Source: Dipteris shenzhenensis
Lineage: Eukaryota
Length of the DNA: 64,000 nt
Strand: one strand, 5' to 3'
Assembly: GCA_047967505.1 (NCBI GenBank)
Contig: CM106538.1
Every line of letters starts with the position of its first letter. Within the stretch, counting starts at the first letter, position 1. Below, piece after piece: positions 1 to 64,000 of the stretch. The position numbers and the translations under genes are program-made. The notes beneath the pieces were generated by a model, which worked only from the letters and a program-made list of their open reading frames with translations, searched no databases and was not told where the DNA came from.

Positions 1-3000
1 GTCTCATAAACCATGGTGCCATACTTAGGATTTGTGCGATAAGGTCCACATACCTTAGGGTGAGCACCTTCCCTTATAGGTACCACATCTAGTGAAATTC
101 CTTTCATCTCTTTGTATGACCATGCTAGGTAATCATGGTATTCCATTAGGAGTGCTTTGAGTTTGGTTTCATCTTCTTGTCAAAGCTATTTCCCAATGAA
201 AACCCGTTTTTCTTCCTTCCTTTCAAGGGTGAGATTTATTGTGCATGTTTTTGCCGATCCCTCATAGATTGGAGTTTCTCCAATGCTATCAGTTTCTTGA
301 ACTTCAGATTCTCTTAGTGGTCTTGGCATTACTATTGGGACACTGCCACTTGTGTAATTCTTGAAGTATTTCAGCACTTCTCAAAGATTGACCTCTGATG
401 GTGTTGAACTAGCCTGACATGTGCCATGTGTACTAGGTGGCATAGTTTCATTTACCAATTTGTTAGGCTCTTTTTGACTTTCTTTTTCTGAAGTCTCTTG
501 ATCGAGCTTCATCCGCACATGTGGCTTATATATTTATAAAACTTCTTACGTTTGGAACTATGGGGTAACTTTTCCACTGGTAAGGTGTTCCCAAGTAAGG
601 GTTCATTTGCTGTGCATACTCCTTCTAGTCCATTTGGGGACCATTCAAGAGGTGGTGGTTTTGATTTTGAGGGAGCTGGCTTTGCAAAATACAATTCGAC
701 GATCCTTGTTTGGACTCATTCAAATTCATTGAAGTGTTCGACTTTGGCTTTTCTGCGATTTCCTCCAACTTTATTGTGGGATCTTCTGCTATTATTCAAC
801 TTTGGAGGTTCAACTTTTGGGAGCTTGACTGCCATTAGGGCATGCAGAATGGATGTCATTATCAAAGATTTGATCTTCAATTTTAACATTCTCAGCCTCA
901 GTTTCAAGGTCCCAAGGAAAATCTGAGTCATCATTGGTATGGGTACCTTCTTCAAGTTCATTATTCCACTTGAGGTTAGCCATAAAGAATGGCACCTCTG
1001 GATCAATTGGTTCTTCATGTGTGAGTGGAGGATCTACCTGTAGCACCTTAGCATCTATCTATGAGAAGATGGGGTCTAATGAATGGCAGTTGTCGATGGT
1101 TGCCAATGTTTATATCCAGTTATTAACATTGCTTTGTGAATCGCCCGCTATGGCATGCTGTTGTAGGAGAGCTGATTTGCTTGAGATTTTCATTGAAGAT
1201 GTGTTCCAATGCTCTAGGCACAATCGGTTTTATAGCTCCTGTCCCCACATTCACTCTAACTACGGTGCAATTCTAGATTGTTAGTCTATCAATTCCCCAA
1301 TCATGGAAGACTGATGCTTCTCGTAACCAAGGACGTCCCACTAAGATTTGATAGGATCTTTTGGGGAGATCCAAGATTGTGAATTGAAGGGAAAAGAGGA
1401 CTCCTGCGACCTTTGTGAACATACCATTCATTATTCCCAAGGGTTTAGCCCATGAATCATCGGCAAGGCATACATTGAAATTAGCATTTTGCATTGGTAG
1501 GAGACCCCATTCATCGTAGACCTCCTTTGATAAGACATTTACACCTGCTCCACCATCCACTATGGCTTGGACTTCATTATATGCCTTGTGGATCAAAGGC
1601 ATAGTAATGTTGCATATGTCATCTCTCTCATCCATCCACATAGGGATATCTTCGATATCATTCATAGGTGGAGAGGGATTTGCAAGTTCAATTCATCCTT
1701 TGAAACTCTCCCAAAGATTGGGACAATTTCGTAGGAGGATTCCCATGGGAATTGACACAGGGCAAGTCAAGATACTAGAGAGTGTGGCTCCTTCAAGTTG
1801 ACGTGGTGGTACATTATGTTGTGGAGTCTGTTGTTGGAACAGAGGCTCGAATACATTATCACTACTTTGTGGGGCCAAGTCATGGATTGGCTCTTGAGCT
1901 TGTTTCTCAGCCTCAAATTGAGCTTGCTTCTTTTGTACCCATTGTTGAAGTGCCTAAAAACGAGCCTTCTCCACCTCTGCATTTGGGTATGGAGCTTCTT
2001 TTATTTGAGGCTTGGGAGTTGATGTGGACAAGCTCATCTGCTCATTGCTTGGCGGAGGTGGAGGCACTTGTGCTTGCTTTTTAAGTTGTTTTGGTTGGAT
2101 TAAAATGCTAGGGCCCTTGGTGGCCTCTTTTTGCTGGCTTGTAATTACATTCACAAGTTGTGATACTATGCTTACCGGCCCCAGACTTTGATGGTCCACC
2201 CCAATGATGGCGATTGGGATGTCAGGCTTAACCTCTGTTTGTTGTGGGACTTTATTTTTCATGGGACAATCCATACAGGTATGTCCTATGCCACAATCTC
2301 TACGGAGTGGTGGAAAGTAGTGAGGCTACCACGATGAGGGCACTCTATGATCCGGTGATTTTCTCCACAACTGTGGCACTTGATTGGTGCTCGATATGTG
2401 TTGGGACATACTTGATTTTCATAAACTGGTATTAGACCCTCTGCAGCATAAACTGGTATTAGACCCTCTGCACCTTGTACATAGTACATTGGGTACTCTA
2501 CTTCATACTCAAATGGCGAGTCTACTTCCTCAGCTTGTAATTGATGTATCGGAACTACCTGAGGAGCTAGATTTGGTGCTCTTGGATATAGTCGTGGTTT
2601 CGGATTCCTAAGTAATTGTGGGACTTGTGTCCGAACAGGAACAGGATTTAGCCTCAGAGTTGGGGGCACTAGTCGGAGGCATTGGCTAGATTGTAGCTGC
2701 ATGTAGATTGGTGGGTGAGAGTTGCAAAGGGTGTCTCTTTCGCAAGTGTGAGTGTTGATGTGGTTTTATTTGGAGGGTTAGAGTGGTGTTATTTTTGTAG
2801 GGACCATCAAGTTAATAATGTGCCTAAGACTGTCCCTCGTGTGTAGCGAAATGTGCCGATGCAAAGGGATCGTCAATCGGAGGTCACGGCATAAAGATAT
2901 AAATGAATTTATGTGAAATGAGGCCCACATGGGGGCACGAATGAGCGAGTGCTAGGGATGCCAAAATGGTGTGCAATAGGCTGGAAAAATGCCCCGTAGT

Positions 3001-3829
3001 GTGGTGTTTTTGTGTGTAAAATTTTGGTTCAAAGGGGTCTAGTTTGGGTCCCAAACGGGCATGATACGAAGTGTTGAAGTAGGGGTAAAATTGGCCTTTG
3101 GGGGGGGGATTGGTCTTGAGGTTGGTGTGAATGGACTTTAAGTCCAACTGAGGGGTTTGAAGCAAGTTAATTCGAGTTAGTCTAACTAGCCTACAACCCT
3201 AACTACCCAATTACTATAACTAAGTAGTTACTTTAACTAACCTAACTACTTCCACTAACTAGAGTTAGTCTATTATAATTGAAGGTTAGTTAAGCTAAAC
3301 TAGTTGTTAGTAACTAACCTAGAGTTAACCTAACTAACCTAGGTAAAATCTAATCTAACCTAAGTTAATACTAACCTAACTATAGTCAGTTAGATGGTTA
3401 GATTACGTTTTTTTATAAATAATTATTATTATTATTTTTTTTTTTTAATCAAGGGGGGAGGGGGGGCGTCGGGCGGTGGCGCTGTTTAGGGGGGGGGAAG
3501 GTTTTCACGAATGGGGGGAAGGGTACTATGTGGAGGGGAAGGTTGCAGAGGGGGATGGATGAGGAGGATGCTGGAGCAAGAAGGATGGGTGGGGAGGAAG
3601 GAGATGTGGCGGAAGGTGGTGCATCGAGCAGAGGAGGTGTTGGAGGGGAGGGGCGAGCGCCACCACCTATTTGGACAATTTCGCCTCGGGTGGGCCGCCA
3701 TTGGCACATCGGCGTCAATCGGCTGGTGGCACTGTCGCTGTGGCAGGCAGTGCCACACCGCGTGCGGTTGCGTTTGCAGAGCAAGGGCCTAAGCCCTTGC
3801 TATTAGAAGGTAAGGAGGGCAGTTGACTA

Positions 3830-3870
3830 AGAGGAGAGGGGGTGGGGGGGAAGAGAGAGAGAAAGGGGGT

Positions 3871-3903
<33 letters not shown>

Positions 3904-3938
3904 GGTAGAGAGAGAGAGAGAGAGACAAGAGGGAGGGG

Positions 3939-3983
<45 letters not shown>

Positions 3984-4380
3984 AGGGGGGGAAAGAGGGG
4001 GGATTGGAATAGAGGGGGGTGGAGAGGGGGGGGAGGAGATGGAGGAGGGGGGGGGGAGGGTGGAGGGGTTGGTGGTGGAGAGGGGGGGAAGGGGGTGGAG
4101 ATGGAGGAGGAGGGGGGGAAGGGGAAGCGGGGGGTGGATGGAGGGGGAGGGGTGGAGAGGGGGGAGGGGGGGGGGAAGGGGGGTGGTGGTGGAGGGGGAG
4201 ATGGAGGAGGGGGGGATGGAGGGGATGGTGGAGGGGGTGGGGGTGGGGGTGGGGGGGGTGAGGGGATGGTGGTGGAGGGGGGAAATGGTGGAGGGGGAGA
4301 GGAGTGGAGGGAATGGTGGTGGAGGGGGGAATGGTGGAGGGGGAGGGGGGTGGAGGGGGGGATGGAGGGGGAGGGGAAAC
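3830..4380. repeat. Extreme G/A-rich low-complexity tract with (GA)n and many G-runs, in the retroelement leader
   Basis: About 550 bp of mostly G and A with scattered T and almost no C on the + strand. Confidence 0.95.
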
Positions 4381-5162
4381 AAAAACTTGACGGACGGAAA
4401 ACTTTAACGAAAATCCAAAGGGAGAAAGAGATGATCACCTGAACGCTCTCCAAGTCTTTCTTGATGTAACGGGATTGTTGAGGACGAATGGACGGTGGTT
4501 GGATGGCTAGGTTATCACTGCTGCGAGATGGGCTCAAAGTAACTCACCATGAGAGGATGGGAGTAGGGTGGTGGTCGATGGAGAGGGAGGAGTGTCTTGC
4601 GTAGGGCTCAGAATGGGGAAGAGGATGGAGGCAAGATGTGAAAGAAAAAGTATGAGAGGGATGGATGCACTTTTATAAAGAAGGAGGGGAAGCTATGGAA
4701 TTTAGTCAAACACATGTGCACCTTTGAATTTGTCCATGTTTGAGTAGTCAAATACATGTGCAGCTTTGAATTTGTCCATGTTTGACTAGGGAGGTGGTTT
4801 TAATTTTTCTTTTGGGTTATGGCATTTAGAACCTTTAAACATTGATTGCCCATAACTTTTGGTGGTTGTGTCATAATGTGCTCTCATAAAAAGGAGAAAT
4901 GTTCAGAATTTCAAGCTCTACACTTTGACGACCATCACATAGTCTCATTTATTCCTCAAGGTGCTGTTTTTCCCAAAAACATGCATTTTCCTAAACCAGT
5001 AACGAAGAGCTTCAATAAAGTTTTTTTTTTTTGATTTTTTCTATTGGGGTTGGAAAAATTTTAGCTCTCCTAGCTCTTGAGTGATATGTTCGCAAAAGTT
5101 CGAAGTAGTTTGTTTTTTACACATACCTACATATGTTTACTCGTTACTTGAGAAGCTAGTCT

Positions 5163-5179
5163 TCCCAATAGCGGCGCCA
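5163..5179 (-). promoter_or_regulatory. Primer-binding site, degenerate tRNA-Asp-like
   Basis: Minus strand TGGCGCCGCTATTGGGA next to the LTR end; resembles the Athila-type TGGCGCCGTTGCCGGGG with transition changes. Confidence 0.6.
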
Positions 5180-5181
5180 AA

Positions 5182-5561
5182 TGTTGGCTCTTTCCCACGG
5201 CTTCTGTAGGAAGAGCACGGTATTCTCAGTATGCAGGAATCTGAGGCTTTTTGTCAGCTACATATATATATCAGGGCTATCGTTTGTAGTATATGTGTAG
5301 CTTAGGACCTCGAGTCGTATTTTGGTGAGAGACTAGGCTTTAGTGTAGTAAGCAAACATAGTGCATGGATGTGTGAAAGGAACGTGCATCATCATGGTTG
5401 AGGTAATGAAGGCTTTTGCCTTCATTAGGGGTTGAGGCGTTTAGGAGGAGTTTAAGGGTTAGAGGGAAATCCAAGGTTTAGAAAGAGGTTCCAGAGTTTA
5501 GAAGAGGACATGCTTTTGGACGTGGAGTGCAACGAAGCATGGACACTTGACCTCTCCATCA
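5182..5561 (-). repeat. Putative 5' LTR of the gypsy element
   Basis: Minus strand reads TGATGG...CCAACA (imperfect terminal inverted repeat). PBS follows after 2 nt. An unrelated reading frame resumes right at 5562. The partner LTR is outside the window, so the upper boundary is inferred. Confidence 0.6.
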
Positions 5562-6325
5562 TCTTCCTGCAAAAGTATCCATGGGTGGAGGGAAGGCAAG
5601 GAGATTCCTATCGAACCACAATCTCGACAAAGACAAGCGTACATTGTCTCAAAGTAGTTTGGGTTAGGAATATTAGAAAGCATTGTATGAATGCATGACC
5701 AATAAGGCTTCTCATCCTCAAATAGCAACTTTGAGAGCTAAAATATGGACAAAGGTAGATGCATTGATAAGATTGCTTCGCCAGGTTCAAATCGTTGAGA
5801 TGTATTATGAAAGGTTCAGGATGGCTGTGAAAGTTTATGCAATTAATGGTGAAAGCATGGGGGGAGTCGCACATTACGCATTACATGGTAATCTTGGCAC
5901 CATCGTAATATTTAGCACTTGCATTATAAAAACTTTTTGTTGCTGAAATGATGCTCATCATGTTTGCAGCATATTCTCTATGCACACGGACCATGGTTTG
6001 TACAAAATTGGGGCCCTTTGTCCATTTGGAATACACGTCATGGAGAAGAAGCACTATAGAGCCAAGGCAGCCTACTTCAAGAACTCAACGCATGGTGGTG
6101 GTGTCACTTGTAGCAATGCATTGCATGAGATGTTCGACTCGTTTTTTAGATGTTTATTAGGTAGGATTTTGAAGTCTAAAAAGGCAAAGGCATCAAAACT
6201 TGCAAAAGCAGTTCAAATTATATCAAAGAATAGAAGGCATAATGCTTTGTAAAGCATCCATAGGGAGTCAAGGAGTCACACGTTGGTTGCAAGCTAGAGT
6301 GAGAGAAGGGAGGAGACGGGTCTAA
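5562..6325 (+). pseudogene. 3' half of a Transib/RAG1-like (possibly Chapaev/CMC-related) DDE transposase pseudogene, with one GT-AG intron (5888-5969)
   Basis: Manual translation: LPAKVSMGGGKARRFLSN...LRAKIWTKVDALIRLLRQ...F(fs)MVKAWGESHITHYM|HILYAHGPWFVQNWGPLSIWNT(fs)MEKKHYRAKAAYFKNSTHGGG. This parallels RAG1 MNGNFARKL...[31 protein letters not shown] (HxxxxH, then P+2, G+9, W+14, E+20). The 3' end coordinate is approximate. Confidence 0.7.
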
Positions 6326-6592
6326 CCAGCAAACAACAAAAGCTATGGTGTAATTGTATACAGTTATGAAATGAATATCTTGCTTATTTTGACCACAATT
6401 TGTGTACTCACTTTTGAATATCTTGCTTATTTTGACCATAATTTGTGTGCTCACTCTTGGAGTCCAAGGTCTGTGTGAGGTAACGAGGTTGGGGAAGGTG
6501 GGGACAAGGTGGAGGAGGGGGATGAGAAGGGAGGGGCACAGGGCGGGGCAAGTGGGGGGGAGTGGTAGCAAGGGTAGGGGAAGGGAGGGGAC

Positions 6593-7091
6593 ATGGTACC
6601 TATGCCCATAAATAGGATAAAGCAGACGCCAAGGAAGCGGCATCCCAAAAAAGGACAAAGCTCAAGACATCCATGAGAGGGGGATTCGAAGGAGGATCGG
6701 TGGAAAGAAGAGCAATGCAAGAAGTTCAAGGCAGACAAGAGGTCATGGAACCATGTTCACATACCTGTACAGCCTCCACCAAGAGTCAAGAAGCCATACA
6801 GAGCAAAGCCAGGAGTGCAGGCCCTAAGGGAGATCAAATAGATGCAAAAGACCACCGACAATCTGATCCCGCATGCTCCCTTCCAACGTGTGGTATAAGA
6901 GATAGCACAGGGACAATGTACGATTAAGCATAGAAGCTATGGGGGCACTCTAGGGGGGTGTGAAGCAAGTCACCACCTCTCTTTTAGAGGATGACAACTT
7001 GTGTCCCATCCACGCAAAGCATGTCACGATCATGGACAAGGACATGGCTCTAGTGAAGCGGCTACGGATGGACCCAAGCTTGAAGCCCTAG
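6593..7091 (+). pseudogene. Divergent histone H3-like pseudogene (H3-type tail motif, long insertion, full histone fold)
   Basis: Frame from 6602: MPINRIKQTPRK...[44 protein letters not shown]. Frameshift near 6910, then [53 protein letters not shown]. Collinear with H3 ARTKQTARK...GVKKPHRYRPGTVALREI...[29 protein letters not shown]. Stops at 6674, 6839, 6896 and 6951. Confidence 0.9.
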
Positions 7092-7281
7092 AATCTCTTT
7101 GAGCCCACCACCCAGGACTTAGACTACCCCCTGCCCTTAAAGGCACAATCTTGTATCTGAGGCCCAAGGGCCAATATTTTTTAATAAAACATATCTACAT
7201 TTTGTACACTATCGCATTGTTGTGAATTCTCCATGTTTATGACTAAAGCTACTATTCATTGTAATGTCTTTTGAATTCTAC

Positions 7282-7502
7282 CAAATCCTGGAGGAATTTC
7301 ACCGTGGCACAGAAGGGAAAAGTGTCTGAGACATCACGAGGAGCCCAAAATGCCCTAAACCCACCACGGCACAAAATTGGGCATTTTGGCAAGTCCATAA
7401 TGCCCAAATTCACACCATGATGGGTTTAGGGCATTCTAGGCTCCTTGCGATATCCTTGACACTTTTCCCTTCTACGCCACTATGAAATTTCTCCAGGATT
7501 TG
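7282..7502. repeat. Long inverted repeat / hairpin: two ungapped 108-bp arms with a 5-nt loop
   Basis: 7282-7389 matches the reverse complement of 7395-7502 with 21 differences by manual count (about 81% identity). Confidence 0.95.
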
Positions 7503-7519
7503 ACAAAAATGAACTTTGG

Positions 7520-10500
7520 ATACCCAGAATTGGTGAAAATCACCGTGTCAAAAATGTGTGTGTTGATGGGGGAGCTACATGTAATATCATGGTGCCCCGA
7601 ATCATGAAGAAATTGAATTTGAAATGTACAAGGCGTTCCTCCACTCGAATCAAGGTAGCAGATGGTCGACGACTCGCCACCCTAGGAGTCATTGAGGATT
7701 TGCCCATCACTGTCAATGGGTTGGCCACCATTGTCAATTTCTATGTAGTGGACATTGAAGATACAGGCAGGAGTTACCCAACCATACTCGGGAGACCATG
7801 GTTGAGAAAGAGTGATGCAGTCAGCTATTGGAAGACAGGACACATGTCTTTTGGTGCTTCTAAGGAGAAGATCCCAGTGCAACCCGGTGCCATGGAACCA
7901 GAAGAAGAAGAGGAGCAAGACAGTGATACTCTCTCATCCTCAGTGTCTGAATCAATGGAAGAATCAAATGGGGGGGAGGAATTCTCAGAGGAGGAAGTTT
8001 ACATGATGGAGGTGTCTCCGACCCCGCCACCTGCAGAAAAGGTAACAGCTAGTCCTCAACAACTTGAATCTATGTTTTCCCCAGACCTCACTCCAAGTGA
8101 GAAAGACGAGTTCCTAGAAATGTTCAAAGATTTCCCTAACCTCTTTGCAACTAGCTACCACCACCTTCGTCATGTGACTGCCATAGAGCACAAGATAGAG
8201 CTGAAGCCTGATGCAAAGCTTGTGGCTCAGAAGTATCGAAGATTAGGGCCCCTGCAGACCGATGCTTTGCGCTCGGAGTTGCAGAAGCTTGTAGAGGCTG
8301 GGTTTATTGTTCCGATTCACAATACTGAATGGGTTTCACCAGTGGTAGTCACCCCAAAGAAAAACAACAAGTGGCGGGTCTGCATCGACTATAAGAAACT
8401 CAATGCAGCCACCAAGAGGGATCATCATCCTCTGCCCTTTCAAGACCTCATTCTTGAGAAGGTAAGTGGTCATGAGATGTATACTTTCTGTGATGGTTAC
8501 TCTGGGTTTTATCAAATCAGAATTGCCAAAGAAGATGTGCTTAAAACCACATTTGCCACACCCTGGGGGACATTTGCATTCAAAGTAATGCCATTTGGCC
8601 TCACCAATGCTCTTGCTACCTTTCAAAGATTTATGCAGATGGTGTTTGCTCCTTATTTGGGGGATTTCTTGGAGGTGTTTTTAGATGATTTTTGTATATT
8701 CTCGTCACGTAAGGAGCACGTCATGAAGGTTAGATTGGCCTTCCAAAGGGTCAATGATGCAAATGGCTGTCTCAACCCTGAGAAATGCACCATTGGAGCC
8801 ACTCAAGGGAGGTTAGTGGGACATATTGTCTCATCCGAGGGCGTCAAGCCTGACCCCGAGAAGGTAGAAGCCATCCTCAAGCTCTCCCCACTTACAACCA
8901 AACGTCAGGTACGCTCATTTGTCAATCTAGCAGGATGCTATCGCCGCTTCATTGATCAATATGCTACTTTGACACGACCCATGACTATGCTATTAAAAGA
9001 TGGGGTTGATTTCTCTTGGGATGAGGATTGTGATCATGGGTTTGCACAAATCAAGAATGCTCTGGCTTCAGAACCCATTCTACGCAATCCAAATTGGTCA
9101 AAGACTTTCTATATCAATCCTGGGTTTGGTGAGCACACTCTGGTAGGTATTCTTCTCCAGCAAGGGGAGGATCGGTTCATGTATCCTGTTCGATTTGCTT
9201 CTCGACAATTGCTCGACACTGAGCGACACTATTCAGAGGTTGACAAGCATGCCTTGTCTTTGGTGTTTTGCATTGAGAAATTTAAGCATTATGTGGCGGG
9301 AAAGTCCTCCATTATACTCACTAGCACTGGTCTTGCAAAGCAGGTTCTTCAATCACCAAATCCTATGGGCCAGTTGACCAAATGGATGGCAGTTCTACAA
9401 GAATATGATTTTTCTTTCAAAATTGTAAAAGGGGGTTGTTCCAACTTGAAGAATGCTTTGATTGATTTAGAGGAGTGCCTTGATGTAACCCTTGTAGCAG
9501 CCATAGAAGTTGGGGATCCATGGTATGGTGGTATCTACAGGTTTCTGACTACTTTCTCCTTTCCTCCAGAAAGTATTAGCTACGAGAGAAAGAAGATCCG
9601 CAGAGATAGTAGGTGCTACACCCTCCTTGATGGGGTGTTGTACCGTCAAGGCATGGATGGTGGGCTACTAAGACGGGCCATTGATGCAGATGAAGTGCCT
9701 AAGGTATTGAAGCATTATCATGATGGATTTTGTGGAGGCTAATATGCCAGTGACTATACAGCTAAGAAGATTTTACATGCTGGATACTATTGGCCGACCT
9801 TGTTCAAGGATGTCACTTTGTATTGCAAAACCTGTGAACCATGCCAATTCTTTGGTAAGAAGAATTTGCGTCTTGGGCAACATCACCCAATGATGTCCAT
9901 CCATCCGTTTCAAAAGTGGGGAATAGATTTTGTCGGGCCCTTGCCGGTGACTGCCCACAAAAAGAAGTATCTTTTGGTAGCCACTCAATATGTCACTAAG
10001 TGGGCTGAAGCTATCGCCATCCCCGCTGCAAATGGTAAGGCAGTTTCAAATTTCATATTTGAACGTATCTGCACAAGGTTTGGGACACCCATGGAGATTG
10101 TCTCTGACCATGGGAGTCCATTCTTAAATGAAGTAATGGAGTTACTCATGGATCACATGGGTATTGATCATCACACTTCTAGCATCTATTATCCGGCATC
10201 CATGGGTCAAACAGAGCGGACCAATGGCCTCCTTTGTAAAACCCTGGGAAAAATGGCCATAGGGAACAGGAGCCAATGGGATCAAAAGGTCACTAAAGCC
10301 GTGTGGGCTTACAACATCACTCATAAACATCTACAGGTCACACTCGTTTTGAGTTGGTGTATGGTACTGAGGCCGTTTTACCACTAGAGATAGAGATTCC
10401 AGCTTTGAGATTGACACAAGAACAGAGGATGACAGAAGATGAACATGTAGAGGCCATATTGGTACAACTTGAGAAGTTAGATGAAACCCGACGTCTTGCA

Positions 10501-12456
10501 CTACACCAAACAGAGGTCCAAAAGAATCGACAAAAGGCCCGCTTTGATGCTAAGATTCGCAAGGGATGGGAAAGACACTTTGATGAGGGGGATGTTGTGC
10601 TATGCTTTGATAACAGATTGGACCACCAAATGGATAAGAAGTTTCTGCCACTGTGGACTGATCCATACAAAGTCATCAAGGAATGGGTCTGTACAAGTTC
10701 AGGAGCTGCATGAACCATATGGCAAGAAGGTGATCAACAAGCGTTACCTCAAGCCTTTCTTTGTGCATGATGGACCCAGGCATGGAAATGCTATGCATTC
10801 CCTGCCTGGGGGGGGGGGGGGAATTGTTATGGATAAAATTGTCTAAGGAAAAAGGCATTAATATGTGTGTGTGTTTGTATATGTGGCAATAGTATAATAA
10901 AATATGGTGTGCATAGGGCCCAGGGTTGAGGTGGCAGGGCATGACCATGTGCCACCCTTCCACGTAAGAGGACCCATAAGGTGTGTTGTACATAATCCAT
11001 GATAGTAATATCATAAAATGTAAGGTGGCATGGCTCCTCCATGTGCCACCCCTCCACCTAGGCTGCATTTAGTGAGATATGGCTCAAAGTCCATGGGAGA
11101 AGTAATATAAAATAGGTGGAGATGGATATTATATTGAGTTATTCCCTCCATATGGGATAGGCCCATGTGAGGGAGGTATAGAAGGTCCAAGAGAGCAAGT
11201 TAAATAATGGGAAAAGTAGGATGAGGTGGCAAGATTCCTTGTGCCAACCCTCCACTTGTCCTCCTAGAGGTTTGAACATATTATAAAATTGGGAAGAGAC
11301 CAAGGGAGTATCATAGACTTGAGATATGGGGCTTGATTTATGTGGAAAATTGAGGCCAAGGGTTGTCGCACACAATTGAGAGTGCATAACCGCCTAGCCC
11401 ACATGGGAGACTTTTCCACATACACCATGCATGTGGGAGGATGCATTAATTGGGAGACCCCTCTTTTGGCTATAAAAGGAGGGGGCTATTCCTTGATGAG
11501 ACACGCTCATTCTTGTAAAGCCACCTAGCTAGTACTTTGATATTTCCCTCTCATCCTTTCAAATAAAGTATGGTCCTCTTCCCTTGATGTCTCCATCTTT
11601 ACATTCCTCCTCCTATCATGTACATGCTTCTCCTCCCCCCTCTCCCTTTCCCCTTGTGTCATAGTCTCCCTCTTCATTTCCTCCCCTTCTAATTCCTTTT
11701 CCCCTCCCATGAAACGTTTCGCCCTCACGATCTCCTTTCCTCTATGGCCCTCGAGCGTCGCCATGCTTAGCCTCTAGCCTCTGGTCTTGATTTCTTTTTT
11801 GGCTAATAGTGTTCATATGTTGCTTACAAATTGTCCTTCACAAGAGGTTACTACATGCTTCTAAATTAGCATGTGGCACATATGGCGTGGCATTATGACG
11901 TCTACGATTGGCATGATAATGAGCTAGCTATTGATGATGTGGCCACTCTACCACATGGCAATTTTATGACCTAACCTTATCTCTAACCTAATATACCATG
12001 TGTTAATTTCTTGACAAACTAAGGTTTGTAATGGAAAGGAAGCTATGGACTTCTGCAAGATCTTCAGCTTTGTTGATGATGAGTGTTTCTCATTCTTTCA
12101 TCCACTTCTAGCCTAGGGCCCTATTTTGTGTTTGGGTTGGGTTTTTGTTGTTTGTGTTGTAGAAGTAACGTCCTGCTTGTATTGCTTGAGCATCTGTCAC
12201 TTTTGATGTGTGTCACTTGCCATGGTTATTGTGGGTCTCGCGCTAGTGCGCTATCTATCTTTGGCTTAGTCAGCTTGCAGGTTGAGCTTATGTTGTGGTC
12301 TGTGTATGCTGCACCACTAGTTTAATTTGTCTGGTTGCAACTACCTAGTGTTTGATTTCTTTTGTTGTCTTTTATGTAGGACTTCATTGTTCGGCCAGCT
12401 TGTGTTTTGTTCATCCATTGACCGTGTCTTGCTCTGAGAATATTTTATGGATAACA
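7520..12456 (+). mobile_element. 5'-truncated Ty3/gypsy non-chromovirus element: pol, PPT and putative 3' LTR
   Basis: PR-RT-RH-INT order. G-run PPT at about 10808-10823. Putative LTR 10825-12456 bounded by TGTTAT...ATAACA, with TATAAAA near 11471. No gag or 5' LTR visible. Confidence 0.85.
7556..10846 (+). pseudogene. Gypsy pol polyprotein (protease, RT, degenerate RNase H, integrase)
   Basis: CVDGGATCN protease; VMPFGL and FLDD RT motifs; HHCC integrase zinc finger interrupted by stop 9740-9742; WGIDFVGP and SDHG core; frameshifts after about 10330. Confidence 0.92.
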
Positions 12457-13357
12457 ACCTACCTTTTGCTGCTATATTGCTCATTAGGATCTTTGACAAT
12501 GGTTACCAGAAGGAAACTCACAAAATAGAAGTGAAATATTTTAGAATGATGGAGAATGGATGTGCCACTTTGGCAGGCTAGCCGTGCGGTGCATCATGAA
12601 AGACACTTGCAAAAGGTTAGACCATTGCCTCCTCACACAAAGTGCAGAAAAAGACCATTTCTGTATGAAGTAGAGTGGCAAATAAAGTTGGGTGCATATA
12701 TGGCCTTGCCACAAACCCTTGAAATATGAGGACATTGCATAGTCATTTCCCAACTTGAGGCCCTTTTCCTACTCGGATTGGGCAAACCAGTGAAAAATTG
12801 TTGCAATCCATTAACAAGGGATGTGTGTAACTTAATCCCATTGTCATGCCAAGGTTAGGGAGGGAAGTAAAAGCATGATTTTGTGGGTGAAAAGGAGCAA
12901 TGGGGTTTTAAGGGTAAGGGAAAGTGTTGGGAACAAAATAGGTTAAGGAGTCCTTTTTGTTTGCAACCTACTAGGAAATTATAATAGTGTTTTTGACATT
13001 TTTATTGAGACATATATGCTAACACTTATATTAACTTTGAAAATTTTCTAGAAACCTTTTCTTCCAAGGAATGCCTAAGTAGACTTGTATTTGATGGATG
13101 TGTTTTGAGGAGAGAGGGAAAGCCGGAAGGCAAAAGGGTTTTGGGAGAATGGAATGCTACACAGTGATGGGAGACATGGCAAGGGATGGGGGATAGGGGT
13201 TGGAGTTGGAGTTGGGTTGTTGATTATGGATAAGAGGGTGTGGTTTGGAATGTCATTTTACTTACATAATCAAATTGTACTTCTTCATTTATACTTCCTT
13301 TTCCCATTTTTACAGGCATTTTGGTTCCTTTGTATTTCAACAAGTATACAATAACAA

Positions 13358-13363
<6 letters not shown>

Positions 13364-13395
<32 letters not shown>
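13364..13395. repeat. (GA)n microsatellite
   Basis: Seen directly. Confidence 0.95.
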
Positions 13396-13397
<2 letters not shown>

Positions 13398-14449
13398 TTA
13401 AAGTATGGGTCAAGTAACAACAGTGGTCCTTCCAATGAATACCCACTCAAGGTTGAATTTTTGGGATGTGGGAAGTGGCTGTTTCTTTTTTCTTTTTTTT
13501 AAATAATAAAATTGTGGAATTTATTAGGGGGGTGGTCAGCCCACGAAAAAATACCAAGGATACAAAATTCGGTCCTAGAAGGGCTACCCGCCGCCCTAGA
13601 CTGTGCTGCATGCAGCTACCACCCTCTAGCTTGATCTCGTGGTTGACTACAAACTTATCAACACTTCACTAACTAGTGGATCCTTTTCTGCGATGATATG
13701 GCCCTCTACTGCATTTTCCCCGCATAACTTGCTTGTCTACCACCCACATAGATTTTGTAAGTGTAGGCTCCCATGAGGGAAAGCTTATCTTATAAGACCC
13801 ATAGCAGCAACCATAGGCTCTTATGAGTTGGCATGAAAGCCTTGAATGTTAGTGCGTCCAACATTTGAACCCACGAAGTGAGCATCTACATCCTCTCTTT
13901 TATATTAGTAAGTGTAATATATAGTGTTTTTTTTAAAGGCCCCCCCAAGAAAACACTCAAACATTTGGCCACTGGCCACAACTCATATATCTTTAGACAT
14001 AGTATCATGACATTTTTTTGCACTATTTTCCATGTACTTATGCCTAGAATAATGCAGTCTAGTGTAGTGTATTGCAAAATTTGGCATTTTTGGTGACAAA
14101 ATGGCTTTTAAAACCCATTTTATCAAACTTTTGATGATATTTTTCATTTGGGGCTAGTTAACATGACATTTTGCCCAATATTCCTTTGGGTGCCTAAATT
14201 TTGCCAAGTTTCACCCCAAACACTAGTAATTACTAATATAAGCTATGAAGCAATGCTTTTTCCCTTCTCAACAAGCATGATATAAGGTCTGAGGCAATGT
14301 TTAATTTTTTCATGGACTTTTTAGTAGCCAATGCTACCATCCTTTACACTTTAATTGACCTAAGTCAATGAAACTTTAATTGACCTAAGCCACCCTTGTT
14401 GCTACTTGCCTCCTTGATTTCAAGAAAGGGCTATGTAGCCATCATGGCC

Positions 14450-15560
14450 CCCTTGATTTTTAGGAAAGGGCTCCTCAAGGCCCTTTTCCCTCATATCTTT
14501 TGATGAGATGCTTGCATTTTTCATGATTTGGTCGAGACATAGCAATTGCTATCTTACACTGGTTATTGCCTCAGATGCCATGAGATGATGTAGCACCATC
14601 TTTGCTATTGTCAATAGTATTGGCTCATCGAATGATTGGAAGAAGCGGTTGATTGAGCATAATAGTCACTACCTTACCTAGGGAATTGCCTTCAAGGTTG
14701 CCATGAGTTGCAACTTTCCATTTGACGATTGAAAAAGTGCACATGTTGCCCTGTGCTATACCATTTTTCAAATCCAATGGCTTTTGATCAGGGACATTAA
14801 CCGAGATGGCCCATCACAAGTATTTGAGGGCATGAGATCAAGGTGAAGAAAAGGGTACCCCTTTTCTATGGTGGTGATGTCAATAAACAGAAGTACTCGG
14901 AATTCTAAGAAGTGTTTATACTCAAATTTCATCGGCTTTGGCATATTCTTATTAATGATACTCTTCATGTGGGCTTCTTGCTAATGCATTCTTAACCATG
15001 ACTCACTTTTGCTTGAGGTTCTAATCTCCCGCAACAATATTGTTGTCACATTTTCTTTCATTTTTCAAGTACCAAGGTTAATAGTCACCTACAATATGGT
15101 TAGGCAATTGGCCTTAAGGTTGGAGATGTAGGTTGAGCTCTTGAGAGCCTTGTTTAGGCACTTAGGTAGGTTTCACAAACATCTACCTATGGATTAATGG
15201 CAGCCAATGAAAACTCGTGCGAGTAAGGTTGGTTTCATAAGTGTCTATTAGGTGCATGAAGCGGGCCTTGATGTCTTCCAGTTGTAGACTAACAAAAAGG
15301 CTTGCATATTCACAAAGGGAGGACTGGAAAAGCTGATGCCTGGGGCCTCGAGGGTCCTAGGTTCAATTCCTGAAGAACAAGTAGCCATTGGCCTACAAAT
15401 GTTGAACATTGCCGGACCAAAGTGTGGCTTTGCTTGGGCATGATCACCTGCCAATGCGTTTTTGTTATGTGTAGAGCAGCTGGATGCTTGTGAAATGACG
15501 AGAAGGCATATGCACCCAGCAGGATGTGTGCATTCGGGTGCGAGTTTGGACATTTTTTGG
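14450..15560 (-). pseudogene. Possible very degenerate hAT-like transposase remnant
   Basis: Only scattered short minus-strand resemblances (NKNALAGDHAQAKP, SSPPFVNM, ENVTTI, HLDLM, EPILL) in roughly hAT order; no continuous frame. Confidence 0.25.
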
Positions 15561-15615
15561 GCTCACGCCAAGGTTCATGGATGGGAGGTGGTGGTGTTGA
15601 GCACATGGGTACTTG

Positions 15616-15885
15616 TTTGGCCATCGGGGCGCTGGATGCACTGGTCACTTTGCATGACCAATGGGTTGCCTCGCTATTTGTATGTAGCCTCTGTATGACG
15701 ACGTTGTGAGCTATTGCGCGAGTGTGGCTCGAGTGGTGGTGGGGTGTCGAGTTGGCCACCCGGGTGCTGGATGCACTGGTCACTTTGCTTGACCAATGGG
15801 TTGCCTCGTTGTTTCTATGTAGCCTCTCTACAATGAGTTTGCGAGCTATTGCGCGAGTGTGGCGCGAGTGGCGGTGGGGTTGTGA
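15616..15885. repeat. Imperfect 135-bp tandem duplication in the upstream/promoter region of the threonine dehydratase gene
   Basis: GCTGGATGCACTGGTCACTTTGC...GAGCTATTGCGCGAGTGTGG begins at 15631 and again at 15766. Confidence 0.9.
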
Positions 15886-16153
15886 GGTGATCCATCTGCC
15901 GAGTTGGCCACCACATGCATGTGTGCGGGCACAGGCCCTAGCGCCCCGTGCCCCCCTCAACCGCCCCCGCCCCCGCCCCCTTCCCCCCTTTTTCGCCATA
16001 ATGTTGGTGCCACCAAGTGAAGTGTGTGGACTTTCAAACTGTGGAGAAATCTTCCAATTCTTGTGGAGTTGAGCAAAGAAAGCAATGGAGCTTGCAGGTG
16101 GTGGTCTTCTTCTTCTTCATCTTCTTGTAGATGTTGTTGCATAGATCAAAGCC

Positions 16154-16711
16154 ATGGAGACCTCCCTCTTCACGCTTCCCTGCTCCAAACTCCCTCACCA
16201 TCATCCTCACCCTCTGAGCTCTCTCACCTTCCTTGCCTCTCCATCTCCATCTCCATCTCCATTTCCATCTCCTTCTCGCCTTCCTTGCTGCTTCAGCCTC
16301 CACCATCACATCTTCCTCGCCAATTCTCCCGATCCTCCCCTTACCCGCACAGTTGATCCTCCTCCTCCTCCTCCTCCTCCTCCTTCCCTGCCCCTCTCGC
16401 GAGCTTCCTCCAATGGATCTGCCGCTGTTTCCCCCAATTGCCAGCCCTCCCAAACCATCTCGCCTCCTCAGCCTCTCCTCACATTGCCTCCTGACTCTTT
16501 GCAATACCAGCCTGGCTTTCTCGGTGCCATTTCTCCCCATACCGCCCCTCCCCACGCTCGCTCATCTCGTCAATCCGCCCTTTCGTACTTGACTCGCACC
16601 CTTTCTTCCAAAGTTTACGATGTCGCGATTGAGACCCCCTTGGAGGTGGCTCCCAAGTTGAGTGAGCGGACTGGGGCACACATTTTTCTCAAGCGAGAGG
16701 ACCTGCAACCG
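16154..16711 (+). CDS. OMR1: TD exon 1 (Ser/Pro-rich putative transit peptide plus N-terminus, to KREDLQP)
   Basis: [12 protein letters not shown]...FLKREDLQP, then GT donor at 16712. Start codon choice is inferred. Confidence 0.9.
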
Positions 16712-19700
16712 GTAATTTCAGCTCTGAGTACACTGAGAATTGTTCAATTCGTATGCGGGCGGTTTCGTGGTTCAAACTCTCGATGAATCGACATCTGCTG
16801 GCAGGTCTTCTCCTTCAAGCTGCGCGGTGCTTACAATATGATGGCAAATCTTTCGAGGGAGCAGCTAGAGCGAGGCGTCATCTGCTCTTCCGCTGGTAAT
16901 CATGCTCAGGGAGTTGCTTTAGCAGCCCGCAAACTGAATTGTGACGCCGTTATTGCTATGCCCGTGACGACTCCAGAAATTAAGGTTTAGCTTTTCAAAT
17001 GCTTAACGCCCATGCAGTTTTTTTTTTTTTTGCATTGGAGTGCAACCGAAAGCAGTACTCCCAAACTGGTGCTCATTGTTTTGTTTCGCACGATCTGCAG
17101 TGGAAATCGGTCGAAAGGCTAGGAGCTACCGTTGTTTTAATAGGAGATTCATATGATGAAACGCAATCATATGCAAAGCAAAGAAGTTCTGCAGAGGGGC
17201 GAGTCTTCGTTCCACCTTTCGATCATCCCGACGTAATAGCAGGGCAGGGAACAATTGGGATGGAGATTATCCGACAATTTTCTGGACCCTTACATGCTGT
17301 ATTTGTTCCTGTCGGGGGTGGTGGCCTTATCGCTGGCATTGCGGCTTATATGAAACAAGTGCGGCCAGAGGTAATCTGCGGCGCTGCATTTTTAATACCT
17401 GTCCCTTGTCGTTTTTAAAGAATGTCAGAAAATGTTGGGTGGTGCACATTGTTTTCCGGGAATTACAAATAAGCTTCTCCTTTTGGTTTTTGACCACCTT
17501 TGAATTAGGTCGAATAAGGGTGGTTGAGAAGTTTTGAAATGTTAGACGCACTTCTGCAGACTATGGCCATCGTGGAAGCTAGTACAAATAAATTAAATGC
17601 TGCTAAGGGATGTGAGCAAAAATCTTTATCTTGGAGACCACATATCCCAATATTAAAATACTTTTTCAAAAATGCAATATTATAAAATACTGTAACAAAA
17701 TCTAATGTTGCTAAGGGATGGTTGGCTGTACATCTGTTCAATGCACTGTGTATACAACTGGCTGCCGCAGACTGCACACGCTATATACAAAGCGATGTAA
17801 ACGTGTATGGGCAAGGTGCTGTGTAGATACGTATACTTCAGAAAACTGCTATATAAGACGTTGTGTATAGGCAGCAATTTAAAGGTATGACAAGTAGATA
17901 TCTCTTGTAGTTGGAGATCTTAGATTCTTTGCTACTTTGGTTTTGTGGAACAACTGTTAGATATACTATGCTTTGAAGACGTGTGTTTGGAGACATATGA
18001 AATGATCGTGAAACCATGCATCAAGTGTGGTTACAGTAATACTTGGTTTTGATGGCAATAGCAATTTGAGAATTACAGACGGAGCAAATATAAACTGGAA
18101 CTCTTAAACATATGATGTCTTATTACAACCGTTAGGAGGGAAGGATAACCAACACTGACGTAGAAGTACTCAAAAAAACCTTGACGAGTCCTAGGATGAT
18201 AGCAAAATTGTGCTAGATGGCTGTGCTTGCTACATGCCCGTGAATTTGCAATCATCAACTTGAAACACATTGTAGGAACAAGATCCAATCACCATAGAGC
18301 CACAACTGAGGGTCCAACAGCTAGACAACATTCCAATTGGCAAAAAAAAGTGCCCGGGGTCTGCATACAGGCCAGAAACAGACCCCAGAGCAGCAACCCA
18401 TGATTTTTAAAGAGATGCCCTGAGGAAGATGGCAATTTTGTAGCAAGAGGTAGAACAGGTAGGAAAGAGCACGAAACCATATGTGCTTTCACTCTAAAAG
18501 GCTGAAACTGAAATCGCTATTAGGGAAACATGGTGTTAGCAGCAAGACAGGAGCACACCCTAAGCAGAGATTGCAATTTAGGAACAGGAGGATGTCGACG
18601 CACACAGGTGCTGGGCAAGGTGATGGATGAAGGGCTGGAGCAAGGAGGAGCAAGAACAAGCTAGAGAAACAACTCATAATGTACGCTAGTGAGAAAACTG
18701 GAATTAGAACATGAATATAAAGATACGAAAGCTGAAAAGCTCAAGAAAGCAACGAAAAGCTAAAATTTTCACTTTGTATTTAGTTTTAAAGTGAATCAAA
18801 TACTCTAACCTACATAGGAGCTTGCACACAAGACCTAGAACAAACCCTAAGCTTGCTAGCACATAACTTAAGTAGACAACTTGGATCCAACCCAAACTTA
18901 AACCTATAGTTAGGTCTTGATGTGCACTATCTAATGTACAATTAGAGTGATCAAGGTGATTTTGTAGACTATAAGAAAAACACTTGTGGTTCCGAAGGAT
19001 GTTCTTCTTAAATCTAATTTATTTCACTTTGACCTTGTTGAAAGCGTCATGGCTTAGCACACCAAGGCTAAACTCCAAGCCCTAGTATTACAGTGTCAGA
19101 GACTAATTGAAGGTGTAAATTCTCTAGAGGTATGGAAACCCTGCGTGTATGTTCACCCAAATTGCCGTTGGTGTGTATAGTATTTGTCCAAATACTTGCC
19201 AATGTGTGTGGGTGGATCTCGAGGCCATTCAAAGCGTATGTGCATTTGGATCTGCAAATATGCCACGTTGAAACGCTCGCTAGAATCTCCAAGGAAGTAT
19301 CTAGTGACGCATATGGAAGTCTTTGAGGAGACCATTTAGAGAGCATGGCTGAAGTAGATATAACCAAAAGAGTCAAAGAAGAATCATGCCTCTCATAAAA
19401 TACCCGAGGCCCCGAAAGAGAGAGCTAAGCCATCGAGCCCCAAGTCATGAAGAAGGTAGAAGGAACAAAAGTGCTCAATAGACTAGCAATCCCCCTCTAG
19501 ATGATCCTTGCCTATGTGCAGGCCTATCAACAATGTTGAATAAACTCCTCAGCAGAGAGGCAACAAGGGCAAGTAGTGGGTGCTCCGAACTGGGACCTCC
19601 ACTGGTTCACTACAATCCCTCCATGGATAGAAAGACAAAATATTCTTGAGGGAAATTTAGAGTGTCTCCAAAAGTATTTATGCAAGTGACTGCATCAATC

Positions 19701-22700
19701 CACTCCCACTCTCCCAGGTTCTACTGTAAATACTTTATGGGGACACCTCCATAGAGCGGATCCTAACCTAGGGGAATGTGATCCGAGTTAGGGTTTAGGT
19801 ACCATCTTGGAGCCATGACCTACAACCCTAATAGGATGAAAAACATCATTGATAAGGATATCCTAATCTCTAGACCTGGACAACTTGCCCCCTGAGTGAA
19901 CATCAGAGATCAAGGCATCTTATGTGAACGTCATAGTCCTACGACGCGTAAAGGCCCCAAGCCAAGTAGAGTGACAGTGAGGCTTGTCATTTGTATCAAC
20001 CCAATCCAAGGGTATGGCTGCATCAATCTGGTGAATTCTGCAATGAAAGAGGCAGGGGCAGATTGTAGGAAGGGGATAGAATTGGCAGCGCGTAAAGGCC
20101 CCAAGCCAAGTAGAGTGACAGTGAGGCTTGTCATTTGTATCAACCCAATCCAAGGGTATGGCTGCATCAATCTGGTGAATTCTGCAATGAAAGAGGCAGG
20201 GGCAGATTGTAGGAAGGGGATAGAATTGGCAGTAGGGAGAGAGATGAAGGGGGAGAAGGAGTGAGAAGTGAGGAAAGGAGGTAGAGGGAGAGGAAGAGAG
20301 AAGGGTGAGAGGAAGAGAGAGATAGAGAGAGATTGGGAGAGAGTGTAGGCAGCACGTATGTGGAAGGAGGGAGATGATTGGATTAGATGTCACATCCAAA
20401 AAGTCCACAATGATTGGTGGATGGCGAGTTATATAGTCTCTCCACATTTCCCACCTAAAAGGCCTCTAAAGGGCCTCTAAAATAGCCATATAGTCTCTCC
20501 ACATTTCCCACCAAAAAGGCCTCTAAAGGGCCTCTAAAATAGCCCTTCCCCCCCCTTCATTACAGCCATCCCTTCCCATAGAATTTTGCCCTCAAAATTT
20601 TACATTCTGGCTGTCTAAAAAGGTGCAGCAAACAGCAAAGTCCCTGCCACTTGATAAGATGCTCTATGTAGACCCTGTTTAGGAGCACATGGTCTCTGAA
20701 ACCCATGATGCGCTCCGGGATATAGAGGATGCGACCCTCCTTATCGATAGGTGGTAGCTGAGGAAGAACTTGGACATGTCGTCCTACATGCGGCTTCAGC
20801 AAGGACACATGGAAAACATTATGAATCTTGGAGGTACTGGTAGCTCCAACTCATACTCCACCTCTCCAACTTTGCGGATGATCTTGTAGGGAACCGTAAT
20901 ACCTGTAAGCAAGCTTCGTGCTGGTGTTACCTTTCAGCGAGGCATAACAGTTCTTATGGAGGCGTAAATGCACATAATCTCCTTCTTCAAAAGACAGATA
21001 CCTCCTGCGTTCATCCGCATACTTCTTCTGCTTGGCTTGGGCATCCTGCATATTCTTCTTAGCCAATCGCAGAAGGGCATCCATTCTTTCCAGGTCACTT
21101 CTTGCTTGCTGATTTTTCACAGCCATGTTTGCAATTAAAGGTGGCATCCCAACCTTGCATCCATACATTGCTTCAAAAGGGCTGATGCCAATAGAAAGGT
21201 GCTTGGTACTGTTGTAACAAAATTCAGCAAGAGCCAACCACTTATCCCAGGACTTATGTGTATCATGACAAAAGTGCCTCAAGTATTCGCCCACCCATTT
21301 GTTAATCCTTTCTGACTGTCCATCCGACTCAAGGTGGTAAGCAGTGTTAGGTGTGAGGAGAGTACCCATTGCTATGAATAACTCCTGCCAAAAGTGACCC
21401 ATAAATTTTGCATCTCTCTCACTGACAATTCCTGAGAGAAGCCATGATGCTTAAAAACATGCTCAATTAATTGCCAAGCAACGTGTGATGCTGAATACCG
21501 GGTCTTAGTGGGTATGAAGTGAGTCTGTTTTGTCATTATATCCACCACCACATAAATGCTATCCCATCCCGTCTCTATAGAAGGAAACCCTGTGATGAAA
21601 TCCATAGGTATGTGAGTCTATTTGCCTTCTGGAATAGGTAATGGCTGTAAGAGACCTGTGGGTAGCTGGCTGTGCACCTTATTCTGTTCGCAAGGCAAGC
21701 ATTCAGTGACATATTTAACCACGTCCCGCCGAATGCCTGTGAGAGATTGGGGAGAGAGAGAGAGAGCAAGAGAGAGTGAGCTAGAGAGCTGAAAGCTTGA
21801 GAGCTGAGTTGCAATAGAAGAGTGTAAAAGAGAACAACTAAAAGAGTAGAGATAAGGTTTTGTCCTAGTGACAAAACCTTAGTAGTCACTAACCATAGTT
21901 AGTGAACTAACTGCGGTTAGGGGGAAAAACCTCTTAAAGAGGGAAAAGTGCCCCTAACTAGCTTATTAAATTACATTGGTCATTGCTGAATTATATTTAT
22001 AATTCTAACACCCCCCTGCAGTGCCAATGTCATGTACAAGGCTGATCAATCACCAAACGGATATAAGTTCAGGGCACTGCGAAATGCCTCAAACTTTTCA
22101 CGTGGTAGTGCTTTGGTGAAAATATCTGCAACGCTGTCATGTGTGGACACAAAGATCATACTGATCTCTCGTGCATGCAACTTCTCTCTGACGTAGTGAT
22201 AGTGAACCTCAATGTGCTTCGTGCGAGCATGAAACACTGGATTCTTTGCCATTGCAATGGCACTCTGACTATCAGTGAGGATTGGAGAAGGACCCTCCAA
22301 AGACAGATGAAGATCAGCAAATAGACGTCGCAGCCAGACACATTCAACTATTGCTGTGAAAGCTGCCTTGTACTCAGCTTCACATGATGAGGTAGCCACT
22401 GTAGATTGTTTCTTGCTTAGCCAGGAAATGCAAGATTTACCCAAAAAGAAACAATTGCCACTAGTGAACTGCCTAGTGTCATAATCACCAGCCCAATCTG
22501 AATCACTGTAGGCATGCATCTGCAAGTCACCCCCTCGGGAAATAACAAGCCAAAAGACTTCGTGCCCTGCAAATAACGAAAGATGCGCTTAATTGCCTGC
22601 CAATGCATAGTTTTTGGGCTGTGCATGTACCTGCTCACCTGAGATACTGCAAACTGAATATTAGGTCTAGTGTTGCAGAGATATATGAGGCATCCAACAG

Positions 22701-25700
22701 CCCGACTGTAAGATGTGGCATCAACTGTTTCTCCTGCATCATGCATTGTGAGTTTCAGCCCCGGCTCCATGGGAGTGGCTATGGGCTTACAATCATGCAT
22801 GTTAAATCTGTCCAAGAGTTTCTGCACATACTTGGACTGAGACATAATAGTGCCACGTCTCTCTTGAGAGAACTGGATCCCCAAATAAAAGTGAAGCAGT
22901 CCCAAATCTGACATGTCAAAGGTGGTCTGCAAATCAGCTTTGAAATTTGCAATTTTATCTTCATTGGACCCTGTGAGCAGTAAGTCATCAACATAAAGAA
23001 GGATGACTAAAATTTCCCCCCCATCCATCTTGATGTAGAGGGTGCTCTCAGTAGGACTATTGTGCAGCCCCTTGCTGGTCAAAAAGGCATGAATCTTGGC
23101 ATACCATGCACGAGGGGCCTGTTTCAGCCCATACAAAGCTTTGTTTAGCTTGCATACCTGAAGTACATTTGTTGTAATTTCAAAGCCTGGAGGTTGTTTG
23201 ACATACACCGCTTCCAGCAAGTCTCCATTTAAGAAGGCTGGTTTTATGTCCAACTGATGAACATTCCACTCAAAATGTGCAGCCATTGCAATAACAGATC
23301 GGATGGTGGTCATCCGGGATGTAGGAGCAAATGTCTCCTTTTTCTGAGCATAGCCTTTAGCAACCAGCCTTGCCTTGTATCTGTCAATGGAGCCATCTGG
23401 CTTCCTTTTGACCTTGAAAACCCATCGTGTGCCAATGGCATGTTTACCTGGTGGCAAGTCTACAACATCCCAAGTCTGATTTTTTTCAATGGACTGCAAC
23501 TCATCGTGCATGGCATTCATCCAATGCACATTGTCCTTTGCTTCTTCGAATGTTGCAGGCTCCTGCTCATCAAGAAGAGTACCTGCATATGCTGATTCCA
23601 CTGAATTAGCACCTTCCATGTGCCTTGCTGCACTGCGAGTCCTGCCAGGTAATGGAGCATCAATTTTACTCTCCCTGAGAGTCTGTAACAGCCAGTTTGG
23701 GACTGTTTTTGCTGCATGTATGTCTGCAATTTCTTGCTGCACCACCTGTTCCACTGCCTGTGGAGGTGGCAAGACATCTTGTGGTGGAACTGAAGCATCG
23801 GAAGGTGGCTGTAAAGTCTGATTTGCATCAGAAATATCAGCAGGGGAACCCAAGGCAACGGGTAGCAACCCCTCAAAAACATCCTTTGAAGAAGAAGGCA
23901 TATGAAATTCAGCCTGAGTGTGAGCTGAATTTTCTGCAAATATCACATCTCTACTGACAATGATCTTGCGTGTAGTAGGATTGTAGAGACGGTACCCCTT
24001 GCTTTCTGCACTGTACTCAACAAAAATGCACTTAATTGCCTTATTTGACAACTTGTGCCGAAATTCAACTGGCACATGAGCATATGCAAGGCATCCAAAG
24101 ACTCGGAAATGATCCACTGAAGGCTTTCTCCCATTCCAGAATCCAGACCTCATAGGGAGTTTTTGTTTTCAAAGCCTTAGTGGGAGCCCGCTTTAAAATG
24201 TAGTTGGCACACATCAGACCTTCAAGCCAGAATTTGGGAGGCATGTGTTTGCTTTTCAGCATACATCTGTCCATCTCTATAAGAGTTCTATTTTTCCTCT
24301 CAGCTTTGCCATTTTGCTGAGGGGTCAGCCTCACTGTGAGCTGATGCACAATACCCTTGCCTTTCAGAAAAGCATCAAAATCTGCAGACAAGTATTCCCC
24401 ACCTCTATCTGTGCGCAATGTCTGTATCTTGAGTCCGGTTTCATTTTCAACCATGGCTGAAAAATGTTTAAACACCATGAACACTTCTGATTTGCGCTTT
24501 AGCCCAAAGACCCAAGTGAAATTGGAGTAATCATCAATAAAGGTAACAAAGTAGAGATGACCACCCAATGATGGAGTCCTCATGGGACCACAGACATCAC
24601 TGTGTATAAGCTGTAATTTGCGGACAGCTTTAATTGAACCATCCTTTTTGAAGGGGAATCTATGCATCTTGCCTAAAATGCACTCTTCACAGGCATGTGG
24701 AGGAGGTATCTCAAGAGGTGGCAATGCATCAACCATAAAGTGCTTCTGAAGTGTCATCAAGCTGTTATAATGCATGTGGCCATATCGGGCATGCCATAAT
24801 TCTGCATTCTGCATGGCAGCTGGAGGGGTAGACACTGCAAGAGCATGGGCTGCTCTTTTCTCAAAAAGATCAAGCTGAAAAAGCCCACGCAGCAGAGTAC
24901 CAGATAATCTTAAGGCATAATCATGCACATTTGTCATCCTCAAAGATGACCTGAAATCCAGCTCTGTTAAGAGTGGACACTGAAAGAAGATTTTTGGTGA
25001 TACCAGGCACACATAAGACATCTAAAAGTCTGAAAACTGAGCCATCAATGGCAGTAAGCTCAACTTCTCCTGTGCCACGTACTGAATATGATGAGTTATT
25101 GGCACAAGTGACTTTCTTACCAACGGGAGGTGGATGCAAGGAAGTAAAAAGACACTTCCTAGGAGTGATATGCTTGGATGCACTGCTGTCAAAATACCAA
25201 GTGTTCAGTGTTTCATTGACACTGAAAGCAGATGCATCCGTAGAAGAGTCATAACTGCAAGTTAAAAATGCATATGTATCATCATTACAAGTGGCTGTAC
25301 TATCCCGAGCAGCCAGCCTAGAATCTGAAATGCAAGATAAAAAGGCATAATCCTGTCCAACAAAGTTGGCTGCAGCATCCCCACTGTCAGATGCATGAGG
25401 AGCTGAATCTGAAACAGCCATACCGGAGCTGTTTTTCTTCTCTTTTGCAAGCCTTTTCCTGCATTCTGCAATGTGATGACCTGGCTTTTTGCAGTAATGA
25501 CAAAAACCCTTCTTCTTGGGCTTACTTGCATCATTTTTAGCCTTTTGTGAAGGCTGTCCTGACCCACTGGAAGGCTGATTTACTGATGTCTTTGCTTGTC
25601 CCTTTGTTTTTGACTCAAACTTTGAGAGCATAGCTTGTTCACCTACACGTGAAGCCAAGTTTTTCCTGGTCTGCTCTGCCTGAAGCAAAAGTCCTATCAA

Positions 25701-28700
25701 CTCATGAAAAGTGAGAGGATTTGCACCCCCCCTCAATGATAAGTTCAGCGAGGTATGAAAGCTGAGATAAGACTCAGGAAGAGAATTCAGAGTGGTAGTA
25801 GTCATCTCTGAATCAGGAATAATCTCATCTATGTTCAATAATTGCTCTCTGAGATCTTGTAGTTTTGTGAGGTGGACTGACATGGAGTCACCCTCTTCCA
25901 TATGTGTATTACTTAACTCTCTTTTCAAGAAGGATACCCTTGCATCATTCCTGGCTGCATACATGCTTTCTAAGATATCCCACGCTGCCTTCGAGGTCTT
26001 ACACGACCGGATATGCGGAATGATAAATCTTTTCACTAAAAGAGAGATGCATGACAAAGCTAAGGCATCCCGTGAATCCCATCTCTTCTACTTTGGACTA
26101 GTGGCTATAGCTGCACCAACAACTTGTTCTCTGCAGCTGCACCCTGTGCACGACCTCTTCCACCTCCTTGCTGAGGAGGGGTATTAGGTGCCATACCTGC
26201 TGGTCGGATCTCACCCCCATTAACATAATCCCATAAATTGCGAGAAATCAGAATATTGCGTACCATAAAACTCCAAAGGGAGTAGTTGGTACCATCCAAC
26301 TTGTCTTCCTGTGAAAGACCACCGAACTGGAAGTCATTCTGATTTTGTTGGGCCATATCTGAGAAAGAGATTTAAGCAGATACAAAACTGAATTCCCTTA
26401 CTAGGAATGAAATGCACAACTCCCAAAAAACACAGCCAAGCACTGGCTGTAAATGCAACTCAGATTTCTGCACTTGCACTGTCAGAAATCTGTCCAACCA
26501 TCAAAAACTCTCCAGAATCTGCCAAAAGTGCTGCAAAACACTTCCAGAAAGGTAGTATGAACTGAAATCTCCAAAAATTGCTCTCCCAACACACAAGCCC
26601 CAAAATAGGCCCGAAATTGCAATCGGAAAGGGGCAAATTGATCAAAAGCCCCAAATGTTGCAAGAATTGCGCTCAGTCTGCAAAAGCCCCGAATTTCACT
26701 GTGAAATTGCAGTGTAATTACAAAATCCCCAAATTTCTGCAAGAAATTGTACTGCAAAACTGAAAGCCCCAAATTTCGAGCTTGAAATTGCAACCGGAAA
26801 GGGGCATAAGCACAGAAAGCCCCAAATTTTGCAATTTCAGTAGAAAGCCCCAAATTTTTGGGCTAAACCTTTGAATCTGCTTGCAATGTCTGCTTCACAA
26901 TCAACTACAAACCCGAAGATACCCAAATGACTGCAAAAGACTACAAATGTCTGCACAAACACTACCAGATCTGTTGGTATGGTGACTGTACGACAGTGTA
27001 CTGATGGCCGTACTGTATAGTCGATGCAGGTTGGTGCCACACGTGTGGTACGGAATATCTGTACGCAGTTGTACGGAAGTAGGTACGATGCAGGAGCTGT
27101 ACGGCGGAAGCAGATACGTGAGAGATGTACGGAATATGGCGCATGGCTAGTACGGCGATACAACGTACGGCGCCACACGTTCAGTACGGCCTACGATCTG
27201 TACAGCCGTACGGTCGACGAGACTGGAGGTGCGAATGGCGATGACGCAGGTACGTTAGGGTACGGATTCCGTATAGTCGTACGGACTGTACGGACAGTCG
27301 TTTTTCTTGCTTCGAGTTGTACGGACGGGATGTAGCAGCATGAGCGGCAGTTGGAGCGTGGGCTGTAGGCTGGAGCTGAACGAGGAAGGAGTAGGGAGCA
27401 GGATCAACCTGCTGTGATACCAAATGTGAGAGATTGCGGAGAGAGAGAGAGAGCAAGAGAGAGTGAGCTAGAGAGCTGAAAGCTTGAGAGCTGAGTTGCA
27501 ATAGAAGAGTGTAAAAGAGAACAACTTAAAGAGTAGAGATAAGGTTTTGTCCTAGTGACAAAACCTTAGTAGTCACTAACCATAGTTAGTGAACTAACTG
27601 CGGTTAGGGGAAAAAACCTCTTAAAGAGGGAAAAGTGCCCCTAACTAGCTTATTAAATTACATTGGTCACTGCTGAATTATATCTATAATTCTAGCAATG
27701 CCATCCTAGATGAAGCTTGTCACGATCTGTGACGTATTCCTTTCTCTATTTCTAGACTTATGGATGGTTTGATGAATGGACACTTGTGGAAGGGTATGCC
27801 CTTTCGACGGGACACTTCCTATGAGGCACAACCCTTCACAAGAGACATTCTATTGAAGAGACATTCCTATTGTAATGTACCCTCTCATCAAGGGTCACAC
27901 CCTTCACAAGGGGTACACACCTCTTCATGCACATACACTTTGGAGTACACACCTTTTCATGTGTGACTCTTCACTCTCTATATAAGAGAGGCCCAATTGT
28001 ATGGATGACACTACAGCTACACTACAGACACTCAAGCAATACAATTATTCCTTGTTCTCTGCTATTTCAGTCTCCTTTCTGTTCCTTAGCACATTTCTAA
28101 ATATAGTAAATCTAGGATTTCTTTCAGTGGTATCAGAGCAAAATTCGCTCCTGCCTGTAGGAAATGCCCCCCACCTTCTAGCGCCGATCTGATACATCTT
28201 TTTCGCTAGAAGGATATCCGTGCACATTGTGCATGGAAGAGATGGAGAGGATGAGCGTAAAAATTTTTTGCGCCCACCCTGCCTAAAGTCATCTATGGCC
28301 TCTCCATCTCCCACACATCACGAGTTGATGTGAATGGACACGACAAAAATCGTGTCTTTTCAGGTGCTTGGGCTGTCCCAAAACCAAGGGACGCACCTTT
28401 TCCACCATCGGACACACCTTTTGATGAAAAGTCTCGACTCCTCACCCAAGGGACACACCCCATCATGGACAAAAGGACACACCTATTCATGTAGGGACAC
28501 CCCTTTTAAAAACAGGGACACACCCCTTCATGAAAAGGTGCACCTATTCCAAGGGTCACACCCCTTCGAATAGGCACACCTTTTAGGCACCAAGCACTTA
28601 TAAAAAGGGTACCTAGAGGGGTTAAAATGGAAAACCCAGCCCCAAACCTTAGGTTTACCCTAGCTACCCAAGGGTTAAATAAACCCACCCTTTAATTTTT

Positions 28701-31700
28701 GGGCAACCACCCCATGTAGGCAGCCCAAACGAAAAAAAAAACAAAAGGGATGTACCTTTTCAACGCTCTAAAGATTTTTCGTCAAATCAGGTTGGTTTCG
28801 CTGCCAGCCCTTGCTTGCGCCATCTCGCTGCCAGCCCCTGCTCGCTGCCAGCCCTGCTTGCGCCATCTCGCTGCCAGCCCCTGCTCGCTGCCAGCCCTGC
28901 TTGCACCATCACGCTGCCAGCCCCTGCTTGCACCATTTCGCTGCCAGCCCCTGCCTCGCCATTTCGCTGCCAGCCCCCTCGCCATTTCGCTGGCAGCCCC
29001 CTCGCCATCTGCAGCCCCTAGTCTCGCTGGTTTTTCGGCCCTGTTTCCTGCCAGCCTGCAGCATGAGCACAGTGCCAGCCAGCCATTCTGCCGCAAATCA
29101 GCCTGCAACTAGTTTATTCGCCATTAGCCTGCTCCCCTTGGTTCGACACCTTTTTCCTGCCAGATCAGCAGCAGTTTCAGCTTCCTATCGCGATGAAGAC
29201 AGCCTGTTAAATGCCAGGCCCAGTTCTGCTCCTTCGCCACCCATTGCAACATGGACCTCCGGATAGAAATCTGCAGGCCTCTTCTACGCAACAATTTGGC
29301 AGATTAAATCATTGCCAGGTGGAGTCTTTCCATTATGCTTTTAAGGATTCTCTTGTCATTATCAAATTACAGCAAATGAAAGACGCTCCCTTAAAGCATA
29401 GAAACCCCTGGTAATTCACCCGACATTTCAAGGACACCTCAGGCATCATCTACCACACAATATCGTGTTCAGATTGCACAACCAGCCCATTTCGGAGCTT
29501 TTGCATTGTGGGTTTTCTGTGTCACGTGCCCTCCTAGTGATTTGGACCACATCCTATACCTTTTGCGTGAGGCACCTCAGTTACATTACTTCCTCAGCAC
29601 AGTACAGGTTGTGTTCCACGAGACACGAAGATACCCAAAACCCGATATTCCTCAAGAATTTGCTGTCCATCTTTGGAGAGAATTTTACCCCTCACCTTCG
29701 GCATCTCCAAGGTACTCTCTACCTCCTTCAGCTCCCAGATATCCCCCTATACAGGTTGTACCTTCCCCAAGACAATATTTACACTCTGAAGGCACTCCTT
29801 CTCCTGGATTTCCTCCACTTCCGACAGCAGCTTCTTATCTCTTCTCAGATCTGTGGACTCTCCAAAAAAGACCCCTGAAGTCAACGTACAAGGCGAAACA
29901 CTACTGCAACTTCAAATTTCCCATCTTCAGGACAGCATCTCCGACTTGGTCCAGAAAGTCCAACAACTTCAAGATTCTCGTAGTACCACACATACAGAGG
30001 ATGACGTGACGCAACCAGACGACTATGCGGATTCATTCCCACCAGAGGTAGAAAACACTGAACTACGTGTCCTCTACCGTTTACTTCAAGCTTCCAAAAC
30101 TAAAAGACTTGACATCAAACTTTCAGAAGCCTACACTGGTCAACGCAAATCGCCGAACAGTTGACCAATGGCTCGCAAAAATGTGCATGTATTTTGATAC
30201 TGTTGACCTCACTGAAGGAAAAAAGATCGCCTTGGCAGCCTCCCTCCTTAAGGATACAGCTTTCCTATGGTGGCAAAGACGCTTAAAGGACGGCAAAAGT
30301 GTGTTAACATGGGAACGTTTTGAACACGTGCTCCGTAAGCAGTTCATACCTGCCAATGCGGACTTCTAAGCACGATCAAAACTCCGACAGTTGGAGCAAA
30401 CAGGCTCCCTGTCTTCCTACATCTCTCAGTTCACCACATTGGTGCTGGAGATTGATGGTTTAACTGAGGATGATCACCTTCATGCTTTCATCTCAGGCCT
30501 AAATCCCTCGTTACGCATTGATGTCCTTAAAGCAAACATCACCACCACAGCTGGCGCTATTGCTTACGCAGAGCGCATTACAGATTTTCAAAACACAGGG
30601 AAGCAGAGTGCTAATCGCACATAGAACTCTACTATGGCCAAAGGTGCTCGCCCTCAAGATAACACCAGGTTTCGAAAAAACTCGGGTAATCAAGGTCAGC
30701 GACAGTCTCAAGATCCCCAAAAGACTTAGAAATCATATGCTGGATTCCAATAGAAGCACTCCTCCAAGGATCGCGCCTCTTCTTCTTCACAAAGTCATTA
30801 CCGACATCCCCAACATAAAGGTGCGGCCACTGACAAGAAGAACAACTCCAGCACAAAAGGACTTTGTACCATCTGTATAGGCGACCATAGATGGTTCGAT
30901 TGTCCCAAGCGACCAAAGCAAAATTCCAATATGGAACCTAGCACTTCCGAGAGAGAAGATGCTACCCCAGCACAAGACAAGAAAGGCAAAGCTGTTCGTA
31001 TGGGAAATACCATCCACCTGAGCCTTGCCAGCAACCCCGAACCTTCCTTGGCCACTCAAGTACTTTGTGTTCAAGGATCGATTCATGGAACAACGGTCAC
31101 TATCCTCATCGACAGTGGCTGATCTCATAATTTCCTAGCTAGTTCTATGGTCGACAAACTTCGGTTGACCACCAGTCCTAGTCTCATGGACTATCAAATT
31201 GAACTCGCAAATGGAACTACTTTCTTGTGCAACACCAGGATCAAAAACTTGTCTTTTCGCATCCAACATTATACGGACAAGTTGAACTTCGACATCATGT
31301 CTCTTTCTCGGTACGATGTCATACTTGGACAACAGTGGCTCTACGACTATGATCCATCAATCAGTTTTTGCAGCCATACTATCCAGTTTGTCCACCAGGG
31401 AAAACTTATTGAGCTAACTGGTTCTAGGGACTCTCCTTTAACCCCAGTTGCCTCTGCCCTACAAGTAAAGAAGTGGGTTCGTAAACGTCAAGTAAAGACT
31501 TCACTTCTGTTGGTTACGGCAATAGAGGAGACACCAACAAAGGATCCTCCTGAATACCTCAACCAACCTTTTTTCAGCCCTACCTGGATATTTTTCCACA
31601 GGAATTGCCAAAGCAGTTACCCCCTCGACGACCAGTGGATCATCCAATCGAACTTATTCCCGGCAGTAATCCACTGTCGAAACCTCCTTATCGGGTGTCT

Positions 31701-34700
31701 TACACTCAAAATGAAGAAATCCAAAGACAGGTGACCGAACTACTCGACAAAGGTCACATTCGGCCCAGTCGCGCAGCCCTTTCGGATCTCCTGTACTACT
31801 TGTGGAAAAAAAGAATAAGTCAATGCACCTCTGCATCGACTACCAAGCCCTCAACAAGCTCACTATAAAAAACAAGTATCCATTGCCTCGCATCGATGAC
31901 CTCTTCGATCAACTTCTACACGCAACACAATTCTCAAAGATTGATCTTCGTTCAGGTTATCATCAAATTCGCATACGAGAAGGTGATGAGTATAAGACAG
32001 CTTTTCGAACAAAGTATGGACACTATGAATGTTTGGTCATGCCTTTTGGGTTAAACAATGCCCCGGCCACATTCATGACACTAATGAATGACATCTTCAG
32101 GCCTTTCCTCGATAAGTTCGTCATCTTCTACCTCGATGACATCCTCGTTTTCAGTAGATCCCTACATGAGCACAAACAACATCTTCACCAAGTTTTTGAA
32201 GTTCTCCATGCAAATTCTCTCTACATCAACATTGAGAAGAGTGAGTTCTTCAAGACCCAACTCGAATATTAGGGACATGTTATTTCCGCTCAAGGCATTT
32301 CTGTGGATCCCAAGAAGGTCGAGGTAATCCGAAACTGGCCTACTCCTAAGACTGTTCATGATGTCGGCTCTTTTCTCGGATTCGCAAACTTCTACCATAC
32401 AAAGGTCTATCAGTTTTCTGAAATCGCAGCTCCTATGTCCGAATTATTGAAAAGCACAGCAGTTTTTCAGTGGCTTCCCGAAACAGAGTATAGTTTCCAA
32501 CAACTCAAGCAAGCACTCACTACCACACCAGTTATGGCTATTGCTGACCCAAACCTTCCGTTTGAGGTCATGACCGACGCTTCCGACATCGCTACAGGAG
32601 CAGTCTTGATGCAAGAAGGTAGAGTTATTGCTTTTGACAACCATAAACATTCTGATATCCAAACCCGATACCCGGTTTATGATAAGGAGTTTCTTGCCAT
32701 TGTACATGCTTATCGCTCTTGGAAACATTATCTCATGGGAGCCGACTCAGTGGTCAAGACAGACCATCACTCTTTAAAGTATATCTTTACTCAGCCAGTC
32801 ATGAATGCTCGACAAGCATGCTGGGTTGAGTTTCTGGCCAACTTTCACATGACCATTGAGTACATTCCAGGACTACGCAATGTAGTTGCAGATGCTCTCA
32901 GCAGGTTAACTCTAGCATCAGCTATGGTAATCTCTACATTATCTGTGGATGTTCCGAATTCATTCAAAGGAAAGTATTTCAATGATAAAGACTTCGGCAC
33001 AGCAGTACAAGTTCTTTGAAAAGATCAACCTTCAACTTTCGAACAGAAGATTTTCTCATCCTATTCTTATACGGACGACCTTCTGTACTATCAAGATTGC
33101 GTCTGTGTACCACATGACAAGGATGTTTGATGTCTTTTGTTAACAGAGCATCATGCAGTTCCTTATGCTGCCCATCTAGGCATCAACAAGACTTATAGGT
33201 TACTCAATGCAACATACTACTGGCCTCAGATGAAAAGCGACGTCATCAAAATGGTTACATCTTGCTTATCTTGTCAACAAATAAAAGCAAGCCGACGACT
33301 TCCAACATGACTTCTTCAGCCTCTTCCAGTTCCAACTGAAAGGTGGGAAAGTATTTCCATGGATTTCATTACAACACTACCACGATCCTTCAGAGGTAAC
33401 ACTCAGATTATGGTAATTGTTGATCGATTGTCCAAAATGGCACACTTTGTTGCTTGCAAAACCAGTGCACAGGCTCCGGACATTGCCAAACTCTTCATAC
33501 AACACATCTTCCGACACCATGGATTGCCCAAGAATATCATATCCGACAAAGATCCTAAGTTTACCAGTTACTTTTGGATTTCACTGTTCGAATCTTTGGG
33601 TACAACTCTACTGTTCAGTTCAGCCTACCACCTAGAATCAGATGGCCAGACTGAAAGAGTCAACCAAGTTCTGGAAGAAATGCTTCGACATTATATTCAG
33701 TCATGCCTAGCAGCTTGGAAAGAGTATCTACCACTCCTTGAGTTTGCTTATAATAACTCTTTCCATAGATGACTCCATTCCAAGATTGTACCAACGAATT
33801 TCGTACTTCAACATCGAGTGGCCCTAGCTGATCAACTGGTTCAAGAAATGCAAGACATTCTACTCCAAGTCAGGGATCATATGCGAAAAGCGCAAGAGCG
33901 GTATCAACGGTCTGCCAACAAACATAGACGTCACCTGGAATTTGACACTGGTGACATGGTGCTATTATTTGTAGCCCCACATCGCTATAAGACTGTTAAG
34001 TCTGTGTTTCCTAAGTTGCGACCAAGATACCATGGACCTTTCCGGATCGTCAAGAAAAATTCATCTTTAAGTTACAAATTGGAATTACCACCATCATGGG
34101 GTAAAATCCATCCGACATTTCATATTTCTTGGCTAAAGACGTACATTCCAGGCGATGAAGCAGTTCCTCCTGTAGGTGATTATGTCCCAGAAATCGAAGA
34201 CAATTATGTTCTCCTTATTCCTGAACGTATTCTGGACCATCGACAGCGAGAGACTCGACATCGACTTATCAGAGAATTCCTTGTTCTTTGGCGAGATCTG
34301 GACGACTCCGACGCTACTTGGCAATCTGATGAAGACTTACAGCAGTACCCTGACATTTTACAGCAGTATTTTCAAAATTTACCGTGATATTTTCTACATC
34401 AATTCATTATCTCCACCAGGGTCTTCTTTTGAGTGGGAGGGGATGTCACGATCTGTGACGTATTTCTTTCTCTATTTCTAGACTTATGGATGGTTTGATG
34501 AATGGACACTTGTGGAAGGGTATGCCCTTTCGACAGGACACTTCCTATGAGGCACAACCCTTCACAAGAGACATTCTATTGAAGAGACATTCTTATTGTA
34601 ATGTACCCTCTCATCAAGGGTCACACCCTTCACAAGGGGTACACACCTCTTCATGCACATACACTTTGGAGTACACACCTTTTCATGTGTGACTCTTCAC

Positions 34701-37700
34701 TCTCTATATAAGAGAGGCCCAATTGTATGGATGACACTACAGCTACACTACAGACACTCAAGCAATACAATTATTCCTTGTTCTCTGCTATTTCAGTCTC
34801 CTTTCTGTTCCTTAGCACATTTCTAAATATAGTAAATCTAGGATTTCTTACAAAGCTCCGTTTGATCTTTTCATATGTCTTAGTGATCCTAGCATGTCCT
34901 GCCATAGGAGATGAGTGTATTTCATGCAAAACCAACATCCTATACTTTGAATGTGGCACTAGATAAATTGTCCTTCCAGTACAACAGCCCATTATGCAGC
35001 TTAAATTCAGCATGCCCTTGGCTTGAAGGCTCCTATAACTCCAACAATATGGGAGCTGCTTTTGAATTCTGCATATATTCTTCCTGAATCCCAGGAATCC
35101 ACTCCTGATAGATGGTGGAATCGGCAGATAAACTACAAGCCCACATTCTAGACAAGGCATCGGCAACCACATTTTCTTTCCCCTTCCTGTACTCAATGTC
35201 GAAATCGTAGGACTGAACTGCAGCCAACCACTTCTTCTGCTTCATGGACAAATTGCGCTGCGTAAGAAAGTACTTGATTCTGCCCAATGATTTCAACCAA
35301 TCACAACTCAGGACAGCATCTATTGGGCCCATATCCAGTGCCAAGAGATCACCTGCAAATTTATAATCATCAGAGAACTTCTTGGCAACCATATTTGCTG
35401 ATCATATGCTGTCCAAAAGCACCCTGGAGCATAGAAGCAAGTGCATCCAAAAACTGTGCATGCGCTGCCTGTGCTTCTCGAGATACACGAGAGAGAGGCT
35501 GAGTAGTAGGGATCTCTCTACTACCAGTGGATGCACCCACTATGGAAGGCAGTTGCTCATGCTGAGCAGCCGCATCACTGCCATGAAGTGACTCATGAGG
35601 GGCACGCTTGGGTGCCATGGTGAGTGTCGAGAGAGAGAGAGAGAAGAAGGTCTTGGAGTTTGCTGTCCATACTCCACCTTCGATAGGTGTGGCAGGTGCA
35701 ATATCTACATGACGAAGCACATCCCCGTTAACATAAGACGGCACCTCCAACAGGTTTTATAGTTATTGGATGAAATTTCTTTACATCTGTCATCAGCACT
35801 GACAAGAGTTCCAAACCAACCTAGAATACTTGGGAGGTGCCATGTTTTAGCTATCTTCTCTATGCATCCCAAAAGATTAACCACAGTACTTGGATGACAC
35901 TAGCTCCATTGGTTTGTAGTAGGGAGAAGCACTCTTTGGTCTAATGGGCCATTCTTCGTTTTACTGTCATTTTTCAGAATTTCCAATCATAATTGGACCT
36001 GTGTGTATTCATATAGCTGCGGATGCACGCCTTCAATACACTATTACATTGCTTTCTTTTCAAGCACAAACAGATTTGGCAAATATGTAGTCAAAGGTGC
36101 TATGATATTGAGGAAAATGGCTCAAGGCCTTGTTCAAGGGTGCATTTCATATCATGAGCTCCTGTCATGGAAGCATGGGCAGCTGAACATTGATCAAGGC
36201 GTCCTTTGGAATAGAGAGTTTAAATGTCTCTCACGACTGAGATAAAAGAATAATTTCAGATTGAGAGGAAGGTTTCATGTTGTTCATACGAATGGTGACA
36301 AGTCTTGTAGAAAAGATGTATTTAACATCTAAAGCGAGGGGTTGGCTAAGGCTGAGGATGAGATCTTTTTTATTCTGGTTTGTGTCATATTGCAATTTCT
36401 GATAACCATTACACGCATTGTTTGGCATTTTTTCACTACAAATCAAGAACTTGAGATCTGTTGGATGGATGGGTGCAGGTTCTCATCATTGGCGTGGAGC
36501 CTCTAGATGCAAATGCCATGGCTCTATCCCTACACCATGGTGAGCGTGTTATGCTGGAGAGCGTTGGGGGTTTTGCAGATGGAGTGGCAGTGAAATGCGT
36601 TGGGGAAGAAACTTTTCGAATCTGCAGGGAATTGGTTGATGGAGTGGTTCTTGTGAGCCGGGATGCAATTTGTGCTGCTATCAAAGTAAGGAAGTGTGCA
36701 TGTATACTCAGTAACTTGTTCTAATTTCTTATGCATATTGAATCTTTTCTACCTTGATGTTCCAGGACATGTTTGAGGAGAAGAGAAGTATTCTTGAGCC
36801 AGCAGGTGCACTTGCCTTGGCAGGGGCCCTAGCTTATTGCAAATATTATAATCTGTCTGGAGAAAGCATTGTGGCAGTAACAAGTGGAGCTAACATGAAT
36901 TTTGATCGATTGAGGCTGGTAACTCAGCTCGCTAATGTGGGTGCCAGGAAGGAAGCTGTTTTTGCAACTTTCATTCCGGAAGAGCGTGGATCGTTTAAGA
37001 GATTTATGGAAATGGTACGAGTGTTAATTACTTTTGATTATGTTGCCATTTATAATTTCTTCAAGGGACTAGAAGAGTTTCTCTATTATATCTCTGCACT
37101 GCAAGGCTTAGTGACAGTGTTTTAGAAAACTAAACGTGTTTATGTATCTTCTCAGGTCGGACCTATGAATGTTACAGAATTCAAATACCGTTACGATGAT
37201 GGCAAGGACAAAGCCCTTGTGCTCTGCAGGTGGGTTCGGCTGCCATCTTTTCTTTGCTGCTAACACATGCTACAGGTATTTATCAGAGCTGGTGATCTCA
37301 AAATGGTAGACACAGTCTACCAATTGACAATAAGAGTGTAAACAAAGGGAGGCCATTTGATGATGAGAGCTAAGGCTAGCCTTATAGTCATCAGGTCTTT
37401 TCTTTCTAAATTTTTGAAGAAAGCTAAGTTGAGGGCACTGAGGGTCAGGCAACGCTCCACAAGAGAAGCGTCATTATATAGATTTGGCAGGTTGGCATAA
37501 AATGTGCCCCAGCTTAATGAGTGGCACAGAAATGTGCTTAACTCAGATGTCATGGCAAGCCTGCTTAATGGACCGGTCATTCATTGCTGAGGATCGTTTC
37601 CTGTGTGTAAGGGTCTCAATATTGAAGCCATACATTAACAAATATGTTTTCACCACTAAGTGTAAATTCTTTGTATAAACATAGAACTTCGCTGTTCAAA

Positions 37701-40700
37701 TCTCTCTGAGGAGAATGGCATCTAAAGGCGAGCCATGATATTTTTTTAATCCTCATATAAGCCACCATGTGAAGATACTTCCTTGTGAGCCAGTTCTTTC
37801 GAAGAGCCTTCTCCTGTATGTTTTGAAAATAATACAAAATCAGCTATCTGTGAGGTGCTGCCGAGAAAGCGAAATGACCTACTTGCACAAAATGGTGGGC
37901 TATATGTGAAATGGATTCCTCAGTCGGTGAGAATGTAATAGATACCTGCAGGTTAAGCCTTGTAGGAGTGTTGATGCTGCTCAGTGGTCTTCCTGGAAGC
38001 CTCTATACCTTGCTCCCAAATCAAGGGCAAGTCAGTAATTAGTTTAATCTTTTGATTAGGCTTTTAATGCACAAATAATTAATTAAACAAGTAGGCCTAG
38101 AATAAATAAAATCCCAGGTTTGCTAGGCTCATAGCTTAACCTAGACAACAAGAATTTACCAAAACTGAAGCCATCTTTTAGATCTTGACTTGCCCTAGGT
38201 AACGTGCATGTGAGTGATCAAGATGCTAATCCTAACATCAAAGATTATGTGTTCGAAGATCGCATCTGCCTCAAGGTTAAACACTGATCTATCCTCATTG
38301 AGCCAAGCATCATTGTCCAACACATCAAGGCTCATGCATGGCTATTGGAGACCTAGCTGGTGTTAAGAAACCCTTTTGGATGTGTGAAGCATCATCAATC
38401 TCTTTTGGCACGTTGATAATTTAAGATTTAGGTGGTGGGTGACTCGATAGGATATATTGATGTGAAGTCCAACTTGTGCACTAGCTTCGAACTTTTTGTC
38501 ACTAAATGTGACTATGATGAATATTGAAGATCTGTCACCATACCGTATATGTTAAAGCAAGACCGTACTGAAGACGGAGAAAGTAAACTCTATTGAAGAT
38601 GGTAAAGTCATACTGAAGGTGACAAATGACATTGTAGGTTAGATCACTTTGAAGGTGATAAGAGTCACACTGAAGGTGACATGGACACACTAAATGTGTC
38701 AGACACATTGAAGATATTATAGGCTATACTGAAGATTGTGTTGTAGATAATGTGGTCATGCTAAAGATGACATGGTAACACTGAAAGTGACAAGAGCATA
38801 CATGGTGATCAGCCATGGTAAAAGAGCATACATAGTGATCAGCCATATCACGCTAAAGGTGACATGGTAACAGAGAAGGTGACAAGTGCATACATATTGA
38901 TCAGCCATGGTAAAAGCTCTGAACTATAAATAACCATGCACGCATGGTTCATAACAGATAACGGGCCAGGGTGTGAAGTCCTATCACAAGAACTTACACA
39001 AAGAAACTCACATGTGTAGTTAGTAAGCATTTGATCATAAGAAAGGGAAGACTTTGAAGAAAGTTTCTTGAAACTAGAAGAAGTCCCTTCCGTTAATTGC
39101 TCAAAGCAAAGTAATCATCTTCCTAAAGAAGATGAAACTCTTCTTCGAAGATTCCATAGGAAAATTTTCATTTCTTATATTGACAATGTTCCAATAACTT
39201 TACTTTTATTTGCAATTTTTTAAACTTAGAATGTCTTTTGAGAGAAGTGAGCGCCTGTCTTAGTTTCTCAAACAAAAGGATCTTATCTCAAAACACCAGA
39301 GCTTGTGCAAGTCTTCTAGATTTGTTTGCAATCCAAGTATCCCTTGTCTTTGTGTTGCTTGGAAGTTTCACAAAACTCCAAAAAAGCCAATATTTATTGC
39401 AGCTGCTTGTGAGACTACTTTGACAGATGTCTCTAAATGGCTAAGCTACTACTTCAAAGCCATGTTGCCTAGTGTCCATGAACTTTTGAGGGATTTATTA
39501 AAGGAGGCAAATGTCCCCTCGCATTCAAGCTAGATTTTAAATGACTCTATAGGAGGGATTCCTACTGTAAAATTTAATTCCTCTTGAAGCATTCAGGAAA
39601 AATATACAAAGGTCGAGTTGGAAGATCTGAAGTTTAGAATCAAAAAGCTAATTGCTGAAGTTTTAAAGCTGAGAGTTGACAAAGATAGATGCAAAGTGCT
39701 AAAAGTTGAGAAAACAACTTTATGTTTTGGCTTTTTGTGGCTAAATAATAAAGATCATGACATCGATTCTAGAAATAAAAGATACTCAAAGATAGTAAGT
39801 GTTGGAGATGTATGCTCTTGGATAGATTTTCTTTTAGATAATCTTTACATCACAATAGGTGATTCTTTGTTTCAACAAATTATAGGAGTCCCTATGGGCA
39901 CTAATTGTGCTATCTTTGCAAACTTTAATCTTTTCACTTATGACTGAGAGTTTATGCAACATCTTATTTCTATTAATACCTGCCCTATCATTTTACATAA
40001 GCTTAGCTAGTTAGGCGTTTTATACATGATGTATTTGTACCAGATGTTCTTGACTTTCAAGACTTTATGTACATAGACGCTTGTGCTTTGGAGAAGGAAT
40101 CTATCCTCGTCACTGTTGTGAACTGAGCTGCACTTCAAGAGGGGATTCTTGTGTTTCCTTAGATCTTAGACTTTTTCAATCTATTGTAGGATTAGAGGAC
40201 TTTATGGTTCTCAATCTTATGAGTGACTCTCGTGAGATTGAAACTGCACTATTTTGTGTTTTTAGAGGATGAGTTTGGGAATGTTCCTGGATTCATCTAG
40301 GTATATTGTAGGATTAGAGGTTGATATATGATAAACGTGCACAACCTGAATTTAATGGTTTACACACTATTAAAGTGCCTCACATTTCTGATTTGGCAAA
40401 ATATGGAGTCATTTCTTCCCAATTCCATAGATTTTCCCGCCTTTGTACAACTAAGGAGTCTTTTATCACTCAATATAGTAATTTGATCACTTTACTAATA
40501 CACAAGAGGTATAATCCAAGAAAAATAATGAAAAAAGTATGCACAATCTTAGATATGAAGTCTTTTATCTATGGTGTATCGGCTTTAGGCAAGAAGCAAG
40601 GATAAGAATAGCCTGTTTTTCTTTTACTTTCAAAAGAGAGTTTGATTGAGTATGCATGTTAAGTTAGGAATCTAATATAGCTGCTTATGCTTGAGAACTG

Positions 40701-40988
40701 ATAATGACATAAGTGGCGCTTTGCTTGCTAAGTATGTCTTCCTTTTGTTTTAAAAAAAAAAATTGTTACCTCTTTTTCTTCTCTCTTTTATTTTCTGTGT
40801 AGATTTTTGGACTTTAGAACAACAAAATTTCTAAATTTGTAGGATTGGATATATTCTAGTCATACAAAGGTGTATATAGGAATGTAATTTTGCATCTTTG
40901 TAGGTAGTGGTATATAAGTGTAAGGGGTTCATTTAGTTTTTGGTTTTTTAAATAATTCTTTCATTCTGTAATTTATTTCTTTCATTCC

Positions 40989-41025
<37 letters not shown>

Positions 41026-43309
41026 ATTCCTGTTTTTTGGAAGATTTTGTTTCTTGATTTGCTTGTTTATTTTTGCTTAGTCACCTTCTTCCTTTCTTCT
41101 TTATTTCTTGTTTTCTCTCTCTTTGACCCATTTTAGTAAGCATTGGGTTTGCCCAAGAGACTCCTCGTTTGAGAAAGTCTTGTAGTGTTTCCCAATAGTA
41201 CTGATATTCTTGTAGTGTTTCCCAATAATATTGAATAAGTTCTTTAGAAACCTAGTATAGCTTCTTATTCTTGGGCACTGATGACGACTTAAGTTCGCTT
41301 TCTAAGTATGTCTTCCTTTTGTTTTTCAAAAAATTTTGTTACCTCTTTTTTCTTCTCTTTCATTTTGTCTTTTATTTTCTGTGTAGATTCTCGGACTTTA
41401 GAATAACAAAAAATCTAAATTTGTACAATTTGATATATTATAGTCTTACAAAGGTATATATATACGATCATAAGAAAAGTAAATGAAAATATGGTATCCA
41501 ATAATAATCCATTAATGTAGTCAAGGAAAAGTGCAGGTATGCTATATGGTGAAGGATGATTTCCAAGCCATGTGAGGCCTACTGTTCCGTGTGTTATCTT
41601 TTATGTCCAAAGAAAGTTGCGTACCAATCGTCTAAGCTGTCCCATGCACCCTTTGTGGAAGCACCATCAAGATGCAGTGTACCAAGGGTTACACTCTCTT
41701 CTTGCAAGGGAGAGTTTGGATGAGCTCAAGTACAACATCTTAGGATGAACACTCTCAAGGGTGCAGCCTCCTACTCATGGGAGATGGCAATCACAAAGTT
41801 GTATCCTTGATAGTGCATAGTCGGGCCTCTAAGAGACTCACCCTAAGTGAGAGAACCCTTTGTCTTATAACGAAGCCTACTGATTTGTGCGAGTTGATCT
41901 TGACGCCCAAAGCCCAAAAACACCTCTTCAAAAGTAGTCTCAACCTCTCTAAGCTATTCGTTGATGATTCCATGAAAGGTTTGTGTCATCAGCAAACTCC
42001 AAGTCCAATAGCTCCTCCTTTTGAATCGGGAGCCGCATAGCTAAGATCTTGTAGGCTATGTTGAAGAGGCTCTTTCTCCACTGTCGAATGTTGGCTGAAT
42101 CTTCTCCCTTGGAAATAACAATATGGGAGATATGGGACCATCAAAGGTCTTGCAGAAGGCATGGTAGGGCGAGGCACTGACCATGTCCGAGAACTTTCTA
42201 AGAAGGCTGGGGAACTACATCCTCTCCCATACATTTCTGTACCCTGAGGGGCTTTAGGCCTCTAGCATTACCGTGGGGCTCTAGGGCCTCTAGCATCTTA
42301 GGTCCCCTAGCGAGCAGCGTCTGTTTCAGGTGCGGAATCCTTGGTCTGCAACAACTAGCCAATCATAAGTTGTGAAACCACTAATAGAACATGGACCTAG
42401 ATCTCCTAGTGAGCAGACTCTATCTGAGGTATGGAATACTTGTCCTGCAACAACTGGCTATACAACAAAGTAGTCAACCTCAAAATCTCATTGGGTCATC
42501 TGGCCCTCATCACAAAGATGCTGGAGCTGCATGCCTGCTGATCTAGGTCCTGTAGTTTGGAAGGACTGATCGGTCATCCTATCTCCATGATGTCCCTGGC
42601 TAGCCTGTACTCCGCTCGTCTAACCTTTATCATGTGCAGCCCTACTCTGGCATACTCGTACTTGGTCTGCCAGACGTGGTGACTCGGACTGCTGCTCCAC
42701 ATTTGCTCAATAGAAGCTAGGTCAGGGGAAGGACCATGAACCGCTCCTAAAGAGTCTGGCAGTGACTGACGGCTTGCTCTTGTACTGCTGCACTGCTCCT
42801 CTAGATAGCTTACGTGTACATTGCACCCAGATCACCTTGCAGGGGTGGCTTCGAGGGTTTAGATTGTGGATGAGTGCCTTTCTAACCTCCTCCTGTTGAT
42901 CTGGGATCCTCACTCACTGCAGTAACTCCCTATGGGTACGTGCCTTTCAAACCTCACTCCTTGCTGCAGTAACTTTCTATGTGGCTGCACTTGGCGAAGT
43001 ACGATTGGGGACTATTCTACCATGGTGGTCACTGTGGAACCTCCTCTCGCGTGGCCTAATCTCCAATGTAAAATTGTTTCGGCCTCTTCAAGAGGCCATT
43101 GTGTCTGTGTTAGCCGAAGCAGTAGCACCTCTTTTACTGTTGTTTTCCTATCCATCCCATTTCTTCCAAGCATTGGCCCTTCCTTTGTACCATCGTCTTT
43201 CTTTATATGCCAAAAATTCAGCCCCCTTGTAGCAGCCTATTGAGTCCCTTATTATAATGATTCATGAACATTTTGACCAAGTGCTTCCCTCTTAGAAATT
43301 ATGTGCCTT

Positions 43310-43362
<53 letters not shown>

Positions 43363-44158
43363 CTCATGTGCTATTTTAAAGCAGTGTAGGGCTTCATAAG
43401 GAGGAGGAGCTTCAGGCCATGAAGAGCAGATTAGAAGGTGCTGAGATGAGAACATTGGACCTTACAAACAATGACTTGGTGAAAGACCACCTTCGTCATC
43501 TTGTAAGCACTTATTCCTTATCTATTTCAGAGGTTCATCTTATATTTAAGCAGCGTATTAACAGCTCCAAAAGGCAAATTGCAATTCCCTTTTCCTACAC
43601 TCAATTCCATGTGTATATGTGTGTGATATCATTATATGAGAAGCAGCGTTTCAGGATTTAAGCTACCTATTAGATTGATGTTTTTTCAAGATTTTGACAT
43701 TTCTATGATGAGTTGCTTCATATCAGATGGGTGGCCGCACAAATGTGAAGAATGAGCTTTTATACAGATTTGTATTTCCAGAGAGACCTGGTGCTCTCAT
43801 GAAATTCCTTAACACTTTCAGTCCACGTTGGAGCATTACTCTATTTCATTATCGCAGCCAGGTAAGCCATTGTTTGGTGCCATGATATCATATTGGAATA
43901 TTTTCAAGTAGTTGTAGGAAAAATATATCTATAATTGGATGGTCCTCTCAGATAGTTCTTAAAGTGACTCAGAAAGCAACTCTTGTTAAATCTAGAATGC
44001 TACACTATGCTGCACAGGGTGAGATGGGTGCCAATGTATTGGTTGGCATGCAAGTTCCTAAGGAAGATGAAAGAGAGTTCACAAATTGCGCCAATCTCCT
44101 TGGCTATGAATACCAAGATGAACGAACAAATGTGGCTTTCCAAGTGATCATGAGATGA
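16154..44158 (+). CDS. OMR1: Threonine dehydratase/deaminase, biosynthetic, plastid-type (whole gene span; 9 exons, 1932 nt, 643 aa)
   Basis: join(16154..16711,16805..16984,17101..17370,36479..36685,36766..37014,37156..37229,43385..43502,43727..43861,44018..44158). All introns are GT-AG and the frame is continuous without stops. PLP-lysine motif [25 protein letters not shown], and two C-terminal ACT-like repeats ([14 protein letters not shown]). Confidence 0.96.
16805..16984 (+). CDS. OMR1: TD exon 2
   Basis: [13 protein letters not shown]...[11 protein letters not shown]...TTPEIK; flanked by CAG and GT. Not in the ORF track. Confidence 0.97.
17101..17370 (+). CDS. OMR1: TD exon 3
   Basis: WKSVERLGA...[14 protein letters not shown]...[11 protein letters not shown]...VRPE. 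Confidence 0.97.
18700..19614 (-). mobile_element. Old LTR-like relic in intron 3
   Basis: Minus strand has a purine-rich GGAGGGAT followed by TGTAGTGAACC at 19614. The 18840-19070 segment resembles 38110-38340. The lower boundary is uncertain. Confidence 0.4.
19945..20232. repeat. Perfect 144-bp tandem duplication in the host gypsy 3' LTR region
   Basis: 19945-20088 equals 20089-20232. A second 57-bp duplication lies at 20431-20544 (1 mismatch). Confidence 0.95.
22046..26356 (-). pseudogene. Copia gag-pol (gag, CCHC, PR, INT, RT, RH) broken by about 4 frameshifts
   Basis: [85 protein letters not shown]. Confidence 0.95.
26988..27324. promoter_or_regulatory. Dense GTAC/GTACGG motif cluster in the copia 5' leader
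   Basis: 19 GTAC, 12 of them GTACGG, counted by eye in about 335 bp. Function is inferred only. Confidence 0.6.
28797..29000 (+). repeat. Tandem array of (TC)GCTGCCAGCCC-containing units in the gypsy leader
   Basis: About ten copies of the core with variable spacers; explains the overlapping spurious ORFs here. Confidence 0.9.
29853..34387 (+). pseudogene. Gypsy gag-pol with chromodomain; multiple stops and frameshifts
   Basis: [13 protein letters not shown] gag; [13 protein letters not shown] knuckle; ILIDSG protease; [10 protein letters not shown] and YLDD RT; TDASD RNase H; MDFIT integrase; GPF motif; IPERILDHR...FLVLW...DATW chromodomain. Confidence 0.95.
36479..36685 (+). CDS. OMR1: TD exon 4
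   Basis: VLIIGVEP...[11 protein letters not shown]...AICAAIK; follows the 19,108-bp intron 3. Confidence 0.96.
36766..37014 (+). CDS. OMR1: TD exon 5
   Basis: [20 protein letters not shown]...[12 protein letters not shown]...FMEM. Confidence 0.96.
37156..37229 (+). CDS. OMR1: TD exon 6
   Basis: [24 protein letters not shown](S); phase-2 donor. Confidence 0.93.
38550..38915 (+). repeat. Degenerate array of about 21-bp units (CACTGAAGGTGACA-like) within an LTR-like relic in intron 6
   Basis: Recurrent CTGAAGGTGACA / CTGAAGAT and GAGCATACAT.GTGATCAGCCAT units. Confidence 0.7.
39080..41465 (+). mobile_element. Decayed Penelope-like retroelement (Naiad/Chlamys-type RT) with downstream direct repeats (about 40676-40878 and 41256-41462)
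   Basis: Collinear motifs [66 protein letters not shown] (degenerate YIDD); GIYP...[24 protein letters not shown]. Confidence 0.8.
41500..43230 (-). mobile_element. Highly degenerate gypsy-like gag/protease remnant
   Basis: Weak minus-strand gag-like ([21 protein letters not shown]) and protease C-terminal-like (VGLTWLGNH) pieces. Confidence 0.35.
43311..43360. repeat. Compound (GT)n(GA)n microsatellite just upstream of the exon 7 acceptor
   Basis: Seen directly. Confidence 0.95.
43385..43502 (+). CDS. OMR1: TD exon 7
   Basis: (S)[16 protein letters not shown]...[10 protein letters not shown]; phase matches exon 6 across the 6,155-bp intron. Confidence 0.93.
43727..43861 (+). CDS. OMR1: TD exon 8
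   Basis: [28 protein letters not shown]...[11 protein letters not shown]. Confidence 0.96.
44018..44158 (+). CDS. OMR1: TD exon 9 (with stop)
   Basis: [14 protein letters not shown]...LGYEY...VIMR*. Confidence 0.95.
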   Translation, partial: GEMGANVLVGMQVPKEDEREFTNCANLLGYEYQDERTNVAFQVIMR

Positions 44159-44654
44159 GTTACGAAGATTTTGTGCAAACTATGTATACAGAGCACGTGC
44201 AGGGATGCTACACAGGCGTGAGAAGTTCTATGGGTATCATGGACCGATTATTTTTCTTTGAGCCTAGCACTCGCATCATTACCTTCTCTAATGGTGCCTT
44301 TGATATCTCTGCTGAGGAGGAAAGTACTCTTATGGTATCCCTAAGGGGTTGCATTTACTGGATGCCTCGTAGTCTTTGAAAAATTTCCAATGTAAAAGTT
44401 GACTTCAATTCTTGATTTGATGCTTCATGGTGATCGGTTAAAGTTTTGCCTCCAGATTGTTATTCAAGACCTTATGGCGACCTTCTAGTGGGACTGGTTG
44501 TTCATGTATTAATTTGGCAAGTGGCACGGTTGGAGAATTTCTTATTGTAACTTAGCTCAACAAACTAAACTAGGATAAGCATCTTTGCGTGTGGGTGGGA
44601 CACAGGTACATGCCTACACCTTGTTGCTGTTGCATACGTGCCTTGGGTGCACGC

Positions 44655-44762
44655 ATCTATGTACATATGTATACATGTGTGTGTGTGTGTGTACATATAC
44701 ATACATACACACGTATATGTATATACATGCATACATACATGTAGACGTGCGCACACATATAT
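44655..44762. repeat. Alternating purine-pyrimidine (TA/TG/CA) low-complexity tract downstream of the TD gene
   Basis: Seen directly. Confidence 0.85.
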
Positions 44763-47039
44763 TTGGGACATTTAGTTATATAATGCTTTTCTAGTTTACA
44801 AAGCTTTTCCTTGTATCATTTCTATGTAAGGAATTGCATAAAATAGCTTAACTCTTGAAACCATTTGAGAAAACTATGCATGGTCTGATAACTATGGTAG
44901 CTAACTCGTTCATGAATTCTTGCAAATGACCCCCCTTATGCTAAAGAAAATGATTTCCTTGAGGATTCTTAAAGATCCTTGATAATATTGCCCAAGGATT
45001 GTTCGTTTCTCTCTGTAACTTGGTGAAACCTTTTCAATCCCTTGCTTGTTAAAATTCACGAGTGATAAAATGTGAGCTAATAAGATCTACATTTTTTGTG
45101 GGGTAATATCGTGTTGAAGCATTTCTTGGTGCAAATTGGTTTCCCCTTTGCACCCCTTCCCCCAACAGCCTATACATGTGAGACCATTGTATCACTATGT
45201 GACTTGATGATGATGTGTCCCATGTGATGAGTTCTTTTGTTCCTGATTTTGGGTTTCTTCTATGCTCTCCTTTACACATACTATGCGACAATGGTTATGT
45301 CCTTTATTGCAGTGCATTGTGCTCCTTGGTACTCTTGCGTAACAATGTATTCCTATGTCTGTTTTCTTATAAGTTCTAACGTCCCTAGGACACCACACCA
45401 TGGAATACCCTCCAAACCACTCCTTAAATTTGTGTTTTCCATTACTTCCCTCTTAAGAGTTTCCTTTGGATGCAAACATTGTAAGGAACATCTACACAGG
45501 TATGCAAGTTTGCTAAATATTGTATATTCACAACACCAAAAATGCATCAAATATGGGGCTTCTATGGATGTATAGCTTAAAGGACTAGATTATGGTAAAT
45601 AATATTGGAGAGGTTTGCTTCACTTGCCGAAGAGAAAGAGAGGCTTAGTTTTGTACAACACATTTTACAAATTTGAGTCTAGTAAAAGAAGAAAGACCTA
45701 CATGGAAAAGGACTTGCATCTTTGTCCATCCTCAAATGTAGTCTTTGGGTGTGTGCACTTCTTACATGTAATTGAGGTTCTTGGGCTTATGTTCATGGAG
45801 TATGTGTTCCTTTACTCTCTTGTGGAATGGAACCATTGGAGTCTTTCATAGGCATCCATCCCATGCGTAAATAAATCTACAAGGTCAGGGACCATTTTTA
45901 TTACCAAAAGGACAACTTGGTAGCTATTATTTTGAGGGGGCAACACACTTTGGGTATGTTTACAACATTATGCTACCACAACCATAAGACATGGGTTCTC
46001 ATATGATAACTTGAGGATGGTGCAGTATTAGAAGGAGGAATTAATAAAGGAGGTGGCTATGTCCATGAAGTTCTCCCTTAGTCCAATTGTGTGAGGTTGT
46101 CTTGGTTCATGCACTTAACATTTTCGTTTATTATTTCTGCAAATTGACATGCATAGACCATAGACTATGTGGCCATGCATGGGTGATAAGTTCCAATGCT
46201 CTGCATCTAAGGATAACCTACTTTTAATCAACCATATTCATGACAAGCATTATATATGTATGTCCTATACATGTAATGAAAGAAGAAGGTGTTGCTTGCT
46301 CCCCTTTGATGCAAATGACAATGCTAACATTGGAGATCGGGCTTGTGGGTGGCCATATCAAGAATATTACTATAAACTTAAAATGGAAAGGCATATATGT
46401 GAGCACTTTTTGGCCATCAATTATTAATTTTTCATTTGAATAAGTGTAAATGATTTGGAAAGGTGTCGGTGCAAGTAAAATGTCATCCCTCTAGTTGCAG
46501 ATAAAAATGATGCATCATGTGCACAACTATTGTGTTTCTTCTTTACATGGTGTGCCATTGGTTTGTGCTGATATGTACTTTGCAATTGCTGTGTTTTGTA
46601 ATACACTTCCAAAATATTCGTGTTTTTGAGGTTCTTTAGAGTCTTCTTGCCTACTTGTTTATAACTTGACAATAATGAATCATGAAATAATTACAAAAAT
46701 GATTAAATTTCATAGCTTGATTCTCAGCTACATCGTTGCTCTTGCTCTTTCTTTTTCGTTGCAATTACATTTTTCAACAATCCGTTTCTTTCTTATGTCA
46801 TTGCTCTCAATATCTCTTTTGCCCTTGATTTCACTTCTTTGTTGCATCATTGCACTTTCATTGTCTACTCCACATCTTTTGTTTGAACACTTTGTCTTCG
46901 TACTTGATGAAGAAAATGAACATGAATGGGGTGCAATCATCAAGGAATGTGACAAAATACCTTGAGCTAGCATACTTAAGTGTGAAGCAATTCAAGTGGG
47001 TAGGCGCTTTGATTTCCTTCATCAAGAATTACAATCCCA

Positions 47040-49440
47040 ATCGATGCATCAAACACCTATGAAATGACAATGGGGGCGAATGTCGAAGCATACGCTTTAC
47101 TCAATTTTGCAAAGCAACCAACATATCTTCCAGAGTTTACCATTCCCTCAACTCTGGAACAAAATGGCATTTCTAAAGGCAAAAATTGCACCATTCTAGA
47201 GCTGACTTGGTGCATGGTCCACCATGAAGGACTACCCGAATTCATAAGGCATAAGCTGCCTCAATAGTTGTCTATCTAATAAACCATGTACCAACTCTTC
47301 TAATGGGCATGTCGACTCCCTACGAGCTCCGGTATGGACACAAACCTAATGTTATACACCTCAGAGTCTTCGACTATTGCATATTTGTCCATGTGCCCAC
47401 ACATCAACGTGGCAAAATAGATCCTTGAAGGGTAGCAAAGTCTGTTTATTTCTCGACAACTATGCTAATAAGAAAAGAAGCTACAAAATCTTTATCCCAT
47501 GGAATCGCCAAATGAGGTTTTTCAAGAAATGTCCTAGTTCTCAAGGAGGATCCCCTGGTATACAACATGCCTTTTGCCATGTCATCACTAGTCTAGCCTA
47601 TTCCATGCATCCTAGTCCCCACTACCCCATCCTTGCTTGTGACTCGTTTCCATGCACTTGGAAGACCATGCTTGCCATGTCTCGTAGCCCATGCCTCCCT
47701 TAGTCCGCATCACTCCCGATTGGGTCCCCTTCTTGACAATGCCCTGCCCCCCCATGCTGATGCACCCATCCAATGCTTGAAGAGCCCACGTGCTTCAACA
47801 ATCCGCACTTGCTAGCTTATCTTTGATGTCCACATGCTATGAGCGCAGTACCTACACAATTAACCTCAACATTAACCTAGAGATCCCCCATCTGATGACA
47901 TCACGATAACTGCTCCCATTCCGCATACCTTACCCTTTGTCTTTCGTCACTCCACATGACCTTGCCATCTGCTAGCCCACTTTGATGGGGCTTTGATGAC
48001 ACAATAATGGGACGTGGTTTGCTTTGTTGCTTGGGCGAAAGGCAATCAATAGTAAATGGGTCTTCAAAATAAAATGCCAACCCAATGGTGAGATTTCTTG
48101 CTTCAAAGCTCATCTAGTTGCTCAAGGATTTATATAGACAAAGGGCGCATTGATTATATTGACACCTTTGCATCGGTCATCCACATACCGTCCATCTGGC
48201 TCTCGCTTGCTTGGGATAATACACTCCGCAACATTCAGATCTATCAACTTGATGTGCATCCTACATTCCTCCATAGTGACTTAGATGAAGACAACACCCA
48301 CCTGGCTTTCCCCATGTGGACAAGATGGCGTGCCACCTCCATAAAGCACTTTATGGGCTAAAGTAGGCCTCTCATCCCAGTAACTCAAAATCGATTCATT
48401 TTTCTTGCACTGCATTTTCAGCCGCTATTATAGGATTGTATGCTATATGTTTGCACCAACTCTTCCATTTTTTGGATGTTGCCCTCTACATGGATGATTT
48501 AATGGCGCTCTACAAAAAACTCACCAGCCCCTCGAGCTCTTCAAGAAGGAACTCTAGTCTAACTTGAATGACTTATTCTGGGACATTCACTATTGTCTAG
48601 GTATTCAAGTTCCGCGGGATCAAAAAGATGGGAAGACATAGTTTATCAACAAAGGTATTCAAAGCATGCTTGATAAATATCATATGGCCGACTACGCTCC
48701 CCTCGGCACACCCCTTGACCTTAAACATCAAACCCACCAAAAAATGTGTCGCACGACATAGGATGAACATCTACCTATGGATCCATATTGTATCCTTATT
48801 GGATCATTGATGTATGCCATGGTCTGCACATGACCAAAAATATCTAGTTTTGTGATTGAGCTTATTTAATTTATGACTAGCAGCCAAACATGTTCTCAAA
48901 TCTCTCAACGGCACCTCCAATTTGGACACTACTTATTTGACTCAATCACAACATCTCTTGGGCTATGCCAACTCTAGACATGCAATACCGACGATCGTTG
49001 TTCAACGAGTGGTTATAATTTTGTTGTTTGAAGGACCAGTCTTTTGGGCTTGCATAAAGAAGAAGTCAATTCCCCTCTCCATAGAAGTTGAGTACATTTC
49101 TATGTGTCACACTGCCAAGGAGCATGTGTGGCTTCACAGAATGGTCCAAGAGATTTTAGGATCCAGTTCACCTCTAGCATCCTATACAATGACAACAATG
49201 CTTGTATCTGGCTAGCAAAGAATGGTTGCCATGACCCACTACAAATGTAGCAAGCACATTGATCTCCACGAACACTATATTCGTGACCTTGTCCAACAAA
49301 GGGAGCTTCTATTACTTTACTGCCCCATTGTAAATATGCTTTCACTAATCATTTGCCAAAAATTAGTTCATTTTCTTACCCACTGGCATTGGTGTAACAC
49401 CAACGCCTTTGACTGTCTATTGAGAGAGGGATTACGTGGA
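47040..49440 (+). mobile_element. Old degenerate Ty1/copia internal fragment (INT-RT-RH)
   Basis: DNGGE and QNGISKGKNCTILE (integrase); DYIDTFASV and YQLDVHPTFLHSDLDE (RT); SIEVEYISM and SKHIDLHEHYIRDLV (RH); PPT-like sequence near 49420-49432. Confidence 0.8.
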
Positions 49441-52400
49441 GTTATCAGATCAATTGAAATCTATTTACTTAGTGATATTAATTACTTAGGCAGTTTACAC
49501 ATTGAGAGGTACCCATCCCTGGGCAACCGTTTGAATCAATAGGAGGTAGTTTTTATTAATAGACATACATCTTATTATACAAGCACACACTGCCCATAAC
49601 TAATCTTTCCAATCCTATGTCAATTTCACATTCCGCCCCGCCCTCTCCAAGGGTAGCCAAGCTTCACTCCCTAGTAATGGGTACCTTTCAAATATCCTAA
49701 TCACCTATGCTTTTAGAGTCCTACAGATCATTGGTAGTTCCTTTGAATTACAAAACCATTGTTGGGTGCCCATGGGTTTGGAATGGTGCACACATTCGAG
49801 ATTTCCAATGACTCTTTCCTTCTTGCGATGTATGCATACTTTATTACAAAAGGCTCACACTCATTTCATACATGTGCTCTAGCTTTAGGTTGCTCACATT
49901 GTTGTTCCTCCACTTGCTCTCAAGAAATTCCTTTGTCTCTCTTGATGCATGTATCACTTGGGTTTTCTTTGATTCTTTTGCTTTTTTTGTTTTTAGTCAT
50001 TGCACTATGGTTCCCGATAGATAGTCGAGTTTGGTATTCTGATGTGTGGTCTCATCATTAATGTAGTGAGCTGTGTGGTCAAATCATTAATGGTGTGCAT
50101 TGCCATTGTTGTGCTATCTATCAAAGTATTACATAGCACTTGTTGCTTGTTGTATGCTGTGGGCATCATCCATTGTAGGCTTTAGTTTGCTTTCATTGTC
50201 GCTGTGAGCTCTATCAGTCATGAGTTTGTCGTTGAGGCTGTATGCTTGTGGTTTGTGTTGGCATTTCTTGTGAAGGAAAGTAGCGACTAAAGAAGCCAAT
50301 AGGCTAGAATGAGAAAGAGCACGAAAGTAAATGCTCGAGCAAGAAGCTAAAGAACAGTGTAAGAAAGAGAAGAAACGGCTTGAAAATGATGATTATATTA
50401 CACTGACCTTGAAGGCCTTATAAAGGTTTACAAACTATAACTGCTTGAGAAGTTTGTTGTACAACTAATCCGTAGATTATACAAATGGAAACGGAAATGT
50501 TTATCCCTTAGCTAAGTATTTCGGAGTTAATTCCATACATTTTAATACCCCCCCTTAACTCCAAAATATTGGAATAACCAAAGGAGGGACTAGCTGCTAG
50601 TATCCAGAGGTAATGGACTCGGTGAGGAAATTCCAAGTGAGGAGCAACATTTCCAATGAGCGGCCTTCACAAGAGGCTTAGTGAAGACATCCACAGCCAT
50701 GTCATGTGTCAAAACATATACCATCTGAAGGTGCCCTTGTTCGACCTCGTCCTTGAGAAAGTGAAAACAGGGATCAATTTGCTTGAGGCGCTCGAGCTGA
50801 CTGTTGTGTGCAATAGCGATTACAGACTGATTATCACCATAAGTGGTTAATGTATCATCCATAGGGAACCCAAGGTTGTTAAACAAGCCATGCAGCCAGA
50901 TAATTTCAATAGTGGAGCTTGCTAACGACACATAGTCTACCTCAGCAGTAGAAGGAGTGACCGTGGCTTGCTTTTTTCTATGCCAAACCACCGGTCCACC
51001 TGCATATAGAAATATATAGCCAATAGGGTGCAATTTAAAGACTATACTTCAAGGAATGCAGTGATGATTGAGGGTGCTCAATATGTGCCTCTCAGTGATA
51101 TCCAGGCTGCAATAGACTAGGCACGAAAGTTAAATAGAGATGTAAGTAGGGTGCCACTAAATAAAAAGAGAATGGACATGGCATGTCCCATTCATAATAA
51201 AAAATTCCGTCTGGTTGAATACATGTATGGCCTCACCTTCTATTTGCATATGGTATATCTCAAAGCCCCCACAGCTTGACGATATGGTATGCCTTGCATC
51301 TCATGATAATATTTGATATCAATGGATGGAGACATGGACTTTCTAAGACATGAAATTGCTTCGATTGGTGTTGCGATCGAATGGGCATGTTGCATATTGA
51401 AACTGTGGAGTATGTCGTGAGCGTACTTGCCGTGAAACATCGATCTTTATTTCACCTATGGCTAAGTTCCTTTGGATTTGTATTCCAAGGAAATATTCTG
51501 TGAGCCTTGATCAGTCATTTGAAATTCAAGAGACAGTTGGAGTTTCACTTGGGCGAGCAGGTTAATGTCATTACATGCAAGGAGCACGTCATGTACATAG
51601 AGACCAATGATGCACAGCTTATCACCAAGCTTTTAACATAGACATTGTTATCAGACAAGGTGTGCACAAAGTTGATGCTTTCAAGGAAAGTGTAGAAGTG
51701 AAGATACCACACTCAAGGGGATTTTTAAAGCCCATAAGGACTTTTAAGGAGCATGCAGACCTTATGCTCTTATCCTGGTGTGATGAAACCATCCGATTGT
51801 TGTTGCATGTAAACACGCTCATGAGGTCCTCGGACACCGTTGAGGAATGCAATCTTCACATCCATTTGATGGAGGAGGAGTGAAAGCTTGGCTTTGAGTG
51901 CCAATATTGCCCACAGAGATTTCATATTGATGATAGGAGCATATGTTTTCGTATAGTCGACCCCTTGAATTTGCGAGAACCCTCGAGCTACCAATCGAGC
52001 AAGGCTACCATTAGAATTGTACTTACATTTAAGGAGCCATTTGCAGCTGACAATATTTCATCTAGTAGGTGAATCCACCAGGGTCCAAGCCTTGTTTTGA
52101 TGTGGGGAATTTTGAACTCTTCTTGCATCACAGCCTGCCACACTGACAACACAACAAGGTAAAGCACCTATAGATGCACACACAGACGCGTTTACTGAAC
52201 TTAAAAAAAAAACTTACGGGCGCATCTATTTGCATGTCTATTTGCGTGTCTAGAGACCCATGTCTAACGGTGAGTCTATATAGCAGACAGATGCACGTAT
52301 AGACGTGCATATAGACGCATAAATAGACGCTCTGCTAGAAAATTTAAAAAACAGACAGACGCATCGTTAAATGCGTGTATAGATGCATTTATAAACGGTC

Positions 52401-52835
52401 TTATAGACGCATTTATAAATGCGTTTATAGACGGTTTGATAGACGTGCTACATAATATTTTTTAAATTTATATAATGCTGTGTATGTTGTGTATGCTATG
52501 TAGTTATAGGAATCCCATTTCCACATTGTGTAATTCAATTCTTACAGCCAACTGCATTTTAATTAGCACTCTTGCAAGCACATCTATAGCCGACAATTAC
52601 AATTCCAAATAAAACATTACAACTCCAAAAGGTTTAGTTTGCAAGGCATTAATTGATAGAACGTTGCACAAGAAAATTGAAAGCTCAAAAAGTGCTTGTA
52701 TGTACATATAGCACGAAGCTAAGCCACATCCTGTGGCTTCAAGTACCAAAAATAAGAGGAGTGTATATACAAGAGGCACAAAGCCAAGCCAGTGGCTTTA
52801 AGTACAAAAAAGAGTAGCTAGCACTACTTCTACGA

Positions 52836-54265
52836 CTAATCTAAGTTCTCCACGTCCTCGCTCCCTTCTGCACTCCCTTCTCTGCCTCCTTCCTCGTCTT
52901 CTTCCTCGTCTTCTTGTGCAAGGGCCTGTAAACAAGGGACAACATATATCAATGTATGAAAAATTAAATCTTTACTTATAATGTTGACATTATTTAATTA
53001 CTTTCAAATACCTCGGGGGACGCTCCAGTAGCTCGGATATACTGCTCCTCAGTAATCAACCCATCATTATAAAAGTGCTTCCATGTATCTCCTCTGCGAT
53101 GGTGGCAGTGGTAGGCTGTCTCGATAGGAGTAGGGTATCTACCCACGATATCAAGCTGCAAGATAACACAATTTGCGGAGGGGTTAGTACAAAGAAACAA
53201 CCTCCTAATAAACTAAATAAACAATATAATTTGAGATCGATACTTACAAATTAGGCCTCCCATGATTTAACACCCCCTGCTCCAAAATGCAGGCTTCCAT
53301 ATTGCTCCATTAGGATCCTTCGTGCTTCCATGTGCTGCAGACTACGTTCCTCCCTCGCTGACTTCATTGCTTTCTTCCATTCACGCTTGTGAGCGGTGTG
53401 GGGTGGGCCCCTTGGTGGTTGACCTCCCTCGAGCCTGGCAAGCTCCGCTTGTGCCTGCCTCTTAAGCGAAGATCTTTTATTGCCAAGTATCGTAACAATC
53501 TTTGACTTGGCCCATTTATCTATGAACTGAAGATTGGGGGGGTTAGGATACCTAGAGCGAACAGTAGCGAGGGTCTCATCAACCAACCTCTTTGGCTGGT
53601 CTTTGTAGTGGATAAAACAATCTCTATAATTGTTAGCAGTTACAGAGTGCATGAAGGCCATGATGTCCTTCCCCCGTGCATCCATCAAGATGCCTCCTAT
53701 TTGAGTAACGTCATAGAAGATCATACCATTACTCGGAGGCATGTCTAAATCATCTGAATCATCCTTGTCCCCACCACCACCCCTCTCACAGCACTGTGCC
53801 ATGCATCCCCCACCGCTCTCCCTACTACTACGCCTGCTATCATATCGTGTCGAGCTAGTACGCTAGCCACTCGTAGCTGGAGACTACATGGGACTACATG
53901 GACCACTCGTAGCTGGAGAACCGAGTCTCGATTGCACAGGAGTACGTCGACGGCTCTGCGAGACAGAAGGACCTCCTGACGGCATGGGGGAAGGGACATA
54001 AGATGGCATGGGGGAGGGGGCATAAGACGGCATGGGAGAAGGGGCTCGGCTGTGTAGCCGGATGGGTTATGCTGACTCCGCTGGGGTAATCTCAGCTAGT
54101 GTGGGGTTGGGGTGGTTTGGAGTCTGTAGTGCCGACTCTTGGGGGGTACCCGTCATGTAGCCATATAACTCTCCAGGACTGGGAGGGTACTCTTAAAGGT
54201 TATATAACTCTCGAAAGATGGTCTCTCGAAGATCAGGTGAGCCTGAAGAGCTTCCTGGCCACATG
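52836..54265 (-). pseudogene. TnpA-like (Transposase_24/Ptta-like) second gene, oriented divergently from TnpD
   Basis: Phase-0 exons ...-53248, 53155-53012 and 52925-52836 with GT-AG introns. PPHT...EW...RS...HFGAGG...GRYPTPIE and an acidic tail. In-frame TAA at 53251-53253. The 5' part is frameshifted and approximate. Confidence 0.65.
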
Positions 54266-55276
54266 ATGAACTAGAAAAAAGAAAAAAAGAAGATTACTGA
54301 TGAGCTGAGAAGAGAAAAGAAGAGAAAGGGGGAGAGAAAAATTACCACGAAAAGAGAGGGAAAGAGAGAAGGAAAGAGAGGCAAATATAGGAAAAGAGAG
54401 GCAAATCCTTTCCTTGGAAGTGGTAGTGGAAAGGGAAAGGGAAAGGGAAAGAGGAGAGAAAAGAGAAAGGAAAGGAAAGGGAAGGGAAGAGAAGAGAAGG
54501 GAAGGGAAGAGAAGGAAAGGGAAGGGAAGAGTCAAACTATCGGAGTGCGTCTATAGACACATATGAACAACGCATCTATTTTTACGTATAACAATGCGTC
54601 TATAGACACAGCTATCTATTTCTAAACATAGAGTAAATGCGCCTGTAGATGCGCTCTGAGACGCGTCCATAGATGCACTCCGACAGACGGACTATTCTAA
54701 AAAGGCAAAAAGGACATGCGCCCGGCACAAAAGCATAACATTGATACCAAAATCATTCGTTTCTTGGATACGACGAAGGATGAATCCAAAGAGAGCAACT
54801 TTCAAAGAAGATCAACCGTAAAGAGCCTTACCTTGGATAGAGGTATGGAAGCTTCTTGTCCTTTTTCAAAGTTGCGTCTCTTCCTTGTTCACTCTCCTTC
54901 TGTGTGCTTGGAGATGATTCTGTAAGCTTGGAAGTAAGTGTGGGTGCCTGGAGATAAGTGTCAGACTGTGGATCTATTAATAGCAAAGCAAGCAAGCCGC
55001 GTGAAGCTTATGTGAAGGAAAGCAAAGCAACCGCACTAAAAGTAGATTTGAAAGCCATGTCTATAAGCGCGTCTAATGGCACATCTATACACGCATCTAA
55101 ATACACGTGTACTTACATGTCTAAATACACAGAGCAGATGCGGTTTTAGATGTGCCTATAGACGCGCACCACAGATAAGATAGATGCGATTTTAGACACG
55201 CCTTTAGACGTGCGACAGAGTTTTAAGATTAAATATTTGAAGAAAAGCAATTTTTTTGGGTTGTTTGTTTGTAGGA

Positions 55277-58200
55277 TGTCTTCATCTTCAACAAGTAGCT
55301 CAAGTGAGGATGAATCCCTCCGTATCCACCATTGCGAAATGTGGTTGGAGCAAGAAATCAAATGTATGTGTAATCGATGTCGAAGAAACATGTATCGTGC
55401 ACGTAGGATTACACTCAATCAAATCTCAAAGTATGGAGAATGGGATGCGACCATAAACATGGTAAGTGTTAAAGAGTTAAGGTTGACTGAGATACCTATG
55501 GGTGTTCATATGTTTGAGTTATGGTCCCGTTTTAATTTGATACAGGATGCAGTGCCACACTCGCATATATTTCCCTATGCTCGTCGTGAGGAGACGAAGC
55601 ATCGGCGATATGAAGTGGGACCTTCAGGAGGGACCGTTACGGATGCATGGAGTGATGGTGATAGTAGCCCTCTGCCATTACCTCATGACGTTGTGGAGGA
55701 GGTGTTTGATGATATGGTGCGGGATTTATATGTCCATCAATCCGAAGGGAGGGATGATAGCATGGAGCAGGACGATCTTTTTACCGTAGCATCGACTCCA
55801 CTGTTTGAGGGGTAAACATTCTCTATTCTACGTGCCTCCCTTGAGTTACTAAACTTGCAAACCATCTATGGATGGAGCAATACAAGTTTGAATGCATTAC
55901 TCAAGTAAGCTTTAAGTCTATTTTGCAAACATGGTGAATTATGCTAGTGGGCCAATTACTTGAATGCTTTTCCTCATTTATGGTCTTCACGTGCAAGCTA
56001 TTGTGTAAAATGCTTCCAAGGGAGAATAAATTACTGACCTCAAGAGATATGGCAAGGCAACATGTGACCTCTTTTGGAGGATTAGATTACAAGCGCATCC
56101 ATGCATGCGTCAACGATTGCGTTTTGTTTCGTGGACTACATAAGGATGCAAGAGAGTGTCCTACTTGTGGAGAGGCAAGATATAGAGCAGATCTCAAAAC
56201 GTTGGACGTGCCTCGTAAGGTTCTACGATATTTTTCCATAATCCCTCGCATCCAACATATTTTCAAGTGCAAATCCATTGTAGAGCTCTTGTCATGGCAT
56301 TCCTCCCATCGATCAACCGATGGCAAGTGGAGAACTCCCGCAGACATGCGTGGAAGCATATTGAAGACACATGGCCAATCTTCAAGGAAGAACCTAATAG
56401 CTTGAGACTTGGATTGGGTATGGACGGTGTGAACCCATTTGGTCTCAAAAGCACCTCTTACAGTGTATGGCTAGTGATATTGGTGAAGCTTGGACACAAG
56501 AGAGACCAAATGGGTGTGTTTTTTTACCTCATGCACCGTGGAGGTTATCAAAGCTAGAGATGGCAGCTGTGAAGCATGCTATTACTACAATTCGTACTCC
56601 CACTGGATGCATGAGGTGTTTGAAGGGGGCTCGGGGGGGTCACTATGTATGAACCCTCTATATCACGTGCATTCGAGGCCTATTTGTAAAATCCCTTATC
56701 TGTAAATTTTTCCTTAATAAAATGTACCCTTTTTCTATACAAATCTGTAAATTTTTTTACACTTCATTTTAAATGCTCCCTTATGTATATTAATTTTTGA
56801 GAAATTTAGAAATTAAAAATATCCTTCTGTTAAACTCACGTGATAGGGTTACATATGATGAGTGACCCCCTCGAGGAAAGGGCCCTTTACAAAGAGCAAG
56901 AAAAGAGGTGTAGAGCAATTATATGGCTGGAAATCTCATGATTGGCACAAGATGCTCCAAGTATTTTATGTGCATAATATCTTTTTCCTTTCAAATTTGT
57001 GAGTGAATAATTATAAGCAACTAATTAACCACCTCCTCGTGGGTTTAGTTCATACTATCTACTAGCATTTCTCGTAGTGCATCGAAGGATGTCAAGGATT
57101 GTATTTACAAGATGGGCGAGCTTGTGAGGTACTTTACATGATACAAAATATGATGCGTATCAATGCTCCATGCAAGGTGTTCATATTGCTAATATGGTGT
57201 ACTTTTTCATTTCTAGGTATGTGAGCTCAAAGGAAATAGATCCCACCATGCTTGAGAATGCTTGAGTTATGTCAGTAGAGGTGGTTTGTTTAGTGGAGGA
57301 GACATTTCCACGTTCTATTCTCACAAGCCAACTACATCTTATAGTGCATTTGGTGGATGAGATTGCTATATGCGGTACTATATATGCACGATGGTTGTCC
57401 TTCCTTGAGCGCTTCATGAAGACCTTGAAGGGCTTCGTGAGACAAAATGCAAGACCCAAAGGTAGCATGGCCGAGGGTTGGTTGGTACAAGAGTCACTTG
57501 TATATATTTCTAAGTTTCTTATTGATGTGGATAGCTCTCTCCCACGACTATGGAGAGATGATGAATACCTAAGGATGACCTCTATTGTGCCTCAAGGGAA
57601 AGGATGAAACAAAGTAATAGACACGGAGTTGCTTAGTAATATCAACCTCTATTGTGTGCTTAAGAGTGATGTGATGAAAAGATGGGTGACAAGATACGAG
57701 GATGCAAAGGCAAGAAGACAAGAAGAAAGGGCCCTTTTTCGTACACACCACGGATCTCGTGTGCCATATCCTCAGTATCTAAGAGCACTTCTAGAGGATA
57801 TTCATGTGGATTGGCTACTTGATGAAATGAAGAAAGCAGAGAAAGACGAGGGGATGCATATCACAATGGAAGAATGGGAGTATGCTAGGGGATGCATGAG
57901 CAAGGTCGGTATATAGAATGTTATGCATAAGCTAGGAGCTTTCAATAATTTAGATTGCTTATTTAATTGATTTTTTCTTGGTGTAGTGTACTATGTTCAA
58001 TGCTATATGGTGTGAGGGCAAGCATTTTCGAACATAACGGATTGGTGATAAGAGAAACACACAAGATTGCGGCATCATTGCTAGCTTTGAGGAAGTCAAT
58101 GGAGCCATGGATGATTATTGTGGCATAATCCAAGATATTATTAAGCTTGACTTTCGACGCTTCTTTGTGTATGTTTTGGATGTAAAGTGGTTTAAGGACA

Positions 58201-58772
58201 TGGTGAAAAGAGGCCCTAATACAACAATCAAACGCCATGTAAGTGGCTTTGTAATTATTGACTCCATAAAGTTTTATCAAAGTTTAGGACACACTAGTAC
58301 TACCGCAACAATGTGAACATGTATTGTATACACATATAAAAATACTCGCTTTTAAATATTTGATACCTTCGATGCAAGGAAAATAACATGATTGTATTTG
58401 TGTTTGAATTAGGTTGTCTATCAACCAATGGTAGATAATAATAGATGGTGGCATGTCATACCTATTATGCCACGTTCCAAAGTGATGTATAGTACATTTA
58501 CTAATATGGAGTGTATGGAGGATGATCATGGCCATGGAGGTGATGATGACCGTGATACGAGAGAGGAGGATGATCATGAGATAGGAGATACAGATATTGA
58601 GGCCATTACCCGTGAGGACGAGCCTACCATTGGTGATGCTGATTTCGATGAGCACATGAGTAGCACAAGTAGTAGTGGGTTGAATGTATTTGTAGATCTA
58701 AACACTTGTTTGGATTTTGAAGTAGATAGTTTGGTAAGGGTTGATCTTATTGAGGATGAGATTGAACCGTAA
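55277..58772 (+). pseudogene. TnpD-like CACTA transposase; multi-exon, internally deleted and frameshifted
   Basis: IHACVNDCVLFR...CPTCGEARY and LGLGMDGVNPFG (Transposase_21-like); HLIVHL...FLERFMKTLK...GSMAEGW (DUF4218-like); YCGIIQDIIKLDF...KWF (DUF4216-like). Sequence jumps near 56485. Confidence 0.9.
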
Positions 58773-59584
58773 TCCATCATTGATATTGGCAAAACTATTT
58801 TACATATTGTCTCATTCTCCTCACCTCACTTAATTCTTGTATATGTGGGCTTGCAAAAAAGCATTGATATTTTTGTTAAAATTATGTGCTTTGGTAATCA
58901 TGGGCAATGTTTGGAAAGCAGTGATGTACACCAACACTCACTTTCTGTATTCTCTGTTTTGCGTCTAAATACGAGTCTAATTCTCAGTATAGACGTGCTA
59001 ATAGACGCGCTAATACATGCACAAATAGACGCTCTGACAGATGCAGTATTAGACGGGCCCGTATTTTCTCAGTGTAGACATGCTAATAGATGTGTCAATA
59101 CACGTGCAAATAACCGACATGTCAGACGTGCTATTAGATGCGCCCGTAATTTCTTTATTCAAGCAAGCCTATAGACGCGCCCGCTATTTTGCGCATCTAT
59201 CAAGCACGTCTATAGTTGCTTTGTATTGTTGTGCAACCATCTGAATATGATCATTGGCCTATAGAAAGGAATATCTTAGATGGAATATGATCATCGGCCT
59301 ATAGAAAATCCTCAATTGATTCAGTACCATCTGCAACGGTCGAGCAAAGAAAGTCGATTGTGCTTTCCAAGTCAACTGTAGTTGCCAGTGAGTATTCAGG
59401 TCCGCAAAGGCAGGTGGTGGTTTGGGAACTTCGTGGGTGGACCGTGTAGAGCAATGAGGCTCTGGTGTTGAGCAGGGGGGTGTGACCTCAAGAGGGAGAT
59501 CATGGAGAGTGGTAGATGGCGAGCTGGGAGAGGATGGCGCATGAGGATCAATAGTGAGAGGACGAAATGCAGAGGCAACGGGAT

Positions 59585-61760
59585 GCTGAAGGCAAGAACG
59601 TATGGCGAAGACGACGGGGACTCAGTTGGACTGAAGGGCTGAGTGACTAAAGAGTCACCAGCCCTCTCCTTGTATTAACTTTGGGTACAATGTCAAGAAC
59701 GTGAACGGGTGAGTCGTTAGACTCGCCCGTCTGTCCTCTCACAGCTGTCTAACAGCTTATCCTAACAACTAACCCGTAGATACTGGGTTGTAAAATATCC
59801 CACAATCCCCCCCTCAAGCCAGTGTCGGAGGACTGGTCAATGAGTAATAGGAGGTACATCAATGAGGCCAATGCCTTGGCGAAGGAATTCGAAGCGGTCA
59901 CGAGCAAAGGGTTTCGTGAATAGGTCGGCCAACATATTGGTGGTGTTGCAGTATTGGAGGTTTAATTCTCCGCGTTGGACAAGGTCCCGGACATAATGGT
60001 ACTGAAGCTCAACGTGCTTTGTGCGTTTGTGGTCACAACCATTTTTGCTGAGGCAGATACATCCTTGATTGTCGTTGTATAGAGTTGTGTGTGGAAATTT
60101 GATCCCAAGTTCGTTGGAAAGGGTGAGGCAGATACATCCTTGATTGTCGTTGTATAGAGTTGTGTGTGGAAATTTGATCCCAAGTTCGTTGGAAAGGGTG
60201 AGCAACTAGACATGTTCTTTGGAAGCCTGACAGACGGCGATATGTATTTTGCTTCAGTGGAGGAGAGTGCAATGGACCTTTGTTTGGAGCATGCCCACGA
60301 AGTTGGACCTCCAGCGAGTAGATACACATATCCGTGTGTGGAATGGCGATGATCAAGATCTCCTGCCCAATCAGAATCAGCATAACCGAATAAATTGGTG
60401 GAGGTTTGGTGATAAGCAATGCCAATGGTGGAGGAACCTTTCAAGTACCGGAGGACTCGTTTGGCAGCAATCCGAATGTTGATTGCCAGGATTAGTCATG
60501 AATTGTGTGAGTTTGCATACTGCAACAGAGATGTCGGGACGCGTACATACATGAGCGAGCCTATCAGGCTGCGGTATGGTGTGGAGGACATTTGACGATG
60601 CCACAGTGTCTGTAGTTGGACACATCTGATTCGTGAGATGGACATTCGGATCAAGAGGGGTAAGTGCAGGAGTACAATCTTGCATATTGAATTTTTCGAG
60701 CATTTGCTGGACATAGTGTTGCTGATGCAAACAAGTCGTGCCTGTAATGCGGTCACGGTGAACTTGTATCCCTAAACAATAGTGAAGTGGTCCGGAATCC
60801 GTCATGGGAAAGACTTGTTGGAGATCACGTTTTAACAATTCAAGGCGAGGTAAGTCGTTGCAGATGACAACAAGATCATCAACATATAAAGAGACCACCA
60901 AGAATAGATCGGGTGCAGTACAGGAATAAAGACTGGGATCCGTGTAGCATCGTTTAAAACCATGGGAAAGAAAGTACGAGTCGATCTTCAAGTACCAGGA
61001 GCGTGATGCTTGCTTGAGACCGTATAAAGACTTGCGTAAGCGGCAAACCATACCGGGTGGATGTTGAAAGCCGGGTGGTGGTTGTAGATAAATTTCTTCC
61101 TCCAGGTCGCCATTTAGAAAGGCTGTCTGGACATCCAATTGGTGCATGTGGAAATTAAGGAGAGTGCCCCAGGCAATTAGACGACGGATGGAGGCAATGC
61201 GGACGACTGGAGCAAAAGTGTCGAGATAATCGATGCCTTCCGTCTGAGTGAAACCACGAGCAACAAGGCGTGCTTTGAATCGTGAAATGCTACCATCGGG
61301 GTTGTATTTCATCTTGAAGACCCATTTGGAGCCAATGGCTCGTCGACCAGGTGGTAGTGAGACAAGGTCCCATGTGTTGTTTTTCTGAATAGAAAGGAGT
61401 TCAGAACCCCTTGCCGCTTCCCATTGCGGCCATTGTGCAGAGGAGTGGGCTGCACGGAGACTTGTGGGTTCTGTGGGTAAGATTGCTGGAGAAACAAAGA
61501 AAACTTCATCAAATCGAATTGGTGGATGGCTAGTGCGAGAGGAACGACGGAGGTGAGCAGAAGGCAATGGATGTGTGGGAAGGTCGATGGAAGAATCTGT
61601 TGGTGCTGGTGCATGGGATTGATGAGCGGGGGAAGATGGAGATTGACTGCTGGAACCGTGGTCATTGAGAGGGAGGTTGGGAGTCGGCTCGTGCTCGGCG
61701 ACCATGGGTTTTTTACCAAGGCGATGATGGTCGTGGTGGCTGACTGGAGGTGCCACTCTT
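59585..61760 (-). mobile_element. Ty1/copia 3' half (RT-RH, PPT, 3' LTR), 5'-truncated
   Basis: ORF 60377-61756 with KARLVARGF, LYGLKQASRSW and YVDD; GYADSDWAG; ADLFTKP. PPT about 59806-59816; LTR starts TGTGGG at 59804. The far LTR end is approximate. Confidence 0.9.
60049..60198. repeat. Perfect 75-bp in-frame tandem duplication in the copia RNase H
   Basis: Units start at 60049 and 60124; TGAG microhomology at the junctions. Confidence 0.95.
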
Positions 61761-61789
61761 ACTTGCTCTCAGAAAGGTCGCCTGTATCC

Positions 61790-64000
61790 TCTTGGAGTCA
61801 TGATCGGCCCAGCCGAAGCACGAACAGCCATGGCCCAAACAACTTCACAAGTTGAGACTCTTCGCTGGCACTATCGGTTTGGTCATCCACATATTCAAGC
61901 CCTTCGGACACTACAACGGCATAATATGGTTGAAGGACTCGAATTCCAGATCATGCCGATTGATCTGTGTAAAGGCTGCTTATACGGCAAACTCAAGCAA
62001 AGGCCCTACATATGCTCTTCTTTGCGGATTGTGCGACCTCTCCAACTAATTCACTCAGATCTGTGCGGACCAATGCCGACCATATCTCTGACTGGGTCGC
62101 GTGACTTCATGACTTTCATTGATGATTTTACCCATTTTACCATCATCTCATTCCTTCCTCAGAAGTCTGAAGCACTATCTCACTTCATAGCGTACCAGAT
62201 TTTGGTCGAGAATCAATTAAATCGCCATATTTAAACAATACGCACGGACAATGGTGGGGAATATACATCAGGAGATTTCACTGCTTATTGTCAACAAATA
62301 GGCATCTTGCATCAATATACTATCCCCTATCATCACCAACAACATGGTAAAGTAGAGAAAAAGAACGGCGATGTCATGGCGTCCTCTCGATCAATGCTCA
62401 AACAAGCTGGTCTACCGAATTCTTTTTGGGAGGAAGCCATTTCTATGGCATGTTATCTATAGAACCGATTATCCACCAGCACATTGCCCAGCATGATGCC
62501 ATATGAGGCCTGGATGGGCAGGAAACCAGTGATCACACATCTTTGCATTTTTGGGTCCCCTGATCTTTGCATTTTCGGGTCCCCTGCTTACTCGTTCATA
62601 CCTCCTGAGCGACTACATAAATTGGATGATTGTGCAGCAAAAGGCATTTTCGTAGGCTACGGGGATCGGTTTGGGGTTAAAGCCTATCGAATCTACCATC
62701 CAGGCACTCGACGTTTTTCTTTTAGCAGAACAGTCTTCATCAACAAAAATGCTCTACTCCTTGCTTGTGATCATGCATTGACATCTTCAGAGACTCCACC
62801 TGTACAAAAAGAAACACCCTTGTCAATAACAGATGATTTTGGGGACAACCAATTTGAAGAAGAAACACCCGATGTAATTCACTATTTGATCGATCTAGCC
62901 CCCTTGCCGGCACCACCTTTACCCCCACAAAACGCCCCTCCTATTGTTCCGGTTTCGACACAATTACTAACTCCTCAACCACAAGCGATGCCTTTACCCA
63001 CAATGCATCAACGACTCAATGCTCAATCTCCTTCAAGATCCGGCAATGCACAATTCCATAGCTGAGTCTTGCCAACTTCCCGCCACCAGACCCGCATGCC
63101 GGATGTGTTCACCAGCAGACAGACATACGGCCAAAGACAGTCATGCAATATCCGTCCACATGGCTCCTATGCAGTGGCGCAGCTTGGTGGACACGTGGGC
63201 GGTCAAAACCCTCTATTGTCAGCCCACGAACTACAACCCAATGAGCCACTACCCCCACATGCAAACTCGTCATCATGTCGCATGGATGACGAAACAGATA
63301 CAACAGCCGACGCATCTCTCGCTAGTCATGCAACAACGTCCACCTCTGAGACGACTTCACCTTTCGTAAGAGATAATGACCCTTGCAACGAGCAAGGTAC
63401 CCCTTCATCAGACGAAGACGCCACCCACCAATGGACTCGCCTCCTCACAGACGTCCTTGCAGAGGCTCACCTTGCTTCCCTCCCTAAAATACTACAAAGC
63501 GATCAATCACTCCTCACGATGGAAGGAGAACCGGACACCATCTTTGTCCAAGATGCTCTCTCTGGCCCTGAAGCACAACAATGGAGGGCCGCCATGAATG
63601 ACGAGATTCACTCCCTTCAGCAAAGCGAAACCTGGACCCTTGTTGACCGACCGACAGACCAAATAATAATCTCGTGCAAATGGCTACTTCGACACAAGAT
63701 TAACTCTGATGGATCTCTAGGCCGCTATAAAGCCCAACTCGTGGCTCGTGGTTTCTCTCAGATTGAAGGTGAGGACTACTATGAGTCCTATTCCCCGTAC
63801 TCAGTATGACCTCGTTTAGGGTGTTGGTTGCTCTCGCTGCCCATAATGGACTCCATATTCATCAAATGGATGTTCGAACTACGTTCTTACATGGTGACCT
63901 TGAGGAGGATATTTACATGGACCAGCCCCAGCATTATGTATCGCCCATTCACCCAGACAAGGTATGCAAACTTCGACGCTCTCTCTATGGGCTCAAACAA
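61790..64000 (+). mobile_element. Ty1/copia internal fragment (GAG-pre-integrase, INT, linker, RT), runs off the right edge
   Basis: RWHYRFGH, CKGCLYGK, HSDLCGP, RTDNGGEY, WRAAMNDEI, YKAQLVARGFSQ, HQMDVRTTFLHG, SLYGLKQ. Confidence 0.92.

What the first reader, a model, noticed from the sequence alone, without database searches (positions are those of the whole stretch)
6482..7091. Highly divergent histone H3 variant with a conserved K4/K9-like tail motif, a remodelled tail and a possible acidic N-terminal extension
Seen: RIKQTPRK (cf. ARTKQTARK) is retained, the K14-K27 region is replaced by a longer unrelated segment, and VKKP (K36/37) and the whole fold are kept. At the classical H3-vs-CENH3 diagnostic sites it keeps Q68 (PFQR) but has L at F84 and D at T107, so it fits neither class cleanly; loop 1 is obscured by the frameshift. 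The frame continues upstream as a Gly/Glu-rich stretch (NEVGEGGDKVEEGDEKGG) with two TAG stops. Inference: many changes are conservative (IQLARRIR to MALVKRLR), implying evolution as a protein before death rather than decay of a canonical H3 retrocopy.
Basis: partly seen in the sequence, partly recalled or inferred. Interest (0 to 1): 0.78.

Follow-up and report, generated by a model that had tools for sequence, protein, structure and literature searches.

The report
Dead copy of a long-tailed H3
This is a broken, non-functional copy of an unusual histone H3-like gene whose intact relatives, one of them from a fern, carry a long extra tail; it matters mainly as a pointer to that little-known histone family.

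Summary
Window 6611-7091 (+) reads as a histone H3-type protein (Pfam Histone E=3e-7 and 1.3e-6 on two frames). It is broken by three internal stops in one frame, a +1 frameshift near 6911 and a fourth stop in the next frame. It is not a decayed canonical H3. The "unrelated" tail segment matches a tail motif (KKFK.D...W, then a proline run) shared by 16 H3-like proteins found. All are unnamed except one hypothetical protein of the fern Adiantum nelumboides. A tail-only profile built without the window hits this ORF piece at E=1.6e-4 among 1611 pieces; the next best is E about 1. The copy keeps 17 of 19 near-invariant H3 columns but only 5 of 30 variable ones, as intact variants do. The "acidic N-terminal extension" is a G/A-rich tandem repeat upstream of the family's start, not coding sequence. 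The neighbouring Ty3/gypsy pol is much less decayed, lacks gag and LTRs, and looks like a chance neighbour. Whether the family is the fern lineage's CENH3 stays open. The locus itself is dead, so interest is moderate.

The parts
6372..6457 (.). Two tandem copies of a 43-nt unit just upstream of the gene relic. Not coding.
   Evidence: the repeat finder family D2, 93% identity.
6486..6590 (.). Two tandem copies of a 54-nt G/A-rich unit. It is repeat DNA, not part of the histone reading frame.
   Evidence: the repeat finder D1, 71% identity. It is 70.6% similar to G-rich low-complexity DNA at 4085-4183. The frame is cut by two TAG stops. Relatives start at MARTKQ.
6611..6640 (+). Degenerate H3 N-terminus (NRIKQTPRKR), matching MARTKQTARK at the start of the intact relatives. 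The ATA at 6608-6610 sits where the relatives have their start Met. This alignment is an inference.
   Evidence: Translation. The pattern is unique in the window and absent from 200 shuffles. Family alignment A2.
6674..6676 (+). In-frame stop 1 (TGA), in the tail.
6704..6802 (+). Family-specific tail motif (KEEQCKKFKADKRSW...[10 protein letters not shown]) that replaces the K14-K36 part of a normal H3 tail.
   Evidence: A tail-only HMM built from 13 relatives without the window hits ORF piece 6677-6838 at E=1.6e-4 among 1611 pieces; the next best is E=1.1. Among 269 sequences searched, the window scores 15 bits and non-family proteins at most 9.9 bits.
6806..6910 (+). Alpha-N and alpha-1 of the histone fold ([33 protein letters not shown]), with in-frame stops TAG 6839-6841 and TAA 6896-6898.
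   Evidence: Pfam Histone E=3e-7, profile positions 23-67. phmmer hits to H3 proteins.
6911..6911 (+). +1 frameshift inside loop 1. The read-through loop is 2-3 residues shorter than in H3.
   Evidence: The two Pfam half-matches lie in adjacent frames. Alignment.
6912..7091 (+). Loop 1 to alpha-3 plus a short C-terminal extension (DNVRLSIEAMGAL*GG...[27 protein letters not shown]). In-frame stop TAG at 6951-6953, terminal TAG at 7089-7091.
   Evidence: Pfam Histone E=5.8e-6 and 1.3e-6. The C-terminal extension aligns with that of P0016 and P0025.
7183..7188 (+). AATAAA, 92 nt after the stop. A possible relic of a polyadenylation signal. No A-run follows it.
Evidence: Read directly in the sequence.
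7271..7513 (.). 243-nt palindrome (119-nt arms, 78% complementary, 5-nt spacer) between the histone relic and the retrotransposon pol. It marks the 5' break of the pol fragment. Not part of the histone gene.
   Evidence: the repeat finder I1. Single copy in the window.
7545..10710 (+). Neighbour, not part of the finding: a 5'-truncated Ty3/gypsy pol (protease, RT, RNase H, integrase) with one in-frame stop and one frameshift. No gag and no LTRs.
   Evidence: Pfam RVT_1 3.3e-24, RT_RNaseH_2 2.1e-22, rve 1.7e-13. No gag upstream. No LTR pair.

Best explanation
Window 6611-7091 (+) is a pseudogene: a dead, single, intron-free copy of a gene from a little-known family of H3-type histone variants.

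Intact family members have this layout:
- an exact H3 start (MARTKQTARK);
- a tail that is 200-290 residues long in the full-length forms, with conserved short motifs and a roughly 120-residue charged helix;
- a basic/proline motif (ERRKKFKND.PPWERR, then PPPPPP) in place of the K27-K36 part of H3;
- an H3 fold with CENH3-like traits.

The window copy descends from a short-tailed member of this family. P0016 and P0025 are its nearest relatives. It diverged from ordinary H3 while still under selection as a protein. It was then inactivated and picked up four stops, one frameshift and probably the loss of its start codon, mostly in a CpG-depleted, presumably heavily methylated, transposon-rich plant genome that is probably a fern's. 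It does nothing now.

Shown: the histone homology, the lesions, the tail-motif homology, the selective pattern of divergence, and the absence of any transposon frame around it.

Inferred: the host lineage, the mode of duplication (retrocopy or DNA copy), and what the parent protein did. My guess for the parent is a nucleosomal H3 replacement that pairs with H4, keeps the K4/K9 reading surface and lacks K27/K36, and may be the lineage's centromeric H3.
For: Histone homology and lesions
- Pfam PF00125 matches in two adjacent frames.
- All three kinds of stop codon interrupt conserved helices, so neither introns nor an alternative genetic code can rescue the frame.

The family
- An HMMER scan of 1.84 billion representatives with the N-terminal read-through gave 2635 hits at E<=1e-3, 13 at E<=1e-10 and none at E<=1e-30. 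No close parent is on record. The hits that extend into the tail (P0016, P0019, P0020, P0025, P0032) share the motif.
- A profile search added P0177, P0180, P0182, P0183, P0185, P0186, P0189 and P0190.
- Alignment A2 shows the common architecture.

Tail motif
- A 35-position tail HMM built from 13 members without the window hits window piece 6677-6838 at E=1.6e-4 of 1611 pieces; the next best is E=1.1.
- In the 269 sequences searched (268 H3-like proteins plus the window read-through) it recovers the 13 it was built from, plus 3 independent members (P0059, P0053, P0054). The window follows at 15 bits. Only four of the other 252 are listed at E<=1, the best at 9.9 bits.

Other shared features
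- GQSSR.P ahead of the motif, as in P0019.
- LIPHAPF.
- QVTTSL against QMATSL of P0016.
- A C-terminal extension [10 protein letters not shown] against RIRSDLALRH.

Selective divergence
- The copy keeps 17/19, 23/37 and 5/30 of columns conserved at >=95%, 80-95% and 50-80%.
- Intact variants give the same profile (P0016: 16/19, 24/38, 9/31; P0190: 18/19, 21/38, 5/31).
- Fisher p=6e-7. P(<=2 of 19 mismatches under uniform 46% decay)=0.0012.

Tree
- The window is sister to P0016 (SH-aLRT 58).
- Holding all 13 tail-motif rows together is not rejected (AU p=0.383).

Host
- One member is an NCBI protein of the fern Adiantum nelumboides.
- The window's transposons are plant-like.
- The window holds a threonine ammonia-lyase first exon behind a Ser/Pro-rich leader.
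- CpG o/e is 0.40-0.45 and TG+CA o/e is 1.24-1.33.
Against: - Over the fold alone the window copy is closer to canonical-like H3s (53-57% identity) than to the family (43-52%).
- It lies outside the well-supported core clade of ten long-tailed members (SH-aLRT 99). It sits in an unresolved cluster that also holds ordinary H3-like proteins. Its pairing with P0016 has weak support (58).
- The tail-motif score is modest (15-18 bits).
- The window copy lacks the family's 170-230-residue middle part. It is a short form or has suffered a deletion.
- No parent gene, no DNA of relatives and no host genome could be examined. dN/dS was therefore not computed, and the age and mode of duplication are unknown.
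- Four stops against only 2 of 19 changes at near-invariant columns is more nonsense than random mutation predicts. I attribute this to C-to-T bias at methylated sites, which is an inference.
Confidence: 0.8

Rival explanations
1. The parent family is simply the CENH3 (centromeric H3) of ferns and their allies, so the locus is a CENH3 pseudogene. This refines the best explanation rather than excluding it.
For: Core family members have several CENH3-type traits:
- A, S or T in place of Q68.
- I or V in place of F84. P0016 and P0020 have W.
- S or G in place of T107.
- Loop 1 one residue longer.
- A long tail.

P0016 scores almost as well against S. pombe Cnp1 (99 bits, ranks 11-12 of 176) as against H3.3 (103 bits). 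The clusters are low-copy, as expected of a cellular gene. From recall, not tested: land-plant CENH3s also begin like H3 and have a proline/alanine signature at the alpha-N/alpha-1 junction, as the window copy does.
Against: - The family profile's 60 best PDB matches are all H3.3/H3.1-type, none CENP-A.
- The tail holds several motifs conserved across members that share only about 40% identity, and an exact ARTKQTARK. That is unusual for CENH3 tails.
- The window copy itself keeps Q68.
- No verified plant CENH3 sequence was available for a tree, and localisation is unknown.
Confidence: 0.35
2. It is a neutrally decayed duplicate or retrocopy of the host's canonical H3.1/H3.3, and the odd tail is random drift plus small insertions.
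For: Identity over the fold is highest to canonical-like H3 proteins (53-57%). The copy keeps VKKP, Q68 and a recognisable ARTKQTARK relic.
Against: - The tail insert matches a family-specific motif at E=1.6e-4, in the right place and frame.
- Mismatches avoid invariant columns (2/19 against 25/30, p=6e-7). Neutral decay from a canonical H3 would not do that.
- The C-terminal extension is shared with P0016 and P0025.
Confidence: 0.04
3. The histone sequence was captured by, or belongs to, a transposable element. It could stand in place of gag in the adjacent Ty3/gypsy element, or be a transduplicated passenger like the hAT-borne H3L of Pyrenophora.
For: - It lies 450 nt upstream of a gypsy protease-RT-RNase H-integrase, on the same strand, where gag should be, and no gag is present.
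- Two relatives (P0020, P0059) read as frameshifted versions of intact members (my reading). That hints at repeated copying.
- There is a precedent for transposon-amplified H3-like genes (PMC3538342, passages read).
Against: - No LTR or TIR pair frames the locus.
- The pol has one stop and one frameshift in about 3.2 kb. The histone relic has four stops and one frameshift in 0.5 kb. They differ greatly in age.
- A palindrome sits at the junction, at the pol's 5' break.
- There is only one copy in 64 kb.
- Family clusters have 1-8 members, against up to 161 for copia proteins.
Confidence: 0.06
4. It is a live gene, read through recoding, splicing or editing.
For: None beyond the good preservation of invariant residues.
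Against: TGA, TAG and TAA all occur inside conserved helices, and there is a frameshift with no room for an intron. No nuclear code reads all three stops as sense.
Confidence: 0.01

Closest known systems
Unnamed long-tailed H3-like proteins: P0186, P0182, P0183, P0190, P0185, P0177, P0019, P0025, P0032, P0180, P0189, P0053, P0016, P0020, P0059, and NCBI MCO5577324.1, a hypothetical protein of the fern Adiantum nelumboides (P0054)
   Same: The tail motif KKFK.D...W plus a proline run directly before alpha-N. An ARTKQTARK-type start. IP.AP at the alpha-N/alpha-1 junction. A short C-terminal extension after alpha-3.
   Different: The window copy is broken. It lacks the 170-230-residue middle part with the long helix. 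It keeps Q68 and an ordinary CxIHAK core. It falls outside the core clade in the fold tree. Best identity is only 46-52%.
CENH3 / CENP-A (centromeric H3).
   Same: A long, divergent tail on an H3 fold. F84 and T107 are replaced. Relatives lose Q68 and lengthen loop 1 by one residue. P0016 scores 99 bits against S. pombe Cnp1.
   Different: The window copy keeps Q68. F84 is L rather than W. Loop 1 cannot be judged. The tail is conserved within the family and starts as a true H3 tail. The family profile prefers H3.3/H3.1 among solved structures. No localisation data exist.
Canonical plant H3.1/H3.3
   Same: The fold, VKKP, Q68 and the K4/K9 motif. 53-57% identity over the fold.
   Different: The tail is about 30 residues longer, with K14-K27 replaced by the family motif. 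There is a C-terminal extension. About 45% of fold residues differ, in the pattern of a selected variant.
Transposon-amplified H3-like genes (H3L on hAT elements of Pyrenophora tritici-repentis; PMC3538342, passages read; follow-up PMC6710886, search listing only)
   Same: A divergent H3-like gene occurring as extra, partly frameshifted copies in a repeat-rich genome.
   Different: Here no TIRs or LTRs enclose the copy. There is only one copy in the window. Relatives are low-copy.

Membership tests
Histone H3 fold (Pfam PF00125, H3 type) | Significant match to the core-histone profile over alpha-N to alpha-3 | tested here: met
   E=3e-7 (profile positions 23-67) and 1.3e-6 (positions 69-122) in adjacent frames. 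E=5.8e-6 on the C-terminal piece alone, 27.0 bits against a cut-off of 26.4.
Histone H3 fold (Pfam PF00125, H3 type) | Open reading frame able to give a protein | tested here: not met
   Four internal stops (TGA, TAG, TAA, TAG) and one +1 frameshift.
Canonical H3.1/H3.3 | Collinear 40-residue tail with K14, K18, K23, K27 and K36 | tested here: not met
   The tail from the ARTKQ relic to KPG is about 67 residues. The middle is replaced by the family motif.
Canonical H3.1/H3.3 | Near-identity of the fold to other H3s | tested here: not met
   Best 57% over 90 aligned positions.
CENH3 / CENP-A | Loss of Q68 in alpha-1 (feature as recalled) | tested here: not met
   The window reads PFQRVV. P0016 and P0020 also keep Q. 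The other aligned relatives have A, S or T.
CENH3 / CENP-A | F84 replaced, typically by W, and T107 replaced by A, C or S (features as recalled) | tested here: inconclusive
   The window has L and D, which could be post-mortem changes. P0016 has W and A. Core members have I/V and S/G.
CENH3 / CENP-A | Loop 1 longer than in H3 | tested here: inconclusive
   The frameshift lies in loop 1 and the read-through is 2-3 residues shorter than H3. Relatives have one extra residue.
CENH3 / CENP-A | Groups with verified CENH3s in a tree; localises to centromeres | not tested
   No verified plant CENH3 sequence could be obtained. Localisation needs an experiment.
Long-tailed H3-like family (tail-motif family, unnamed) | KKFK.D..PW plus proline-run motif directly N-terminal of alpha-N | tested here: met
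   Tail-only HMM without the window: E=1.6e-4 of 1611 ORF pieces. 15 bits against at most 9.9 bits for non-family H3-like proteins.
Long-tailed H3-like family (tail-motif family, unnamed) | H3-type start MARTKQTARK | tested here: met
   A degenerate relic NRIKQTPRK at 6611-6637, unique in the window and absent from 200 shuffles. The start codon itself is not preserved.
Long-tailed H3-like family (tail-motif family, unnamed) | 170-230-residue middle region with the NIF.NLG and TRTP motifs and a long helix | tested here: not met
   tblastn with 13 members finds no match to these parts anywhere in the window. The helix is seen in the P0186 model. P0016 and P0020 may likewise be short forms, but their contigs are short.
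Long-tailed H3-like family (tail-motif family, unnamed) | Membership of the family clade in a fold tree | tested here: inconclusive
   Sister to P0016 with support 58. Outside the core clade (support 99). One clade of all 13 rows is not rejected, AU p=0.383.
Processed pseudogene (retrocopy) | Lacks the parent's introns; poly(A) relic; target-site duplication | tested here: inconclusive
   The copy is continuous where the ORFs of two relatives break off: P0032 in loop 1 and P0054 after HAK. Those breaks need not be introns. AATAAA lies at 7183-7188, but no A-run or flanking duplication was seen. The parent gene is unknown.
Transposon-captured gene (transduplication or LTR-element passenger) | Lies between the element's terminal repeats and is amplified with it | tested here: not met
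   No LTR or TIR pair around 4400-14000. One copy in the window. The wider genome could not be tested.

The most novel reading that the evidence does not exclude
The relic is a fossil of an undescribed class of histone H3 variants in ferns, and perhaps in other seed-free plants, distinct from H3.1, H3.3 and ordinary CENH3. The class joins three things: an intact K4/K9 H3 start, a roughly 120-residue charged single helix, and a proline-rich KKFKND-PPW module that replaces the K27-K36 region. Such nucleosomes could be read at K4/K9 but could never be marked at K27 or K36. Broken copies (this locus, P0020, P0059) would then show that the family has been duplicated and lost repeatedly.
Probability: 0.35. 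Interest if true: 0.6.

Novelty: new variant of a known kind. Interest (0 to 1): 0.4.

Why it matters
The locus itself is inert. Its value is as a pointer. It led to about 16 H3-like proteins with a shared and unusual architecture: a true H3 start, a very long structured tail, a proline-rich module where K27 and K36 should be, and a CENH3-like fold. None has a functional name, and the one with an organism name comes from a fern.

Seven full-text searches found no description of this family. The supplements of the CENH3 survey PMC11687628, which may hold fern CENH3 sequences, could not be seen.

If these proteins are the fern CENH3, they would show that a centromeric H3 can keep a canonical K4/K9 tail and a conserved long tail. 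If they are not, they are a new H3 variant class in a lineage known for huge genomes and high chromosome numbers.

Tried and rejected
- Host genome: none is held. Copy number, the parent gene and dN/dS could not be done.
- Sequencing runs for 6300-7300: none was listed and no RNA holder was listed.
- Earlier findings of the scan: nothing for this genome, this sequence or the words tried. The 8 findings shown for 'histone H3' (of 126 holding the words) concern giant viruses and amoebae and do not bear on this locus.
- Rfam on the whole window: 0 matches, so no histone 3' stem-loop either.
- First word-indexed protein search with the N-terminal read-through: 1 hit among 2 candidates (P0002, an unrelated H3 variant).
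- Metagenome contigs scanned with two degenerate DNA patterns back-translated from family motifs: 0 matches each.
- Viral contigs scanned with the family alignment: 56 loci. All match only the fold (residues 265 or later of P0186), and none has the tail motif.
- ESM Atlas: the pol points to Streptophyta-rich clusters. P0186 gives only generic histone clusters at 0.77-0.78.
- Pfam on eight family members: only histone-fold families pass their cut-offs.
- AlphaFold2 model of P0186 with 13 sequences: mean pLDDT 68. The long helix 106-227 is confident, and the histone fold is poor as a monomer. It was not sent to fold search because a lone helix gives meaningless matches.
- AU test for window + P0016 + P0025 as one clade: not finished in the time limit.
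- No complex prediction with H4 was tried. No H4 of the host was available.
- Gag search in three read-through frames of 4400-7600, and domain search in 10300-13300: nothing but the histone.
- Literature: the listings and passages read give no description of the family.
Full report
**What is there**

Reading 6400-7200 in three frames shows an H3-type protein on the + strand.
- One frame reads NRIKQTPRK (from 6611).
- A tail of about 55 residues follows, then [41 protein letters not shown].
- After a +1 shift near 6911, the next frame reads [58 protein letters not shown].

The internal stops are TGA 6674-6676, TAG 6839-6841, TAA 6896-6898 and TAG 6951-6953. Pfam's core-histone profile matches both halves: E=5.8e-6 on the last 45 residues alone, and E=3e-7 and 1.3e-6 on the two frames of a 3.2-kb read-through.

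All three stop codons fall inside conserved helices, and the frameshift leaves no room for an intron. The locus is therefore a pseudogene under any known nuclear code. It is the only H3-like sequence in the 64 kb (tblastn with 13 relatives).

**The 'acidic extension'**

The stretch 6486-6590 is two copies of a 54-nt G/A-rich unit at 71% identity. It is preceded by two copies of a 43-nt unit at 6372-6457. It resembles G-rich low-complexity DNA 2.3 kb upstream (70.6% to 4085-4183). G/A-rich DNA gives Gly/Glu/Lys/Arg in any frame, the frame is cut by two TAG stops, and the intact relatives begin at MARTKQ. I conclude that it is not part of the gene.

The ATGs at 6593 and 6602 are probably fortuitous. 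The relatives' start codon aligns with ATA at 6608-6610 (inference).

**Relatives**

No host genome is held, no sequencing run was listed, and the scan has no earlier notes on this genome. A word-indexed search with the N-terminal read-through (P0001) found 1 protein among 2 candidates.

The exhaustive HMMER scan of 1.84 billion representatives found 2635 proteins at E<=1e-3, 13 at E<=1e-10 and none at E<=1e-30. No close parent is on record. The informative hits are those whose alignment runs into the tail: P0016, P0019, P0020, P0025 and P0032. They share with the window a motif of the type E.RKKFKND.RPW followed by a proline run, directly before alpha-N.

A profile search gave 3809 hits among 8000 scored candidates, of which 120 were listed. 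It added P0177, P0180, P0182, P0183, P0185, P0186, P0189 and P0190. The high-scoring named plant entries in that list are tandem duplications of ordinary H3 (for example P0158 and P0161) and are not relatives of interest.

Alignment A2 shows a common architecture:
- MARTKQTAR at the start, in five members;
- short conserved motifs (AV.AAQ; NIF.NLG..; TRTP);
- a Glu/Arg/Gln-rich stretch, which the AlphaFold2 model of P0186 draws as one helix of about 120 residues with pLDDT above 90;
- the basic/proline motif;
- an H3 fold, then a short extension after alpha-3.

Pfam sees only histone-fold families in them.

**Is the tail match real?**

I built a 35-position HMM from the tail motif of the 13 aligned relatives, leaving the window out.
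- Against all 1611 stop-free pieces of at least 25 residues in the six frames of the window, it hits 6677-6838 at E=1.6e-4. The next best is E=1.1. The hit lies in frame and directly upstream of the fold.
- Against the 269 sequences searched (268 H3-like proteins plus the window read-through), it scores the 13 it was built from at E<=5e-13.
- It finds three further proteins not used to build it: P0059 (3.6e-17), P0053 (1e-7) and P0054 (8e-7).
- The window follows at 15 bits, E=2.9e-4.
- Only four of the other 252 proteins are listed at E<=1, the best at 9.9 bits.

Other shared details are GQSSR.P ahead of the motif (as in P0019), [13 protein letters not shown] against QMATSL of P0016, and the C-terminal [10 protein letters not shown] against RIRSDLALRH of P0016.

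**Limits of the family assignment**

Over the fold alone the window copy is 53-57% identical to canonical-like H3 proteins and 43-52% to the family.

For the tree I started from 269 sequences. Of these, 223 had a single fold domain, and 155 covered at least 90 profile positions. That filter dropped the truncated or frameshifted P0020, P0032, P0054 and P0059. I thinned the non-family rows to under 80% identity, which left 63 rows and 98 columns.
- Ten long-tailed members form one clade (SH-aLRT 99).
- The window, P0016 and P0025 sit in an unresolved cluster with ordinary H3-like proteins.
- The window pairs with P0016 with weak support (58).
- Forcing all 13 tail-motif rows into one clade costs 9.6 log-likelihood units and is not rejected (AU p=0.383).
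- A second test (window + P0016 + P0025) did not finish.

The window also lacks the 170-230-residue middle part of the long forms. It descends from a short-tailed, less derived member of the family, or it has lost that part.

**Neutral wreck or former protein?**

I classed the fold columns by conservation among 154 H3-like proteins. The window copy matches the consensus as follows:

| Column conservation | Window matches |
|---|---|
| >=95% | 17 of 19 |
| 80-95% | 23 of 37 |
| 50-80% | 5 of 30 |

Intact variants give the same profile: P0016 16/19, 24/38 and 9/31; P0190 18/19, 21/38 and 5/31; P0025 19/19, 26/37 and 11/32.

Mismatches at invariant against variable columns differ with Fisher p=6e-7. 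If the observed 46% divergence had fallen evenly, two or fewer mismatches in 19 columns would have probability 0.0012. Decay since death is modest.

Four stops are then more than random mutation predicts. The region and the whole window are CpG-depleted (o/e 0.40 and 0.45) with excess TG+CA (1.29 and 1.24). Several lesions are the kind that C-to-T change at methylated sites produces: CAG to TAG at the conserved Q, and CGT to CAT at the conserved R of HAKR. I take that as the likely cause (inference).

**Host and neighbourhood**

One family member, P0054, is NCBI MCO5577324.1, a hypothetical protein of the fern Adiantum nelumboides (Polypodiales). All the others are unnamed Logan or ENA records in clusters of 1-8 members.

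The window carries copia and gypsy elements typical of plants. The best relatives of a copia pol are unnamed metagenome proteins (66%), and named seed plants reach only 42-46%. The window also holds the first exon of a biosynthetic threonine ammonia-lyase behind a roughly 140-residue Ser/Pro-rich leader. A fern or another seed-free plant is a reasonable guess for the host. It is not shown.

**The gypsy neighbour**

The relic lies 450 nt upstream of a Ty3/gypsy protease-RT-RNase H-integrase on the same strand, where gag would be. No gag is found. I still read this as chance, for these reasons:
- No LTR or TIR pair frames the region.
- A 243-nt palindrome sits exactly at the pol's 5' break.
- The pol has one stop and one frameshift in about 3.2 kb, against four stops and one frameshift in 0.5 kb for the relic.
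- The family is low-copy, unlike transposon proteins, whose clusters reach up to 161 members.

A precedent for transposon-borne H3-like genes exists in Pyrenophora (PMC3538342, passages read). Its defining features are not met here.

**What the family is**

Core members replace Q68 (A/S/T), F84 (I/V) and T107 (S/G) and lengthen loop 1 by one residue. P0016 has W at the F84 position.
- P0016 scores 99 bits against S. pombe Cnp1, against 103 bits for H3.3.
- The family profile's 60 best solved-structure matches are all H3.3/H3.1-type.
- The tail is conserved and starts as a true H3 tail.

I could not bring verified plant CENH3 sequences into the session. I put the chance that this is the fern CENH3 at about one in three. 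The chance that it is an undescribed H3 variant class is similar.

Seven literature searches and passages of PMC11687628, PMC5809374, PMC8566409 and PMC9210943 gave no description of it.

**Mode of origin**

The copy is continuous where two relatives' ORFs break off: P0032 in loop 1 on a 20.8-kb contig, and P0054 after HAK. An AATAAA lies 92 nt past the stop. There is no A-run or target-site duplication, and those breaks need not be introns. Retrocopy against DNA duplicate remains open.

Two relatives look like frameshifted copies of intact members: P0020 of P0016, and P0059 of the core type (my reading). Dead copies of this family may be common, or those short contigs may carry errors.

**Verdict**

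This is a real and correctly observed H3-type pseudogene. It is not a decayed canonical H3. It is a relic of a short-tailed member of a low-copy, unnamed, fern-associated family of long-tailed, CENH3-like H3 variants. It has no acidic extension, and there is no evidence of transposon capture. The locus is inert, and the family it points to deserves a look.

Noticed in passing
window 7271-7513: A 243-nt palindrome (119-nt arms, 78% complementary, 5-nt spacer) sits exactly at the 5' break of the gypsy pol fragment. It is single-copy in the window. It could be a hairpin-forming MITE-like element or a rearrangement scar.
   Followed up: partly
window 7545-10710: A Ty3/gypsy pol (protease, RT, RNase H, integrase) that is nearly open, with one stop at 9740-9742 and one frameshift near 10300-10387. 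It has no gag, no LTRs and no chromodomain detected. It is a young but truncated element.
   Followed up: partly
window 21738-27697 and 27718-34852: Two complete LTR retrotransposons lie 20 nt apart. One is a copia on the minus strand (273-nt LTRs, 97.8% identical; gag, RVT_2). The other is a gypsy on the plus strand (409-nt LTRs, 99.0% identical; RVP_2, RNase H).
   Followed up: partly
window 16145-16786 (+): A host gene exon: the N-terminus of a biosynthetic threonine ammonia-lyase (NCBIfam E=5e-15; PDB 8y1j and 3iau) behind a roughly 140-residue Ser/Pro-rich, transit-peptide-like leader. The ORF leaves the homology after LKREDLQPV, presumably at an intron.
   Followed up: partly
window 3430-4400: Nearly 1 kb of G-rich low-complexity DNA (GGGGAGG / GAGA type; GC skew up to 0.45). 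It is preceded at 3190-3400 by a CTAAC-rich stretch. The G/A-rich repeat in front of the histone relic resembles it.
   Followed up: no
window 19945-20232, 15617-15886, 60049-60202: Short tandem duplications: 144 nt twice at 100% identity, 135 nt twice at 86-88%, and 79-nt copies offset by 75 nt at 100%. All lie inside or beside long ORF-like stretches.
   Followed up: no
proteins P0020 and P0059 (relatives, not in the window): Both read as frameshifted versions of intact family members. In each, the residues after the break are what the neighbouring frame of the conserved alpha-2/alpha-3 coding sequence would give. Broken copies of this histone family therefore occur elsewhere too, or those short contigs carry errors.
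   Followed up: partly
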